From Sarea resinae (taxonomy: Eukaryota): 64,000 nt of DNA. How positions within the stretch are numbered: position 1 is the stretch's first letter; every line of letters begins with the position of its first letter. The stretch covers positions 1 to 64,000 of the forward strand of contig JAPEUD010000010.1 of assembly GCA_026026165.1 (NCBI GenBank). Direction: 5' to 3'. The position numbers and the translations under genes were made by a program. The notes under the pieces were generated by a model, which saw only the letters and a list, made by a program, of their open reading frames with translations, ran no database searches and was not told the DNA's origin. Shown piece by piece: positions 1-64,000 of the stretch.

Positions 1-86
1 TACCTATAGCAACTGTTACAAAAAGCCAAGTTCTATAGGTGTTCTAAATTGCTTACCTATCCTATAGAATTAAGCTTAAGGGGGTG

Positions 87-606
87 TGTTAGAATTATAA
101 CCTTAATTCTAGTCACTCTTAAGTATCAAGACTGTTACAGAATGTCACATGACAGTATAGATATATCTAGAAGCTTCTACAGACCTATAGAAGCTAATAG
201 AACTCTATAGAACCTTATAGAAGATTCTAGAAGATTCTATAGCTATGCTGACTAAGCATCACTACATGCTGACTAAGCATCTAGAACCTTCTAGAACTTT
301 CTAGAATGTTCTAGAACTGTCTAGAAGTCTATAGAATCTCTTAGATATCTATAGAACTCTATAACATAAGGGTTACACAACTATCTCCTGACTTTCTTAC
401 AAAGCCTATGTCATTGTCAGCTTATTGCTTACAAATCACTCATGTAATTAGTCATCACTAGAAGTTTCTAGTAAGTTAGTTAAGTCTATATATTAACTGC
501 CTTACACCTCTATAGCTAGAATCTCTAAGTTCAAAATACACAATCATTCTATACTATACTTCTTTAGCACCTTCCTCTACTTATATCTTTATGCTACCTT
601 CTAACA
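87..606 (+). repeat. Ty1/copia-type 3' LTR (520 bp) preceded by polypurine tract
   Basis: Begins TGTTAGAA and ends TTCTAACA (8-bp inverted termini). Immediately preceded by gcttaagggggtg, the typical copia PPT. A related copy lies at 37,173-37,691. Confidence 0.85.
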
Positions 607-2320
607 TAGCTGATTAGGTAATAGGGCTTAGCTCTATTATCTAATTTTTTAATTAGTTCTTTAGGCTCTCTCTTATAGGCTAGGGAACCCTAGATTTTTA
701 TATAGTCTAAGTTAGGCTTTTTATTAAACCTTAGCTTATAGGGTGTTTTATAGCCTATAGAGCTATTAGGGGTCCTATTATAGAGGTATATAGCAGCTAG
801 AATAGCTTCCCCCTAGAATTTTTTAGGGATATTAGCCTGATTTAGTAGGGCTCTTACTTTATTAAGTAAGGTCCTATTAATTCTTTCTGCTAGGCTATTT
901 TGTTTAGGGGTATAGAGTGTATTATAAGAGTCTATAATGCCTTTTTTAGCATGAAATTCCTTAAACACAGTGTTATTATAGACCTTAGCATTATCTAAGT
1001 GAAATCTTTTTAGCCTTTTTAGGCTTTAATTTTCCTCTTTAGTAATATATTCTTTGAATTTGCTAAAGGTTTTACTTTAATGTTTTAGAAGGTAAACATT
1101 AAGGTATTTTATAGCTAGGTCTAGGAAAGTAACATAGTATTTATTACTACTAGGTGTTAGGGGTTTTATAGGACCCCTTATATTACTACATACAATTTTA
1201 AGGTATTTCTTAGGCTTTTCTACAGGGATTTTACTAGTATGTCTAGTAAATTTAGCCTCTAAGCAGATAGTGCAGTCTTTAATATCTAAGTCTTTAGACT
1301 TAACACTAAGCTCTACATTATCCTCTAGCTTTTTTAGAGCGCTTTCCCCTATATGTCCTAGCCTTTTATGCTATATATCTAGGCTATTATCCTCTATAGT
1401 GCTATTTAGTATTATAGATATAGCCTTAGTCTAAAAGACACTAAGCTTATTAGCATAGGTCTCTTTAGCAGTGATACTACCTCTATTATCTAGGATAAGG
1501 ACATTTTTAGGGCTAAAGTTAACTTTATAGCCCTTATTTATAATTGCCTCTAGGGATAGCAGGTTTACACTAAAGTTAGAGATGTATAGGACATCTCTAA
1601 TATTTACCACCTGATTTGTTAGGGTAAATATTAGCTTGATATCCCCTATACCTGTTGTTGTAGTAGAACTACTAGTGTTACCCCACTTTACAGTAGTGTT
1701 ATAGGGTCTAAGGTTGTTAAAGAGTTCCTTTCTATAGCAGATATGTGTTGTTGCACCTAAGTTAAGAATCTATTCTGTAACAGTGCTGTTTGACTCGGAT
1801 TTTACACAGCTATAGGAAGCTTTAGGTGTAACAGTGCCTTTTTATAGCTTTGCAGCAGTACCTTCTAGGACTGTGCTTGTAACAGTGCATTCTGACACTG
1901 ATTTAGAACATCTATAGGAATTAGAGCTTGTAGCTATAAAGCTCTTTTCCTCTTGTAGTTCCTTTACTGTAGAGGGGTTAGCCCTATGCTTTTTAGCATT
2001 AGGCTTTTTACTCCTTTTTAGGCTAGGATATTTTTAAAAGCATGTAGACTTATTATAATTATTTAGTCTATAATAGTCACAGTGCTTTTTACTCTTAGAG
2101 GTAAGAGCTACCTTTATATCCTTGCTAGTGTTATAACTATTATTACTAGTGCTAGTGCTCTTAGAGATTTTAAACCTCTTAGAGTTATCTATTAGCTGTG
2201 TAAAGATTTCCTCTAGGTTAATATCCTTATCTTTACTTTTGTTTATTGTTTGTGTAATAATAGTAATTATATTATTATAGTTACTAGTAAGGTTGTTTAG
2301 AGTGGCAATATATCTATACT
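607..2320 (-). mobile_element. Ty1/copia internal fragment (gag Zn knuckle, protease, GAG-pre-integrase, integrase core), RIP-inactivated and truncated at both ends
   Basis: Minus-strand translation after RIP reversion gives a CX2CX4HX4C knuckle ~2040-2085, EWILDSGATTHIC ~1740-1775, WHKRLGHIG ~1345-1375 and YTPEQNGLAERINRTLLNKVRALL ~845-915. The PR-INT order is copia-type. Confidence 0.92.
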
Positions 2321-2779
2321 ATTATATAATCTATAAGAACTCTACAATGCAATACTATCTACTTAGGTACTCTATAAGGTATTTCTAACTATAAAGGTAC
2401 TCTATAGTATTGCTATCTATAAATATTAGCAAAAAGAGAAGAGGTCTATATAGATATAGTGTAGATATATAGTATGTAGTACTAGTTCTATATAGATAGT
2501 AGTGCTACAGTATATCTACAGCGTTATATAGCAATATTATAGTATATATACTTGTCTACTAGTAGATATAAAGGTAAATACATCTCTATATAGATATACA
2601 TTGTCTTCTATATACTTGTTATTAGGTTATATATAGTAGATACTTGTTATAATATCTCTATAGAACTTATATATACTATCTGTACTATATAGTGTCTACT
2701 AACAGCTATATAATATTAGGCAGTTGATTTTATACTATATAAGCTATATAAGCTATATAAGCTACACTAGAACTTCTAT

Positions 2780-5760
2780 TAACTTCTAAAATCTATTTAG
2801 TAAAGTATATTTCCTAGTTAATATATTTGTTTACTAAGAAACGTTCTTTATAATCTAAGCTATTAGAAGGTATCTTAATTATATAACTTAGCCTTATTAT
2901 ATCTTTAACATGTATAATACACTCTTTATTAGTTATTAGACAGCCTTTACTATAAGCAGCTATATTATCTAACCTTTTAATAATAGGTAGATAATGTATT
3001 ATATTTTAACTCTCTAGTTGTTTAGCTTATACCTAAGTAATTAAAGCTAGTGATATTAGAGCAAACTCTAGTATAGTAAGACTAAATAGAAATTAATATT
3101 AAGCTAATAGATAGGTGCTAACTAGCGCCTATCTATTAGCTATACTATGTCTCTCTAGATAGTATACATTGTCTTTTACCTAAACCTAATTGTTTCTTCT
3201 ACCTACACTCTGCTACAATGTTATATATTAGATAGTTAACTCTAATATATCTTTATAGTTGTTATTTGCCTCTTAAAAACACATTGTAAAAGATACTCTA
3301 TCTATAAGCTAGCTACTTATATATAAGTTTAATGTCTACTAATTAATATTTAGCTGACTATATTTGCTAAACAATGTTTTAATAAACATTAGTAAGGCAA
3401 TTATAAAGTCTAGTAGACCTAGTTTTATAATTTATTCTAATAATTGCAATAGATATCTATTAAAACCTTTAAGAATAGGTAATCTAGTATTTAATATCTA
3501 TACTATATTAGGAGATAATAGCCTCTCTATAGCTATCTTACACGCCTTAAAATAGAAACATTAGTTATAGTATTTTAATATCTATAGAGTAGTATATTAA
3601 TAATTTAATGCTTACTAGCCTAACTTTATTATTGTTTAGTAGAGAGCCTCTAAACAGTTAGTAGAGAAGCTATAAAGAGACTTAAATTGTCTGATTATAG
3701 ATATATAGTGACTAATAATATGTATCTTAAAGAAGTTAAAATATGCACCTGCTTTTAGAGCCTCTTCTCTTATATAATCCTCTACCTACTATATACTATC
3801 TTCTTTTCTCTAACCCTTATTAGAATATGCACTATGTTTCTACTTTTGCTTTCTATTAGCTGTTAGCTAAGAAGCTCTTTATAAAGCTCTTTATAATGCT
3901 ATAGCATATGCTGTTTAGGATGCTAAGCGCGCTATAGCTACTATTCCTTTATTAGTATAAAATCTTTAGAAAATAGCTTTGTGTTTATAGAAGACACCTA
4001 GTAGAAGGTCTATACACTTAAGGGTTTTATTGTTATAAGTATATAGTTATATAAAGAAGATAAAGTTAATAAAGGACTGTATATATATTATTGCTTGCTT
4101 AAAATCCTAGTGCTGTTATACAGATAGATTTGCTAATAATATAGCTGTAATAAGGACTAGGAATTTCACTACATTCTGTATTTCTTTCTTTTACTACTAT
4201 AATATCTAGAGATAGGTCTTAGTTAGCAGACTAAAAATTAGATACACTAGCATTACAATCTATAGAGAGTTAAAGGTGTCTAGTTATTTATATAGAAGTA
4301 GAAATACTGCTAGCTAGTTTAGAAGGTGCTGTAGTATACCTATATAAACTTAATACAGTAGATCTAGTTTTAGCAGATTGTAGATATTAACACCTAGCAG
4401 AAACTAAAGGCTATTAAGTGTCTTTCTAACACCTTTCTACTCTAGTGTTTATATATTACTCTTCTTTAGAAGTTGCTAGTAGTTTGCTAAGTCTCTTACT
4501 ATCTAGTTATTATCTTCTAGATAATAACTAAGGTTAGCCTATAGATATTTATATACTAGATAATAGCCTTATATAATACTACATATTATAACAACCTCTT
4601 TATAGTTAGCTACCTACTTAGCAAGCTATAGAAAACAATTCTAGGTATAACTATCTATATATAATATCTATATACTATTCTCTCCTAGCTTTCTAAGTGT
4701 CTAAAAGGCCTAATCTAGTCTATTATAGTATAGTTAATAATAATAATTCTGCTCTAAAACATTATTCGCTTTAATTCGCTTTAGATAAACTAGTAAGAGA
4801 CCTAAGAGAATAGTTGCTTGTAATAAAGGTTTAGCTTAAAGCGTGCTTAGTAAGTTACTAATTGTAAGATATATTAGCTATATATGCTTATCGCCTAAGA
4901 AATTAGTTAGATAAGTTTTATTAGATGTATAGATTACTAGGACTAGTGTTAAGTTTTTAGGCAGTGTATCTTAGTAGATAGTTAGCACTATATCTAATAC
5001 TAGATAAGTGTGATTTGTATACCTAAGTCTGCTACTACTAATTCCTAGTATATATATCTAAGTATAGTTAAGTATTCTATTCTCTATACAATTTTATAGG
5101 CAAATATACAAGCGCCTCTTTAAACTGTAGGTGTCTAAGTAGAAACAAAATATATCTTAAGAGATCTTTAAGATATATCTATATCTTCTTATTATAATAC
5201 TCTAAGAAAGATATTTCTTTCTATTCTCTACCTAGCGTTCTAAGTATAGTTAATATCCTATCTAATTTTTAACGCAGAGTATATACAGATTAGAAACTAG
5301 AGCAGTCCTATCCTATAATGTTGTTATTAAAGAACTTATTAATTGTAGTTAAAGTGATATTATTCTGTAGAAACTACTACACTAGTCTATAGTCTTTAGC
5401 GGTATTAAATAGCGCCTAAGATTGACTAAGGTATATATTATATCTTTTATTTAATTAATTAAGCAATTTATATAGTTTGCCTGCTAATAGATAAGCTATT
5501 AACTAGATAGCTATAAGCTTTACTAGTGATTGTATATATAGTGTAGTCTTATAAGCTACTCTATCTAATAACTAACTACTATTATAATCTAGTTAATCTT
5601 TAGTGTAGTTAATATCTGTCCTGCTATAGATATCTGCTAGAATGTTATAGTTAGTGTAGTTGTTAGTGTTGTTATTAATTGTAGAGCTAATATCTGCTGT
5701 TTTGCCTTAGTATCTATTGCGTTTCTTAAACAACAGTAGATTGTAGCGTCTTATATATAA
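2780..5760 (-). pseudogene. Plavaka-type transposase relic
   Basis: Minus strand reads LVIYTSNKTYLTNFLGDKHI*LIYLTISNL (~4855-4945; reverts to PVICASDKTHLTNFSGDKHAWPIYLTIGNL), YTRN***QT (GNWWWQT, ~5025-5055) and FNFFKIHIISHY...IRQFKSL..FSTN (FNFPKMH...FGS...STD, ~3655-3740). These match Plavaka transposase motifs. Ends are approximate. Confidence 0.82.
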
Positions 5761-5999
5761 AGTCAACTATAGAGAGTGCGTTGTATTATAACTACATATA
5801 TAGCATTTTAACATTGTAATATCCTCTAGTAGTTGTTGCTATACATGTAATAGTGTAGGTAATTGCTTTACACGTTATATTTATAGAGGCAAGTTTAAAA
5901 GTCTAAAGAGTGACTAAGTTGTTAGTTAGGTGATATTAGTGTTAGTATATAGGCAACCTATATGTTTATACTAATGTAGGTAGATAAGGCAGTGATTTC

Positions 6000-8200
6000 T
6001 GTTTCTATACATATGTTAATTAACACACACCTTTATATTAAGCTTATATTAGGATAGGACTTCCTAAGTATAATTATTATATTGCTCTTACCTAGAAAAA
6101 GCACAAACTCTAGCAGACCTATATAGTACACCTAATTCTATAAGATTAGCACCTTACTAACTAAAGAGACTTAGTAGAGAAAAGCACCTTATTAGCTAAC
6201 TACTAGTAGCCTTTATTGTTTACTCTCTAGTCTCTTAAACTAACTATCTAGGCAATCTAAACAATTATCTTATTATTAGCTGTTAGACATATATTATACT
6301 CTTAATCTAACAAATAAAAGCAAGGCAGCATTATAACGTTGTGTGAAACGCATTATAAGTTAGTATAAGATATATAACACTATCTAAGCAAGGGCTAAAC
6401 AAGTTAATAATTTGATTAGAGATATAATCTAGCAAGTAGACTTCTCTTTAGCCCTAGCAGATTACTTTAGATAATAACCTTAAAGATAGGCAGACTATTA
6501 AGAATGCTTATACATTGTTATCTAAGATTGTTGTAAAAAGGAGCGAGATTAAGAGAAGAGAGAATGTAGTCCTCTTATAACAGATAATAACATAACTAAT
6601 AATAATAATAGAGAAGGTAAAGATAATAGTAGTATATTACTATCTACTAGCGTAGTAGAAATATTAACTTCTAGCATACAGACTCTAACTAGTAAGTAAT
6701 ATCTAATACCTATTTAATATCTATATCCTTATATACTAGATAGTTAAACGTTATATTATCTAGGATATATACTATAGAGAGAACACCTTTAAATTCTAGA
6801 TACACTCTCTTCTATCTTTTTTAATAGAATCTATCTAATAAGTTGTTAGACGCTATATACCTAGCTATAAGATAGTTTAGATAGACTTAGACATTAACTA
6901 CTAGACGTTTTAGATTAAATATAATAGTGAGCTAGAGTCTGCCTTTAAACTTTTTCTAGAAGAAGCTATACGTTTAAAAATTGTAAGTGTAGCCTATAAC
7001 ACAACACTATAACTAACTAATAATATATATCTAGATAACTAGACTATCTTTACCTAAGAGATAATTGTCTACTAATTGTTATTGTCTAGTATCTCTAAAG
7101 AGATATATATCTGTATAAAACTTAATAAACAAACAGATTACAGAAATTTACAATTTAGAAGAAGAGTAAGCAGATAGTATATCACTTAATTGTAGGATTA
7201 GACCTAAACTAATAATATAGGACTTCTATCCTACTAAGTACCTCTTATTACTAGCCCTAAACATGCAAGTAAAAGTAGTCTGCCTTAGAAGAGGCTATTA
7301 TCTTACTACCTAAGTAGTAGTAAGTAGATATACTATATATATCTATTAGACATTACTAAGAGATAACTATTATTATGTATTAGATAAAATTCCTATCTGC
7401 CTTACTAATAAGATTATATACACAGATAAATACAGTATACTAGAAGGACTAAAGAGACGCTCTTATTATTATATATTAGATAGTTTAATTAATTATAATA
7501 AGCGTGTCTAGCGTGATAATAAAAGCATCTCTATAACATGTAACTATAGTAAGATAGTAGGCGTTTAGCAGAAGCTTTCTCTAGTCCTTAGCGAAGAAAC
7601 CTAATTGTCTACTGCACTTTCTTTAGAGGTAGTTATATAATATTCTATTGTATAAACTATATATTAGTGTCTGTTTTAGGTCTATTATATTATCTATATA
7701 ACAAAAGTCAACTAATAGATAACACTATACACTAGTCTAAATATTTGATTAGCTCTGCATAGTAGGTTAGCTACTCTAATTAGCGTTTAAGTGATTTAAA
7801 GACCTACCTTAGCTAAAGACACAGATAAATTTAGTGATAAACTAGACTTAATTTGTATATAAACAAGATAATCTACTAATTGTATTAGTTATTAATCTGC
7901 TCCTATATAGTACTATATACTCTAGTCTATTATTAAGGACTACTATAGCACAATATTATAGTAAGGTATTCTTAAGTATATTTGTATATCTCTTAGTATG
8001 CTATTATACAGTAGCTATACAAATCTAAGTAGACTACAACTACCTACTACATTATAGTCTAAGATATACCTAGGTAAGTACTATATCTACTATAGTACTT
8101 TACCTACCTAACTACCTAGTACACTGCTTATCTATTGTATAATATAAGGTAGTGCCTCTAATATATGTTGCATACATATAGCAGCTATTAGCTAAAATAC
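6000..8200 (+). pseudogene. RIP-degraded coding remnants of unknown function (one or two ORFs)
   Basis: Codon-like, purine-rich + strand stretches with an acidic-tail relic near 6580-6640 and gtaagt donor-like sites. No family assignable with confidence. Confidence 0.35.
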
Positions 8201-8839
8201 AGATTTTATATATAGTGTTACTCTACTATTCTTACTTTACCTCTTTATTTAATATTAAAATGCTAGATATACTACAGTTAATACTCTATTATAAGACTCT
8301 ATCTTAACATTATATTAGCAGACAGTTCACTTAAGTAGTAGACTAACTATTAGACTTTTATCACTAAGTAGATACTATATAAGTAGTGCTGCTATTTATA
8401 TTGCTTTAACCTTACTTCTACACTAATAGCTATCTAAAACATAAGCAAACTATTATCTATATAATATATTGCATATTAGATATAATATTAGTTAGAGGTG
8501 CAATGTTACACACTAGATATACTAATAGCATTAAGTGCTAATAGCTAGAAACAGTTAATAATAGCAACGTTTCTTTATCTTCTTTCTTACACGTTATAAT
8601 GTTATTATTCTTTATCCTATTTAGTTAGATCTCTATTTACTTTATATCTCTATTTACTTCTGCTACTCTTATTTGCTGCTGCTACTCTTATTTACTTTAC
8701 ACTATGCTAACGCGTTATTTATCTAATATTAAAGCTATAAAACCCTTACTACCTAGTCTAGCCTAACTAAGAATTCCTACTAGATATAACCTTACTTTAT
8801 TACTAATTTAGATAATTGTTCTATTAAGATTAGAGTGTC

Positions 8840-9300
8840 TACTTAGGTACTTACTAGGTAGGTAGAGAGGTATATACCTGCCTACCTATAGGTAGCAAGT
8901 ACTTATAGCAGTATGTACCTGCTTAATAGGACCTAATAAGTAGGCTTAGGTACCTATTATATGACTTTTTTATAGGTACATACCTATTATATAATTATAA
9001 GAAAGGTACATACCTAGTTATGTTAGAGGTACGTACCTATTTTATGTACCTAAGTATATTATTACCTATAAAATGTTACCTCTATATATTACTCTACATA
9101 AAGATTTTTGCTTATCTTATCTAATAAGCAGATAATCTAATAAGATCTACTTATAGAAACCTAATAGGTAGGCTATAGGCTCTACAACTAATTAAGCCTG
9201 CCTAAACCTAACCTAATTATGTAATTAGGCAGGCTAACCTACCTAAACCTTAATTTAGGCTAAGTACCTAAACCTAAGTAGATAGCCTAATTAAGATATT
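8840..9300. repeat. Cluster of short repeats and palindromes resembling a DNA-transposon subterminal region
   Basis: Repeated (g)tacctatt units at 8950-9070; inverted pair agcctgcctaa (9195-9205) / ttaggcaggct (9225-9235); aacct/acctaa repeats. Confidence 0.5.
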
Positions 9301-10599
9301 AACTTTATTTCTAGCCTTATTAGCTCTCTACTTATATTCTCTTATATTTTATCTTTTAGCTTATTATATCTCTCTTAGTCTAGCAGCCTAATTATTCTTA
9401 TTATACTAAACTTAAGTTTAGTGCTATACTCTTAGCCTTAATTACTTTCTACTTATTCTCTCTACTAGTTATCTCTCTACCTCTTAATATATTATAACAA
9501 TCTAGCTAAGTAAGCTACTCTCTTATTATACAATAAATATAACTAATAAGAGATATAATAAGATATAGTTTGTTAACTAGAACAAGAGATAGTTATAAGA
9601 CCTAATCCTTAAGTATAAGAACTTATAAAAAAGAGGCTATTAGAAGCGTACTTAAATCTAGGTATTATATTAAATAAAGCTAAGACTAGATTACAAAGGG
9701 CTATCTAGCAAGTATTATCTGACTATAGCTGCACTAACCTTTAAGCAGCAGGAAATTATACAGTTAACACTATAATAGAAGATGTAATACAGTCTACTAA
9801 CTTTCTAATACTATTTACAGACTAAATCAGAAGATAAGCTACTAGATAGAGCTATAATTAGGAACACCTATTTATTATTATACAAGATGTTTATAAGAAG
9901 CTATAAGACAATATAAAGAAAGAACTGCAATCTAAAAGTAGAACCTTATTATTACTCTTATCTAACGCCTTTAGTACTTTAGCTACTCCTTACTAGCTAG
10001 CTCTCTTTTAGTAGAAAGCCACTAAACAGATATTGCAGCAGCTTATAGAAATATCTATAAGTAAGAGATATATAATTATATTAATTGAATAGCACTTGCT
10101 AACAGCTAATAGACATTTAATATAACTCTAATACCTTTCTACTTAGTAGTCTTCTAGTAGTTACTATCTATACACTAGCTTCTTCTTAGTATAAAGCTAC
10201 TAACTAGACTATTTAGCAGCTTATAAAGACACTTATAAGTAGGAGATATCTAATTATATTGATTAAATAGCACTTGCTAACAGCTAATAGACAATTAATC
10301 TAACTCTAATACCCTTCTACCTAGTAGCCTTACTACTCTCTATACACTAATACCTTCTTATCTACTAACTATCTATATAGCACCTCTTTCTATAGGACTA
10401 CTAATAGGTAAGAGGTATATATATTTATCTATTAACTAATATTTACTAATAGTTAATAGATAACTAACTAGCTAAATAGTATATAACAATAGATAATAAG
10501 ATAAGCACCTAACTTTTCCTACTATTATCTCTAACTATAGATAGTATCTGTAATATTATTGCTAGGTTTATCCTATAAGCAGCGATTATTAATAAGATT

Positions 10600-12219
10600 A
10601 AGACAGATATAGAGAGAGAGAAGATTAGATTAGAATATAATAAAGAGGTTGTACTAGTACTTAAGTTAAGCCTATAACTAATTGTATTCTATATTGTAAG
10701 TGTCTCTTTATAGAAGTACATTGATTTCTAGTTGTTAACCTTATATAGGATGTAAAACATAGAAACCTTAAGTAGGCTAGTAATAACTTAGTTTCTATAT
10801 AGATAAGACCTAGACTAGGTATATACACTGTCTGCTATAAGGTATTATATCTAGTCCTAATACAGTTGTTAATTGTCTAGTGTAACAGACTATTTAATTG
10901 TCTAACTAGAGATATATTATATAAACCTAAATATAATAACACTAAATACTACCTTACTTTCTACTACTAAGACTAGCTAACACCTACTAAAGAGTTAGTT
11001 ATTAGGCCTTGTAGCAAGTGTTAGCTAGTCTAGTAGCACACCTAAGTTATTATTACCTTTGCTATAGAAAACTTAACAACTATCTAAGAGTTAGTTACTA
11101 GGCTTATCTAAGAGTTAGTTGCTAAGCTTATCTAATAGTTAGTTGCTAGGCTTATCTAAGAGTTAGTTGCTAGGCTTATCTACAAATAAATTGCTAGTTA
11201 TAGATCTAAGATAAGGTTGTTTACTAATAACACTAAATACAACCTTACTCTCTACTACTAAGACTAGCTAACACCTACTAAAGAGTTAGTTGCTAGGCCT
11301 TACAGCAGGTGTTAGTTAGTCTAGTAGCACACCTAAGTTATTACTATATTAGCTAAAGGAAACGCAACATCTGTTACTAGTTCCTAAGCTAGGTCGCTAT
11401 AACGTTAAGTGTAAGCTGCTAGACTTAAACGCAGTACTATTCTTTATTACTATAGAGCTAACTCTTTATAGACCTATCACTGCAAATTAAAGATAATATT
11501 TCTAATAAGCTTATATATAACCTAATAAGAGATAAGGCTAATAAAGAAGATATTAATAGCAAGGATACTAATAAAGAGGATGTTAAAGATAAAGATAATA
11601 ACAAAGATAACATTAATAACAATAATAGCAACAAAGATAACGTTAATAACAATAATAGCAATAAAGATAACGTTAATAATAAAGATTATCTACCTATTAA
11701 AAACAATAATCTGCTGCCTAATAATCCTCTAAATAATAATCCGCTACCTAATAATCCTTTAAATAACAATCTACTACTTAATAATCCTCTAAATAATAAT
11801 CTACCACCTAATAATACTCTATATAATAATCTGCTACCTAATAATTATCTATATAGCACAGAACATTATCTGCCTAGTAAGTACTAGAATAATAAGTGAT
11901 AACCTCTACTAACTTTTGTCCTTACTTTATAGGCCTCTAAGACCTTAGTGCTTTTGCTAGCAAATAGTATAACAAATTAGAGAGAGTAGATAACCTAATT
12001 AAGAGAATAAACCTAGTAATAGCGAAACGCTAAACAGTTATTTAAAATAGTCTAGCAATTTAACACAACACACTCTAAATGTAGAAGGATATAGCAGCTA
12101 TATTCTTTATTCCTAAACACACTGTATTAACAACCTAAATACCTATAAAGCTACTATTCTTTTAAGTATCTATTTAACTACTACTATATTAAGCTACAGC
12201 TATTATGTTTATATTACGT
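10600..12219 (+). pseudogene. 5' part of SNF2-family helicase pseudogene with low-complexity insert (split by gypsy insertion)
   Basis: Degenerate motif-I-like FLV(A)(D)P...KT segment at ~10,725-10,770, followed by acidic/Pro repeat relics. Contiguous with the 3' part once the element at 12,220-23,430 is removed. Confidence 0.45.
10936..11880 (+). repeat. Tandem/low-complexity repeat array
   Basis: ~120-bp direct duplication (10,936 and 11,227), 24-bp unit ttatctaagagttagttgctaggc x4 (~11,081-11,182), and 30-bp unit aataatctgctgcctaataatcctctaaat x5-6 (~11,700-11,880). Confidence 0.85.
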
Positions 12220-12545
12220 TGTAGTAGAGTTAATAAGTTAGTTAGTTATATAGAGAGCAGTTAGAGAGATAGGTTAGCGCAGCTGTTTATTATAGCACTG
12301 TTTCTTGCTTTATAAGTAGCTTCTAGTTCTTTAGTTTATTATATAATTTAGTTTAGATCTTCTTACTAGTTTAAGTCTAGTAAGCTAGCAAGTTAGGTTA
12401 TTTAAGTGCGTTTTATATTTAGTTTCTAATTGTTTAACATATATATCTAGCGTCTTACTCCTACTGCTATTGCTGTATCCTATAGTCTACTATATATATC
12501 CTTTACTTCTTACCTCTAAAGAAGCAACTATTAAAGCCCTTTATA
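12220..12545 (+). repeat. 5' LTR of gypsy element 1
   Basis: tgtagtagagttaataag...gccctttata; direct repeat of 23,105-23,430 with only transition differences. Confidence 0.95.
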
Positions 12546-13014
12546 TTAGTGACCTATACAGAGTATAAACAACTTAATCTAACGCAAAGAATTGCTTAAA
12601 TCCTTAGAGTGTAAGAGAGTACCTAGTTAGCGTTAAGGGGTTAGTGTAGCACTACATGCAATAGCATTAGAAATTAGGCACCTAAATAGAGACGCTTTTT
12701 ACTAGCCTAGCTAGTAAAAAGACTAGGTCTTAAGAGTAGTGCAAGTAGTTGTTATAGCAACTATAGCAGTGAAATTACAATTAGCACGTTGTTTGCTAGA
12801 TTATAGTTAGGTTGCTTATACGCTAAGAAGTGTTAAGGGTTACTAAGAGAAAAGAATTAAGAGAGTAGAGATAAAGAGAAGTAGTAAGGCGTGTTATAAG
12901 TGCTACAAGTGCGTATAGCGTAGGGCAAGGTGCTACTATAAGAGTTATATAAGTCCTTTAGCTGATTTAGAGCTACTTTTAGGATTTATCTTTAGTTTCT
13001 TACTCTTTATTACA

Positions 13015-15444
13015 ATATCTAACTCTAGAATAGCTCTATCTACTCTGTCTAGTACTGTTCTAGCACCTGACATTGTAATGCTAGACGTAACAACGTAGTT
13101 AGCAACTACACTAGGGATTAGAACTCTTATTAAATTAGCTGCCCTAAGCTAAAAGAGTATAACCTCTTTTAAGCAGCTACTATAAGATAACGCGCAGCCT
13201 AGCGCATTTTAGGTTCCTATACCGCTGCCTAGGTCTGCTAGAGCACTCTATTTCACTAGGTAGAATATCACTTTATTACTTAAGCGCTTTAACAATCTAT
13301 ACAACAAGTATTAAGTTAGTAAGAAAGAGCATTTTAAGAAGTTGCTACGCTATTACAACAAATCTATAGGCCTCTTAATTAAATTAGCCACTGCCTACTA
13401 AGGCAGAGACTAAGATACTCTAGTCTATACACTTTATAAGGAATAGAAAAAAGAGTATATAGAGCAGCGTATTTACTCCTAAGAATTCCTTAAAGAGTAT
13501 AAAAAGATGTTATGTATATTAGTAGATAAGGTTTACCTCTTTTACTAACAGTTTGCTAGCATCTTAATAGAGCTAGTTAAGCGCAGTGTCCTTAATAAAT
13601 ACACCTAGTGCAAGTGGTTTCTAGATAGACTTCTAGTTAAAATAAAGCACTATGTAGCGCGAAAGTCTAAAGTTAACTTTAAAGACTATAGTACTCTTAA
13701 CTTTAAAAAGATACTTAATATAAGCCTTAAAGAGTGTAAGAGTATAGTAACTCTAGAGCACCTAGATAGGTAGCAGCCTAAGAAGAGTATTGCAACACTT
13801 ATAAAGGAATATTAAGAGCTAAAGGTGTATAATACAGCCCTTACTCTAGCAGCTCCTATAGTTCCTAAACCTTCTCTTACTCTAGCACTAGGTATAGACG
13901 CTCTTACAAAAGCAATAGAGGCGCTAGCTATGCTAATTAAGGTTATATTAGTATAACTTAAGAAAGAAGTAGTAGTACTACTAAAGGAGAATAAAGGACA
14001 GCTTAACCTAGCACCTTAGGCACTCTATACACTTGCTAGTATTGTTAATACAGTTAGCGCAGCTAGCGCTGCTAGTAGTAGTGTAAGAGAGAGTAGTTTT
14101 ACCTAGATATATCTTATATACTAGTTAGAGAAGCACTAAAGTAAGTCGCGCTACCTAGTACTAAAAGAATTTCTAGACTAGAACAAGGTGTACTTTAATA
14201 ACTTTAGGAGAGTATATATTAGCTAGATAGTAGACTAGGGTCTAGAAATCCCTATGCCTTTCTAAAACTCTAGCATAACATTTAGGCAAGCTATAAGAGA
14301 GGCTATACAAGTAGAGGTAGTAAGGTCGTGTCGCTCTACACTAGAAGATATCTACGCTATAGCGTTTAGAGTTGCTTACCTTTATACTAAAGCAGTAGAT
14401 ATAGATAAAGAGGCAGAAGATATTGCTAGCCTAGAGAAGGTTAGTGTGAATAGCGCTAGGCTAGTAGAGGCAGCCTAGTGTCTATAGCTAAAGGAAGCCT
14501 AAGTTAGATAGAATACTATATAGAACCTATAGGCCTATATAATAGCGCCTAGTAGTTCTAAGTTAATGCTAAGTGTCTCTTAGTATACCTTCTCTACTGC
14601 AAAGAATATTAGGGCTAGGTTATATAATAAAGTTAGAGATAATATAGAGATAGTAGACGCTAGAGGATTAGTATAAGTCTAGTTACTAAAGCTAGGAAGT
14701 AAGAGAGCTAAGAAAGGCTATAGCAAAGATAAAGATAAGACAGCTATAGTAAAGAAGATAAAGGATGTTTTAAGAGATAAGTAGAAAGCTAAGCTAATAA
14801 TAAAGCAGATACTTAGGTAAGTAGTAGATAGGATCACTATTAGAGACTTGCTTAGTGCCTCTCTAAGTCTATAGAAGATAATGTTCTAGAAACTAAGAGC
14901 TTTAAACGCTAGTGCTATTAGCTAGCTTCCTAGTAAGGTAAGAGTAAATAAGGTAAGGTTAGAGAGTAGTGTAAAGAAAGGCAGTATTGCTAAGTACACT
15001 GCCTTATTACTGCTAGCTAGGATTAAGATTAGGAGTTAGGACTTTAATATGTTAATTAATATAGAGGCTAAGGTTAATCTTATAAGCAAGGAGATAGCGC
15101 TAGCCTACTAGCTAAACATTTGTCCTAATCCTAATCTTTAGCTTATTCTAGTTACTAGTAGTAAGAAACCCTTTATAGAGGTAGTAGAGAACGTTAGAGT
15201 AGATATTAGCAGTATACTAGTAGTGACCTACTTCTTTATAACAGCTGCTACTAACTAGAAAGTGATTCTAGGTTAACTCTTTAGTCGCTTAATACACCTA
15301 TAACTAAAGGATATGCCTAATAAGACATATATAGTAACTATCTATAGTAAGGGCTAGTAGAAAGTCCTGTTTAATAGTATACTAAAGACTAGGTAAGGAT
15401 ATAAGTTAGAGGAGCAAATCTTCTTAGTAGAGTCTCTAAACTAA
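13015..15444 (+). pseudogene. gag-protease ORF of gypsy element 1
   Basis: One frame from 13,015 (ATA from ATG) through the P.PGS.GAPYFTG.N gag start to LINIEAKVNLI (LIDTGAEVNLI, 15,052), ending ...SLN* at 15,444. Confidence 0.85.
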
Positions 15445-18400
15445 GAGGTAGGCCTATAATTAAGTGTGTATCTGCTAATAAGAAAAGCTTAGCTAATACT
15501 ATAACAGCAATTGCTGCTCTATTATTTAACTAGCCTAGCTAGCTAAATAGGACGACTGCTGCAGAAAGTTAGGCCTAGAGTTAGGTACTATAAGAAGTGC
15601 TAAGATAGTTTTGCTAGGTTAGTTATCCTAAAAGAGGATATTAGATATTATAGAGGTTCTAAATACCTCTAAGAAGTAATAGCTAGGATAGCGCTATAGT
15701 ACTTACAGTGTATAAGAAGAAGAGAGAGAAGGTAAGACTAGTAGACTAAGCTGCTAGTAATAGATTAAGACTAGAGGTGTTTTCTAAGTAGAAAGAGCGA
15801 GTTAAGTCTAAGCTTAATAGCACCTCTAGTAAGAAAAGCAAGAAGTAGAGAGAGTAGATCACTCCTAAGTTTTCTAACATCCCTTAGAGGTTGTAACTAA
15901 CACTAGATTATATAGACACGCTGCTTATTAGTGATAGTCTAACTAACACTAAATTAGATCTCTTCTATACTATATTGTTTAACTAGGAAGCTGTGTTAGT
16001 ATAGGAACTTAGTGAAATAGAGAGAGTTTAACCTAAAGTAGCTATACTATAGCGAATACAGACTAAGGCGCACTAAGTATAGTAGTGCCCTAGGTTTAAA
16101 GCACCTTATACACTTAATAAGACAGTTATAAGTATACTATAAGAAAGTTTAGCGGCTAGAGTCCTAGAACCTTACTATAGGCTATACTAGAATCCCTAGT
16201 TTTTAGTGAAAAAGAAGAACAACAAATACTAGTTAGTGAACGCAGCTATAGTAATTAATTGTGTCACAATCTAGGATGCTAATATACTACCTAATGTTAA
16301 GGAGTTCTCTAAAGAGTTTGCTAGTTTAAGTGTAACCTTACTAGTTAACCTCTTCTCTAGATATAACTAGATACTATTAGCTAAGGAAGACTAAGACCTA
16401 ACTGTATTTATAACTCTGATTAGGTTGTTGCGCTAGACTACACTACCTTAAGGTAGCACAAATTTAGTGGTGTAGTTTGTCTAGATTATTAGCTAGGTAT
16501 TAGCAGACCTTATTCTAGAGACCTACTATATCTTCCTTAATAATATTAGTGTTAAAGGGCTAAAGTTAAGGTATAATAATAAAGAAGTTGTACCTAGTGT
16601 GCGCTGATTTATTATAGAGTATATACACTTAATTAACACAGTTCTAGTCTGTCTTAAACTAGTAGAGTTATACGCTACTAGAGGAAAGTTACAGTTCTAT
16701 ATACTAAGGCTTACTATTATAGGTTATATCTGTAACTCTAATAGTCGCTACCTAGACTAGGAAAAAGTAAGTAAGATTGTTAACTAGGCTCTTTACTAAG
16801 ATATTACAGCTATTAGAGCGTTCCTAAGAGTGTGTATATACTACTAAATCTAGATTAAGCTATTTACACTTATTACTAAGCTGTTGTTTTAACTCCTTTA
16901 TAAAGAGGCAGAGTTTGTTTAGGGCCTAGAGCAATAAGAGGCTATAGACTAAATAAAGATAGCGCTTACTACTACCCTAGCCTTAATCACTATAAACTAT
17001 AACCTAGATACAAGCGAGATTATCCTAGGAGTTAATACTAGTCTTATTAGGTATAGCGCAGTACTAATACAGATAGATATATTAACTAGAAAAAGGCATC
17101 CTACTTACTATAAGAGTAGTATATAGTCACTAGCTAAAAGCAGGTATAATGTAGAAAAGTAAGAGTGTTAGAGGATCCTTAAGGCCCTTAAGAAATTCTA
17201 ACTGTACCTGTATATATACTTCTTTATTATTAAGACTAATGCTAATACCCTTGCTACTTAGCTTAATTAATCTGCTAAAGACTTACCTAGAGCACTAGTG
17301 ACTTAATAGTTAGTATAGATTTAACTGTTTAACTTTAAGGTTTGTTATATACTAGGATAAAAGCACACTGCTATAGATAGTCTATTGTAGTATCTCTTAT
17401 AAGATTTAGACCTTAACTCTAGTCTAGCAATAGATATAGACAATTATATTAATGCAAAGTTAGATAGTGTACATGTGTTTCTAGTAAGAGTAGCCTAGCA
17501 GAATAAGTTAGTGGCTCTAGTTCTAGTAGATAGGTATTCTAAAGAGTATTAAAAATTAGCTGCCTATCTAAGAACACTAGCTAAACTAGCTAGGATAGAT
17601 ATAAAGGCCTTTTAGCGATTTAAGAGGTATACTCTAAAGTTTATAGTAGAAGATAGTCACCTATATTGTTGTTTAGATAAGGGTGTGCCTCTTTAACATG
17701 TAATTAACTACCTAGACTAGAAAGTAGAAGTTATTTAGCGCCTCTATAAGGAAAGAGAGCACTGCAGCTAAGAAAGAACCTTTTATTATATCTCTAAGCA
17801 ATACTAGTAGGAGAAGATATATAAAGATATAGAGAGGTTTATTAGGATATGCAAGCTATACTAGTTAAGAGTGCTAGGTTAGGAGAAAGAAGCCTTACAC
17901 CTAATATAGTTGTTTGTTTTATAGTAGAAGGTTAGTATAGATATTGTTTCTATACTAGAGTGGTCTAGAAAAAGGAAGATTGTGTTTATATAAGATAACC
18001 TCTCTAGCTAGGTTAAGGCACACACGCTTAGTTATGCAACTGTAGAGAAAGTAGCGCAATTTCTTTAAGAAGATATAATTTGCTAGCACAGCTGTTTTTA
18101 ACACTTAGTCACTAATAGTAGGCCTAAAAACTAGGGGTTGCTTAATACTCTTATAGAAAAGTACAACATTAAGCATGTTATAGCCTTAGCGTATTACTTT
18201 TAAGGTAATAAGCTAGTTAAGTAAGGATATAATACAATTGTTAATGCTCTTTCTAAGCTAACTAAGAGTAGAAAGACTAGCTAGGTCTTATATCTTTATT
18301 CTACATTATAGGCTAATTAGTTAACAGCGCGCTCTACTACTAGTATAACACTATATCGCCTTTTATATAGCAAAGACCTTGTTTTTCTAATTAAACTTAA

Positions 18401-19170
18401 TATCCTAATATAGTATATTCTTCTATAGAAAAAGCAGCTCTTATAAGGTAACCTGCTAGCGCTACACGCTAGGCAACTAAAGAGATAGGATAAGGACCTT
18501 GCTAAATTAGCGGCTTAGCTTTATCGCTATTATATAGCTAGTAAGAACACATTTAATAATGCTTACTAGGTCTATTATAATAAGTTTAGTGTAGGAGACG
18601 TTATCTTGCTCTATAACATAAGGTTAACAAACTACTATAATATAAAGCTTTAATATTACTAGCGCAGACTATACTGCATTAAAGTTGCAGACACTATAAA
18701 GAGAATGTACTTACTAGTAGAATTAGATAGTATATCTATCTCTAGAACAGCGCCTAGGAACTGTCTAAAACAATTCTATACTTGTAATAAGCTTAGGTAT
18801 AATAAAGAACGCCTGCTAGCAAGTAATAGTAGTAAAGAAAATTTTAGCGGCCTGCTAGTAGACGCCCTTAACAATAAGAATATAGGTCTATAAGATAGGA
18901 GCGCAGTTAGTAAGAGTGACTTAGATAGTAAGGTAATAGCCTATACTGCCTATAATTATAGCAGACTAGCTGTAGTATCTCTTATAGACTAGCTACTTAG
19001 CCCTAGTATAGATAACTCTAACTTAGTAGCAGAGACAAACTAGTGTCTAACCTAGAGCGCTGCTAGGGCGCGCCTTTAGCTACTAGTAGTGCTAGCTATA
19101 GCACTCTAAGTTACCTAGCAAGATGTTCTTATAGGTAGAAAGTTTGCTGTAGTAATTCTACTACGCTAGT
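15440..19170 (+). pseudogene. pol (RT-RNase H-integrase) of gypsy element 1
   Basis: FLNNISVKG (FLDDxGVKG, 16,533), PWFLVKKK relic ~16,193, RNase H (D)ASL.GYG ~17,035, integrase SGWVEA ~18,003 and AYY.QGN.LVERG ~18,188. Confidence 0.9.
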
Positions 19171-20383
19171 CCTTATTATACTTATTAGACTTGCCTTTAA
19201 ACTAAGATTTAGTATTAGAAAGCTCTACCTCTATATCTTTATCTTTGTTTATTTAGCCTTTATCTAGATTAGAAGGCTATACCTTAGTGTCTTAATCCTT
19301 ATCAACATTCTAGCCTCTATTAAAAGCTTCTAAAGCGCTTAGCTTGTTTATAGTTTTAGATAAACTAGTAGAAGCTATACTTAAACAGCGGCTTCTATTT
19401 AGTATAAGAGGCTTCTTAAATTAATAACCCTTATAAGCTGCCTAGCTATAGAAGCTCTACTTATAGTAGTAGCTCTCTAAGAGAGAAGACTACTAGTACT
19501 ATAAGTAAGGCTTCTATAATAATTAGTAGTATCACTATATTTAAAGGATTAAGGTATAAAAAGGCTTACAACCTTAGCCTAAAGCTATAGGTCTATTAGA
19601 GACCTGCTTTAAGAGACTTATATATAGCTAATCTCTATAACTAGTAAGGTCACTGCTACAGACCTGCTGTAGCAGCAGAAAAAGAGAAAATTAAGAAATC
19701 CTTAAAAATTTAATTAAAAAAAAAAAAAAAAAAAAAGTTGAACTTTATAGCCTAGACAAGCAGGAATAACAGTGAGGAGCTTTTAACTAGCCTAGCTAGC
19801 TAAATAGAGAGGAGAAGAGAAGATATATATATAGCACGCATATAATATATATGCTAATACTAGCTTAGATATTATTATATAATAGAAGAAGTGTAGTAGA
19901 AAGAGAAGTAAGTGTTACATTATAAGAGTGCTATATATATATAGTTAGTTTGTAATAAAAGAACGCACTATTAATGCACTATAGGTTGTAAACAAAGAAA
20001 ACTCACTTATAGTTACACACACTTGTTTTCTTTGTTATAACCTGTGTTTCTAACAGCAACTACATAAGAAATTCACTTTCTACTTAAATTCTACTCACAT
20101 TTTAGCCTGCGCTACATATAAAAAGTAAGGTGAAACTAAGGTAGCAGTGAATTTAGACGCATATATTGCTAGCTACTACGCTACTTAACTATATATCACT
20201 TACTCTCTACCTACTAAACTTATCTAAGTTTCCTAACTCTCTTTAACTTTTGTCTTATTCTAATTGCAGCACTTAGATCTTTATATCTTTATATTATTAA
20301 GGAAACAGTTATTATATTAACATTATATTATACATCCTTCTTATCTCTTAAATTCTTATTATACATGTATCTAAATTAGTATT

Positions 20384-23068
20384 ATAGCAGACTACACACT
20401 AGTAGCAGTTAGTAGAACAACATTCGCTAATGTTAAAGAGCTTACAGTGTATCTAAGAACATTGCCTAAAGACAAGCAGTACTAGATATAGGCAAAGGCC
20501 TCTAAGTTTGTAATAAACTAACTAATAGTAATAGATAAGCAAATTAAAGCATTTTAAGAATATATGTAAAAGGATAGAGTATAGAGAACTAGGCTTACTA
20601 AGGTAGAGTTTAACAATAGATAGTTAGCTATATTAGCAGCAGCAAAGACATTAAAGAAAGGACAGCAATGTGTTAATAAGGCGCAGAGTTAGATTTGTTT
20701 AGTGTAGGGCGCAGAAAATACAAATAGTATTATAGAAAGGCAGAACATATATTATACATTAACAGCTATATAAACTCTTACTCTTAAAGCATTCTTTCTT
20801 ACTGTAGTAGATTAGCTAAATCGCGTGCTGCTTACACAATTAAACAATCTAGGACAAGGTATTAGTAATAAAGCAAAGTACACCTCTATAGACTTTATAA
20901 AGGCAGCAAAGGCTAACGCAGACTAGAGGTACATTACTAATAACAAACTTATATAACATTGTCTTAAGCAAGCTAAAAACAGATTGCTTATTCTGCGTAG
21001 CATAGAACTATTAACTAAAGAGTACACTTAAACAATTGTTAGGAATAATAATAAGGATAGTAACACACTATAAGTTAATAAGGCAATAAGGTATATAGCA
21101 CTTCCTATTAAAAATACTGTCCTAGTATCTTCTACTCTATTATCTCTTAGACTAAGTTCTTTTAGCTAGCCTAGCTAGTTAAATACTTCTATTAAGCAAG
21201 GTAGTAAGAAGCAATAAGATAATAAGGAAAGAGGTATAGCAATAGCTACTGCTAAGCTAATACTAGAATCTCTTATAGCAGCGTCTTTTAACTAGCCTAG
21301 CTAGTCTAGTTATAAAGACATTAACTATATAGAGTTAAGTAAGCTATTAGACGTTAATAATAAAGAGAGTAGCTTATATAAAGAAGGTAAGAGAGTAAGG
21401 CTAGCAAAGTAATAACAGTTAGCTAATAGCAATAAAAGCGCAGATAATAACAATATAGAGGTAAGATACTAGTTATATAAGTGTAAAGAGAGAGTAAGCA
21501 AAAGACTACAGATAAGAGCAGAGTTAAAACAGCGCCTTATATTAGGCAAGAGCATTAAACTAGTAAGTCTATATATGTTATACTTTGCTAAGAGTAAGTA
21601 TATTTATCATAAGCACTTAAGAGGCGCTAGCAGAAAACTCAGCTTATAGACACAATTATTAAAGGATGCTAAGCTATAGAAGAGAATTAGAGTTGTCTAT
21701 TAGAAGCGCAGAAATTTAGGCTAGATTAAGATAGTAAAAGAGACATTTTTCTAGTTCTAACTAGAGAATCAGCCTCTGCACCTATCTAATAGTCTTAGGC
21801 TATATTGCTTTGTCTATAGAGGTCTACCCCTACTAGTTATTAATGTGCAAAGGATTTTAAAGGGCTTTAGTAAGAGAGTAGAAGCAGAGTTTCTTACAAC
21901 TAGCTCTATATCTCTACTAATTTTTAAGTAGTAGTTTAATAAGAGAATTAAGAATATAATTGCAGCAGAATTTAACATGTACTACTACTATTGCTGTTAG
22001 GTAAATAATAAGCTAAACTATAAGTAGTTAAGAGCTATATTTTACTCTCTTATATAACAGCTTATAAGAATAGACTCTACCTACTACATGTTATATGTAG
22101 CACTCTAGCTAGACTATATATAGAGGCTTATCTTATATCCCTACTATATAAAGCACGCGGTTCTTAGAGACTCTACCTATTTTAGGCACATTGATTTAAA
22201 CATTCTCTAGCTAGTTTAAGAGGGCTATAGCGCAAACTAAATTTAAGGCACACTCTTATTAGATAATAAGGACAATGTAAATTGTATAGAGATCTTACTA
22301 GGTATGTATAAACATCTAGAGGAATAGTAGGAGCGTGTAGTGCAGAGGAGAAAGCAGACTAATAGGCTTATATATCGCATTAATAATACTATTTACAGTC
22401 TAGAAGATATAGCGCACTTTAAGACTAATTAGATAAGAGTTCTATATAAAAAGAGGATAGTATAAATTACATTTCTATATCTTCTATATAGATTGACTAG
22501 TCTTATAACTAGGGTACACTAGACTCTCTTACTATAGTTTATAGCAGTATAGGATAACTATTCTATATTAGAGGTGCCTAAATTAAGGATATAGGAAGAA
22601 ATATTAGTAGTGTATTATAACTAGCTCCTTAGCTCTAACACTCTGTCTAGCTTTGCTAATTAGTATAGCAGTCCTCTATATAGCTTCTTAGCTAGCTTAG
22701 CAATTACTAGTTTAAGGCTAATTTTAGATGCGCTTCTTAGAAGAGTCTGCTAAGATACTCTTAAGGTAGTAGGTATATAAGATATACTTCTAGGTCTAGA
22801 TCGCGCTAAGGCTATACAGTACTATAAGAATTAGCGAAAGGCTGCTATTAGTGCCTTTTAAGTTTCTTTCTACAAACTAGAGAAGGCTAAGATGTTTATA
22901 TTTAGCGAGAAATCCTATTTCTACTACTTAAAGAACTATATTAATATAGTTAGCAATAATAAGAGAGAGGTTTCTAAAGCAAAGGCAGCTATATATAGGA
23001 CTACTACCCTTAACAATATAGATACTAGTAAGGACAAGCATATTAATAGCAATTTAATAGATAAGTAG
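20384..23068 (+). pseudogene. Extra ORF (~895 codons) inside gypsy element 1: Cys/His cluster plus 2OG-Fe(II) dioxygenase-like (PhyH-like) domain
   Basis: Frame is the same at 20,384, 22,181 and the TAG at 23,066-68, and the internal stops fit RIP changes. FRHIDLN is intact at 22,181-22,201. A distal PC..G.VRIT.PHLPHG is inferred at 22,442-22,492, followed by R.TLLPWF. Confidence 0.75.
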
Positions 23069-23104
23069 AAGGTATAAGACGCCTTCTATAAGAGTAAAGA
23101 GGTA

Positions 23105-23430
23105 TATAGTAGGGTTAATAAGTTAGTTAGTTATATAGAGAGTAGTTAGAGAGATAGGTTAGCGCAGCTATTTATTATAGCACTGTTTCTTGCTTTATAG
23201 GTAGCTTCTAGTTCTTTAGTTTATTATACAATTTAATTTAGATCTTCTTACTAGTTTAAGTCTAGCAAGCTAGCAAGTTAGGTTATTTAAGTGCGTTTTA
23301 TATTTAGTTCTTAATTGTTTAACATATATATCTAGCGTCTTACTCCTACTGCTATTGCTGTATCCTATAGTCTACTATGTATATCCTCTACTTCTTACCT
23401 CTAAAAGAGCAACTATTAAAGCCCTTTATA
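23105..23430 (+). repeat. 3' LTR of gypsy element 1
   Basis: 326-bp direct repeat of 12,220-12,545. Confidence 0.95.
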
Positions 23431-23434
23431 ACAT

Positions 23435-25480
23435 AACAAAAGCAATAGAATTAGAGAGAGGTTTTTAGCAAATAGGATAGAGTTTAGAAAGGTGTGTGTT
23501 TGTTATAGTGTCTCTTTAATATATACTTAAATTAATAGCTAACACTTAATCTACTAGCAGACACTAATAACATTAGCTCTTATTACTACTTTATAGACCT
23601 TATACTATAATTACTTAGATATAATAAAGAGTTAGTAAATCTATAATAAAAGATATCTAAGGGCTAGTAGTAGGTATTATCTGTATAAGACTTTAAATAT
23701 TATATGACATTTTACTTACACTTATATTTATTAGATAATATAGATAACAATACTAAATACAGCGTTAAGTGTCCTAGTAACAACCCTTATAAGATATAAT
23801 GCCTATATTAACTAGGATCTATAACCTCTTAAATCACTATAGATAGAGGAGTAAATATAGTTATATGCCTAGCATATCTTACTTGTATATAAGTGATAGA
23901 ATACTAAAAGTTGTTTACTATATAATAGATTGCTAAGAACCTAATAGTTCTTAAGCACAACTAATAGAAACATAAGTTTATAGACTTAATAGAAACATAC
24001 TCTAGTAGCAAATATATAAGATTAAATGTTATCTTAGTAACATTGTTTAAGTGTTTATAACTTTGCTGTAATTTGTAGGCAGAAACTTAATTTTAGCAGA
24101 TAGTAGTAGATAAGGCGCATATTATTAAATTAAAGAACACTAACCTAATCTAAGACCTAACTACCTTAAGATAAAGCTATAAGGAACACTAGCCTATAAT
24201 GTAGTTCCTCTCTAGCACTCTATTTGTTGTGCCTAGAGACTTAAGAGAGAAGGTAAACATTCTTATATATACCTAATAGACAACTAATCTCTCTTGCATT
24301 AGATAAAAATGCTTGCCTAAAAAGTTAGACTTTATTAAAAGTTAGTACAAAAATCTATTTAATTGTATAGCAAAACCTAACAGACTGTAACTGCCTTCTA
24401 CTAATAAAGACTTTAATTAATATGCCTAGAATTTTATTAGCTTCCTTAGCGTGCTAATAATCTAACAGGATAAAAATGCAGTTAACCTAGACAGCTACCT
24501 GCTAATTAACCTCTTACTATTCTATAGATATAAATTGTTAGTCTAGTTTAGCAATAACTGCTAGAAGATAGTATACAAACAATAGCAAGCTGTTATAGTA
24601 GTAAAAACAAACTAAATTCTAGAGTTAAATAAAGGATAACATATTACTTTAATAATATATTTCTAATATGTATAGCGACTACAAATTATCTCTTTATTCT
24701 TAGGCCTTACTTACTCTAATCTAGCTAGGTTAAACTAAAGCTTATTAAGCGTTAGGTCTATAGCTACTAAGGATTAGGAATTATATCTGTTGTATAACAA
24801 TCTAGAAATACTTAGCTAGTTATCCTCTAAATTAAAAGCACTAGATAATCTTATTAATAATATAGAAGTGAATTTAAGGATAGAGAGTAAAAAGATAGTT
24901 ATCTTTACTATATTCCTAATCACAGCCTTTATTATTATAATAGTAAGTAGCATTTATCTACTAGATAATACACTTAGGCTAATAGCAGATATATAGTAGA
25001 TAAAATATATTAGATGCAAGCTAGTTACTCTATTCTATAGTAGAATCTCTATAGCAATGCGCTTAAGGTTAGTAGAATAATTCTAAGGCACTATAGATAT
25101 ATTCTCTAGCTTAGAACCTTTTTACTTAGTTAGGATAATAAGTATAATATTACTAGGCTTAACCTTAATTCGTGCAAATCTAGTAGTTGTCTTTAAACCT
25201 AATTATATAGATACCTCTAAGCAATAGACACTTAATAGAGTTTATTGTATTAGCTAGTATAGCAAAGTAACTTTGTATTAATTTATTAACACTAAGTCTG
25301 CAATTAAGAATACACTTATAGCTACTTAGAGGTTAAGAGGTATTCTAAATAATATAGCCTTAAAGAAGAACAATCTGCTAGTTCTGCTATAAGTTAAAGT
25401 TAAGATTAGCAATAAAGATAATATAGATACTAAAGATAACAACCCCTACTATTAACTCTATAATATATAAAGAAGATAAA
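23435..25480 (+). pseudogene. 3' part of SNF2-family helicase pseudogene
   Basis: KIVIFTIF (motif IV, ~24,892) and GLTLIRANLVVVFKPNY...KQ*TLNRVYCIS* (~25,155-25,260), which reverts to GLTLTRAN.VVVFEPD...EQQALDRVHRIGQ, SNF2 motifs V-VI. Intron-like gtaagt...ctaat...tag at ~24,944. Confidence 0.82.
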
Positions 25481-26055
25481 GATAAATAGGACGTGTAACA
25501 AACACAGCTAATATAAGTTTTTATTTAATTATAGGCGACTTTGTAATACTAAAAGCAGTAGATATATATGTTTGCTACTCTTAAGACTGTTATTACCTAC
25601 TCTTCTACTATACTCTGTTCTAGCAACCTAGTAGAGATTACAGCAATAGTTAGTTCTAAACTATAAGTATCTTCTAAATAACTTTAATAGAGTATAGAAG
25701 CTAATATCTGCTAATCTACTTTAAGTTAGTCTCTTTTATTCTGTTTAGTATTGTTTTAATTAGTCTAAGTATATATAAATCTAAATTAATTATATAAGTT
25801 GTCCTAATAGCAACACAATTATCTATTGATTTATAAAGATATAATTTAAGTAACAATGCTTATCTCTACTTAGACTAATAATTCTCTCTCTCTTTAAATT
25901 CCTATTTAACGCTAATATCTCTTATATACTAAACTCCTAGCTATCTAAATCTACTCTATATAGAGAAGCTAGTAACTTTTACAATGCCTTCTAAACAACT
26001 CTAGACTTATTCCTAGTAAGATATTTAGTCTACTAAGGAATAAAAACTTAACTAC

Positions 26056-26227
26056 TACAAGTAACACAGGCTAAATAGTGAGTAGTAAGAAGGTTAATTC
26101 TCTAACTATACTACTACGCTTGTATATATATATAAAGCTATAGTACAGCGATATACTAAGTGTGTAGGTACACTATAGCAATGTGCTAAGTGTGTAGGTA
26201 CAGTGATACTATAGTATAACTGTAATA
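26056..26227 (-). repeat. 3' LTR of gypsy element 2
   Basis: 172-bp direct repeat of 34,329-34,500. Confidence 0.93.
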
Positions 26228-26449
26228 TCTGCCTACTATTAACAAAAGCTCTACGCCTTACAAAGTGTGTATATATAACTATTAGGAAAAATAGTATAAG
26301 AAAGGAAAACTTAAAGAGAGATTATTAGAACGCTTAAGACAAAAGAAAATAAGACGATTAGAGTTCCTCTAGAAATCTTAGCCTAAGCCTTATTTGTGCA
26401 GAAGTATACGTTGCAGGCTATTCCTAATCATTGTCTGCTAGTCACTCTA

Positions 26450-27652
26450 GAGGATATTAATAAGGAATAAGGTTGTATAGAGTCTAGGACATTCGGATTT
26501 AATCTCTAGATCTAGCACTAATAGTGACAATACTGCTTCTAAGAATAGAAGAGAGTAGTTCTTAGCATTAACAAAGTACTATATATTCCTTATATAGAGG
26601 TAGGTAGATAGGTTAATAGTAAGGATAGGTAGGAGGGCCTAGGATTTCTATAGGATTAGGGCTCTAATTATAGAGTAAGTTTAGTTGCTAGCAGCGCTTA
26701 GAGTCCTTAATGTAGTTTCTTCTTTATTAGAATGCTAGAGCGCTAGCAGTGCCCTAGTACTAGTATCTGCCTCTAGGTTTTCTACAGAATTTCTAGGGGT
26801 TTTATTCCTGTCTTTAATAAAGAGTTAATCGCTAGCGTTGTCTATAGAGGTATCTCTATCTCTATTGCAATTAGCATCTCTTCTAGCTTAACATTTGACG
26901 CAGTAATTAGGTATTAGCTTATTGCAATCCGTGTAGAAGTTTGCTGCTTTCTAGATTAGGATCTTTAAGTATAGTTCTAGAATTTCTATAGGTGTATCGC
27001 CTAGTTAATTGTGTAAGGTAATGTATAGAGAAAACAAGGCAATAGGCTTTTAGTGATTATTCTAGCGCCTAACGTTCTTGTCCTAAATGTAGAGAACTAG
27101 CTTCTCTTCCTATGTTTTTTGCTTTCTGCGCTAGTTAATAAGACCTTCTTAGTATTTCTATTTAATACTAGCCACCTCTGCTTAATATTCTTGTATTTTT
27201 TAAGCAGCAATGCCTTATTAGTATTGTTTGTTATTAAATCGCCTATGCTATAGAATATTTGTCTTTATAACATGTGTGCTAGTAGAATTAATAAGGTTAT
27301 AGGTTTTAGACTCAGATCCTACAACTATATAGAGATAGACTTTACGCCTAGCCCTTATAATCTTCTTTATCTTAAGTGTCTTAGCTGCTAGTTTGTCCTT
27401 AGTTATACTAGCAAAGGTTTTTATCTATACATTAGAAGTTATTATATCTTTAATTAGTTTGTCTAGCAGTTCCTTATTAATCTTAAAGGCATGCTCCTTT
27501 AGTATAGCGAAATAGTTTTGCTGTAGTAAGACTTTAATAAGGCGTCTATAGACTCTATTCTATTTAGGCTTTTTAAGTTTAGCGTTCTAGCTAACAATTG
27601 TTTTAATCTTAGGCTTTAAGATCTTAGCGCCTCTAGTAGTAGTAGAAGGTAT
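26450..27652 (-). pseudogene. Extra ORF between chromodomain and 3' LTR of gypsy element 2, with CxxC-x8-CxxC-like motif
   Basis: Minus-strand frame starts ATA-CCT-TCT-ACT (MPSTTT.GA.I.KP.I.TIV) at 27,652; F(Y<C)TDCNKLIPNYCVKC at ~26,890-26,938. 3' end is approximate. Confidence 0.55.
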
Positions 27653-30600
27653 TGTGTATAAAGTAAGGATAGCTAGCTAAGCGATATAGAACGATAAGCT
27701 TTCTAAGCGAATAGATAATATTAGTAACAATAAGAGCTCTCTAAGCAATATAGATTAGATAAGAGGTTGTTTAAGGTAAGAGTTATAAAGTTAAACATAA
27801 GTGTTTAAGTAACTATTAGCGACACAGTGAATATTAATGTTATAGTCCTTTAAGTGATGCTTCTATATTTAACTATAGATTCTCTAATTAGTTAGTCTAG
27901 TATCCTTTAGATTAGTAGCAGTCCTTAAATCTGCCTCTTATAGTTCTTAACTAGTTCTAAGTAGTCCTAAAGGTTATTAATGTTGTACTATCTATTATAT
28001 TCTAGGCCCTAGCCTTTCTAGGTAATAAGGTACTCTATTATTTAGGTTCTTCTATAGCTACGCTGTATTGTTCTCTTATTAAGCACCTTTTTAACCTTAT
28101 AGTAGAGGTTTTCTTTGCTTTCTACCTTGACTTTAAAGGGGTGCTCTTTATATCTCTAGTGATAAAGGTCCTCTTCTAGGTTTGTTACTAGCTCTAAGTA
28201 GGTAATAGAGAAAACTAGATAGATATTCTAGCCTAGTAAGAGCTTAAGTCTATAGGCTAAGCAACCTACCTTGTTAATAATCTTAAACAGTCTAGCAAAT
28301 TATTATAAGATCTTCTTATTTCTTATTAATAGTAGAGTATAACCTTAGTAGAGCTATAGGTTAATATAGTCTCTTACCTTTAGAAACATAGCTGTATAGC
28401 AGCAGTTGTAGTGCAACTTAGCTTGTGTGCTAGCAAGCGCGATAGCTTAGTCAGCGTCGATTCTTACTAGCTAGTATCTAGTCGCAAATTCCTTAAGATC
28501 TTATAGGGCTTCTAGAGGTAGGTTGTCTAACAGAAGATCTAAGGGCTCTTAGAGCTAGAAGCTAAAGTTGATTTTGTTAGCTAATACTCTTATAGAGTTC
28601 TTAGAGTTATTTAATTAGGCTTGTATTAGGGGAAGAATTATAGGCTATTCTAATAGTCTCTCTAGAGTAGCGATATAGTATTATAAGGCGATTTTAGCAG
28701 TTTAGTTTGTTCTCTTAGACTATCTATTTATCTGCAGATAATATATAGTAGAGTATAGAAGTTAGACTTTTAATGTCTTAAATAAGGCCTTCTATAATTC
28801 GCTAAGGAACTTAGAGTCTTTGTTAGAGATAATGATTTTAGGAAGTCTCTAGTCGCCTTTGTTAAGTTTGTTAAGCAGCAGCAACGCCTAGTCCTTAGCC
28901 TAATAATTAGTTTTTCTAGGTATAAACATAACGCGTTTAGAGAATTTATTTGTTACAGACATTATACAGTTAAACTAGTCTAGGTTAGACCTAGGAAGTG
29001 CTAAAATAAAGTCGATTGTTATAGTGTAGAACAGAGTAGATAGCTTAATTATTAGTTGTATAGATCTATAGAGGCAGTGCTAAGGCGTTATATTAAGCTA
29101 GCACTATAGGCAATGCTAGAGGTAATCTTTTATGTGTTTACCTAGCTTTTATATGTATAGTCTCTATGCGACTCGCTTATGCATTTAGTTATACTCTAGA
29201 TATCCTACCTTGTTATAGGCTAGCTTAAGGATATTATAGACTAATTTGTTAGGTATACTAAGTTTCTCTTTCTCTTCTGCGTTAATATAATATAGTAGAC
29301 CTTTATAAAGTTTATAAGGTAATTCTGCAGCGTTATCTTTAAGCCTTGCGTTATTATTAATTATCTCTTTAATCTACACCTATCTAGGGTCTTTAGTGTA
29401 TGCCTAGATTATCTAGTAGCGAAACCCTTAGCTTATTTCAACTAATTCTAAATAGTAAGTGTATAAATATAGGGTATTAAGTATTCTATTAGTGTAAGAG
29501 AGGGTATTATTTATAGTTGCTAACCTTAATAGCGTGTCTAGGACTATATACAATCTGCCTAGTTTGTAGCAGACATCTAGGTTAAACCTTTAGAGATACT
29601 AGGAGGCGCAGATTAGTCTAAGGTTAAGCTTATTAGTAGATAAGGTAGTTAGGCTTATCTGCTTAACAATAGCTAGAGTAGCAGAATAATCTGTATAAAT
29701 AATAGTTAGCTTTTTTAACGATTCTACTATATAGCGGATTTTCTTTATAGTCTAAACTAGCCTAGCGACTTCTAATTTAGTAGGCTAATAATTTATCTCT
29801 GCTTTTAATAGGAGGCAGCTAAGAAACATAATAGGCTGAATCTAGTCTTTCCTTAGAGGATCTTCTGCCCTCTTAACTATATAATACACTATAACGCCTA
29901 TCTCTCTTTCCTTTAACGCATTAGAGTCTATATACAGTTGTCTTATAAGGTTAAAGTAGGTGAGTATAGAGGGCCTTATAAACAAGGACTAGAGGATGTT
30001 AAAGGATGCAAGTTCTTTCTTAGTTAGGCTTACTAGGTTTGTCTTAATAGCCTAAAACTTTCTTTTTATCTTAGTCCTTCTACTAAGGATTCTCTTTATA
30101 AGAATAGTCTTTTATTGCTGTAGTAGCTCTAAGGAAGCAGTGTAATATAGGATATATTGTTATAAGAAGCTAGTTATCCCTAGGTATCTCTTAAGCTCTC
30201 TTAGGTTAATTAGGAAATTAATTGATAAGATAGCTTTAAGTTTTTCCTCTGCTATAGTAAGGCTAAAAGCGTCGACCTTCTGTCCTAATAGTTGCACTAA
30301 TAGATAACCTAGAAAGGATTTTATAGGCTTAAGACATATTCCTATAGCATAAAATATGCGAAATATTATTTGCAAGTGTTTTAAGTGATCCTTAAAGGTT
30401 TTTAAGAATATCACAACGTTATCTACATACGCTTTTAAGAACGCTTAAAATAGTTAGAGAATCTAATTGATTCTTTATTAGATATATACAGGTGAGTTCT
30501 AAAATCCTATTACAGCAACGTTAAATATCTCTTACTCTTTATAGGACACAACTACTAAGTAGTAGTAGTGCTCTTTCTTAACTCTCTATTAGTAGAAAAA

Positions 30601-33600
30601 CAATAAACAGTCTACTATAGAGATAAAGTTAGAGCTATGTACAGCAGAAATTATATCGGTCTAACTAGGCATTAGGTATATATCTAGGACTGTAATCTTA
30701 TTTAATGCTCTAATATCTATAACAACCTAACTCTTCCTTTAGCTATTACTAAGGTCTCTCTATACTACAAAGTATAGAAAGCTAAATAGAGTTTCTCTTT
30801 AAGCCTAGCTTATACAGCTCTAGTTATAAAGCTTGTTAAATTTAGCGTTTACAACGTCTTTATCTAAGGTACCTAGCGAGTAGACCTTAGCTTACAGCTT
30901 ATAAGCGTTATGCTAGTTGTTAACTAATAGGATAGATATCTATTAGTCTTCTAGAATATCTATAGTGTTTCTATAGTCTATCTATAGGTTAGGTTCTTCT
31001 ATAGCTACTTTAGCAATACATAAGTATGCGTTTGTATTATCTGCGCTATATATTGTGACGCTGTTATAAAGGGTTTTTTCCTAAGTTTTGCCTGCTATAT
31101 ACACAGCTTAGTGTATAACTATAGTAGTTAGGATCGCTCTAATAGCTTTCTTTACCTAATTAGGCTTTTGCTGCTGCTTTAGTGCTGCAGGTACAGCTGC
31201 TATAGATTCTGCGTCTAGTGTAGCTATAAAACATCCTTTTACACTATACTTAAGGATATTACCTAGCTTTATATACTTAGGTATAACAATAAGTTTTCTA
31301 GAGTTATTGCAGACCTGTATTTCCTTAACGTTGCTGTTAACTATATAGGTATAGATGCTAATTATGCTTAGAAGTGTTTTAGTTTTAGGCTTAAACAGCA
31401 AATCCTAGTCCTTTAGTAGGTTTTTGTAGTAGTTAATAGGAATAGTTACCTTAGCCTAGGCTAGGATTATAACTTGCTAGGCGGCTTTTACTACTTAATC
31501 TACTAGTTTATCCCTTGTTATAACTAAAAGTAGTATTTTAATTCCTTTACATAAGAACATTATAGCGCGCCTTCTCTAGGCACTAATATTAATGTGTTCT
31601 AGGGCTAGGATATTAACACTAATAAGGACGTTTGCCTTTAAATTGTCTACAATGTGAAATTCTCTTGTGATTAACGCTATTAGCAGGTTAGAGTTACTAG
31701 GTTTGCTCCTAAGCAGGTAGATATTAAGCGTAATGTATTTGTTAGATTAATAGACTGCTGTTCTAATACTGCGAACGCTAATAGGTGATGCTATCTGTTA
31801 GATTAGAGTGTTAGAGGTGTATTTATAAGCAAAGTTCTAATTAATAAGTGACATTATATATCCTAAGTCTATACATATGTTGTAGCTAGTGTTTCTATAA
31901 GAAAGACTGCCTTTTGCTGTAATGTATTGCTATCTTTAAAAGCTATATCTATTACCTTTAAGGTCTGTCGCATCTGACCTAAGGATATACAGTTCGCTTT
32001 TTTATAGCAGAGTAGTGTAGTGTTCTATTGTAGGATTAGCCTAGACCTTATTAAGCTAGGCCACTAAGTAGGACTCTAGCTTATAACAGACGTTTTCCTT
32101 AATGTGCTTAAATATCTTAGTCTAAGATAGGAAAGCTTATTAGTAATTGCAGCATGTAGTTTCACTAAACTTCTAATAGAGGCCTTTTTAAAGCGTGATA
32201 TAATAGGCCTGTATTTTATCTGTTCTGTCGCTGTTATTAAGAGTGTCTAGGTCTGATTCTAACTGCTGTTTAGGCTAATCTATTTGTTCTTAGTTCTGCT
32301 AGTAGGCGAATGCTTTAGGCTAGTAAAAGGAGTCTACCTATGCTTAATATACTTAGTATTCCTAGTAATCTTAGTACTCTTAAAATTCGTTAAATTTGTT
32401 TTTAGCGACAGTATTATTAGCTGTTAGCTAGGGTTATTAAGGTGATTCCTTAGAATTGCCTTAGTATGCTGCTATAGCTGCTAGTTAGTGTAGGAACAGT
32501 TTTCTCTATTATATGTTATTCTTCTAGGTCTAGTTGTTCCTCTAGTTGTTCTTAGAATCTAACCTTTTTTCCTATAGTGCCTTGATTTGCAACTGCTATT
32601 AGTTTAATAGCTGCTCTCTTCCTTGTCCTTACTAGGGCTGCTAAGCTTAGTTAAACTAATAGAAGTTGTTAAAATTGTTAAACTACTAGTTCTAGTTCAG
32701 GTAGTTCTAGTAACCTTGATTTTAGGTTAGGTTTTAGAAATTCTAGAAACCTTAGAAGTTTTAATAAGCATTGCTATTTAGCTAGAACAGAAACTAGAGT
32801 CGCTAGTTATTCTAATTCTAGTTAAACCTACTAGAATTCCTTCCTAGTTGTTATATCTGCTGTTAAGGTTTAAATTCATTGTACTAATTTGTTTGTTTTT
32901 AGCAAAGGATCTTAGAAAAGGCTTCTAATATAATGTCCTCTAAGAGTTTATTAATATATCTCCTTAAGGGTTAATTAAGGTGTATCTATACCTAGGTGAT
33001 AAGACTAAACTCTGTTTTAGCCTGTCTATAGCCTTTTGCTGCAGCTACTAACGTGTTTATATATTTAGTAGGACTATAGCAGTTCTATACGTTTTCTATA
33101 GTATATCTAGTCGTCTAGAATTTAGTCTATAACTTGCTAGAGGTAGGTTTAAATCGTTTTTTAAGAGCCTTACACTATTTCTTAACTCTATTAGAGTAGG
33201 CTACTAATCCTAGTCTTATAACCTCTAACAGTTTAGTATTCTACTATTATTCTGCTTTGCTCTAGAGGTAGGAATTAAGGTTCTAACGTATCTTTATAGG
33301 GTCTCTAGTTAGAGTAGCGACTCTAACTCGATTAGTAAAAGCGTATATATCCTAGTAGAATGTCTTCTTATCCTTATCTATAACGTTAGTGTTTCTCTAG
33401 AGGTTTAGGTAGAAGAGCCTAATTTCTGCAGCTTTTTATTAGCCTAGGTATTAGCCTTCTCTTACTTAACCTAGTTCTCTAGGATCGCTTAGTAGGCTAA
33501 GTAGTCTAGGCAGCCTAGGAGGACTATTAGAGCTAGCTCTTATAGCAGCTATAATTATTGCTTGAATTTGTTCTAAGGCTTAGAGAGAAAGTTATAACAT

Positions 33601-34328
33601 AGTGTCTAGTTTGCCTAGGTTAACTAGGTTAACTGCTTCTAGAGTAGAGGTAGGTAGACTATTAGTATAGCTAGGTGTGACTTAGTAAGGATCTATTTCT
33701 TTAGTCTCTGCAGATAGTTATAGAGATTCTAAAGGCTAGACTAATAGTTATTAGGATAGTTAGACTAATTAAAGTTTAGGTGTAGTAGTTGTGCTTAGCT
33801 TGCTAAGTCTTAGAACAATTAAGTGATATAAGGCACTGCTACTAGTCTGTTGTTCTTACTGTAATTAGAAGGCGCTATCTTTAAAGTTGTAAATTATAGA
33901 GAGATATAATGCCTTGTTTTAAATCTACGCCTTAGGATAACTATTAGGGTTTCTATAGCTAGATTTGCTCTAGTTGCTCTTAGGGCAGGTATTTAGTTAA
34001 GAGTTTATAAGCTAATCTAGTAAAATTAACGTTTTAGTAGGTAAGAGTTCTAGGTAGTGTTTCTAAAAAGCGTTAAGCTGCTCTCTAAGAAGGATTATTT
34101 TATTGTTTAATAGGGCGTCCTTTGCTATATAATTTAGGTAGGTTAGGTGATAGTAACTCTAATAGAGTTGCTTAGTTAAGAGGTAAATAAAAGCTTAAAG
34201 CATAAAAAGCATAAAAAGCAAAAGCAAAGACTAGTAGATTCCTTAGCTAGCTGTATAAAGACAGCCTAGAGTCTCTAAGCAATCTTATAGATTAATTAGA
34301 AGATAGAAAAACCGCTGTTAATACTATA

Positions 34329-34500
34329 TGCAAGCAACATAGGCTAAATAGTGAGTAGTAAGAAGGTTAATTCTCTAACTATACTACTACGCTTATATAT
34401 ATATATAAAGCTACAGTACAGCAATATACTAAGTGTGTAGGTACACTATAGCAATGTGCTAAGTGTGTAGGTATAGTAATACTATAGTATAACTGTAACA
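34329..34500 (-). repeat. 5' LTR of gypsy element 2
   Basis: Reads TGTTACAG...CTTGCA on the minus strand; pairs with 26,056-26,227. Confidence 0.93.
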
Positions 34501-34505
34501 ACTAC

Positions 34506-36800
34506 TTTACTAATAGTAACACTTGTTTCTATCTCTACTTATCTAATCTATACTAAATAAAGTAGTTGCCTTCTATAATACTTGCACTTAATAAAAGACT
34601 ACTACTAAAGGACTAAATATAGTTTAGATCTAGTAATTACTACTACTACTTCTCTAGTCTAAGAGCAACTATAGCTAATATTATTAGATAGTAATAAAGA
34701 GAATTATAAGCAAGCTACAATGTCTCTAATATAAAGCCTACTTAGTTAGTTATCTAATGTTAGCGCTATATCTACTGCTAAAAACGCAGAAGATAGTAAT
34801 AATTCACTTAATCTAATAATATAGAATACACCTACTTAAGGAAGAGAATATTAGTTAGATAGCACTAAAGGTCTAGAAAGTCAACTTATACTAGCAACTC
34901 CTAATAGCTAGATAAGTACACTAATAGATAAAGAAGTATCTAGGTGTAATTGTTTACCTAGAAAGAATCTAAATAAATAAGAGTGTCTTTATATAATAAG
35001 AAGATAAATAATAAGCCTTAGGCTAAATTATATTAAAGTAAACTTAGTTAATTGTAGAGAGAGTACACTAATAAGCAAACAATATATATCTAATAACACC
35101 TAGGCTACTTTATACTTAGTAGAACAGCAATAAATAAGTAGTAAGGCAAATTAAACTATAAGAGAATTACCTATAAGATTCTAAGATCTTCTAATAGATA
35201 GACATCCTATATATAGGTCTACTACTAGTTAGAAAGTAGTAAAACAAACTAACTAAAGAGATATCTTTTAGAAGCCTAACCTTTTTAATAGATAACTACT
35301 AGAAGAGCTTTATATATAGAATCTATTAACAAACACTTTCTAGAACAAATTGTTAATACTACCTCTACTATTATTAGCAAGTCTTACCTTTAGAGTACTT
35401 GTTTTTAATTTTACTTATAGATAATAGGTTCTAAGCAATAATAAAGGACTCTTATCCTCTAGTCCTTATTCTAAAGCAGTTAGTATTAACTTAGACTCTA
35501 CCTCTACATATGTTTTTAATAAGATAGATGCACTAAAAACGCTACACTAATTGTTTAGCACTCTATAGACGTTTATAAATAATTAGAGTGCAGGTTTAAG
35601 TTAGCTTCCTACACTAGATATAAGAGTATATATAAAGGTTTAAGTGTATTTAAAAGAGTGCTATTTATGCTATAGGTATTAGGATATTTATCTAATAGCT
35701 AAGGTAATAATAAAAATATATGTTATTACTTAGGACTCTTTCTTAAAAAGCAATAGTATAGCTACTATCTGTGCTAATATATAGGACTAGGCTTATATAA
35801 AGGCAAAGGCAATTAAGATAGAGCATTAATTTCCTTATCCTATTAAAGACTCTAGACAATACAAAATAGAGCTGCCTATATATATTAAACCTATAGTAAG
35901 TAAGACTATTAAGTGATATTTCTACTATCTACCTACTAACTCTAAATAATTAAATCTTATTAGCTATTAATTAGAATAAGCTAGCAATAAAGATATACTG
36001 TATTATAGTGTTATTAACTAGTAGTAGACCTATATAATCTGCCTCTTACTAAACTAGAACAACTTAAGAGAAAAGTAAGTTAACTACTAAATTAAGATAG
36101 TTTTAACTATTAAGATATATCTATCTATATATAAATCTCTCTACTTGTTTTAGTTATCTAATAGTTTTTAGAGAAAGAAAAAGAGATTATTCTACCTAGT
36201 AATTATATATATTATACTTAAAGAGTTCTTTAACAAGGTCTAGAAACTAGCAAATATTAGTTATATATTAGATGCTTTTAAACAGATCACTTATTAGCTA
36301 ATATATATTATATCTACTACACTCTATTACACTCTCTCTAAATAGAAAGAAAAGAGCTTTACTTCTTAAGATTTTACTAGAGATAGTATAAGTAGTAAGT
36401 AACTAGCTAGATATAACAGCTAATAGATAATATAACAACTAATAAACACCTAGAGGTCTACTAGTGCTAGGTAGCTATATAGAATTTTCTAAGCAGTTAG
36501 TAGTAAAAGGCTATCCTTTTACTAATAAAGAAAGCTATTAATAATAGCAATACTTTAACTCTTAGAAAAGTCTATATTCTAATAGAAGAGTTCTATAATA
36601 ATAGAGGAGAGGATCTAAAGGATCTAGGTCTATTACTTAAAGAACAAGTCAAATTACAAACCTAATTAGCTAGAGCAGATACTAAGTAGTATATTAATAG
36701 TTTACATTATTATTAACTAACTAACCTATTCTTCTAGTTAGTAGATTTGCTGTATAATTAATACTATTTTTTACACTATATAGACTCTATATAATAAGTT
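34506..36800 (+). pseudogene. RIP-degraded gene of unknown function; 5' start (ATG 25,984) separated by gypsy element 2
   Basis: ATGCCTTCTAAACAA at 25,984 runs into the ACTAC TSD, and coding-like sequence resumes after 34,505 (e.g. FPYPIKDSRQYKIELPIYIKP ~35,830-35,890). Confidence 0.45.
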
Positions 36801-37172
36801 ATCTATACTATATAGTAGCTACTAAAATACATATGTATTCTGTATTTATTAGTAATACAGTAGGTGTCTACATGTATTTTATCTAATCTCTAGAGATTAG
36901 TAAGTATAACTACTAGAATCTACTATAGTCTACTAGTAGGTAAAAGAATAGTTATATAGTTAACACTAATATATTATGTAGAAGATATATAAAGTTAGTG
37001 TATTCTATGTAGTACTACAATAGCTGCTACCTAAACTACTATACATGTAGCGCTACAGTGTTAACTGTTTGTAATATAGGTAACATAGGTTATATAGTGC
37101 ACTTGTAGTCACTTGTAGCACACCTCTCTTTTTGCTAATATAGGTGTTAAGACTATGTTATAATAGTGTAGG

Positions 37173-37691
37173 TGTTAGACCTACTTATAGTAGTAGAGGT
37201 TTAAAATATAGAAAAGTTTAACACTGTTATAACACCTATAGAAGGTCTTAGAACTATTAATACTATTATAACACAGTCTTAAACTTGTTATAGAAACCTC
37301 TCTAGAGGCACTTAAGTACACAAGTGATTTGTAATCAATGAACTAATAATAACAAATGTTTTATAAGAATATTAAGGTACTTATATAACCCTTATATTAT
37401 AGAAGCTCTATAGGTGTCTAAGAGGTTCTATACTAGTAGACTTCTAGATAATTCTAGAACATCCTAGAAGGATCTAAAATGTTCTAGGATGCTTAATCAG
37501 CATAGCTATAGAATCTTCTAGAATGTTTTATAAGATTCTATAAGGTTCTACTACAGGCTATAGGGTTTTACTACTTTCTATTAGCTTCTATAGGTGTGTA
37601 AAGGCTTCTAGATTTATCTATACTGTCTTATAACAGTCTGTAACAGTCTAGATATTTATAAGTGACTAGAAGTAAGGTTATAATTCTAACA
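37173..37691 (-). repeat. Diverged solo copia-type LTR related to 87-606, inverted
   Basis: 37,662-37,691 is the near-exact reverse complement of 87-116, and similarity continues to ~37,290. TGTTAGA...TCTAACA termini give 519 bp; no TSD seen. Confidence 0.75.
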
Positions 37692-37755
37692 TCTTATAAG
37701 TTAAGACTGTCTTACAATTGTGTTAGAAATAATTCTAGAGGCACTTAAGTACTAG

Positions 37756-38240
37756 TAGGCTGGCATATAGGTTAGGTTGAACGGATTAGGGTTAGGGTTC
37801 ACCGACCCTATGTGGGTTTCTAGAGTGAATAGGTTATAGAGTATAAAATCCAACCCAATTTACAATTAGGTTGGTTTTTTCTTAGCACTACTGCACGTGA
37901 CATATTGCTTATGTAATTGTAGGTCTAGGGTGTATAAACACTAAGAAAAGTCAATTTCCTATGTAATAAAAAGAGCGTTACCTCTTGTTGTTACTGTTAC
38001 ATCCTATAGGTGCGTGAAACTATGCTGTAAGACATATAAACAGCACCTATAGGTGTGTTCTCAGTATGTAACAGTGCTGAAAATTACATGTTGGATTAAA
38101 ATAGATTATCCTAGGTTAGGTTGACTATTGTTCTACTAACACACTATTAGTTAATAGGTTACTAGACTAGCCTTATCTGGTCTGTGAGCCTTATCTGCAG
38201 AACTATTGGATTGGAAAATCCAGTTAGAGCGGCCACCCTG
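37756..38240. mobile_element. Non-autonomous hAT-type element (MITE, 485 bp)
   Basis: Perfect 8-bp TSD AGTACTAG (37,748-55; 38,241-48); imperfect TIRs TAGGCTGGC / GCCACCCTG (rc CAGGGTGGC); subterminal ggttaggttg/caaccc repeats. Confidence 0.8.
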
Positions 38241-38549
38241 AGTACTAGTATACTAATACCTCTAATAGCTTTATTCCTTAAATTTTTACGCAATAGAAGT
38301 GGCTGTAGCTGTATTATTCTATATATATCAAGTGAGACAAGTACTTATATCTTTACACAATTACTATTAAAAGGTACTTCTAGACTATGTATACTGCTTA
38401 ACAGCAGGTATCTTAGGTATTAAAAGGGTTTCGGCGAAAATACTAGGTATTATAAGCTTCTGCCCTTAAAAGTAAAGTAAAGACCTATGTAGTTGTTTAT
38501 ACTATACTACAGGGAAACTACATATAGAACATGTATTTTATCACAAGCT

Positions 38550-40462
38550 CTATCTTCTGCCTAGCTTCCACCTGGCAATCCTTTCCTGGATTTCACTCCA
38601 GCCAAACTCCTGTCTTTGTACACCCTCTTCTTCCCCTTCCTGCAGTACTACCGTGGGCGCTCCACTACCCTTACCGACGTTCTGCACCAGCCCTCCTACA
38701 ACCTTCCTGGCGACTCGCCTAAGATCCTGAACGGTCAACTCGTCAATTTTGCGGCACATCTCCTTCACTCCCACTTTTCGGCCGTGAACTTGGACTTGCC
38801 GACCGAGATCCTCAAGTTCAACCATCCGAGATTCTAAATTCATCAGCAAAGAACTGCGCAGCTGGTTCTTTGCTCTGTTGACCTCGGCTATTTGTAGCGA
38901 AGAGAAGCCGGTATCAAGGGTTAGAGCATGAAGTTCGCAGCACATCACCTCCAGCATTTGGCTGACTCTTGCAGGACTGCAGCTGGAACTTATACCAAAC
39001 AGTCCAGAATCCGAGTAAGAGTGGTTGAATGCTATGCAACTTTCGACCCAGCCGTGCTGGTTCAAGACGTTGGTATAGAGGCGGGAATACATCCCTTTAC
39101 CGGGACCACCAGCGCTGAACGAGCCACCTCCGCCCAAGAGGGTCTGAAGTGTTGCCAAAGCATATATGTCCGGGGAAGAAATTGGTAGAGCTTCGAAAGC
39201 GAGATGAATATGCGAAAGACGAGGCAGGGCTGGGTTTGGAGGTGGTGGCAAGGGAGGAAGAGAAAGAAACCCCCCAGTATAATGTGAAGGGACAGATAGA
39301 TCAAGCTTTGACGCCTGTGAGATCGAGGGCTCATAAGATGAGACGGATGCGTTGTTGGAGGCCGAAGTGGTGATGTTCTTGAAGAAGGGGATCTTAGAAA
39401 GCAGCTTTGAAGACTGTCCAGGTGAAGATGGTGATGAGTATGAAGAACCTGCGGAAGGAGAAGGCGATGATGACGATGACTGCGGTGATGATATAGAGCT
39501 CGAAACCTGAGATGATTCCGAGGAACTGCCAGACAGTTCTGGTACTGGATCATTCGCGAGAGGTGGACTCACTTCTCGTCGCATATCACCGAAATATTGC
39601 TCTGTTAGCCTTACGGCGCTATCATGATCCACACCAGCAAAAGCCACTACCATCCTTTCTGGCCTGAAAAAAGCTTCACGGTATTGTTCGACCACGCCTC
39701 TGTCAATCTGGCTCAATCTCTCCTTCGGACAGAGTAAGGGGTTGCCCAGCGTATTATCCTTATAAGCAGCCATATGTACTAGCTCGGGTAGAATGAGCTC
39801 AGGCTTTGACCAGATCTCGCCTATCTCGTAGTCCGCGGTCTCTAACTGTTGCTGAACCTCGCTTTCCGTAATAAGGGGATTTCGAATGGTCTCGGCAATC
39901 AGAGAAATAGTAGAAGGCACAGAAGCATTGAACGTCGCAGACTGATACATTAGCGATTCCCGCGAGGAAGCGCACTGTATATGGCCTCCTAGTGACTCAA
40001 GTGACTCCAGCATTTCATCTGCTGTACGGTTGCTTGTAGACTATGGGCGAGATTTATCAGTGGATTTAATTCAGATAGCACCAAGTGAATGCTCACATTG
40101 AACGCCAAACGATCGATTATGTGGCTCACACCCCGAAGACTTTCATTTTCATATCTAGAGCCAGCATCTACATAGACACCTATTCCTGAGAAGTGTCCCG
40201 GAAGAGCCTCGGTTGCAACACGAACGCCGTTCGAAAGAGTGGTAACTTGATCTAACTCAGAGGGATCCTGATGGCTGTTAGGTGCATGAATTGAACGCTC
40301 GGAGCGTATGACAGAGAAGCCAACCTTTTCTGAACTTGGAACGACAGTGGCCAGTTTTCTCGAGGAGCAGTGATGCGTAAGGGCTGTTGCCGGCTTTATC
40401 ACGGGTCGAGACAAATGAGTGAGAGCCCTCGAGGCTGAGGACGAGAGCTTGTTCTTGCTCAT
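38550..40462 (-). CDS. MAS2: Mitochondrial processing peptidase alpha subunit (M16), 3 exons
   Basis: QVTTLSNGVRVATE, GSRYE, SHIIDRLAF and glycine loop GGGGSFSAGGPGKGMYSRLY. Exons ~40462-40325, 40267-40097, 40040-38550 with GT-AG introns; presequence-like N-terminus. Confidence 0.96.
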
Positions 40463-41414
40463 GTTTGCAAGAAGCCGCTTGAAAAGCAATCAATGTGTCG
40501 AGATATGGAGCCTCTGTTCCACATATGTTCCTCGACTGAGAAATCGATAGTGCAGGGGTTGGAGATAGGTATGGTTGGTTAGGTGAGATGGCCACCGATA
40601 AAATGTCGAGGAAGGTAGGTAGGTAGATAACTGAACGGGAAAAGTGATGCAGCAATGATTATTGATGGAAGCTGGAGCCGATGATGAAGCACTACAGCAA
40701 TCCATTGCTACCAACTATGTATGTACCTATCAAGATGATGAATCGCAGCCCGCTGGATATGTACTCTACTTAAAGATCATTTGTGAGTACCTCTCGGTAC
40801 CCAGAAGTACCTCTATTTCAGGGTCCCAATTGTCGCTGTGCAAAGTATCTCCTGGTTATGCATTCGTATTGCATGAGAGCAAGGCCGACCCAGTGGGTAG
40901 TGGTCAGACGAGGCGTCAACCACAGCCTCCTAGCCTGGGCCCCTCGTGCAGGCTGGTCCTGGCTTCATGAGAAGTGACGATCACAGGGCGAAATATATAT
41001 CGCCCGTGTCTCAATGATAATACTTTGTTTTTGACTACCTTACCTTGCCTTGCATTCGCTCTTCATTCTCCATCCTACTCCGTCTCCCAGAAATCAGACT
41101 CATATAGCTTCATTATTTCGAGCGTCTCGGGCGCTCTCTTGATATCCTTCTTTCTAGTACTCATCACCTTACCGCACATGCCTCTCTCTGCACCTGCACC
41201 ATACTCCGCCTTCTTCAGCGAGCGTGAGACGCAGAAGCTTGCCTTTTGTCCTCGAGATAACATCTCAACCCATTTCATTCTAAGGGTCCCCTGGCAACCT
41301 CGATAACGGGCTTGTGATTAAAGCAATCTCTGTGCTCGGCCGCACCTTCCCCCCGAACGCTTATTACGAACCTGCACCTGCTATCTGTGTGGTGCGAGGT
41401 GTTATTGCCCGCAA

Positions 41415-43523
41415 ATGTTCCCCCAGCCTATTCCATCCCAGTCAACACTCTCAACTACGACATCCTCCGCTTCACCGTCTTCCCCTTCTCGACCGGGTAG
41501 ACTGAGAGGACTGAGCTATCTGCGGAACTATACCCATAATCACATCCATCTGCATTCTCATCACCATCATTCTCAGTCCGCACATTGTCCTGCGACATTC
41601 AACAGCCATCGGTCTCAATCGCCCTCGCGGGCTACACACCTGCATCAGTCATCCTCGAATATCCCCGCTCGTCGTCGACGAGCATCAACAACACATCGAG
41701 AACCAACCTCGGACAACCGGTCAGGTGCGGAAAACGGAAGCCCGAATTCCACCAGTGGGTGGCCGCCAGCTGTAGGCCGCAGAAGTGAGCCTTATCGAGC
41801 CGTGACTCAACCGTTGTCTCCTCCGACGGCCACTCCTTTGGCAGAGTTGATAGGAATTTCCACCTCTGCATCCGCATCGACTAATTCTGACCCGATATCA
41901 GCCATGAGCAGGAATATTTCTGGAAGAGCCTCACGAGCAGATGGCAGCATGACAAGCGCTCCGGATCCGTCGAGTAATACCACCAGTACAGCCGATCTTG
42001 CCAGAGCAGATGAGCTAGCCACAGGTGCTGTTGCTGGCGCCCAAAGTACTCATCTAGACCCAGCCAGCCTCGACAGCCAGCGGCATAGTACGGGATCCCC
42101 ACAAACACAACTCCCTTCAATCCGATTTGTACCACACCCCGATCCGCGCACCAATAGGCTTTCTTTAAGTTTCGCACCTGTGTCTCGGACTCTCCCAAAG
42201 GTGAATTCAGTGATAAAAGTTGGCCGCTATTCTGAGAGAGACAACATTCCCAATACTGCCCCTAATGTGCCATCGGACGCACCTATTGGATTCAAGTCAA
42301 AAGTAGTTAGTCGAAAGCATTGCGAGTTCTGGTGTACTAATGGTCAATGGTATATAAAAGATGTCCGGAGTTCCTCCGGCACGTTCCTGAATCACATTCG
42401 CCTGAGCCAACCCAATCTGGAGTCAAGGCCATTTCCTGTCAATGATGGTGATGTGGTTCAGCTAGGCATCGATTTCAGAGGAGGAGAGGAGATGATTTTC
42501 CGGTGTGTTAAGATAAGGGTCGAGTGTAATAGGGGATGGCAGAAGAGTTTGAATAATTTTAAGTATGTGTCCAAGAAAGTTATAGATACAATCATGGGCT
42601 TGCTAATGATCCCCCAACCAGTATGTCCACCCACAAGCGCTTGCGAAAACTTGCCAAGAGTGCGCCTAAAAACGACGGGGACAATGCTTCGACCCATTCG
42701 TCTGAATGTTCCATCTGCTTGATGTCTATAGCGGTATGCTACCACTCCCATCTGGCTGTTGTTCTATTCTAACATTATCTAGCCCTGCCAGTCATTGTTT
42801 GTCGCTCCATGCTCACACGTCTGGCACTACAAATGCATTCGCCCGATCCTGACAGGATCCAATTGGCCTCAATTCCTGTGCCCAAATTGTCGAGCTGTTG
42901 CAGACCTGGAGGCCGACATCGATGACCCTGACGCTTATGAAGAATGGACCGAATTTGAAAGGTCTGAAGTTGCTCATGAAGGTGATGGAAATACTTCAAT
43001 CTTCGAACAGCATGCTTCTCCTGATGGAGAAATTCACCAGGAGGACAGCGCCGATATCTCTCCTGCCTCATTCAGCGAAATTTCTGCACATGGTGTTATA
43101 GACGAAGCACTCTCAACTATGGTGGGTAACGTCTCTCTGGCAGATATGCCTGGCTCAAGGGGAGCGCGTCAAAGTACGGAGAGGTCCGCGACTCCGCACA
43201 ATGCGACTGCTCAGCAAATGGATCCTTCACAATCTAGGAGTACCACAGATAATATCGAAACCTCGTCCACCTCTCATCCAATTGATATCGGTCGGCCATC
43301 ATCATCGCGGAGACCAAGTCGTTCACCTCGGGCAGTTGAGGAGGGCGGATCTGCAATGATACCTGTCTCGCCTCAGCAATTGGCATCGGCGACAGACACG
43401 TTGGGTGAGGGTCCCTTGACACCCCGAAATGACGCCGGACCTTTCGTCCTAGACGGTAGCGCTGGACGAGCGCCGGGAAGAATGGTCCTTTCGGACCTCG
43501 GGGAAGCCCCCAGGGAAGGCTAG
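41415..43523 (+). CDS. DMA1: FHA + RING E3 ubiquitin ligase (Dma1/Dma2/CHFR-like), 3 exons
   Basis: FHA motifs KVGR...SKVVSRKH...SSSGTFLN; RING ECSICL...CSHVWHYKC...CPNCR. Introns 42563-42621 and 42734-42782. Confidence 0.93.
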
Positions 43524-44214
43524 GGGTATTCTAGCAAAGAACCAGATCATCCGTGTATGAACTGGTACCTCACAGTTTTACATGTTCAGGGCACATACAC
43601 CTTTTCAAGCAAGAGTCTTATCAGACTTAGCAAAGCATTTTGGAGTTTTGGAGGTTTCATTGAGCATACTGGTCCCGTGGCAGTACTACGCTAAAGGCGA
43701 ATTAATTTTCCCAAGTCAGCCTTCTTTATTGGGTGGCCTGTTGTGTTTTATGATCAGTCTAGGGTGATTTGAGCTGGAAGGAGTCTGGCGACCGTTTCGG
43801 GACTTGTTCCTACCAGTCTCCTGCCAGCGTGTTGATGATTGTGCGCCGTCAGGTGCACCCACTGTCGTTATAATTATTACTATGTACGAGATGGGAGCAG
43901 AGGGGGACTGTGAAGGTCTTGTAATCGTAGAGTCATCAGTATCGTACAATAAATCATTTCCAGTCGTTCCGTCTATTGACGCCTATGCAAACTTGATCAT
44001 CGACCGCGTCCACTCTTCGAGAAGTAAGCATTACAGAGTATACTCTACTCCTAGTAGGAAGTACCCTTAGGTTCTTAATACTTCGTAGATCACTCGCTGG
44101 GCCCTTCTGATTTTTGGGTACTTCGTATCCTAGGTTCACTGTGTACGGAATCTGGACGAAGTGTCTATACATACCTTCTTATACATACCTAACAGAGTAG
44201 AGTAAGGTAGGTAG

Positions 44215-44560
44215 ACTACTAATTTTAGTTAAGTTATTGTAAGGTATGCAGTAAATAGGCAAACCAGTTCCTACGTGCGCTATAAAGTCTAATAACCCGG
44301 CTCGTGCGGGCTATATAAGCCTATTTGCCTACTATATGGCAGCGCGCCTCACAGATAATATAACAGGTTTAGCACTTTAGTTAATGCTTTTATAACTTGA
44401 TAATACTACAACTTTCTAAATCGCTCTGTAGATTCTACAGATATAATTTTAGATGCCAAGGGGCTTTTTAATCTAGGGTTTGAGTTCATATAGATATGTG
44501 TTGTAGATAAAAGAGCAGCTTAAAGTTAGCAACCCTACTACCTTATGTAAATCTTCACCA
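44215..44560. mobile_element. Small AT-rich TE relic in intergenic space, possibly including a 116-bp solo LTR (44,238-44,353)
   Basis: Local TpA-rich composition; TGTAAGG...CCTCACA termini with internal TATATAA; TSD not convincing. Confidence 0.4.
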
Positions 44561-44871
44561 AAAATTGGGTGGGGGTGGGGTGGCCGTCACTAAGACGCGG
44601 AACCTTTGTATCTCATGCCCCACGGACCCTTAGACCCTGAAAGCTTTCGCGTGGGGTCTCCACCGTTGAACTACTCGAGTACTACTCCATACGCAGTAGC
44701 CTACTACATACTTTCCAGGTTATGTGGTCAGACACTACGTACTTCGTATTTCGTACCTACCTATCTATCCCCTGATTGTAGGGTGACTAGGATTATGGAA
44801 TGGGCACCTAGACCGCACTTCTAGTTGACCAGCGCTCCGCCGGAGGACTGTAAGCACGTCGTATCGACAGA

Positions 44872-46212
44872 ATGGCTAGCACCGGAGTCAATGGTAGACA
44901 TCGTCGTCGGAGGACGTATCCCCTAGCCAATGCCTCTCGAAGTAAGCCCCGAAGGTAAGCATTCAAAGTGCCAGGCCAGAAGAAATTGCTGCTGAGTTGA
45001 GTTCCTAGATGGCCACTCGTCCTGAGATTCGTGAAGGGTGCAATTCATGGCGGTAGGCAATTTTCATCTATCTCATTGTCTCGAGATCCGAACTGATTGA
45101 TTGAACGAGCTTGATCAGCTATTCTCCTACCCGTTACTGTGCATGCTCTTTTCACGGCCTTGGTAGTATCTCTGGATAGACATCTGGAGGGAAATATAGG
45201 CTTGCCCAGCAGCATCGTAAGTCCACTATGTGGCTTATGAGGGCTATCTCGAATACCCACTGACCAGTCAACAGATACCTAGTCTCTCGATTGTAGTTGG
45301 CCTTATGCTGGTACAAGTCTACGCCCTCTTGAGTATTACTCGTGAAACAACAGGGAATCCTGACTCGTCGACCAGGTGTTTCGCAATCAGACCTCCTACA
45401 CTAGATTCTGGGATGGGCGTAATTATCTTACCCAGATAAGCACATCTGTGCGCAACTTGACTCGAGCGTTCCTCTGCTGTTCCTTCAAGGCCAGCGGGGA
45501 AATTTTACCCAACGATCGCGCAGCTACTGAGCGCGTGGTCCGCATCTTGATCGCCATACTTTATGCTACCAAGAACCACCTGCGCGCTGAGTGGGGCGCG
45601 CTATTAATTCCAGGAACGTCAATTGATCCCGACACGGGGTTCGCAACGTTCAAGCACGAGTACAGTGACCTACTCCCTGTTGACTTACATGACCTGGGAG
45701 AGGAAGGCGTAGGGTTGCCGTTTGAATTGACTTTCTATGTCGAGCAGTACATCAAGATGGCTCATGATAGGGGATGGTTCCATGCGCCTCAGGCGAGCCA
45801 GATGCAGGTCCAGCTCAATACACTGACAGATGCTTTTGGAAGAATGGAAACCATTAGATTGACTCCAATCCCTGTGGCTCACCTGTGTGTCCAGCAAATC
45901 TAAAGTTCGGAGTTGAGGTTGCTGATTCACTGCCACAGGATACATCAAAAGCAGGTTCTGGCACTTTTCTGTTGCGTTCTGCCTTTTGCCATGGTTGACG
46001 AAATGGGCTGGCTGGCCGTTCCGATTGTCACCTTGGTATCGTTTACGTTATATGGCATCGAAGGCATTGGTGTCCAATTGGAGGATCCTTTTGGCTACGA
46101 CAGGAATGACATCAAGATGGATGCTATAGTAGAAGACTCGCGCCTTGAGCTTATGGCAATGCTCCAAGAATGGAAGTCGGGAAGCAACATGTTTCTAAAT
46201 TGCATAGTCTGA
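44872..46212 (+). CDS. Bestrophin / UPF0187 (RFP-TM) anion channel family protein, multi-exon
   Basis: VFRNQTSYTRFWDGR, ETIRLTPIPVAH, LYGIEGIGVQLEDPFGYDRNDI; several GT-AG introns; ATG at 44,872. Confidence 0.9.
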
Positions 46213-46986
46213 AGTTCTCTAGATTGTGTAGGACATACAATGTGTTTGTCATGGCTCCCTAGCAATTATGCGAAAGCACTAAGTTGGAGGGACTAAAACT
46301 AGTCAACAATACTGACTTGACGTATCAGGGTATTCGAGCAGGACGCGTGGCTTTGCATGTGAGTGTTTAGTCCATACTGACTATCAAGTCGGCTTGACTA
46401 TTATGGCCTCCACGAAGGGATGCCCGGCCTTCAGATCTGCACCTTCCCTGCTTTCCACAGGTGTCTAATGCGACCCTCCTGCTGCTGCTCTGAGTAGGTT
46501 GTTGACCTCACTTTGGGTTCTTTGGCTAGGAAGTCCCAATCTCCGATATCAGAAGGATCATTGTTGCCTTGGCTGGCTGGGCGACTGGCCCCGTAATACT
46601 GCTTGTATATTGGCTATGACGAGGGCACAGTACGATTCAAAGTCCTCGGGTATTGAAATGCGAAACAGTCTGACGAACGAGGATATACAAGCTCCAGCTA
46701 TTGCCACACTGACGGACTTCCAACGGATAATGTCCTCTTATAAATTCAGGCGTCAAAAGGCGCTGATGACTTTCGAATCCATATCATCCAATTCCGACAC
46801 TAAACATGCTGAGACTGCTGTCCTTAGACTTTTTTCTAAAGATACTCGATGCTCCTAAGAGGTAGAGCAAAGGTCCAACACGCTCTGCACATATCATAGA
46901 CGTACAGAGCACATCGCCGAGTGCTGATCAACTGTTTTCTGCTAGTCTTGTAGCCTTCAAACTTCGATAAAAAATGGCGTATAGCC

Positions 46987-48644
46987 TTAGAGCGGAGCCT
47001 CCACCATTGTGATAACTTCTTCAATAATGCCCTCTGGACTAACCCCTTCCAGAATAGTAGAAACAGCTGCACAGTCACTACCCCACTGCATACTCCGTTC
47101 ATTTTCGGGAGACACAATAGCTATTCTGTGAGGATACAGTTTCCTGGCTGCCAAGAGAACAAGAGATGGTGTCACGAATTCGAAAGAGTGCAGTGCGGCA
47201 AGACATCTGGAGTTGGGGTATTAGCAATTGTGGGGTGAATAGCAGGCAAGAGTTGCTTGACTTTACGAGAAGTTCAAAGTGCTTAGTAGCAAGCGCAGAT
47301 ACCCCAGAAGCAATTGCACGATGAAGCCTCAAGAACGTGACTACGTTTTGCATATAGCGCCTGACATCCTCACTGATAGTGACTTGCTGGCTCAGAGACA
47401 CGAGTTTGTCAACTTCCTTGATATTTGTCAGCACCGACACAACCTATGGCCTGAAATTGTATGCTTACAGTTTCGGGAAAAATGGGCTGTCGATTTAGCA
47501 TTCGTGCTGGGATCCGCACTGTTCCACGAAGGATAGATGAAGAATCCCCATCGTCAAATGGAATGTCGGTCCTTTGATCTAGATTGAGTAGTTCCTCTTT
47601 TGGAGAGTGATAATGTGAGATGAAGAGCTGGTTATTCTGCTACAGGTTAGGAAGCTGAGAGCGAGGCAAATTCATAAGCTGTTCTTACCAAATGTGACAC
47701 TAGAAGAGGGCCGTTGGCCGTTGAGGGTAAGAGAGCAACGAAAAGAAAGCGTTTGGGAGCGATTCGGACTGATGTACGAGTGAAAATCCTTTTGCCTCGG
47801 AGAAGCTTTATTATTTCGCTGTCAGCCGGATGACCAAGGCTCGGGGTCCTAGCATTTACCTCTAGAGTCTGAATCTGGATATGAGGATCCGTAAGATTTA
47901 GATGCTTAGCAATGACGATATTGGCAATCGAGCGACCATCCGTGAAGTTGTCTGTACGGGGTGGCCAAAGCATCTGTCGGGAAAAGGAACGACTATTCCG
48001 GGATTGAAAATAAGAGCTCTAGAACGTGAGGATGACCATTAGATTATTTTACGTTTCTTCGCAATCGTAGCTTTCAACAAAAGGCAGAATATGACAGCAT
48101 GTTCTGAAGAAGGCCAATTCTAAAAGCAAGATAGAGCTTGGAATTACCACCGCACTTCTCTAACGTACATGCGCCGTAAATATGAGAAGAGTGTCTGTCT
48201 ATACTCTTTGCAGAGCAACGGAAAGGGAAACTTATGATCTCTGAGATCAGAAACAGACAGAATTGGTCATCGAATAAATCAGATGACAACATAAAAATGA
48301 GGGATCGGTGACTGACCTCATTGATGAAAGGGGAGGATGAGGGTGTGGGCAGATCGCCCGTCAATTGTTCTTCGATGAGAATGCCATTACCGAAATCGTC
48401 CAAGCTGGTTGTTTTGGAACAATCCAGCACAGCGCAAGACAGTCCGAAGACATTGGAAGCGATCTATCCGTCGCAGTTAATACGAGGTCTCAGCTGCCAT
48501 TCAAGGGGATTGGCGGACCAGTCGAAGTTCTTGCTCAACTTCATCAAGCCAGTCCTCTTGAGTCTGGATGATGCAATGCTGACCGGCAATCAGACAAAGC
48601 AAAGCCGCCAATTCCAGGTCGCTCAAGTCCTGTACGTTGTCCAT
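46987..48644 (-). CDS. MTC2-like / magnesium-chelatase-like AAA-lid protein, multi-exon
   Basis: MDNVQDLSDLELAALLCLIAGQHCII start; IANIVIAKHL..., KRIFTRTSV..APKRFLF, YMQNVVTFLRLHRA, LAARKLYPHRI, ending EAPL*. Confidence 0.72.
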
Positions 48645-49156
48645 GATGACCTCATGTCTGTCGGTACCGGGATTCTAATTACAATCATAGAGTTATACCT
48701 GCCAGGGAAGTTTCACGATCCATATTTGTTGAGAATGAGGTGTAAATGGATGCCCAGGGCAAGTAAGTATGAATCCAATGCCAAGGAAGGTACGGTAAGG
48801 CAGCCTATTGAGAGAGGAGGTCAGGTGGAAGATGGAAGGTATCTGCGAGTATGAGCAGTTAAATTGTACCTTAGACTTCAATTTGCTCCTGCCGCAGAGC
48901 GAGAGCAAAGGTACCGATACCTATTTACCTTACCATCGGTATCGATGGGAAGCTTCGCCGAACGGACAGTATACTCCGTAGATCCATCCCTCCTCACATA
49001 CTCCAGACTGCGCAGTATTGGCATTCAATACAAATCAACATCGACTCACCTTATCTACCTTACGCTGCCTCCGTCTTCGCCTACCCAAGATCGTGTCCTG
49101 ATACCATGGTATGCTCTTCAAGCTGAATAGCCTCGGTGTCGTTAGACTCGACACTC

Positions 49157-51974
49157 ATGGCCAACCCTACAGCCGAATGGGATCGAGTGGGCGATCGCTT
49201 CTATCGCAAAGTGCAGCTTTATACAGCAATTTTTGATGATGACCTCGATCTGGATGATTACTCTGTGATCGGAGCTCCATATGCTGGCGCTTTAGGTAAA
49301 TAAACATGGGACTTCTCGGGGGCAGAACGATGCTCATGAATGATAGCTCTCCACCGAGATGAGGGAAAGCTGCATGCATACCGCGGCACACAGGCGGATA
49401 AATCGAGTATCGACATCTACAGTTGTGCCGGCAGACTCATAAGGCGAATAAATGTGCGTCGAGCGATGATCCGTTCGGTATCTTGCGGCCGAGGGAACGT
49501 GTGCTGACGATTCTAGTGGGACAAAAGACCTATCCGGGGCTTAGGATGGTCGGAGGATGAGAAGCTTCTCGTTGTGACAGAGGATGGCATTGTCCGATGC
49601 TACTATGATCTGCAGGGAGACTTCACGCAGTTTTCTCTGGGCAATGTAAGCAGCAGCAACATCGTCTTTTCATTCCACATGGGACACTCGCGCTGAAAGA
49701 ACTCTAGGGAGCTGAAGAAGTGGGTGTGCAGGCTTGCAGATTCTGGTCTATGGGCTTTGTTGCTTTGCTTTCTAATAACCATCTCGTATCTGTTTCGGGG
49801 TACGAGGAACCCCGCCCAAAATTGCTCGCCACACCCCCTGAAGGCACTGTCCATTCATGGGCCCTGATACCTCCTGCGTACACCCTTTCGCGCTCCGTCG
49901 AGGTGCTGCTCGCCATTGATAAAACAATCCACGTGGTAGATGCCACTGATGCGGAAGATCGAATGCTGGATAATGGGCCTTTTCACCATGTTGTGGCCTC
50001 ACCAAATGGGAAGTTCGTCACACTCTACACAGAAGATGGGAAGGTGTGGGTGATCAGTAGCGATTTCCAGAATAAGTTGAGTGAGTATCAATCGAGGGCT
50101 AAAACGATGCCCAAGGATGTTCAATGGTGCGGAAACAATTCTGTAATATTAGGATGGGAAGATGAAATTCATATGGTAGGCCCGAATGGCGCAGTGTCAA
50201 AGTATGCTTCAGCACTATCTTTCTGTACCTTGGATGCTGACTAGTGTACAGGTACTTCTATGACGGGCGCGTCCATATGATTGCGGACCTCGATGGAGTT
50301 CGACTCCTGACAAATGACGTTTGTGAATTCCTCCAGAAAGTGCCTGGTATGTGCGGTTCTATATCACTTGTATTGTCTTAGCTGAGCAGTACTTTCCCCC
50401 GTAGATGCGACAGAGGAGGTCTTCAGGTTCGGCTCAATATCGCCAGCATCAGTACTCCTAGACGCAGTGGAACAACTTGAAAGGAAATCCCCGAAAGCAG
50501 ACGATAATATTCAATTGATTCGGCCCAATCTCGCCGAAGCCGTCGACACATGCGTTAAAGCGGCTGGTCATGAATTTAGCATCCATTGGCAAAAACAGCT
50601 TCTCAAAGCCGCTTCATTTGGGAAGTCGGTCCTGGACTTGTATAACAGCGATGATTTCGTTGATATGTGTGAAACCCTGCGGGTGATCAATGCGGTCCGA
50701 TTTTTTGAAACAGGCCTGCCGATCTCTTATGAACAATATATTCGACTCACTCCAGAAAAACTGGTCCAGCGTCTAGTCAATCGAAGGGAGTATCTGTTGG
50801 CTTTACGTGTCTCAGATTATTTGGATCTGCCGACCGACAGGATCTATGTCCATTGGGCGAGCCAGAAAGTACGGGTCTCCTCAGAGGACGAGGAAAGCAT
50901 TTGCCAGCTTATAGTTGACAAATTGAATGGCAAGCACGGGATCTCTTTCGAAGAGATTGCTCGAGCAGCATACGACGAAGGTCGGGGCAGGCTTGCTACA
51001 GAACTCTTGAATTATGAGCCTAGAGCGGGTAAACAGGTCCCTCTTCTTCTGAGTATGGAAGAGGATGAGATCGCTCTGGATAAAGCTATTGAAAGCGGTG
51101 ATACGGATATGGTACTGTTCGTTTTATTGCACCTGAAGAAGAAATTGCCGCTAGCAAGCTTTTTTCGCGTCATCAATAATCGCCCGGTGGCTACGGCTCT
51201 CGTCGAGTCTTCAGCCAGTGGGCAGGACCCCGAATTATTGAAAGACCTTTATTACCAGGACGATCGTCGCCTGGATGGCTCTAATCTACTCATCTCTGAG
51301 GCCCTTAAAGAGAAGGAAATTGCGTCACGGATCGACAAGCTTAAGCTCTCACAAAAATTGCTTCAGGAGTCAAAAGAAAACACATTTCACGCTAGAGCCC
51401 TTGATGAAGCCCAAAGACTGCTGAAAATGCAAGAAGCTTTTGACAAAGATGTCGAAGGCGGATTTGCAGGATTGCCCATCAATGAGACTATATTTAAGCT
51501 CACCAAGCTGGGCTATGGCAAGAGAGCTCAGAAAGTTCAGTCGGAATTTAAGGTACCCGAGAAGACGCACTGGTGGCTACGATTGCGAGCCTTGGTTGCA
51601 AAGAGAGATTGGGGCGAGCTCGAGGATGTCTCGAAAAATAGGAAGTCGCCAATAGGATGGGAGGTAAGTCTGCTTTCAAGGTGAATAACATCTACTTCGG
51701 TTGCTGACATCGCTTGAAAACTCAGCCGTTCTACAACGAGATTCTAGGTGCAGGAAACACAAAACTTGCTTCACAATTTATACCCAAATGTACCAGTCTT
51801 CCAGCAACAGATCGTATCGAAATGTGGATGAAGTGTGGGATGCCCGTCAAAGCGGGTGAAGAGGCATTGCGAGCCAAAGATCTCAACAGCTTGGAGGTCC
51901 TCAAAACCAAAGCTTCGGGCAGTGCAGTGCACGATATTGATCGGATGATCAAGCAATTGAGACCTTCAAGGTGA
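49157..51974 (+). CDS. VPS16: Vacuolar protein sorting 16 (HOPS/CORVET subunit), multi-exon
   Basis: MANPTAEWDRVGDRFYRK start; SPKADDNIQLI, QKQLLKAASFGKS, EPRAGKQVPLLL, KSPIGWE|PF. Confidence 0.96.
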
Positions 51975-52129
51975 TCATCTTTGTATCATAAAGCCATTTC
52001 TACAAAACATTGAAAATGACGCCCGTCGCCATAATTGGTTGTCCTTGAAGCCTCCACGGAAATTATTGCGTCGTTACCATAAGACGCCACGGCTTGACTG
52101 ATAGGAAAAGAAATTCGTTCTCAATAGGT

Positions 52130-54073
52130 TCAATTGACCCGCACCTCTCCAAGCGGTTTAAGGAATCGTTGGTGATCATCGGCTACTTTTCGTCGAAACA
52201 AGCCCAAATCCTTCAAGAGGTCTTCCATATGTGCCTGCGTTTCCAACGCCTCCACCTCGCTTGCGTCTACGTACGCAGCATCGCCATCTGCGTAATACTC
52301 GGTCGTTCGTCGGGTCGGTTTTGGTCTGACTGATGGGCTGCGATTCTCTTTGTCCTTTGGCAGTTCTTGATCGGATATCGGAGTCGTGCTCTTGATTGGT
52401 TCTTCGGGTCTGACAGTAGGAATTGGGGCAGCAGGAATGGGTATCGGATTCTTCAACGACTCTACTGCCAGCTTGAGATGAAGTCGGAGTGCTTCGTTTT
52501 CTGTCTGAAGCGCTTTGATCTTGCATTCGCCGACCTGTCTGGTCTCCTCCATCAACCGCTGCATTTTTTCCACCTGTTTTTGATACTCCTCAAGTTGCTG
52601 ACTTTGCATATCATTCTCCCGTTTTGTGACAGCTTGCTGGCTGACGCTAACTTGTAGCGTGCGAATTGTTTCTTGCATTTCTGCGATTTGGGCGTCACGT
52701 TCAGCAGCTGATACGTGATCCTGGTTGACAATGGCACGGGTGCGAATATGTTTGGCTTGGTCGGCATAGCGGAGCGTGGAAAGGGTCTCGTCGTAGTCTG
52801 ATGGAGCAATGCAGGCGATCATGGCCGTTTTCGAGTTGCCACCTAGGCTGTCTTTGAGCAGCCAGGTCAGGACCGAATCTCGATAAGGTACCACTTCACG
52901 ATGCTTGCGACCACTCGTTCGACCGTGACTAGGTTCAGCCAGAGCAGCAATTACACGTCCTAGGGTTGTGAGAGATTTGTTGATATTGGAGCCTTCTCGC
53001 AGGCGCTGCCCTGTAGCCTCCGTGGCCTTTGCGCGCTCAGAGCCAGCAAGGTCAACGAGCCGGATACGCGCAAGTCTTTCCGTCGTTTCATCGGTCTCCA
53101 TGTCATGATGTATCTGCTTGAGCAAGATGGTAAAGACCGCGTGGGAGCGGGAGGAGGTATCGTTCATCTTTGTCGAGGCAGTGGTGCGGTTCTGAACGGC
53201 ACGTCAGTCTTCAAGTAATACAAAGCCTCCTGAGGTTCTTACTGCGTCGCCTGTTCTCATGAATCGTAAGATTTCTGCGAAGTTCTTGACCGGCACGTCG
53301 GTAAGATCTTTGACGTATGGTCCTTCAGTTGGCGACTCTCGAAGCTTAAGATAGTAGGGCGGGTCTTGACGCGGAATGAGCAGATCTCGGACATGCTCGT
53401 TGTAGACTTCGAAATACGACACGCGGACGCTGTAGCTGATGTTCGGGGAGGAATTGCACTCGATGCGTTGGAATAGATCTTCACATGTCCTCGGGATCAG
53501 ACCGGGCTCTTCGGGTGTGCCCATCATCGTGTAACTTTTGCCAGATCCTGTCTGACCATAGGCAAAAATACAGGTATGGTATCCCTCAAAGTTGTGATCC
53601 AAGTACTCCTCTCCTAGACAATTGTAGACATCCTCTTGATGTGCATAGTGTTCATCGGATCTGTCGTGGGACCAGAAGGAGTTGTCAAATGTGAATTTCT
53701 TTTCTTCAACGATTTTGCGACTTCTTGATCGAGCATTGGCGGAGTCGGAGTCATCAGGGACCAGAAGCTTAGTGTCTTGCGTGTCGGAGTTCATTTGGAC
53801 GAGGCATTTTGCTCCTCTTGCAACCTCTGTCGCGTCAAATGTTAGCCGGCCACCTGATATCGTCATGCAGGAGGGAAAGCTCAAACCTCGAGGGAGGAAT
53901 GCTCGAACGCGGACGACGACTCGCACGTTGCCGCCATGGTTTTCGGACATATTTCGCCCCATCGGTATGACAGCGGATTCCCGAGAACGCAAGGAAGGAG
54001 TGGAAGCTGATGATTTGAGCTGTCGGAGCTCAGACGCTACACTTGGAAAAGGTCGAGGCTCGAGATTCGCCAT
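52130..54073 (-). CDS. Short kinesin-3 motor (UncB/NKIN3-like); start could extend to 54,349
   Basis: [69 protein letters not shown]; short coiled-coil tail without FHA/PH; two introns (~53,887-53,829 and ~53,260-53,192). Confidence 0.93.
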
Positions 54074-54435
54074 GTCTTCCAAGAGAACGATGATATCTTC
54101 GATGAGCTCTTTGTATCTCAGACGCTGGAAAGTGTACATTAGATCTTGAATGGGAAGTAGCTGGTGCGGGTGTTGGCGTCTTGGGGGAGGTAGGGGTGGG
54201 AGTCGCGGTTGCCCCAATGGGGTTAAAGGTAAATAAACGGTCGATGGGGTTGTGACTGTGACGACGGCAATTGCGACCGCTAAGTTGCACTCCAATTGCG
54301 CCGGCCACGGCAAATTCCGCACCGCCCGGCTATCAATTTGGGAGGCCATGGGACCTCGGGGCTGATGATTATTTATACGGACGTGATGGCTTCAATCATC
54401 AATTGAAATGAGGGTGAGGAGCAATTCGAATATCA

Positions 54436-57400
54436 ATGGAGACAGAATCAGCAGATTCGGCCAAAGTCTTGGCCAGTATTGTTCTGAACCAGGTTCCCGA
54501 AGACCGTCGCCCTGATGCATACCAGGCGATCACCTCAAGGCTGGAGTCTTCATCTGCATGGCCTCCTGATTTTGCGGCCGCTCATCTGGTGGCCCAATTG
54601 GCCCAGAATGACCCAGAAGTAATACACTGCCCACCCGGGAGCTTCCCCCACACCACGACGTCTTTATAAGAATCTAACGGTAATCCAGGGTGGATGCTCC
54701 TTCAATGCTCTGTGCACCTTTGTGAAGAAGATTGTCGAATCTATTCCGGATAGTGGCGATTTCCCAGATATGGTCTCTTTTCGGGAAGTGGCAGCTTTTT
54801 GCTACCGATATCCACAGATCATGGAAAAAACGATTTCCGATATAAATTTGGACATCGAACGCAACGTTCTCGGCCTCGAGCCTCCTGTAGGTTTTGCCGG
54901 ACATGACGAGGACGATCATGCGGGTCTTACCCTTACTTCGAAGTATCTAGCTTTACTTCGAGTTTTCCTGTTGATCAATCCAGACTGTGCATCTAGATCC
55001 TCTCTTTCACATCTTTCGTCACTTTTCAAGCTCGTGAGAGCTCCTTACAAAAAGGTAGCATACGCTGCCAGAGATGTCTTGTATGCTTGGTTTGATGGCA
55101 ACCTTGAAAGCCAGCCTGTCAAGGAATTAAATGAGGTCAGAAAAAATTGCTGGGCCTCATTCGACAGTTCTGACGGATTATAGATGATATGGCAGCATAT
55201 CGTCGAGTTGATAACGACAATGGAGGCACCACTTTATCAAGACATTGCCTTTGGCATTTGGCTAAAATGGGTAGATCTACGAGCCTGGTTTTGTTTGGCT
55301 CCCGCGGTAATAAGCAATGATCTATACTGGACATTCCTACAAAGTGGATTGAAGGACGGCTCTTCTGAACGCCGAAAACAGTGTCTCTATATTCTTATGA
55401 ATACGCTACCTCATATCAGAGAATCAGTCCGAACAGAGCACTTTATCTATGACATTGGAGAGCGAGCCACCCTCCAGATACTTTGGGCTAAATACTGCAC
55501 TCTCTTCGAGACCATTGCGCTCGAGCGAGCTCTTAATCAAATTGAGGATGCTCTTCCCGAGCTTCATGGCCTCATCGAATCATCGCTGCTTATCCACGGA
55601 ACCTGGATCACTACACTCCTCACTGTTGGACTCCAACCTTCGATGCCAGACAATATCAAAAAATTGCTTGTCTCATTCCTCATGAGTCTTCGTTCTTCAA
55701 AGGAGCTGTTATTCCTCGAATATTTCCAGGATATCGTCTCAGGCAAGTTGTATTTTGCAGTTTGTAAACAATGATTTTTCCGGTCTGGGGCATTATGATC
55801 CGGCGCCTGAGATGCCTTCACGCAGGGTCCACTGATGTGTTTCGTGCGGTGCTCTGTGCTTCAAGGTCACCTGCTACATCTTTATTTTTTTTAGTGATAC
55901 CTGGATACCGGGTTGGTCATGCCATTTCGCTAAAGGATCCCTTGACTTTTTGCTTCCAGTTTTTTAAGCCCGGCTTTCTCTTGCCCACGAACAATGGTCA
56001 CTATGTAAGGGCCAATGTTTGGCGAATGGCTATGAGAAACTTTGATTCCTATGAGAGGAACGTGCAACGCCTTGTTGTTGTATGCTATTGAGAAAATGTA
56101 CAGTCTTTGTCGCATATTGCACTTATCATTCGAATTCTACAGCTTGCGAGGTGGTGGAGCCTAGTCGTTGACCCTTATTTGATCTCACAGGATATATATT
56201 GCCATATGCTTCCCATGGTCGAGATTTTACCCCAACAAAAGATCTCCATGACACGGATATTATCTGCAAACATGGGAATACTTTAGCAGATTTTATCAGT
56301 GTTAGTTTGCGGTCTATGGACAATGCATCACTAAAACAGGTACATCTCAACTGTTCTCGATTCCCATTCCGTGTTTGAACTAACTAAACATAGTCCTACA
56401 CGCATTCAATATTGAGTTTCGTTCAGGTCAGAGGGAATGCTCTTTTTGAACCGGCCCGAGCGTACATATTGCAAGGGCTTCTTCAGGGGTTGGCGGGAGA
56501 AGGGCCTCTCTTCGGAGATTCCGAACTTGACATTCTGTCAGACATCTGCGCTAAAAAGCACCAGTAAGTAAATGGCTGAAGCTGAAGGATCTTGCTGTAC
56601 GGGCCTTTACTATCTGGGTGTCACTAATGATCATATAGGACGAGCCTGTCTTACGAATTAACTTTCCGCCAATGCCAACCCCTATGCCTTCTCATTGACC
56701 CGAAAGTTGTGAGCTTTGAACAGTTGATTGCGTACGTCATACCGTATGTCACGGACGTGGGATAGGGTCTTGACACTAATAATTTGAAGTAAGCACCCGG
56801 CAACATATCCCGAGCAAGAGCGTTTGATATCGTGGCGGCAGATCGAGGGGTTTGCTCGAGCATTTGGGCCCCAGTGCATCCAGTTCGCTCAATCAATTGT
56901 GAAGGACCAACAGAGCTGCGCCATTCTTGCACCGAATCAGAGATCGTTCCTCATACACGTCTTAATGTCTTCGACCTTAGCGCAAGCCAAGCTCGCAGAG
57001 GGCCTGTAAGTGTAATACCTTGCCCTTCGGTGAAACAATCACTGAAGCCCGAGCCTTTAGAATGGAGCAGCTAGATCCCGCTACTCCTTGCTTTTTGAAG
57101 TCCTTCTTTGGGTACGATACGGAAATACTGATGAGTATGCGTTCTCCTGCTACTGACGCTAAGTCAACACGACTGACGGAGGGGAGAAGATACACTGAAA
57201 GTTGCAAGGATAAGAAATGCCTTAGAGAACCACATTGATGCTCTCATCCTCTCTCTATCAAACTCCGTACTCGACGAATCTTGGACCAGTTTTGTAAAAA
57301 TTCTGAAATCCATCCCATCCGACTCTGGGACAGAAGTACTTGCTATCCTCGAGAAAATGGGATTGGCAGCGTACAGGAATCTAATTCTTACCTTGAGTGG

Positions 57401-59927
57401 CAGTAAAGAAGAACGACAGCACATCGACGCAGTATCTCTGAAAAGACAGTCAATTTTACTTACAATTGCTGCCTGCTACGCTGATGCGGTACCAAGAAAT
57501 GATACTATGCCTTGGTATCTCAAAGACTGGGATCATCGTCGGAGACAATTTTGGATTTCTATGATGGAGATTCCGATCGATAGGTAAGCCGTTTGATTCC
57601 TGAGAATCCTTTGCTATTGTGATCTTTAAGAGCTGATATGCCACTTTAAGCAAGGAACAAATTACTTCTCGAGATAGGTCACTAGCTGCCTGCTTGTGCC
57701 TTCAGCGGTGCCTAATCAGGGATAACCCGGACCTATTGAGGGTGCCAAATGAGCTTACTCTCTTATCATTTACGACACTTATTTTTGAATCGAGACAGTC
57801 TCTGAGGAAAGAAGGATTACTTTCAGCAATCCAGTCTGCATGGTATATTTATGAGCACGTTGAGATCGACGATCGTTCTTCAGAGGCCATTGAGTCAATC
57901 ATCGAGACTATATGGGAGACAACGGAAATACTTCGTTACCCTAGAGAAGCTTTGTTTGAAATCCCGGCGGTCGCCTTCCACCCTCAAGTTCTCGAGACCG
58001 CTTTAAGGAACGATAGATTACCAGCACTATTGACTAATGCAAGAGAACAGAATTTCCTTGACGTAGGACTCCTTTGCTAATCCTTTAATAGATATTGAAT
58101 TGCCTGAGCAAGATGTCCGTCGGAAAGGCCCAGATTTTTGCTCCCCTCGCAAACGCTATCAGAAGAGCATTTATGAGCTCGCCGAGCCATTTGGTCCATG
58201 CTTTACCTTTCGAGGATTTCGTCGTTGCTTTTGCGAGTGATCCCCCCGGTATGAAGTATGAAGTATTACTGGTGGAATCTCTGGCTTTGAAATTTGAAGG
58301 CGTGAGACACAGGTAGGCGGGTCAAATCTCACCCCTTACTGTCCGGCCAAATAAGCTGAGCTAGCTCTCCGAAGGATTTTGCCCAACGGACTAAATTATC
58401 AGCAAAGTCAAGGCTTTGGACGTGCATGCGTTTTTGATATGTTGAACCGCATCAAGGGCCCGAGTATACTCACTGGACGAGCAATTTTTGATAAATTGCT
58501 TACACCATGGTATACGCAAAAGCAGCCTGCACCAATCGTGTGCAAATGGAAAAAGGTATGCCGTTCGTCCAGCATCCTCACTCAGGCATGCTGATTGCTA
58601 TTTATAGACAACACAGCTACAGATGATGGTCATTCTCGCTCGCCAAGGAGTCATAGACGATGTCGGTGAGGCCCGGCGAGAGGTCTTCCATCGGTTATTG
58701 ACGGTCCTTTCATTGGAGTCACTTCCAAAATATCGCTCTCTGCTTCAATGGACCATTCTAGCGTTGATTCCCGAGGACGCTACCTATGACGCCCAGTCAC
58801 TGCTAAGCATCTTAGAGTCGCTCGATCAGTCGAAACCAAAGTATCTTGCTTCCACCATCAAGATTGCCGTTTTGATTGCTAAAGATGCGGCTTCGGACGA
58901 GTCATACTGCTCGAAGCTCATCAAATTGGTCGTTTTCTGGACCGCAAGCTCGAAAGTCGTTGTCCGGTACGAAGCCCAGAGAGCACTTCTCTCAATCTTT
59001 GCTCACGCCAAGGAACGTGGTTGGAAATCGATCATCGAAGACCCTATCTTAATAGCCATTGATGCATCTTATCAGATGACCAAGAAGGAAACAGAACATG
59101 CCCACAATATCAAATTTGAGTCGTTCGATTCCATCCGCAACCCTACTTTGACGGACATATTCGAAGGAGACTATCTGCTTGTAGAACCTGCGGAGCTTCC
59201 TTGCGTGACTAGGACGGACTTTGTTACTGTCTCTCAGACTGATACTACCATGGAAAGGGGCCTGTTAGACTCTCACCCCTCGGTACTGCTAGGAGAAGAG
59301 AGGCGCCGCGTTATTGGCGATATCCTGGAGCAAACAAATGCGCAAAAGACTTCTCAACTTGTTCACAACATGCCTCTGCAGATCAAAAGTGGCTCCTCGC
59401 GCTCACCAGCCCTCAGTGTACGCGCCTCGAACACTTTCGGAGCGGATTCTCATCTCCGCCCGCATGATTTTATCCTCATCGCCTCCCTAATCGAGAACCC
59501 CTATAATATCGGTGGCCTCTCCCGAGTCGCAGAGATCTTCGGCGCAAAGTCCCTATGTGTGCGCGATCTCGGCGTTAGGAAACACGTACAATTTACCTCT
59601 GTTGCCGTTTCTTCGCATTTATGGCTACCGATGGAAGAATTGCCTGTCGGTGGTGTGGCAGAGTTCCTCCGGCAAAAAAGACTCGACGGTTACAGCATCG
59701 CAGGAATCGAGCAGACGGATGTAAGCAAGGTTCTGGGAAAAGGGGACTGGAAGTTTCCGAAGAAGACAGTGCTACTGCTTGGAAGCGAGCGAGGGGGTAT
59801 TCCTGCCCCCCTGTTGGCGGAGATGGATGTTTGTGTCGAGGTCAAGCAAGCTGGTGTGACTAGGAGCATGAACGTCCAGACGGCCGCAGCAATTGTGCTT
59901 TATGAGTATGCCAGACAGCATCGATGA
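54436..59927 (+). CDS. TRM3: tRNA (guanosine-18 2'-O)-methyltransferase, Trm3/TARBP1-like, many introns
   Basis: C-terminal SpoU domain (LIASLIENPYNIGGLSRVAEIFG; VLLLGSERGGIP; TRSMNVQTAAAI) after a long helical N-terminal region spread over many exons. Confidence 0.88.
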
Positions 59928-60300
59928 TGTGATCATACGCTTGGCAATATTAATGGAATGTGTAAAAGGGACCATAGAGATCATATCGTAACATTATTAC
60001 ATAGGCCGCAGTATAGGGGGAGAAAGAGAGATAGAAATGCATGATTTCAGATAGCAATAGGTGCATGTTCAGCGCTCCCTATTGCGTCTGCGATATGGCA
60101 GAATGACTCAGATCTTCATTAATGGACAACTACTTCATCGATTTCGAGAGTGAAGTTATACCGATTCCACTCTTTGCGTGAGCAGACTATACGCAAGATC
60201 TACCATAATTGATAACGAACCCCGAACCTCTTTGCGTTTGCCTAGATCTATCTTCATAACGATGTTGTTAGGTGCTACTTAATTTTACACAGATTATGGT

Positions 60301-62371
60301 TCATCGCCCCCTTCCCTCTCTCAGCTTTCGTAGTTCTTCTTGCTCGGATCTTGCCAGTACCTGAGCCATGCTTGATCGGCATATCATATGGTACACAACG
60401 TTTGAACAGGAGTCAGGCAAATCTTCGTTGTATTAAGCCTTTCGAGACAGACTCTGACACTCTTCAGCCCTATGTTCCATTTCTGCTATCCAAATCGTTC
60501 AGTCTACCGCTTACCGGGCAAATAGCGATCTGCATCTCCATACCGACGTTTACTGTCAGAATCCCGTTCACGGTCACAGTCACGATCTCGTTCTCGCTCT
60601 CGCTCTCGTTCTCGACTTCTTCGTCTTGGAGGCGAGCGTCGATCTCGAGAACGCGAACGAGCGCGATAAGCCTTCCGCGGGGCCGGTGACTTGGATCTGC
60701 TGCGGACTCTGTGGCGTGGACTGCGCGAGCGATCGTACCGACGCCGTGCTGGACTTCTGGATCGACTCCGTCTGTGAGATTCGCGGGTGTATGCCCGTTC
60801 GCGTCTATCTCGCGCCGGTGGTGCTGGAGATCTGCTCCTCGTTGGAAGTTCGTTCCTCGAGCGCTGGTATCTATCGGCCTCCCTCCCCTTCTCTCTTTCT
60901 CTAGTCCTTTCCCTATCACGGTCAAGGGGCTCTCTCTGCTTCCGCGCCTCACTGCGGTCATCGTCGTGCCAATGCTTCGAATAGCGACTTCCACTGCGAC
61001 TTCGGCTGCCAAATCGGGAATGGCCATGGCTATCGCGAGTCTTTGGCCTGGTGACATCTCTACTAGGACTTTTTCTATCATGTGTGCCTAAAGAAGGTCG
61101 TCGCCTAGGTGTCTCGCTCATCCTCGAGGGTTCCGAACTATCGTATTTCGACAGCGATTTGTGCACCTCCTTCGACTTGAGACTTGGAACCTCCCGTAAT
61201 ATTGATTTCGGTGGCAGACCCTTGCGAGGTGGGGGTTCCAGAGACTCAGAGCGATCGAGTTCGGGCCTCGGACGTGCTTTGGCAGCGAGTTCCTGCCCTT
61301 CCTTGAGAAGCAACTGTAGAGCGACTTCGTCTAAATCTTTGTCCTCCTCAGGGAGCCTGATAGTAGAAGCTGAATTGTCTTTCCGGTGACAATCGTGCAC
61401 GCTTGAAGTGTCAGGACGACCTCTTGGATGATCCTTGCGAGGCCTATCTCGGTCCATTTCCTCCAGCCGGCGTCTCTCTCGACGCTCTTCCCGCTCTAGC
61501 TCACGTTGCTGTTCTCGTTCGCGCTCAAGATCCCTCCTCCGCGCGTGCTCCTTCTCCCGTTCAGCTCTACGTTGCTCTTCGCGCTCCTTGTCTTTTCGTC
61601 TAGCTTCTTCTTCCTTGCGCCTCTCTTCCTCCTCATGCTTTCGTTTCTCTTCATCCTTTATCCGCGCCTTTTCCATGTCGATCTCTCGCTGACTTTCCAA
61701 TTCCTCTTGTCGAATCTTCTCCCTGGCCTGATGCCTCAATTCTGCTTCCTCGGCATATTGTCTCTCGGTCTTGCTTCCGATTCGCTCTTCTTCGGCAGCG
61801 GCTTCCTCGTCAACTTCCTGCTTCCTGATATCCCGCAGGGACTTTTCTATACCTTCCAGATCTCGGGTGATCAGGGCACTGATGTCGGCTTCTACGGTCT
61901 TGTAAATATCGCTCCGGTCGGCAGCGCCTTCAATCAGCGTAGCTGCTTTGCCACGATCGCGAGAGAGTAAAGTGGGATCGCGATCAATCTCAGACTCGGC
62001 GAGAGCAACCAGGGAAGCTTTAAGGGATGATACTGCATCCTGAAATAAATTAGAGACATATTGGATTATCGAAGTAGTATGCTCTGTGACGCGCGAGTGT
62101 TATGCGAGAGACCCCTTGGGATGCCCCAGCCACGAAGGTCGGTTTTGTCTGGCAGAAATCATCATGGACTTACACTCGCATCGTATTTGGCCCATAGAGC
62201 TTTTCTAAGCCGATCAAAGTCTCCCTTCTTCTTGTAGATATGGAGGATACTGTCAATAGCGGAGCGTTTGGAGGCGGAGAGTGGGAGATCCGACGTTTTG
62301 AACTTCTTGCGCGGCGGGCCCTCGTCCTCCTGCGACGCAGGCAGGTCCTTTGGAAGCTCTAGGGTCGCCAT
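60301..62371 (-). CDS. SHG1: BOD1/Shg1 (COMPASS-associated) domain protein with coiled coil and RS/RD-rich tail
   Basis: KKFKTSDLPL...YKKKGDFDRLRK and LLSRDRGKAATLIEGA.DRS; long RSRS tail. Intron after 62,174 and a probable last intron ending at 60,360 (otherwise stop at 60,504). Confidence 0.75.
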
Positions 62372-62775
62372 CGCCGTCAAGGCCAGATCTCGTCTTGCGC
62401 CTCAAGATCAACAGTACACTCCGGTGCTGGTTGGGCATAGATGGAAGAGACGATCATCGATTCACGGCCGATCATAAGGAATCGTGACGGGAAGCTCCAC
62501 GGTAGCTACAGGTCCAATCCACCGTACTAGCTTTACGGTACGGTGGGGAGACCATAGAGACGTGCGCGTGAGGAGGTCACCGGAGTAGCGAAGGTACGAA
62601 GGTACCTCCTTACCTAGCGTAGCCGGACTTCAGGAATCATCACATCAGTCCCTACATGAGCTACTCTCTCTCTCTCTCCTCAGTGTGCATCCGACGACGA
62701 TAGCGATACCAAGCAAAAATCCCTCTTAGCTGTTGTTGCATCCTCCCATTATCCCTGATTCTTCATCATACCACA

Positions 62776-63147
62776 ATGGTTCACAAGATCCTATTCTGGG
62801 GCGGCTTCGGTAAGATCTCTCTGGCCTTCAATTCATACCTACCATGGCCCTCTACTAACACGTGCCGTTTCCGTTCAACAGGCCTGGCCGTCCGATTCTG
62901 GCAACTCGGCATCGAGATGCGCCCTTTCTTCAACAAGGAGTCGCTTTGGGCATATCCCGTCTTTGCGGCCGCAGGAGGAAGCTTCGGTTACTGGTTGACG
63001 GGCGTGGAAAGCCGACAATTCAAGATCCTGGCCGACAGGAGAGAATCTCTGTTGGATAAGAGAAGACGGAGGGCGCAGCGGGAAGGCGCGGGTACAAGCG
63101 CGCTGGATTCAACCGAGCAAACCGCCATCATCGCCGGCACGTCCTAA
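62776..63147 (+). CDS. NADH:ubiquinone oxidoreductase accessory subunit (NDUFC2/B14.5b-like), 2 exons
   Basis: MVHKILFWGGF|GLAVRFWQLGIEMRPFF...YPVFAAAGGSFGYWL; 72-nt in-frame intron 62,810-62,881 with ctaac branch site. Confidence 0.85.
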   Translation: MVHKILFWGGFGKISLAFNSYLPWPSTNTCRFRSTGLAVRFWQLGIEMRPFFNKESLWAYPVFAAAGGSFGYWLTGVESRQFKILADRRESLLDKRRRRAQREGAGTSALDSTEQTAIIAGTS

Positions 63148-64000
63148 ATGTTGAAGTAGGGAGGGGAGACATGGGGAATAGGGCGCTTTGCGGAAGACGC
63201 TTCTGCAGGAGGATGTTTCATGCTGGTTCACTTCATCCTGTATACTCACATGGCCGCGGAAGTGTTGTACTCTGCCAATCAATCACAACACCATGATCAC
63301 TCACGCCTTGTTTAGCTTGTCATCCGAACTTTGGACTCAAATAACCATTGATGTGCATCTTTCGAGGATACGCCCCCCTGGTTAATGACGTTGTTCCCCA
63401 TGCGCGCTCAGAAGCATTGACCCACTTGGTTCGACTGATCCAAGAACAATCTTTCAAAAAGCTTCTACGAGCAGGTATATGACTGGCAGAGATGCCGTTC
63501 GTGGCTGAGGCTCATGCATAGCATCCTAAATGCCGAAAGAAGGCACAATCTCCGGTGCCCTTGGAATAGCCTGAAGCGTGCTGACGTAGTACTGTTAAAT
63601 CATCTGAGCTCTGTAGTCGTGTCTGAGCAATCAGCAGACGGATCCATTCTCTATGATCCGAGCTCGAAAATTATATGCAGAGAGGGGGAAGAGTAAATCC
63701 GAACCTATAAGAAACCTCGATCAAATTCGACAAAAATTTGCAAAATGCCCAGACCACTGAGCAATGGCAGTCCTCCGAAAACGCATAGTGAATTTGTCTT
63801 ATCAATTTCTCTTGAAGCGAAAGGCTGCCCGGCCTCAAAAGGCCATCATGGTTGACGATAATGAAATGCTCATTCTGCCGGGGTGTGAGTACGACGTGAA
63901 CACAGTCCTCCGCCGAAGTTGGAGAGAGGGCCGCTTAAAGCTATTTTGCGCAGGCAGATGACACCGAGTATGCCTCTACACCAAGATGACTTTCTGATCG

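Follow-up and report, generated by a model that had tools for sequence, protein, structure and literature searches.

A RIP-killed Ty3/gypsy retrotransposon of Sarea resinae and the predicted PhyH/DUF1479-like oxygenase of its third gene

An LTR retrotransposon that appears to carry an oxygenase gene between its integrase and its 3' LTR raises the questions of whether that gene belongs to the element, what kind of enzyme it encodes and what such an enzyme would do there. We address these questions for a locus in a 64,000-nucleotide stretch of Sarea resinae DNA (contig JAPEUD010000010.1, positions 1-64,000; hereafter the window), all of the features described being on its forward strand.

The element in the window and its decay

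Positions 12220-23430 of the window are a RIP-killed copy of an 11.2-kb Ty3/gypsy LTR retrotransposon. Alignment pairs 12222-12545 with 23107-23430 at 95.99% identity over 324 nt, 10.9 kb apart, and by eye the limits can be set at 12220-12545 for the 5' LTR (326 bp) and 23105-23430 for its direct-repeat partner, the 3' LTR. The terminal TG of the 5' LTR is present, its start, TGTAGTAGAG, being a RIP-altered version of the TGTGGTGGGG start of intact relatives; the 3' terminus reads TATA as compared with CACA in the relatives, a difference compatible with RIP. Flanking the element is a candidate 4-bp target-site duplication, ACGT at 12216-12219 and ACAT at 23431-23434, which differ by one G>A change; because it is short and RIP-altered, this duplication is only suggestive. 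The polypurine tract, aagagtaaagagg (23090-23102), lies directly 5' of the 3' LTR, in an equivalent position to the tract GGCGGGGGAGG of the intact relative L015, and the junction of tract and LTR, GAGG-TA/TGTGGTGG, is common to all three LTR-element lineages and is RIP-altered in the window.

The internal region carries a protease motif (15052), RT (16530), RNase H (16929-17225) and an integrase zinc finger (17727-17858), i.e. the order PR-RT-RNaseH-IN, and it is this order, with integrase after RT, that identifies the element as Ty3/gypsy. A decayed gag-protease frame with the approximate boundaries 12800-15560 (codon starts mod 3 = 1) stands out by having the lowest stop density; it includes the protease motif remnant LINIEAKVNLIS at 15052-15087 and a weak match to the gag of L015 at 13216-13383 (tblastn, E 0.002), and has no Pfam match at E≤0.01. 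The decayed pol (15672-18872, frame mod 3 = 0) retains the RT YxDD remnant IFLNNISV at 16530-16553, RNase H, the integrase H2C2 zinc finger and an integrase core with an SH3-like region that reaches to about 18700. Pfam recognises RT_RNaseH_2 (1.5e-7), RT_RNaseH (1.6e-7) and Integrase_H2C2 (0.0034, below its cut-off) in this pol, to which intact pol sequences align over most of its length: residues 115-1146 of L015 pol (~1030 residues) match 15672-18779 (tblastn, E 3e-132) and the gag-pol of L033 matches 15858-18872 (tblastn, E 2e-108).

The original prediction placed a frame of ~895 codons inside the paired LTRs, past the integrase and ending 36 bp before the 3' LTR, and its coordinates agree with ours. 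This third ORF (ORF3), a full-length, decayed gene of a dioxygenase family, occupies 20384-23068 (895 codons), with its terminal TAG at 23066-23068 and a first codon, ATA, that was probably an ATG. The frame has the fewest stops throughout 20320-23020, at 4-8 per 100 codons versus 7-22 in the other forward frames; it is not open, because there are 55 stops among its 895 codons (36 TAG, 19 TAA and 0 TGA, the terminal one included). Stop-to-stop ORFs of at least 80 aa are absent from 12000-25000.

The prediction had also read the stops as products of RIP, and the composition of the element, as well as the stops themselves, all TAA or TAG, agrees with that. TpA/ApT is 2.09 in the element versus 0.69 in the GC-rich half of the window, and (CpA+TpG)/(ApC+GpT) is 0.51 versus 1.29. 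When compared at 161 columns in which 85 homologs show at least 50% conservation, the ORF3 remnant departs from the consensus at 85; C>T/G>A changes alone account for 67 of these 85 departures, the reverse direction for 1 and a transversion control for 5. The consensus residues replaced by stops are Trp (7), Arg (3), Gln (2) and Leu (1). The window element is a heavily RIP-mutated, dead copy.

Despite this decay, residues 7-207 and 366-853 of the ORF3 query are colinear with full-length family members. An N-terminal helical domain is predicted at 20363-21016 (family N-domain HMM, E 3.9e-13, profile positions 15-213), which is consistent with the helical N-terminal region and linker proposed for this frame, since homolog models are helical in the former and disordered in the latter. 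Further downstream, a C.C...C..H cluster remnant at 21476-21619 matches C382, C384, C425 and H428 of the family, so that the CxC...CxxH-like cluster noted earlier coincides with residues that are invariant (C382 and C425) or at least 90% conserved (C384 and H428) among 57 full-length members; judged by its residues, the cluster is a possible zinc site. The dioxygenase core, a predicted PhyH-type double-stranded beta-helix, lies at 21902-22930 (core HMM score 237, positions 3-345 of 348) and is the single match to its HMM in a six-frame search of the entire window (E 2.4e-72), i.e. one copy only is present. The core contains YPYY.KH at 22136, FRHIDLN at 22181-22201 and (P)GMH..WW at 22295, and the HxD motif is, as predicted, intact (His at 22187-22189, Asp at 22193-22195). 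The distal HG and the R.TLLPWF that had been inferred correspond to PHG and RRT.LPWF in the family; the window has LYR at 22484 and H-stop-TLLL-stop-F at 22517-22540 in their places, the distal His having become Tyr (22487-22489) and the two Arg positions now being His (22517-22519) and a stop (22520-22522). By their base changes these active-site deviations are RIP-type. With 54 internal stops, and with the distal His and both Arg residues lost, the ORF3 of the window no longer works.

The ORF3 family and its predicted fold

The family to which ORF3 belongs comprises ~850-1000-aa proteins of Pezizomycotina, spread over several classes. When the window frame, with X at its stops, was searched by phmmer against 1.84 billion representative proteins, 518 matches passed E≤1e-3, of which 287 also passed E≤1e-10 and 45 passed E≤1e-30 (best E 2e-74); the exhaustive search was needed, a word-indexed protein search with the RIPped frame having caught 1 protein only. 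Structure models show a layout of a helical N-domain, a disordered linker, the Cys/His cluster and an oxygenase domain of the PhyH/DUF1479-type, Fe(II)/2-oxoglutarate-dependent kind, such that ~500 extra residues with conserved domains lie beyond the oxygenase part. The fold was tested with an intact homolog, P0002, rather than with the window copy; the AlphaFold model used has a pLDDT of 80.9, and of about 95 over residues 380-890, with values of about 90 for the N-domain helices in homolog models. An Env-like reading of ORF3 was dropped, since what is modelled for the family member is an enzyme fold joined to a helical domain of soluble type.

Foldseek comparison of the P0002 model with the PDB gave 124 matches at E≤1e-3, and among the 32 listed all are PhyH-clan proteins, other 2OG oxygenases or DUF1479 proteins. 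In VIA-align the highest scores are those of YbiU (Yersinia, E. coli; Z 20.4, 277 residues aligned, rmsd 3.2) and GIG2 (Candida albicans; Z 18.9), which align over 277-281 residues with a Foldseek probability of 1.0 (PDB 4rgk, 7twe and 6akz) and have the HxD...H...R arrangement in common with the ORF3 family; they differ from it in being about 400-aa single-domain enzymes with 13-14% sequence identity. Human PhyH scores Z 14.6, the PhyH-clan structures as a set spanning Z 14-20; the protein prolyl hydroxylases score 11.3 (PHD2), 10.5 (P4H with EF-Tu), 9.6 (Tpa1) and 9.2 (OGFOD1), and the other folds compared 8.8 (NgTET1), 8.7 (JMJD3) and 8.5 (ALKBH3). The comparison with PhyH, TET/JBP, AlkB and JmjC folds that the original prediction proposed has thus yielded a double-stranded beta-helix with the PhyH clan closest (20.4 versus 8.5-8.8), and the modelled enzyme is PhyH/DUF1479-like, not TET/JBP-, AlkB- or JmjC-like.

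Sequence profiles give a similar, more distant picture. The Pfam PhyH profile (PF05721) matches 7 of 28 members at E≤0.01, of which 2 (36.1 and 22.2 bits) exceed its cut-off of 22, and it reaches 24.3 bits, above the same cut-off, in L064; by Pfam score the family is a distant branch of the PhyH clan. None of the 28 matches the DUF1479/Gig2-like profile (PF07350) at E≤0.01, despite the best structural Z being that of YbiU, i.e. the family resembles DUF1479/Gig2 in fold yet is not a member by sequence. The Tet_JBP, AlkB and JmjC profiles likewise match 0 of 28 members at E≤0.01; a JmjC match at L016 belongs to another, adjoining ORF. Pfam finds zero families in the window frame and in the ORF3 of L015. 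Protein Atlas points to PhyH/Gig2-like clusters at 0.85-0.86, which is under its 0.9 guide and thus a lead only. For the N-domain, Foldseek gave no match at E≤1e-3, and the best VIA Z, 7.4, is to generic helical repeats and within the tool's stated noise range.

The HxD...H...R site is conserved across the aligned family. In 83 aligned rows the first His column has H in 75, Y in 6 and Q in 2, the Asp column D in 68 and N in 15, and the distal His column H in 66 and Y in 17. Tyr and Asn, the states expected from RIP, occur in 11 of the 11 AT-rich LTR-borne rows listed. The three intact LTR-borne copies (L013, L015 and L033) read HDN..HG..RR. Both the predicted beta-helix and the triad are therefore present in homologs.

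Sister elements, selection and other genomic settings

In a group of Pezizomycotina gypsy elements, a separate third gene, coding for a protein of roughly 900-990 aa, follows pol and precedes the 3' polypurine tract. Among 23 informative metagenome loci, defined as those with at least 4 kb of upstream sequence or with pol visible, 12 have gag-pol directly upstream of ORF3 and on the same strand, between LTRs; these 12 are drawn from few sample series and represent two lineages besides that of the window. L015 has LTRs that are 99.6% identical (279 nt), three intact ORFs, a 4-bp target duplication (CTAC) and an ORF3 stop about 40-50 nt before the 3' LTR, as in the window. All ORFs of L013 are intact and its LTRs are 100% identical as far as they can be compared, i.e. 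for 127 nt up to the contig end; L033 is intact with a fused gag-pol that has a weak chromodomain match. Six further loci are RIPped copies with LTRs 91-96% identical. The ORF3-bearing elements are 10.6-11.2 kb long, and ORF3 is conserved across at least three gypsy lineages.

Between L013 and L015, a single pair of elements, dN/dS is 0.176 for ORF1, 0.085 for ORF2 and 0.071 for ORF3 (ORF3 dS 0.33), by which estimate ORF3 is under purifying selection as strong as that on pol in intact elements. Taken with the predicted fold, the HxD/H/R residues and the recurring gag-pol-ORF3 order, this selection upholds the central claim of the original prediction, that the LTR element carries its own 2OG-Fe(II) dioxygenase-like module.

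The spacer of the window copy bears on whether ORF3 is outside the design of the element, having arrived by one-off capture, nested insertion or chance. The end of pol and a ~1.3-kb spacer 5' of ORF3 take up 18873-20383, with an A-run (~24 nt) around 19713-19737 and, at 19782-19805, a single copy of a 24-nt motif whose 14-nt core is absent from 80 of 80 family loci. In intact relatives the spacer is ~350-460 nt, so part of 18873-20383 may be a later insertion; the ~0.9 kb of extra length together with the A-run indicates that something was inserted or expanded. This feature and the absence of a second copy from the window would fit an accidental origin of ORF3, which we nevertheless consider to have a negligible chance of being correct, given that ORF3 keeps its order, strand and spacing from the 3' LTR in two other lineages with intact ORFs, that its dN/dS is 0.07 and that the window ORF is colinear with full-length family members from residue 7 on. 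The occurrence of gag-pol-ORF3 at 12 of the 23 informative loci likewise speaks against single-copy host genes or a one-off capture. Given the stops and the spacer of 350 nt or more between pol and ORF3, an mRNA of its own, spliced or internally promoted, is the probable source of ORF3 expression. In L015 and L013 a polypyrimidine tract with a CAG after it, ~150 nt beyond the pol stop, is a candidate splice acceptor; the 7 sequencing runs listed for L015 include no RNA run. A search for longer, pol-fused ORF3 forms gave 0 at E≤1e-5 among 2008 candidates, which is weak evidence.

A tree in which the 14 LTR-borne rows are held together has a log-likelihood 5.9 above that of the free quick tree (p-AU 0.55), a result that does not reject one common clade for them. 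The free tree puts the LTR-borne rows in three places (4 changes), interleaved with other family members, with the window row on a long, compositionally biased branch.

Family members with enough flanking sequence also lie in other contexts, so the gene can live without a retroelement. Such members adjoin RecQ-like helicases (4 loci), SNF2 helicases (2) and integrase-like genes (2), and one family member is fused to an Ulp1 protease domain. One explanation of these settings is that a helicase-linked selfish or chromosome-end module is the real home of the family, where it acts together with RecQ-like or SNF2 helicases in the biology of DNA ends, recombination or subtelomeres, that gypsy elements captured the gene from there once or a few times, and that its role in the LTR element is likewise in DNA transactions (e.g. 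cDNA ends, target choice) rather than anti-silencing. RecQ-like helicases next to or near the gene at L004, L006, L064 and L074 are consistent with this, those of L074 and L006 being related (27% identity over 689 aa, E 7e-69) even though their dioxygenases are in distant clades, as are the SNF2 helicases at L014 and L058, the rva_4 integrase-like genes at L011 and L058, the Plavaka transposase at L039, the Ulp1 fusion and the telomere repeats with which L014 begins, 7 kb from the gene. Fungi are moreover known for RecQ helicase genes linked to telomeres (bioRxiv 10.1101/2024.02.27.582403). We consider this origin and role improbable, in that telomere repeats occur at 1 of 80 loci only, the neighbours vary between loci and the LTR elements examined have no helicase.

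Possible roles of the oxygenase

Because intact sister elements keep ORF3 under strong selection, it seems to matter to the element's own spread, and since that selection is as strong as on pol, the ORF3 of intact elements is quite likely an active enzyme needed for propagation. To our knowledge, LTR retrotransposons rarely have accessory genes fixed in them, and such genes usually reveal a pressure point between element and host. As a whole, the best explanation is that the ORF3 oxygenase is needed for propagation of these gypsy elements and counters silencing, a reading whose probability we put just short of even. The ORF3 protein would be non-metabolic and directed via its extra domains to a macromolecular target tied to the DNA, RNA or chromatin of the element; it would oxidise a mark or factor of host genome defence, be it a methylated nucleic acid or a protein of chromatin or silencing, and new copies of the element would thereby escape silencing. 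This mechanism, taken by itself, is more tentative, a possibility somewhat below an even chance. A more specific version, in which the dedicated oxygenase shields new gypsy copies by oxidising 5-methylcytosine or another mark of the RID/DIM-2 and H3K9 pathway, or by disabling a protein of that pathway, and in which the family is shared with helicase-bearing subtelomeric or mobile modules, is doubtful as it stands.

Hints of a macromolecular target are given by the ~500 extra residues in conserved domains and by the helicase and integrase-like neighbours of the non-LTR members. TET, AlkB and JmjC are the folds known to erase silencing marks, and counting against counter-silencing is that they score far lower here (Z 8.5-8.8). 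A further point against it is that wherever the substrate of a PhyH-clan enzyme is known, as it is for most of the best structural matches, that substrate is a small molecule or a free amino acid; for the closest folds, YbiU and GIG2, we are aware of no known substrate.

The same clan preference raises the possibility that ORF3 is cargo, i.e. a small-molecule oxygenase that helps the host or element indirectly through metabolism. The best-characterised structural neighbours, EvdO1, proline hydroxylase H11, SnoK, EctD and PhyH, are indeed small-molecule or amino-acid hydroxylases, and the Atlas leads are PhyH/Gig2-like (0.86, under the 0.9 guide). We regard a cargo role as very unlikely, because it leaves unexplained why an N-terminal extension of 500 residues, Cys/His cluster included, is conserved, why selection inside a retroelement is as tight as on pol, and why mobile-element and helicase neighbourhoods recur.

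Alternatively, ORF3 may be a replication co-factor that hydroxylates Gag, protease, integrase or a host factor for translation, assembly, nuclear entry or integration. The purifying selection on ORF3 fits this equally, the 2OG structural matches include the protein prolyl hydroxylases PHD2, P4H with EF-Tu, OGFOD1 and Tpa1, and a long disordered linker with a helical N-domain would suit protein-protein docking. The protein hydroxylases, however, score well under the small-molecule PhyH enzymes, and members of the family thrive in settings other than retroelements, which offer no Gag or Pol as substrates; we judge a co-factor role rather unlikely.

The counter-silencing reading has precedents in other systems. 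In the orchid Phalaenopsis, a Ty3/gypsy element carries an extra ORF with an AlkB-type 2-ODD domain, which is proposed to counter host surveillance (PMC9289625). As in our case, a gypsy-type LTR retrotransposon has an additional Fe/2OG dioxygenase ORF; the orchid element differs in being from a plant, about 25 kb long and AlkB-like, with m6A RNA demethylase activity in vitro (PMC9289625), whereas the present elements are fungal and 10.6-11.2 kb long, and their predicted enzyme is PhyH/DUF1479-like with large extra domains. The original prediction did not recognise ORF3 as a described retroelement module, which holds for fungi, since our search of the literature (Repbase and subscription journals lying outside its scope) turned up no 2OG oxygenase, PhyH-like or otherwise, in an LTR element of a fungus; for retroelements at large the orchid element is a precedent.

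Fungal KDZ/Plavaka and other DNA transposons carry TET/JBP genes, and the authors of a 2025 survey speculate that these counteract methylation or C-to-T hypermutation; the survey also states that the TET/JBP dioxygenase was found in no retrotransposon, and asks why (PMC12730594). The TET/JBP carriers share with the present elements an accessory 2OG dioxygenase gene in a fungal transposon, and differ in that they are DNA transposons and Helitrons (PMC12730594), the ORF3 enzyme not being TET-like (NgTET1 Z 8.8). A fungal gypsy element with an additional gene, brtn, is also on record, namely the Boty-like BcGypsy1 of Botrytis cinerea (PMC8365987); compared by description only, it differs in that brtn is antisense, according to a cited title, and in that the paper contains 0 mentions of a dioxygenase (PMC8365987).

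If ORF3 acts on silencing marks or factors, it would amount to a novel form of counter-defence among fungi with RIP and DNA methylation, and would hint at a function for the orphan DUF1479-like fold; we know of no link between DUF1479/GIG2 proteins and mobile elements. Were the more specific shielding mechanism true, ORF3 would be the first case in fungi of an anti-silencing or anti-RIP enzyme encoded by a retrotransposon. ORF3 gives an uncharacterised, multi-class Pezizomycotina family a testable context, and because intact copies exist, the protein is directly expressible.

A RIP-mutated Ty3/gypsy element and its third gene

The window has a GC content of 25-36% in its first 38 kb and ~45-54% thereafter. 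The element has extreme RIP indices, with TpA/ApT of 2.09 compared with 0.69 in the GC-rich half of the window and (CpA+TpG)/(ApC+GpT) of 0.51 compared with 1.29, and no stop-to-stop ORF of at least 80 aa is left in 12000-25000; what remains is a dead copy. The LTRs are marked by a 324-nt direct repeat with 95.99% identity (12222-12545 and 23107-23430). Their limits were set by eye at 12220-12545 (5' LTR) and 23105-23430 (3' LTR), and a purine tract (23090-23102) lies 5' of the latter. The flanking ACGT and ACAT differ by one RIP-type change and may represent a 4-bp target duplication. When stops are read as X, one frame matches Pfam RNase H (1.5e-7) and, under its cut-off, the integrase zinc finger (0.0034), and this frame aligns over ~1030 residues with intact gypsy pol proteins (E 3e-132 and 2e-108). 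Together with a protease remnant at 15052, upstream of the pol frame and in the -1 frame, and an RT YxDD remnant at 16530, the order is PR-RT-RH-IN, which identifies a Ty3/gypsy element of 11.2 kb.

The third gene, ORF3, persists as a frame of 895 codons (20384-23068) with 55 stops (36 TAG, 19 TAA and no TGA); along its whole length the other two plus-strand frames contain more stops, and it ends 36 nt before the LTR. Searched with phmmer against 1.84 billion representatives, the frame returned 518 proteins at E<=1e-3, 45 of them at <=1e-30 (best 2e-74). The best matches cover N-terminal residues 7-207 and C-terminal residues 366-853 of the window frame, in order, and the family N-domain HMM matches 20363-21016 (E 3.9e-13); the frame is thus a full-length gene copy rather than a fragment. 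The window deviates at 85 of 161 well-conserved family columns, of which C>T/G>A changes alone account for 67 and the reverse direction for 1, and its stops sit at W, R and Q columns of the family. The original prediction, that this element encodes its own 2OG-Fe(II) dioxygenase-like gene with an HxD...H...R signature, is supported, and each of the motifs listed corresponds to a conserved family motif. The worth of the window copy lies in its pointing to the ORF3 family.

The pol-ORF3 spacer is ~1.3 kb in the window (19100-20383), compared with ~350-460 nt in intact relatives; it contains an A-run of ~24 nt near 19713-19737 and a weak inverted self-match of 72 nt (19447-19518), and may harbor a small retro-insertion. 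A 24-nt near-palindromic motif, TTTAACTAGCCTAGCTAGCTAAAT, is present in three copies inside the element (two exact, one with two mismatches; chance expectation, zero matches), at the PR/RT junction (15525-15548), in the pol-ORF3 spacer (19782-19805) and in the ORF3 linker (21161-21184); its core was not found in any of 80 related loci. Just before the 5' end of the element is a tandem array (11671-11858; eight overlapping 68-nt copies, period 15 nt), and the minus strand translation of ~1-3500 resembles a putative decayed copia-like gag-protease-integrase, e.g. KRLGH...DCTICLEAKFTR....

Fold and conserved site of the ORF3 family

Named family members come from Sclerotinia, Coleophoma, Venustampulla, Xylona, Coccidioides, Rhinocladiella, Penicillium, an Onygenales species and several lichen fungi, and are annotated as 'hypothetical protein' or, now and then, as 'PhyH'. 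One member, P0185, carries the source label Sphagnum (moss), and is probably fungal DNA within a plant assembly; another, P0101 (1289 aa), has a Ulp1 (Peptidase_C48) domain fused at its C-terminus. Of 28 members compared with Pfam, seven match PhyH at E<=0.01, and two of these seven exceed the curated cut-off.

An AlphaFold model of the intact member P0002, built from 57 aligned members (pLDDT 80.9), comprises a helical domain (residues 1-205), a disordered stretch (206-364) and a confident C-terminal half (380-890). Foldseek against the PDB gave 124 matches at E<=1e-3, headed by DUF1479/YbiU, proline hydroxylase H11, EvdO1, SnoK and EctD. An independent fold comparison, the VIA scan, ranked YbiU (Z 20.4), GIG2 (18.9), EvdO1 (16.3) and human PhyH (14.6) ahead of NgTET1 (8.8), JMJD3 (8.7) and ALKBH3 (8.5). 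Conservation in the family is 90% or higher for residues H630, D632, N634, H730 and R740 (P0002 numbering) and for a C.C...C..H cluster. Modelled by itself, the N-domain reached a pLDDT of 84.5, with no convincing structural relative.

ORF3 recurs in gypsy elements and is under selection

The family alignment, run against metagenome contigs, yielded 80 loci, of which 23 were informative, having either 4 kb or more of sequence before the gene or a visible pol. In 12 of these 23, the gene directly follows gag and pol in the same orientation. L015 is a complete element: its 279-nt LTRs are 99.6% identical, a 4-bp duplication is present, ORF1 encodes gag-protease, ORF2 encodes RT-RNaseH-IN in the -1 frame, and ORF3, with 988 open codons, stops ~50 nt before the LTR. 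In its sister element, L013, the 3' LTR is cut at the contig end, its 127 nt being 100% identical to the 5' LTR; L033 represents a different lineage, with fused gag-pol and a weak chromodomain match. Six loci are RIPped copies with LTR identities of 91-96% (L037, L042, L050, L055, L067 and L068) and three are partial copies (L048, L076 and L080). HDN..HG..RR is kept in all three intact copies; in the RIPped ones, H>Y, D>N and R>Q/W/stop changes are seen. Comparison of L013 with L015, the one pair used, gives dN/dS values of 0.176 (gag-PR), 0.085 (pol) and 0.071 (ORF3).

A quick maximum-likelihood tree built from 83 core domains places the LTR-borne rows in three separate positions. With all 14 of them forced to group, including L046, a short contig that joined the group after the first tree had been inspected, the log-likelihood is 5.9 better and the constrained tree is not rejected (p-AU 0.55); a single acquisition of ORF3 is therefore compatible with the data. 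The PPT/LTR junction, GAGG-TA up to the boundary and TGTGGTGG beyond it, is common to all three lineages. A PPT block, TAGGGGACA...G[C/T]GGGGGAGG, occurs twice in both L013 (8295-8330 and 11620-11650) and L015 (7128-7164 and 10439-10468), right after the pol stop and before the 3' LTR, and the variable base of the two copies co-varies between the elements. The duplicated block may be a central PPT, or it may record how ORF3 was inserted or captured.

In the literature searched, Repbase being outside its scope, no fungal LTR element carrying a gene of this sort was found described, and Kojima 2025 (PMC12730594) remarks that TET-bearing retrotransposons are absent. As a transposon-borne 2OG oxygenase gene, ORF3 falls within an already known kind.

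Family members outside LTR elements and possible role of ORF3

Upstream gag-pol is absent in 11 informative loci. Five of these, which amount to two distinct sequences (L016/L017/L020 and L078/L079), carry an integrase C-terminus fragment immediately before the gene; the other six have no upstream pol remnant. Comparison with Pfam of ORFs from 15 long loci (92 of 119 listed ORFs, overlapping ones being left out) identified as neighbors RecQ-like DEAD helicases (L004, L006, L064 and L074), SNF2 helicases (L014 and L058), rva_4 integrase-like genes (L011 and L058, the latter with a Clr5 domain) and a Plavaka transposase (L039). The L074 helicase is RecQ-like (RECQ1, 5.7e-25) and homologous to that of L006 along its full length. 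Telomere repeats open the L014 contig (2-100), placing its dioxygenase homolog ~7 kb from this chromosome end. The members linked to helicases, integrase-like genes or Plavaka may represent another type of module, mobile or subtelomeric.

The data directly show the anatomy of the element, the fold and conserved site of the ORF3 family, its recurrence in gypsy elements and the selection on it. From these we infer that the ORF3 enzyme is active and required by the element. More tentatively, its target may be macromolecular and tied to host silencing, because of the extra domains, the neighbor genes of the family, and analogy with TET/JBP in DNA transposons (PMC12730594) and AlkB in orchid gypsy elements (PMC9289625). 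A point against such a target is that, among the closest folds, those whose substrates are known work on small molecules.

Locus L016 (4938-12721) holds, in order, a tandem paralog that is divergent (ORF 4938-8069, core HMM score 54), the integrase C-terminal fragment (8588-9452) and the full family gene (9764-12721), with a JmjC fragment and an ankyrin ORF downstream.
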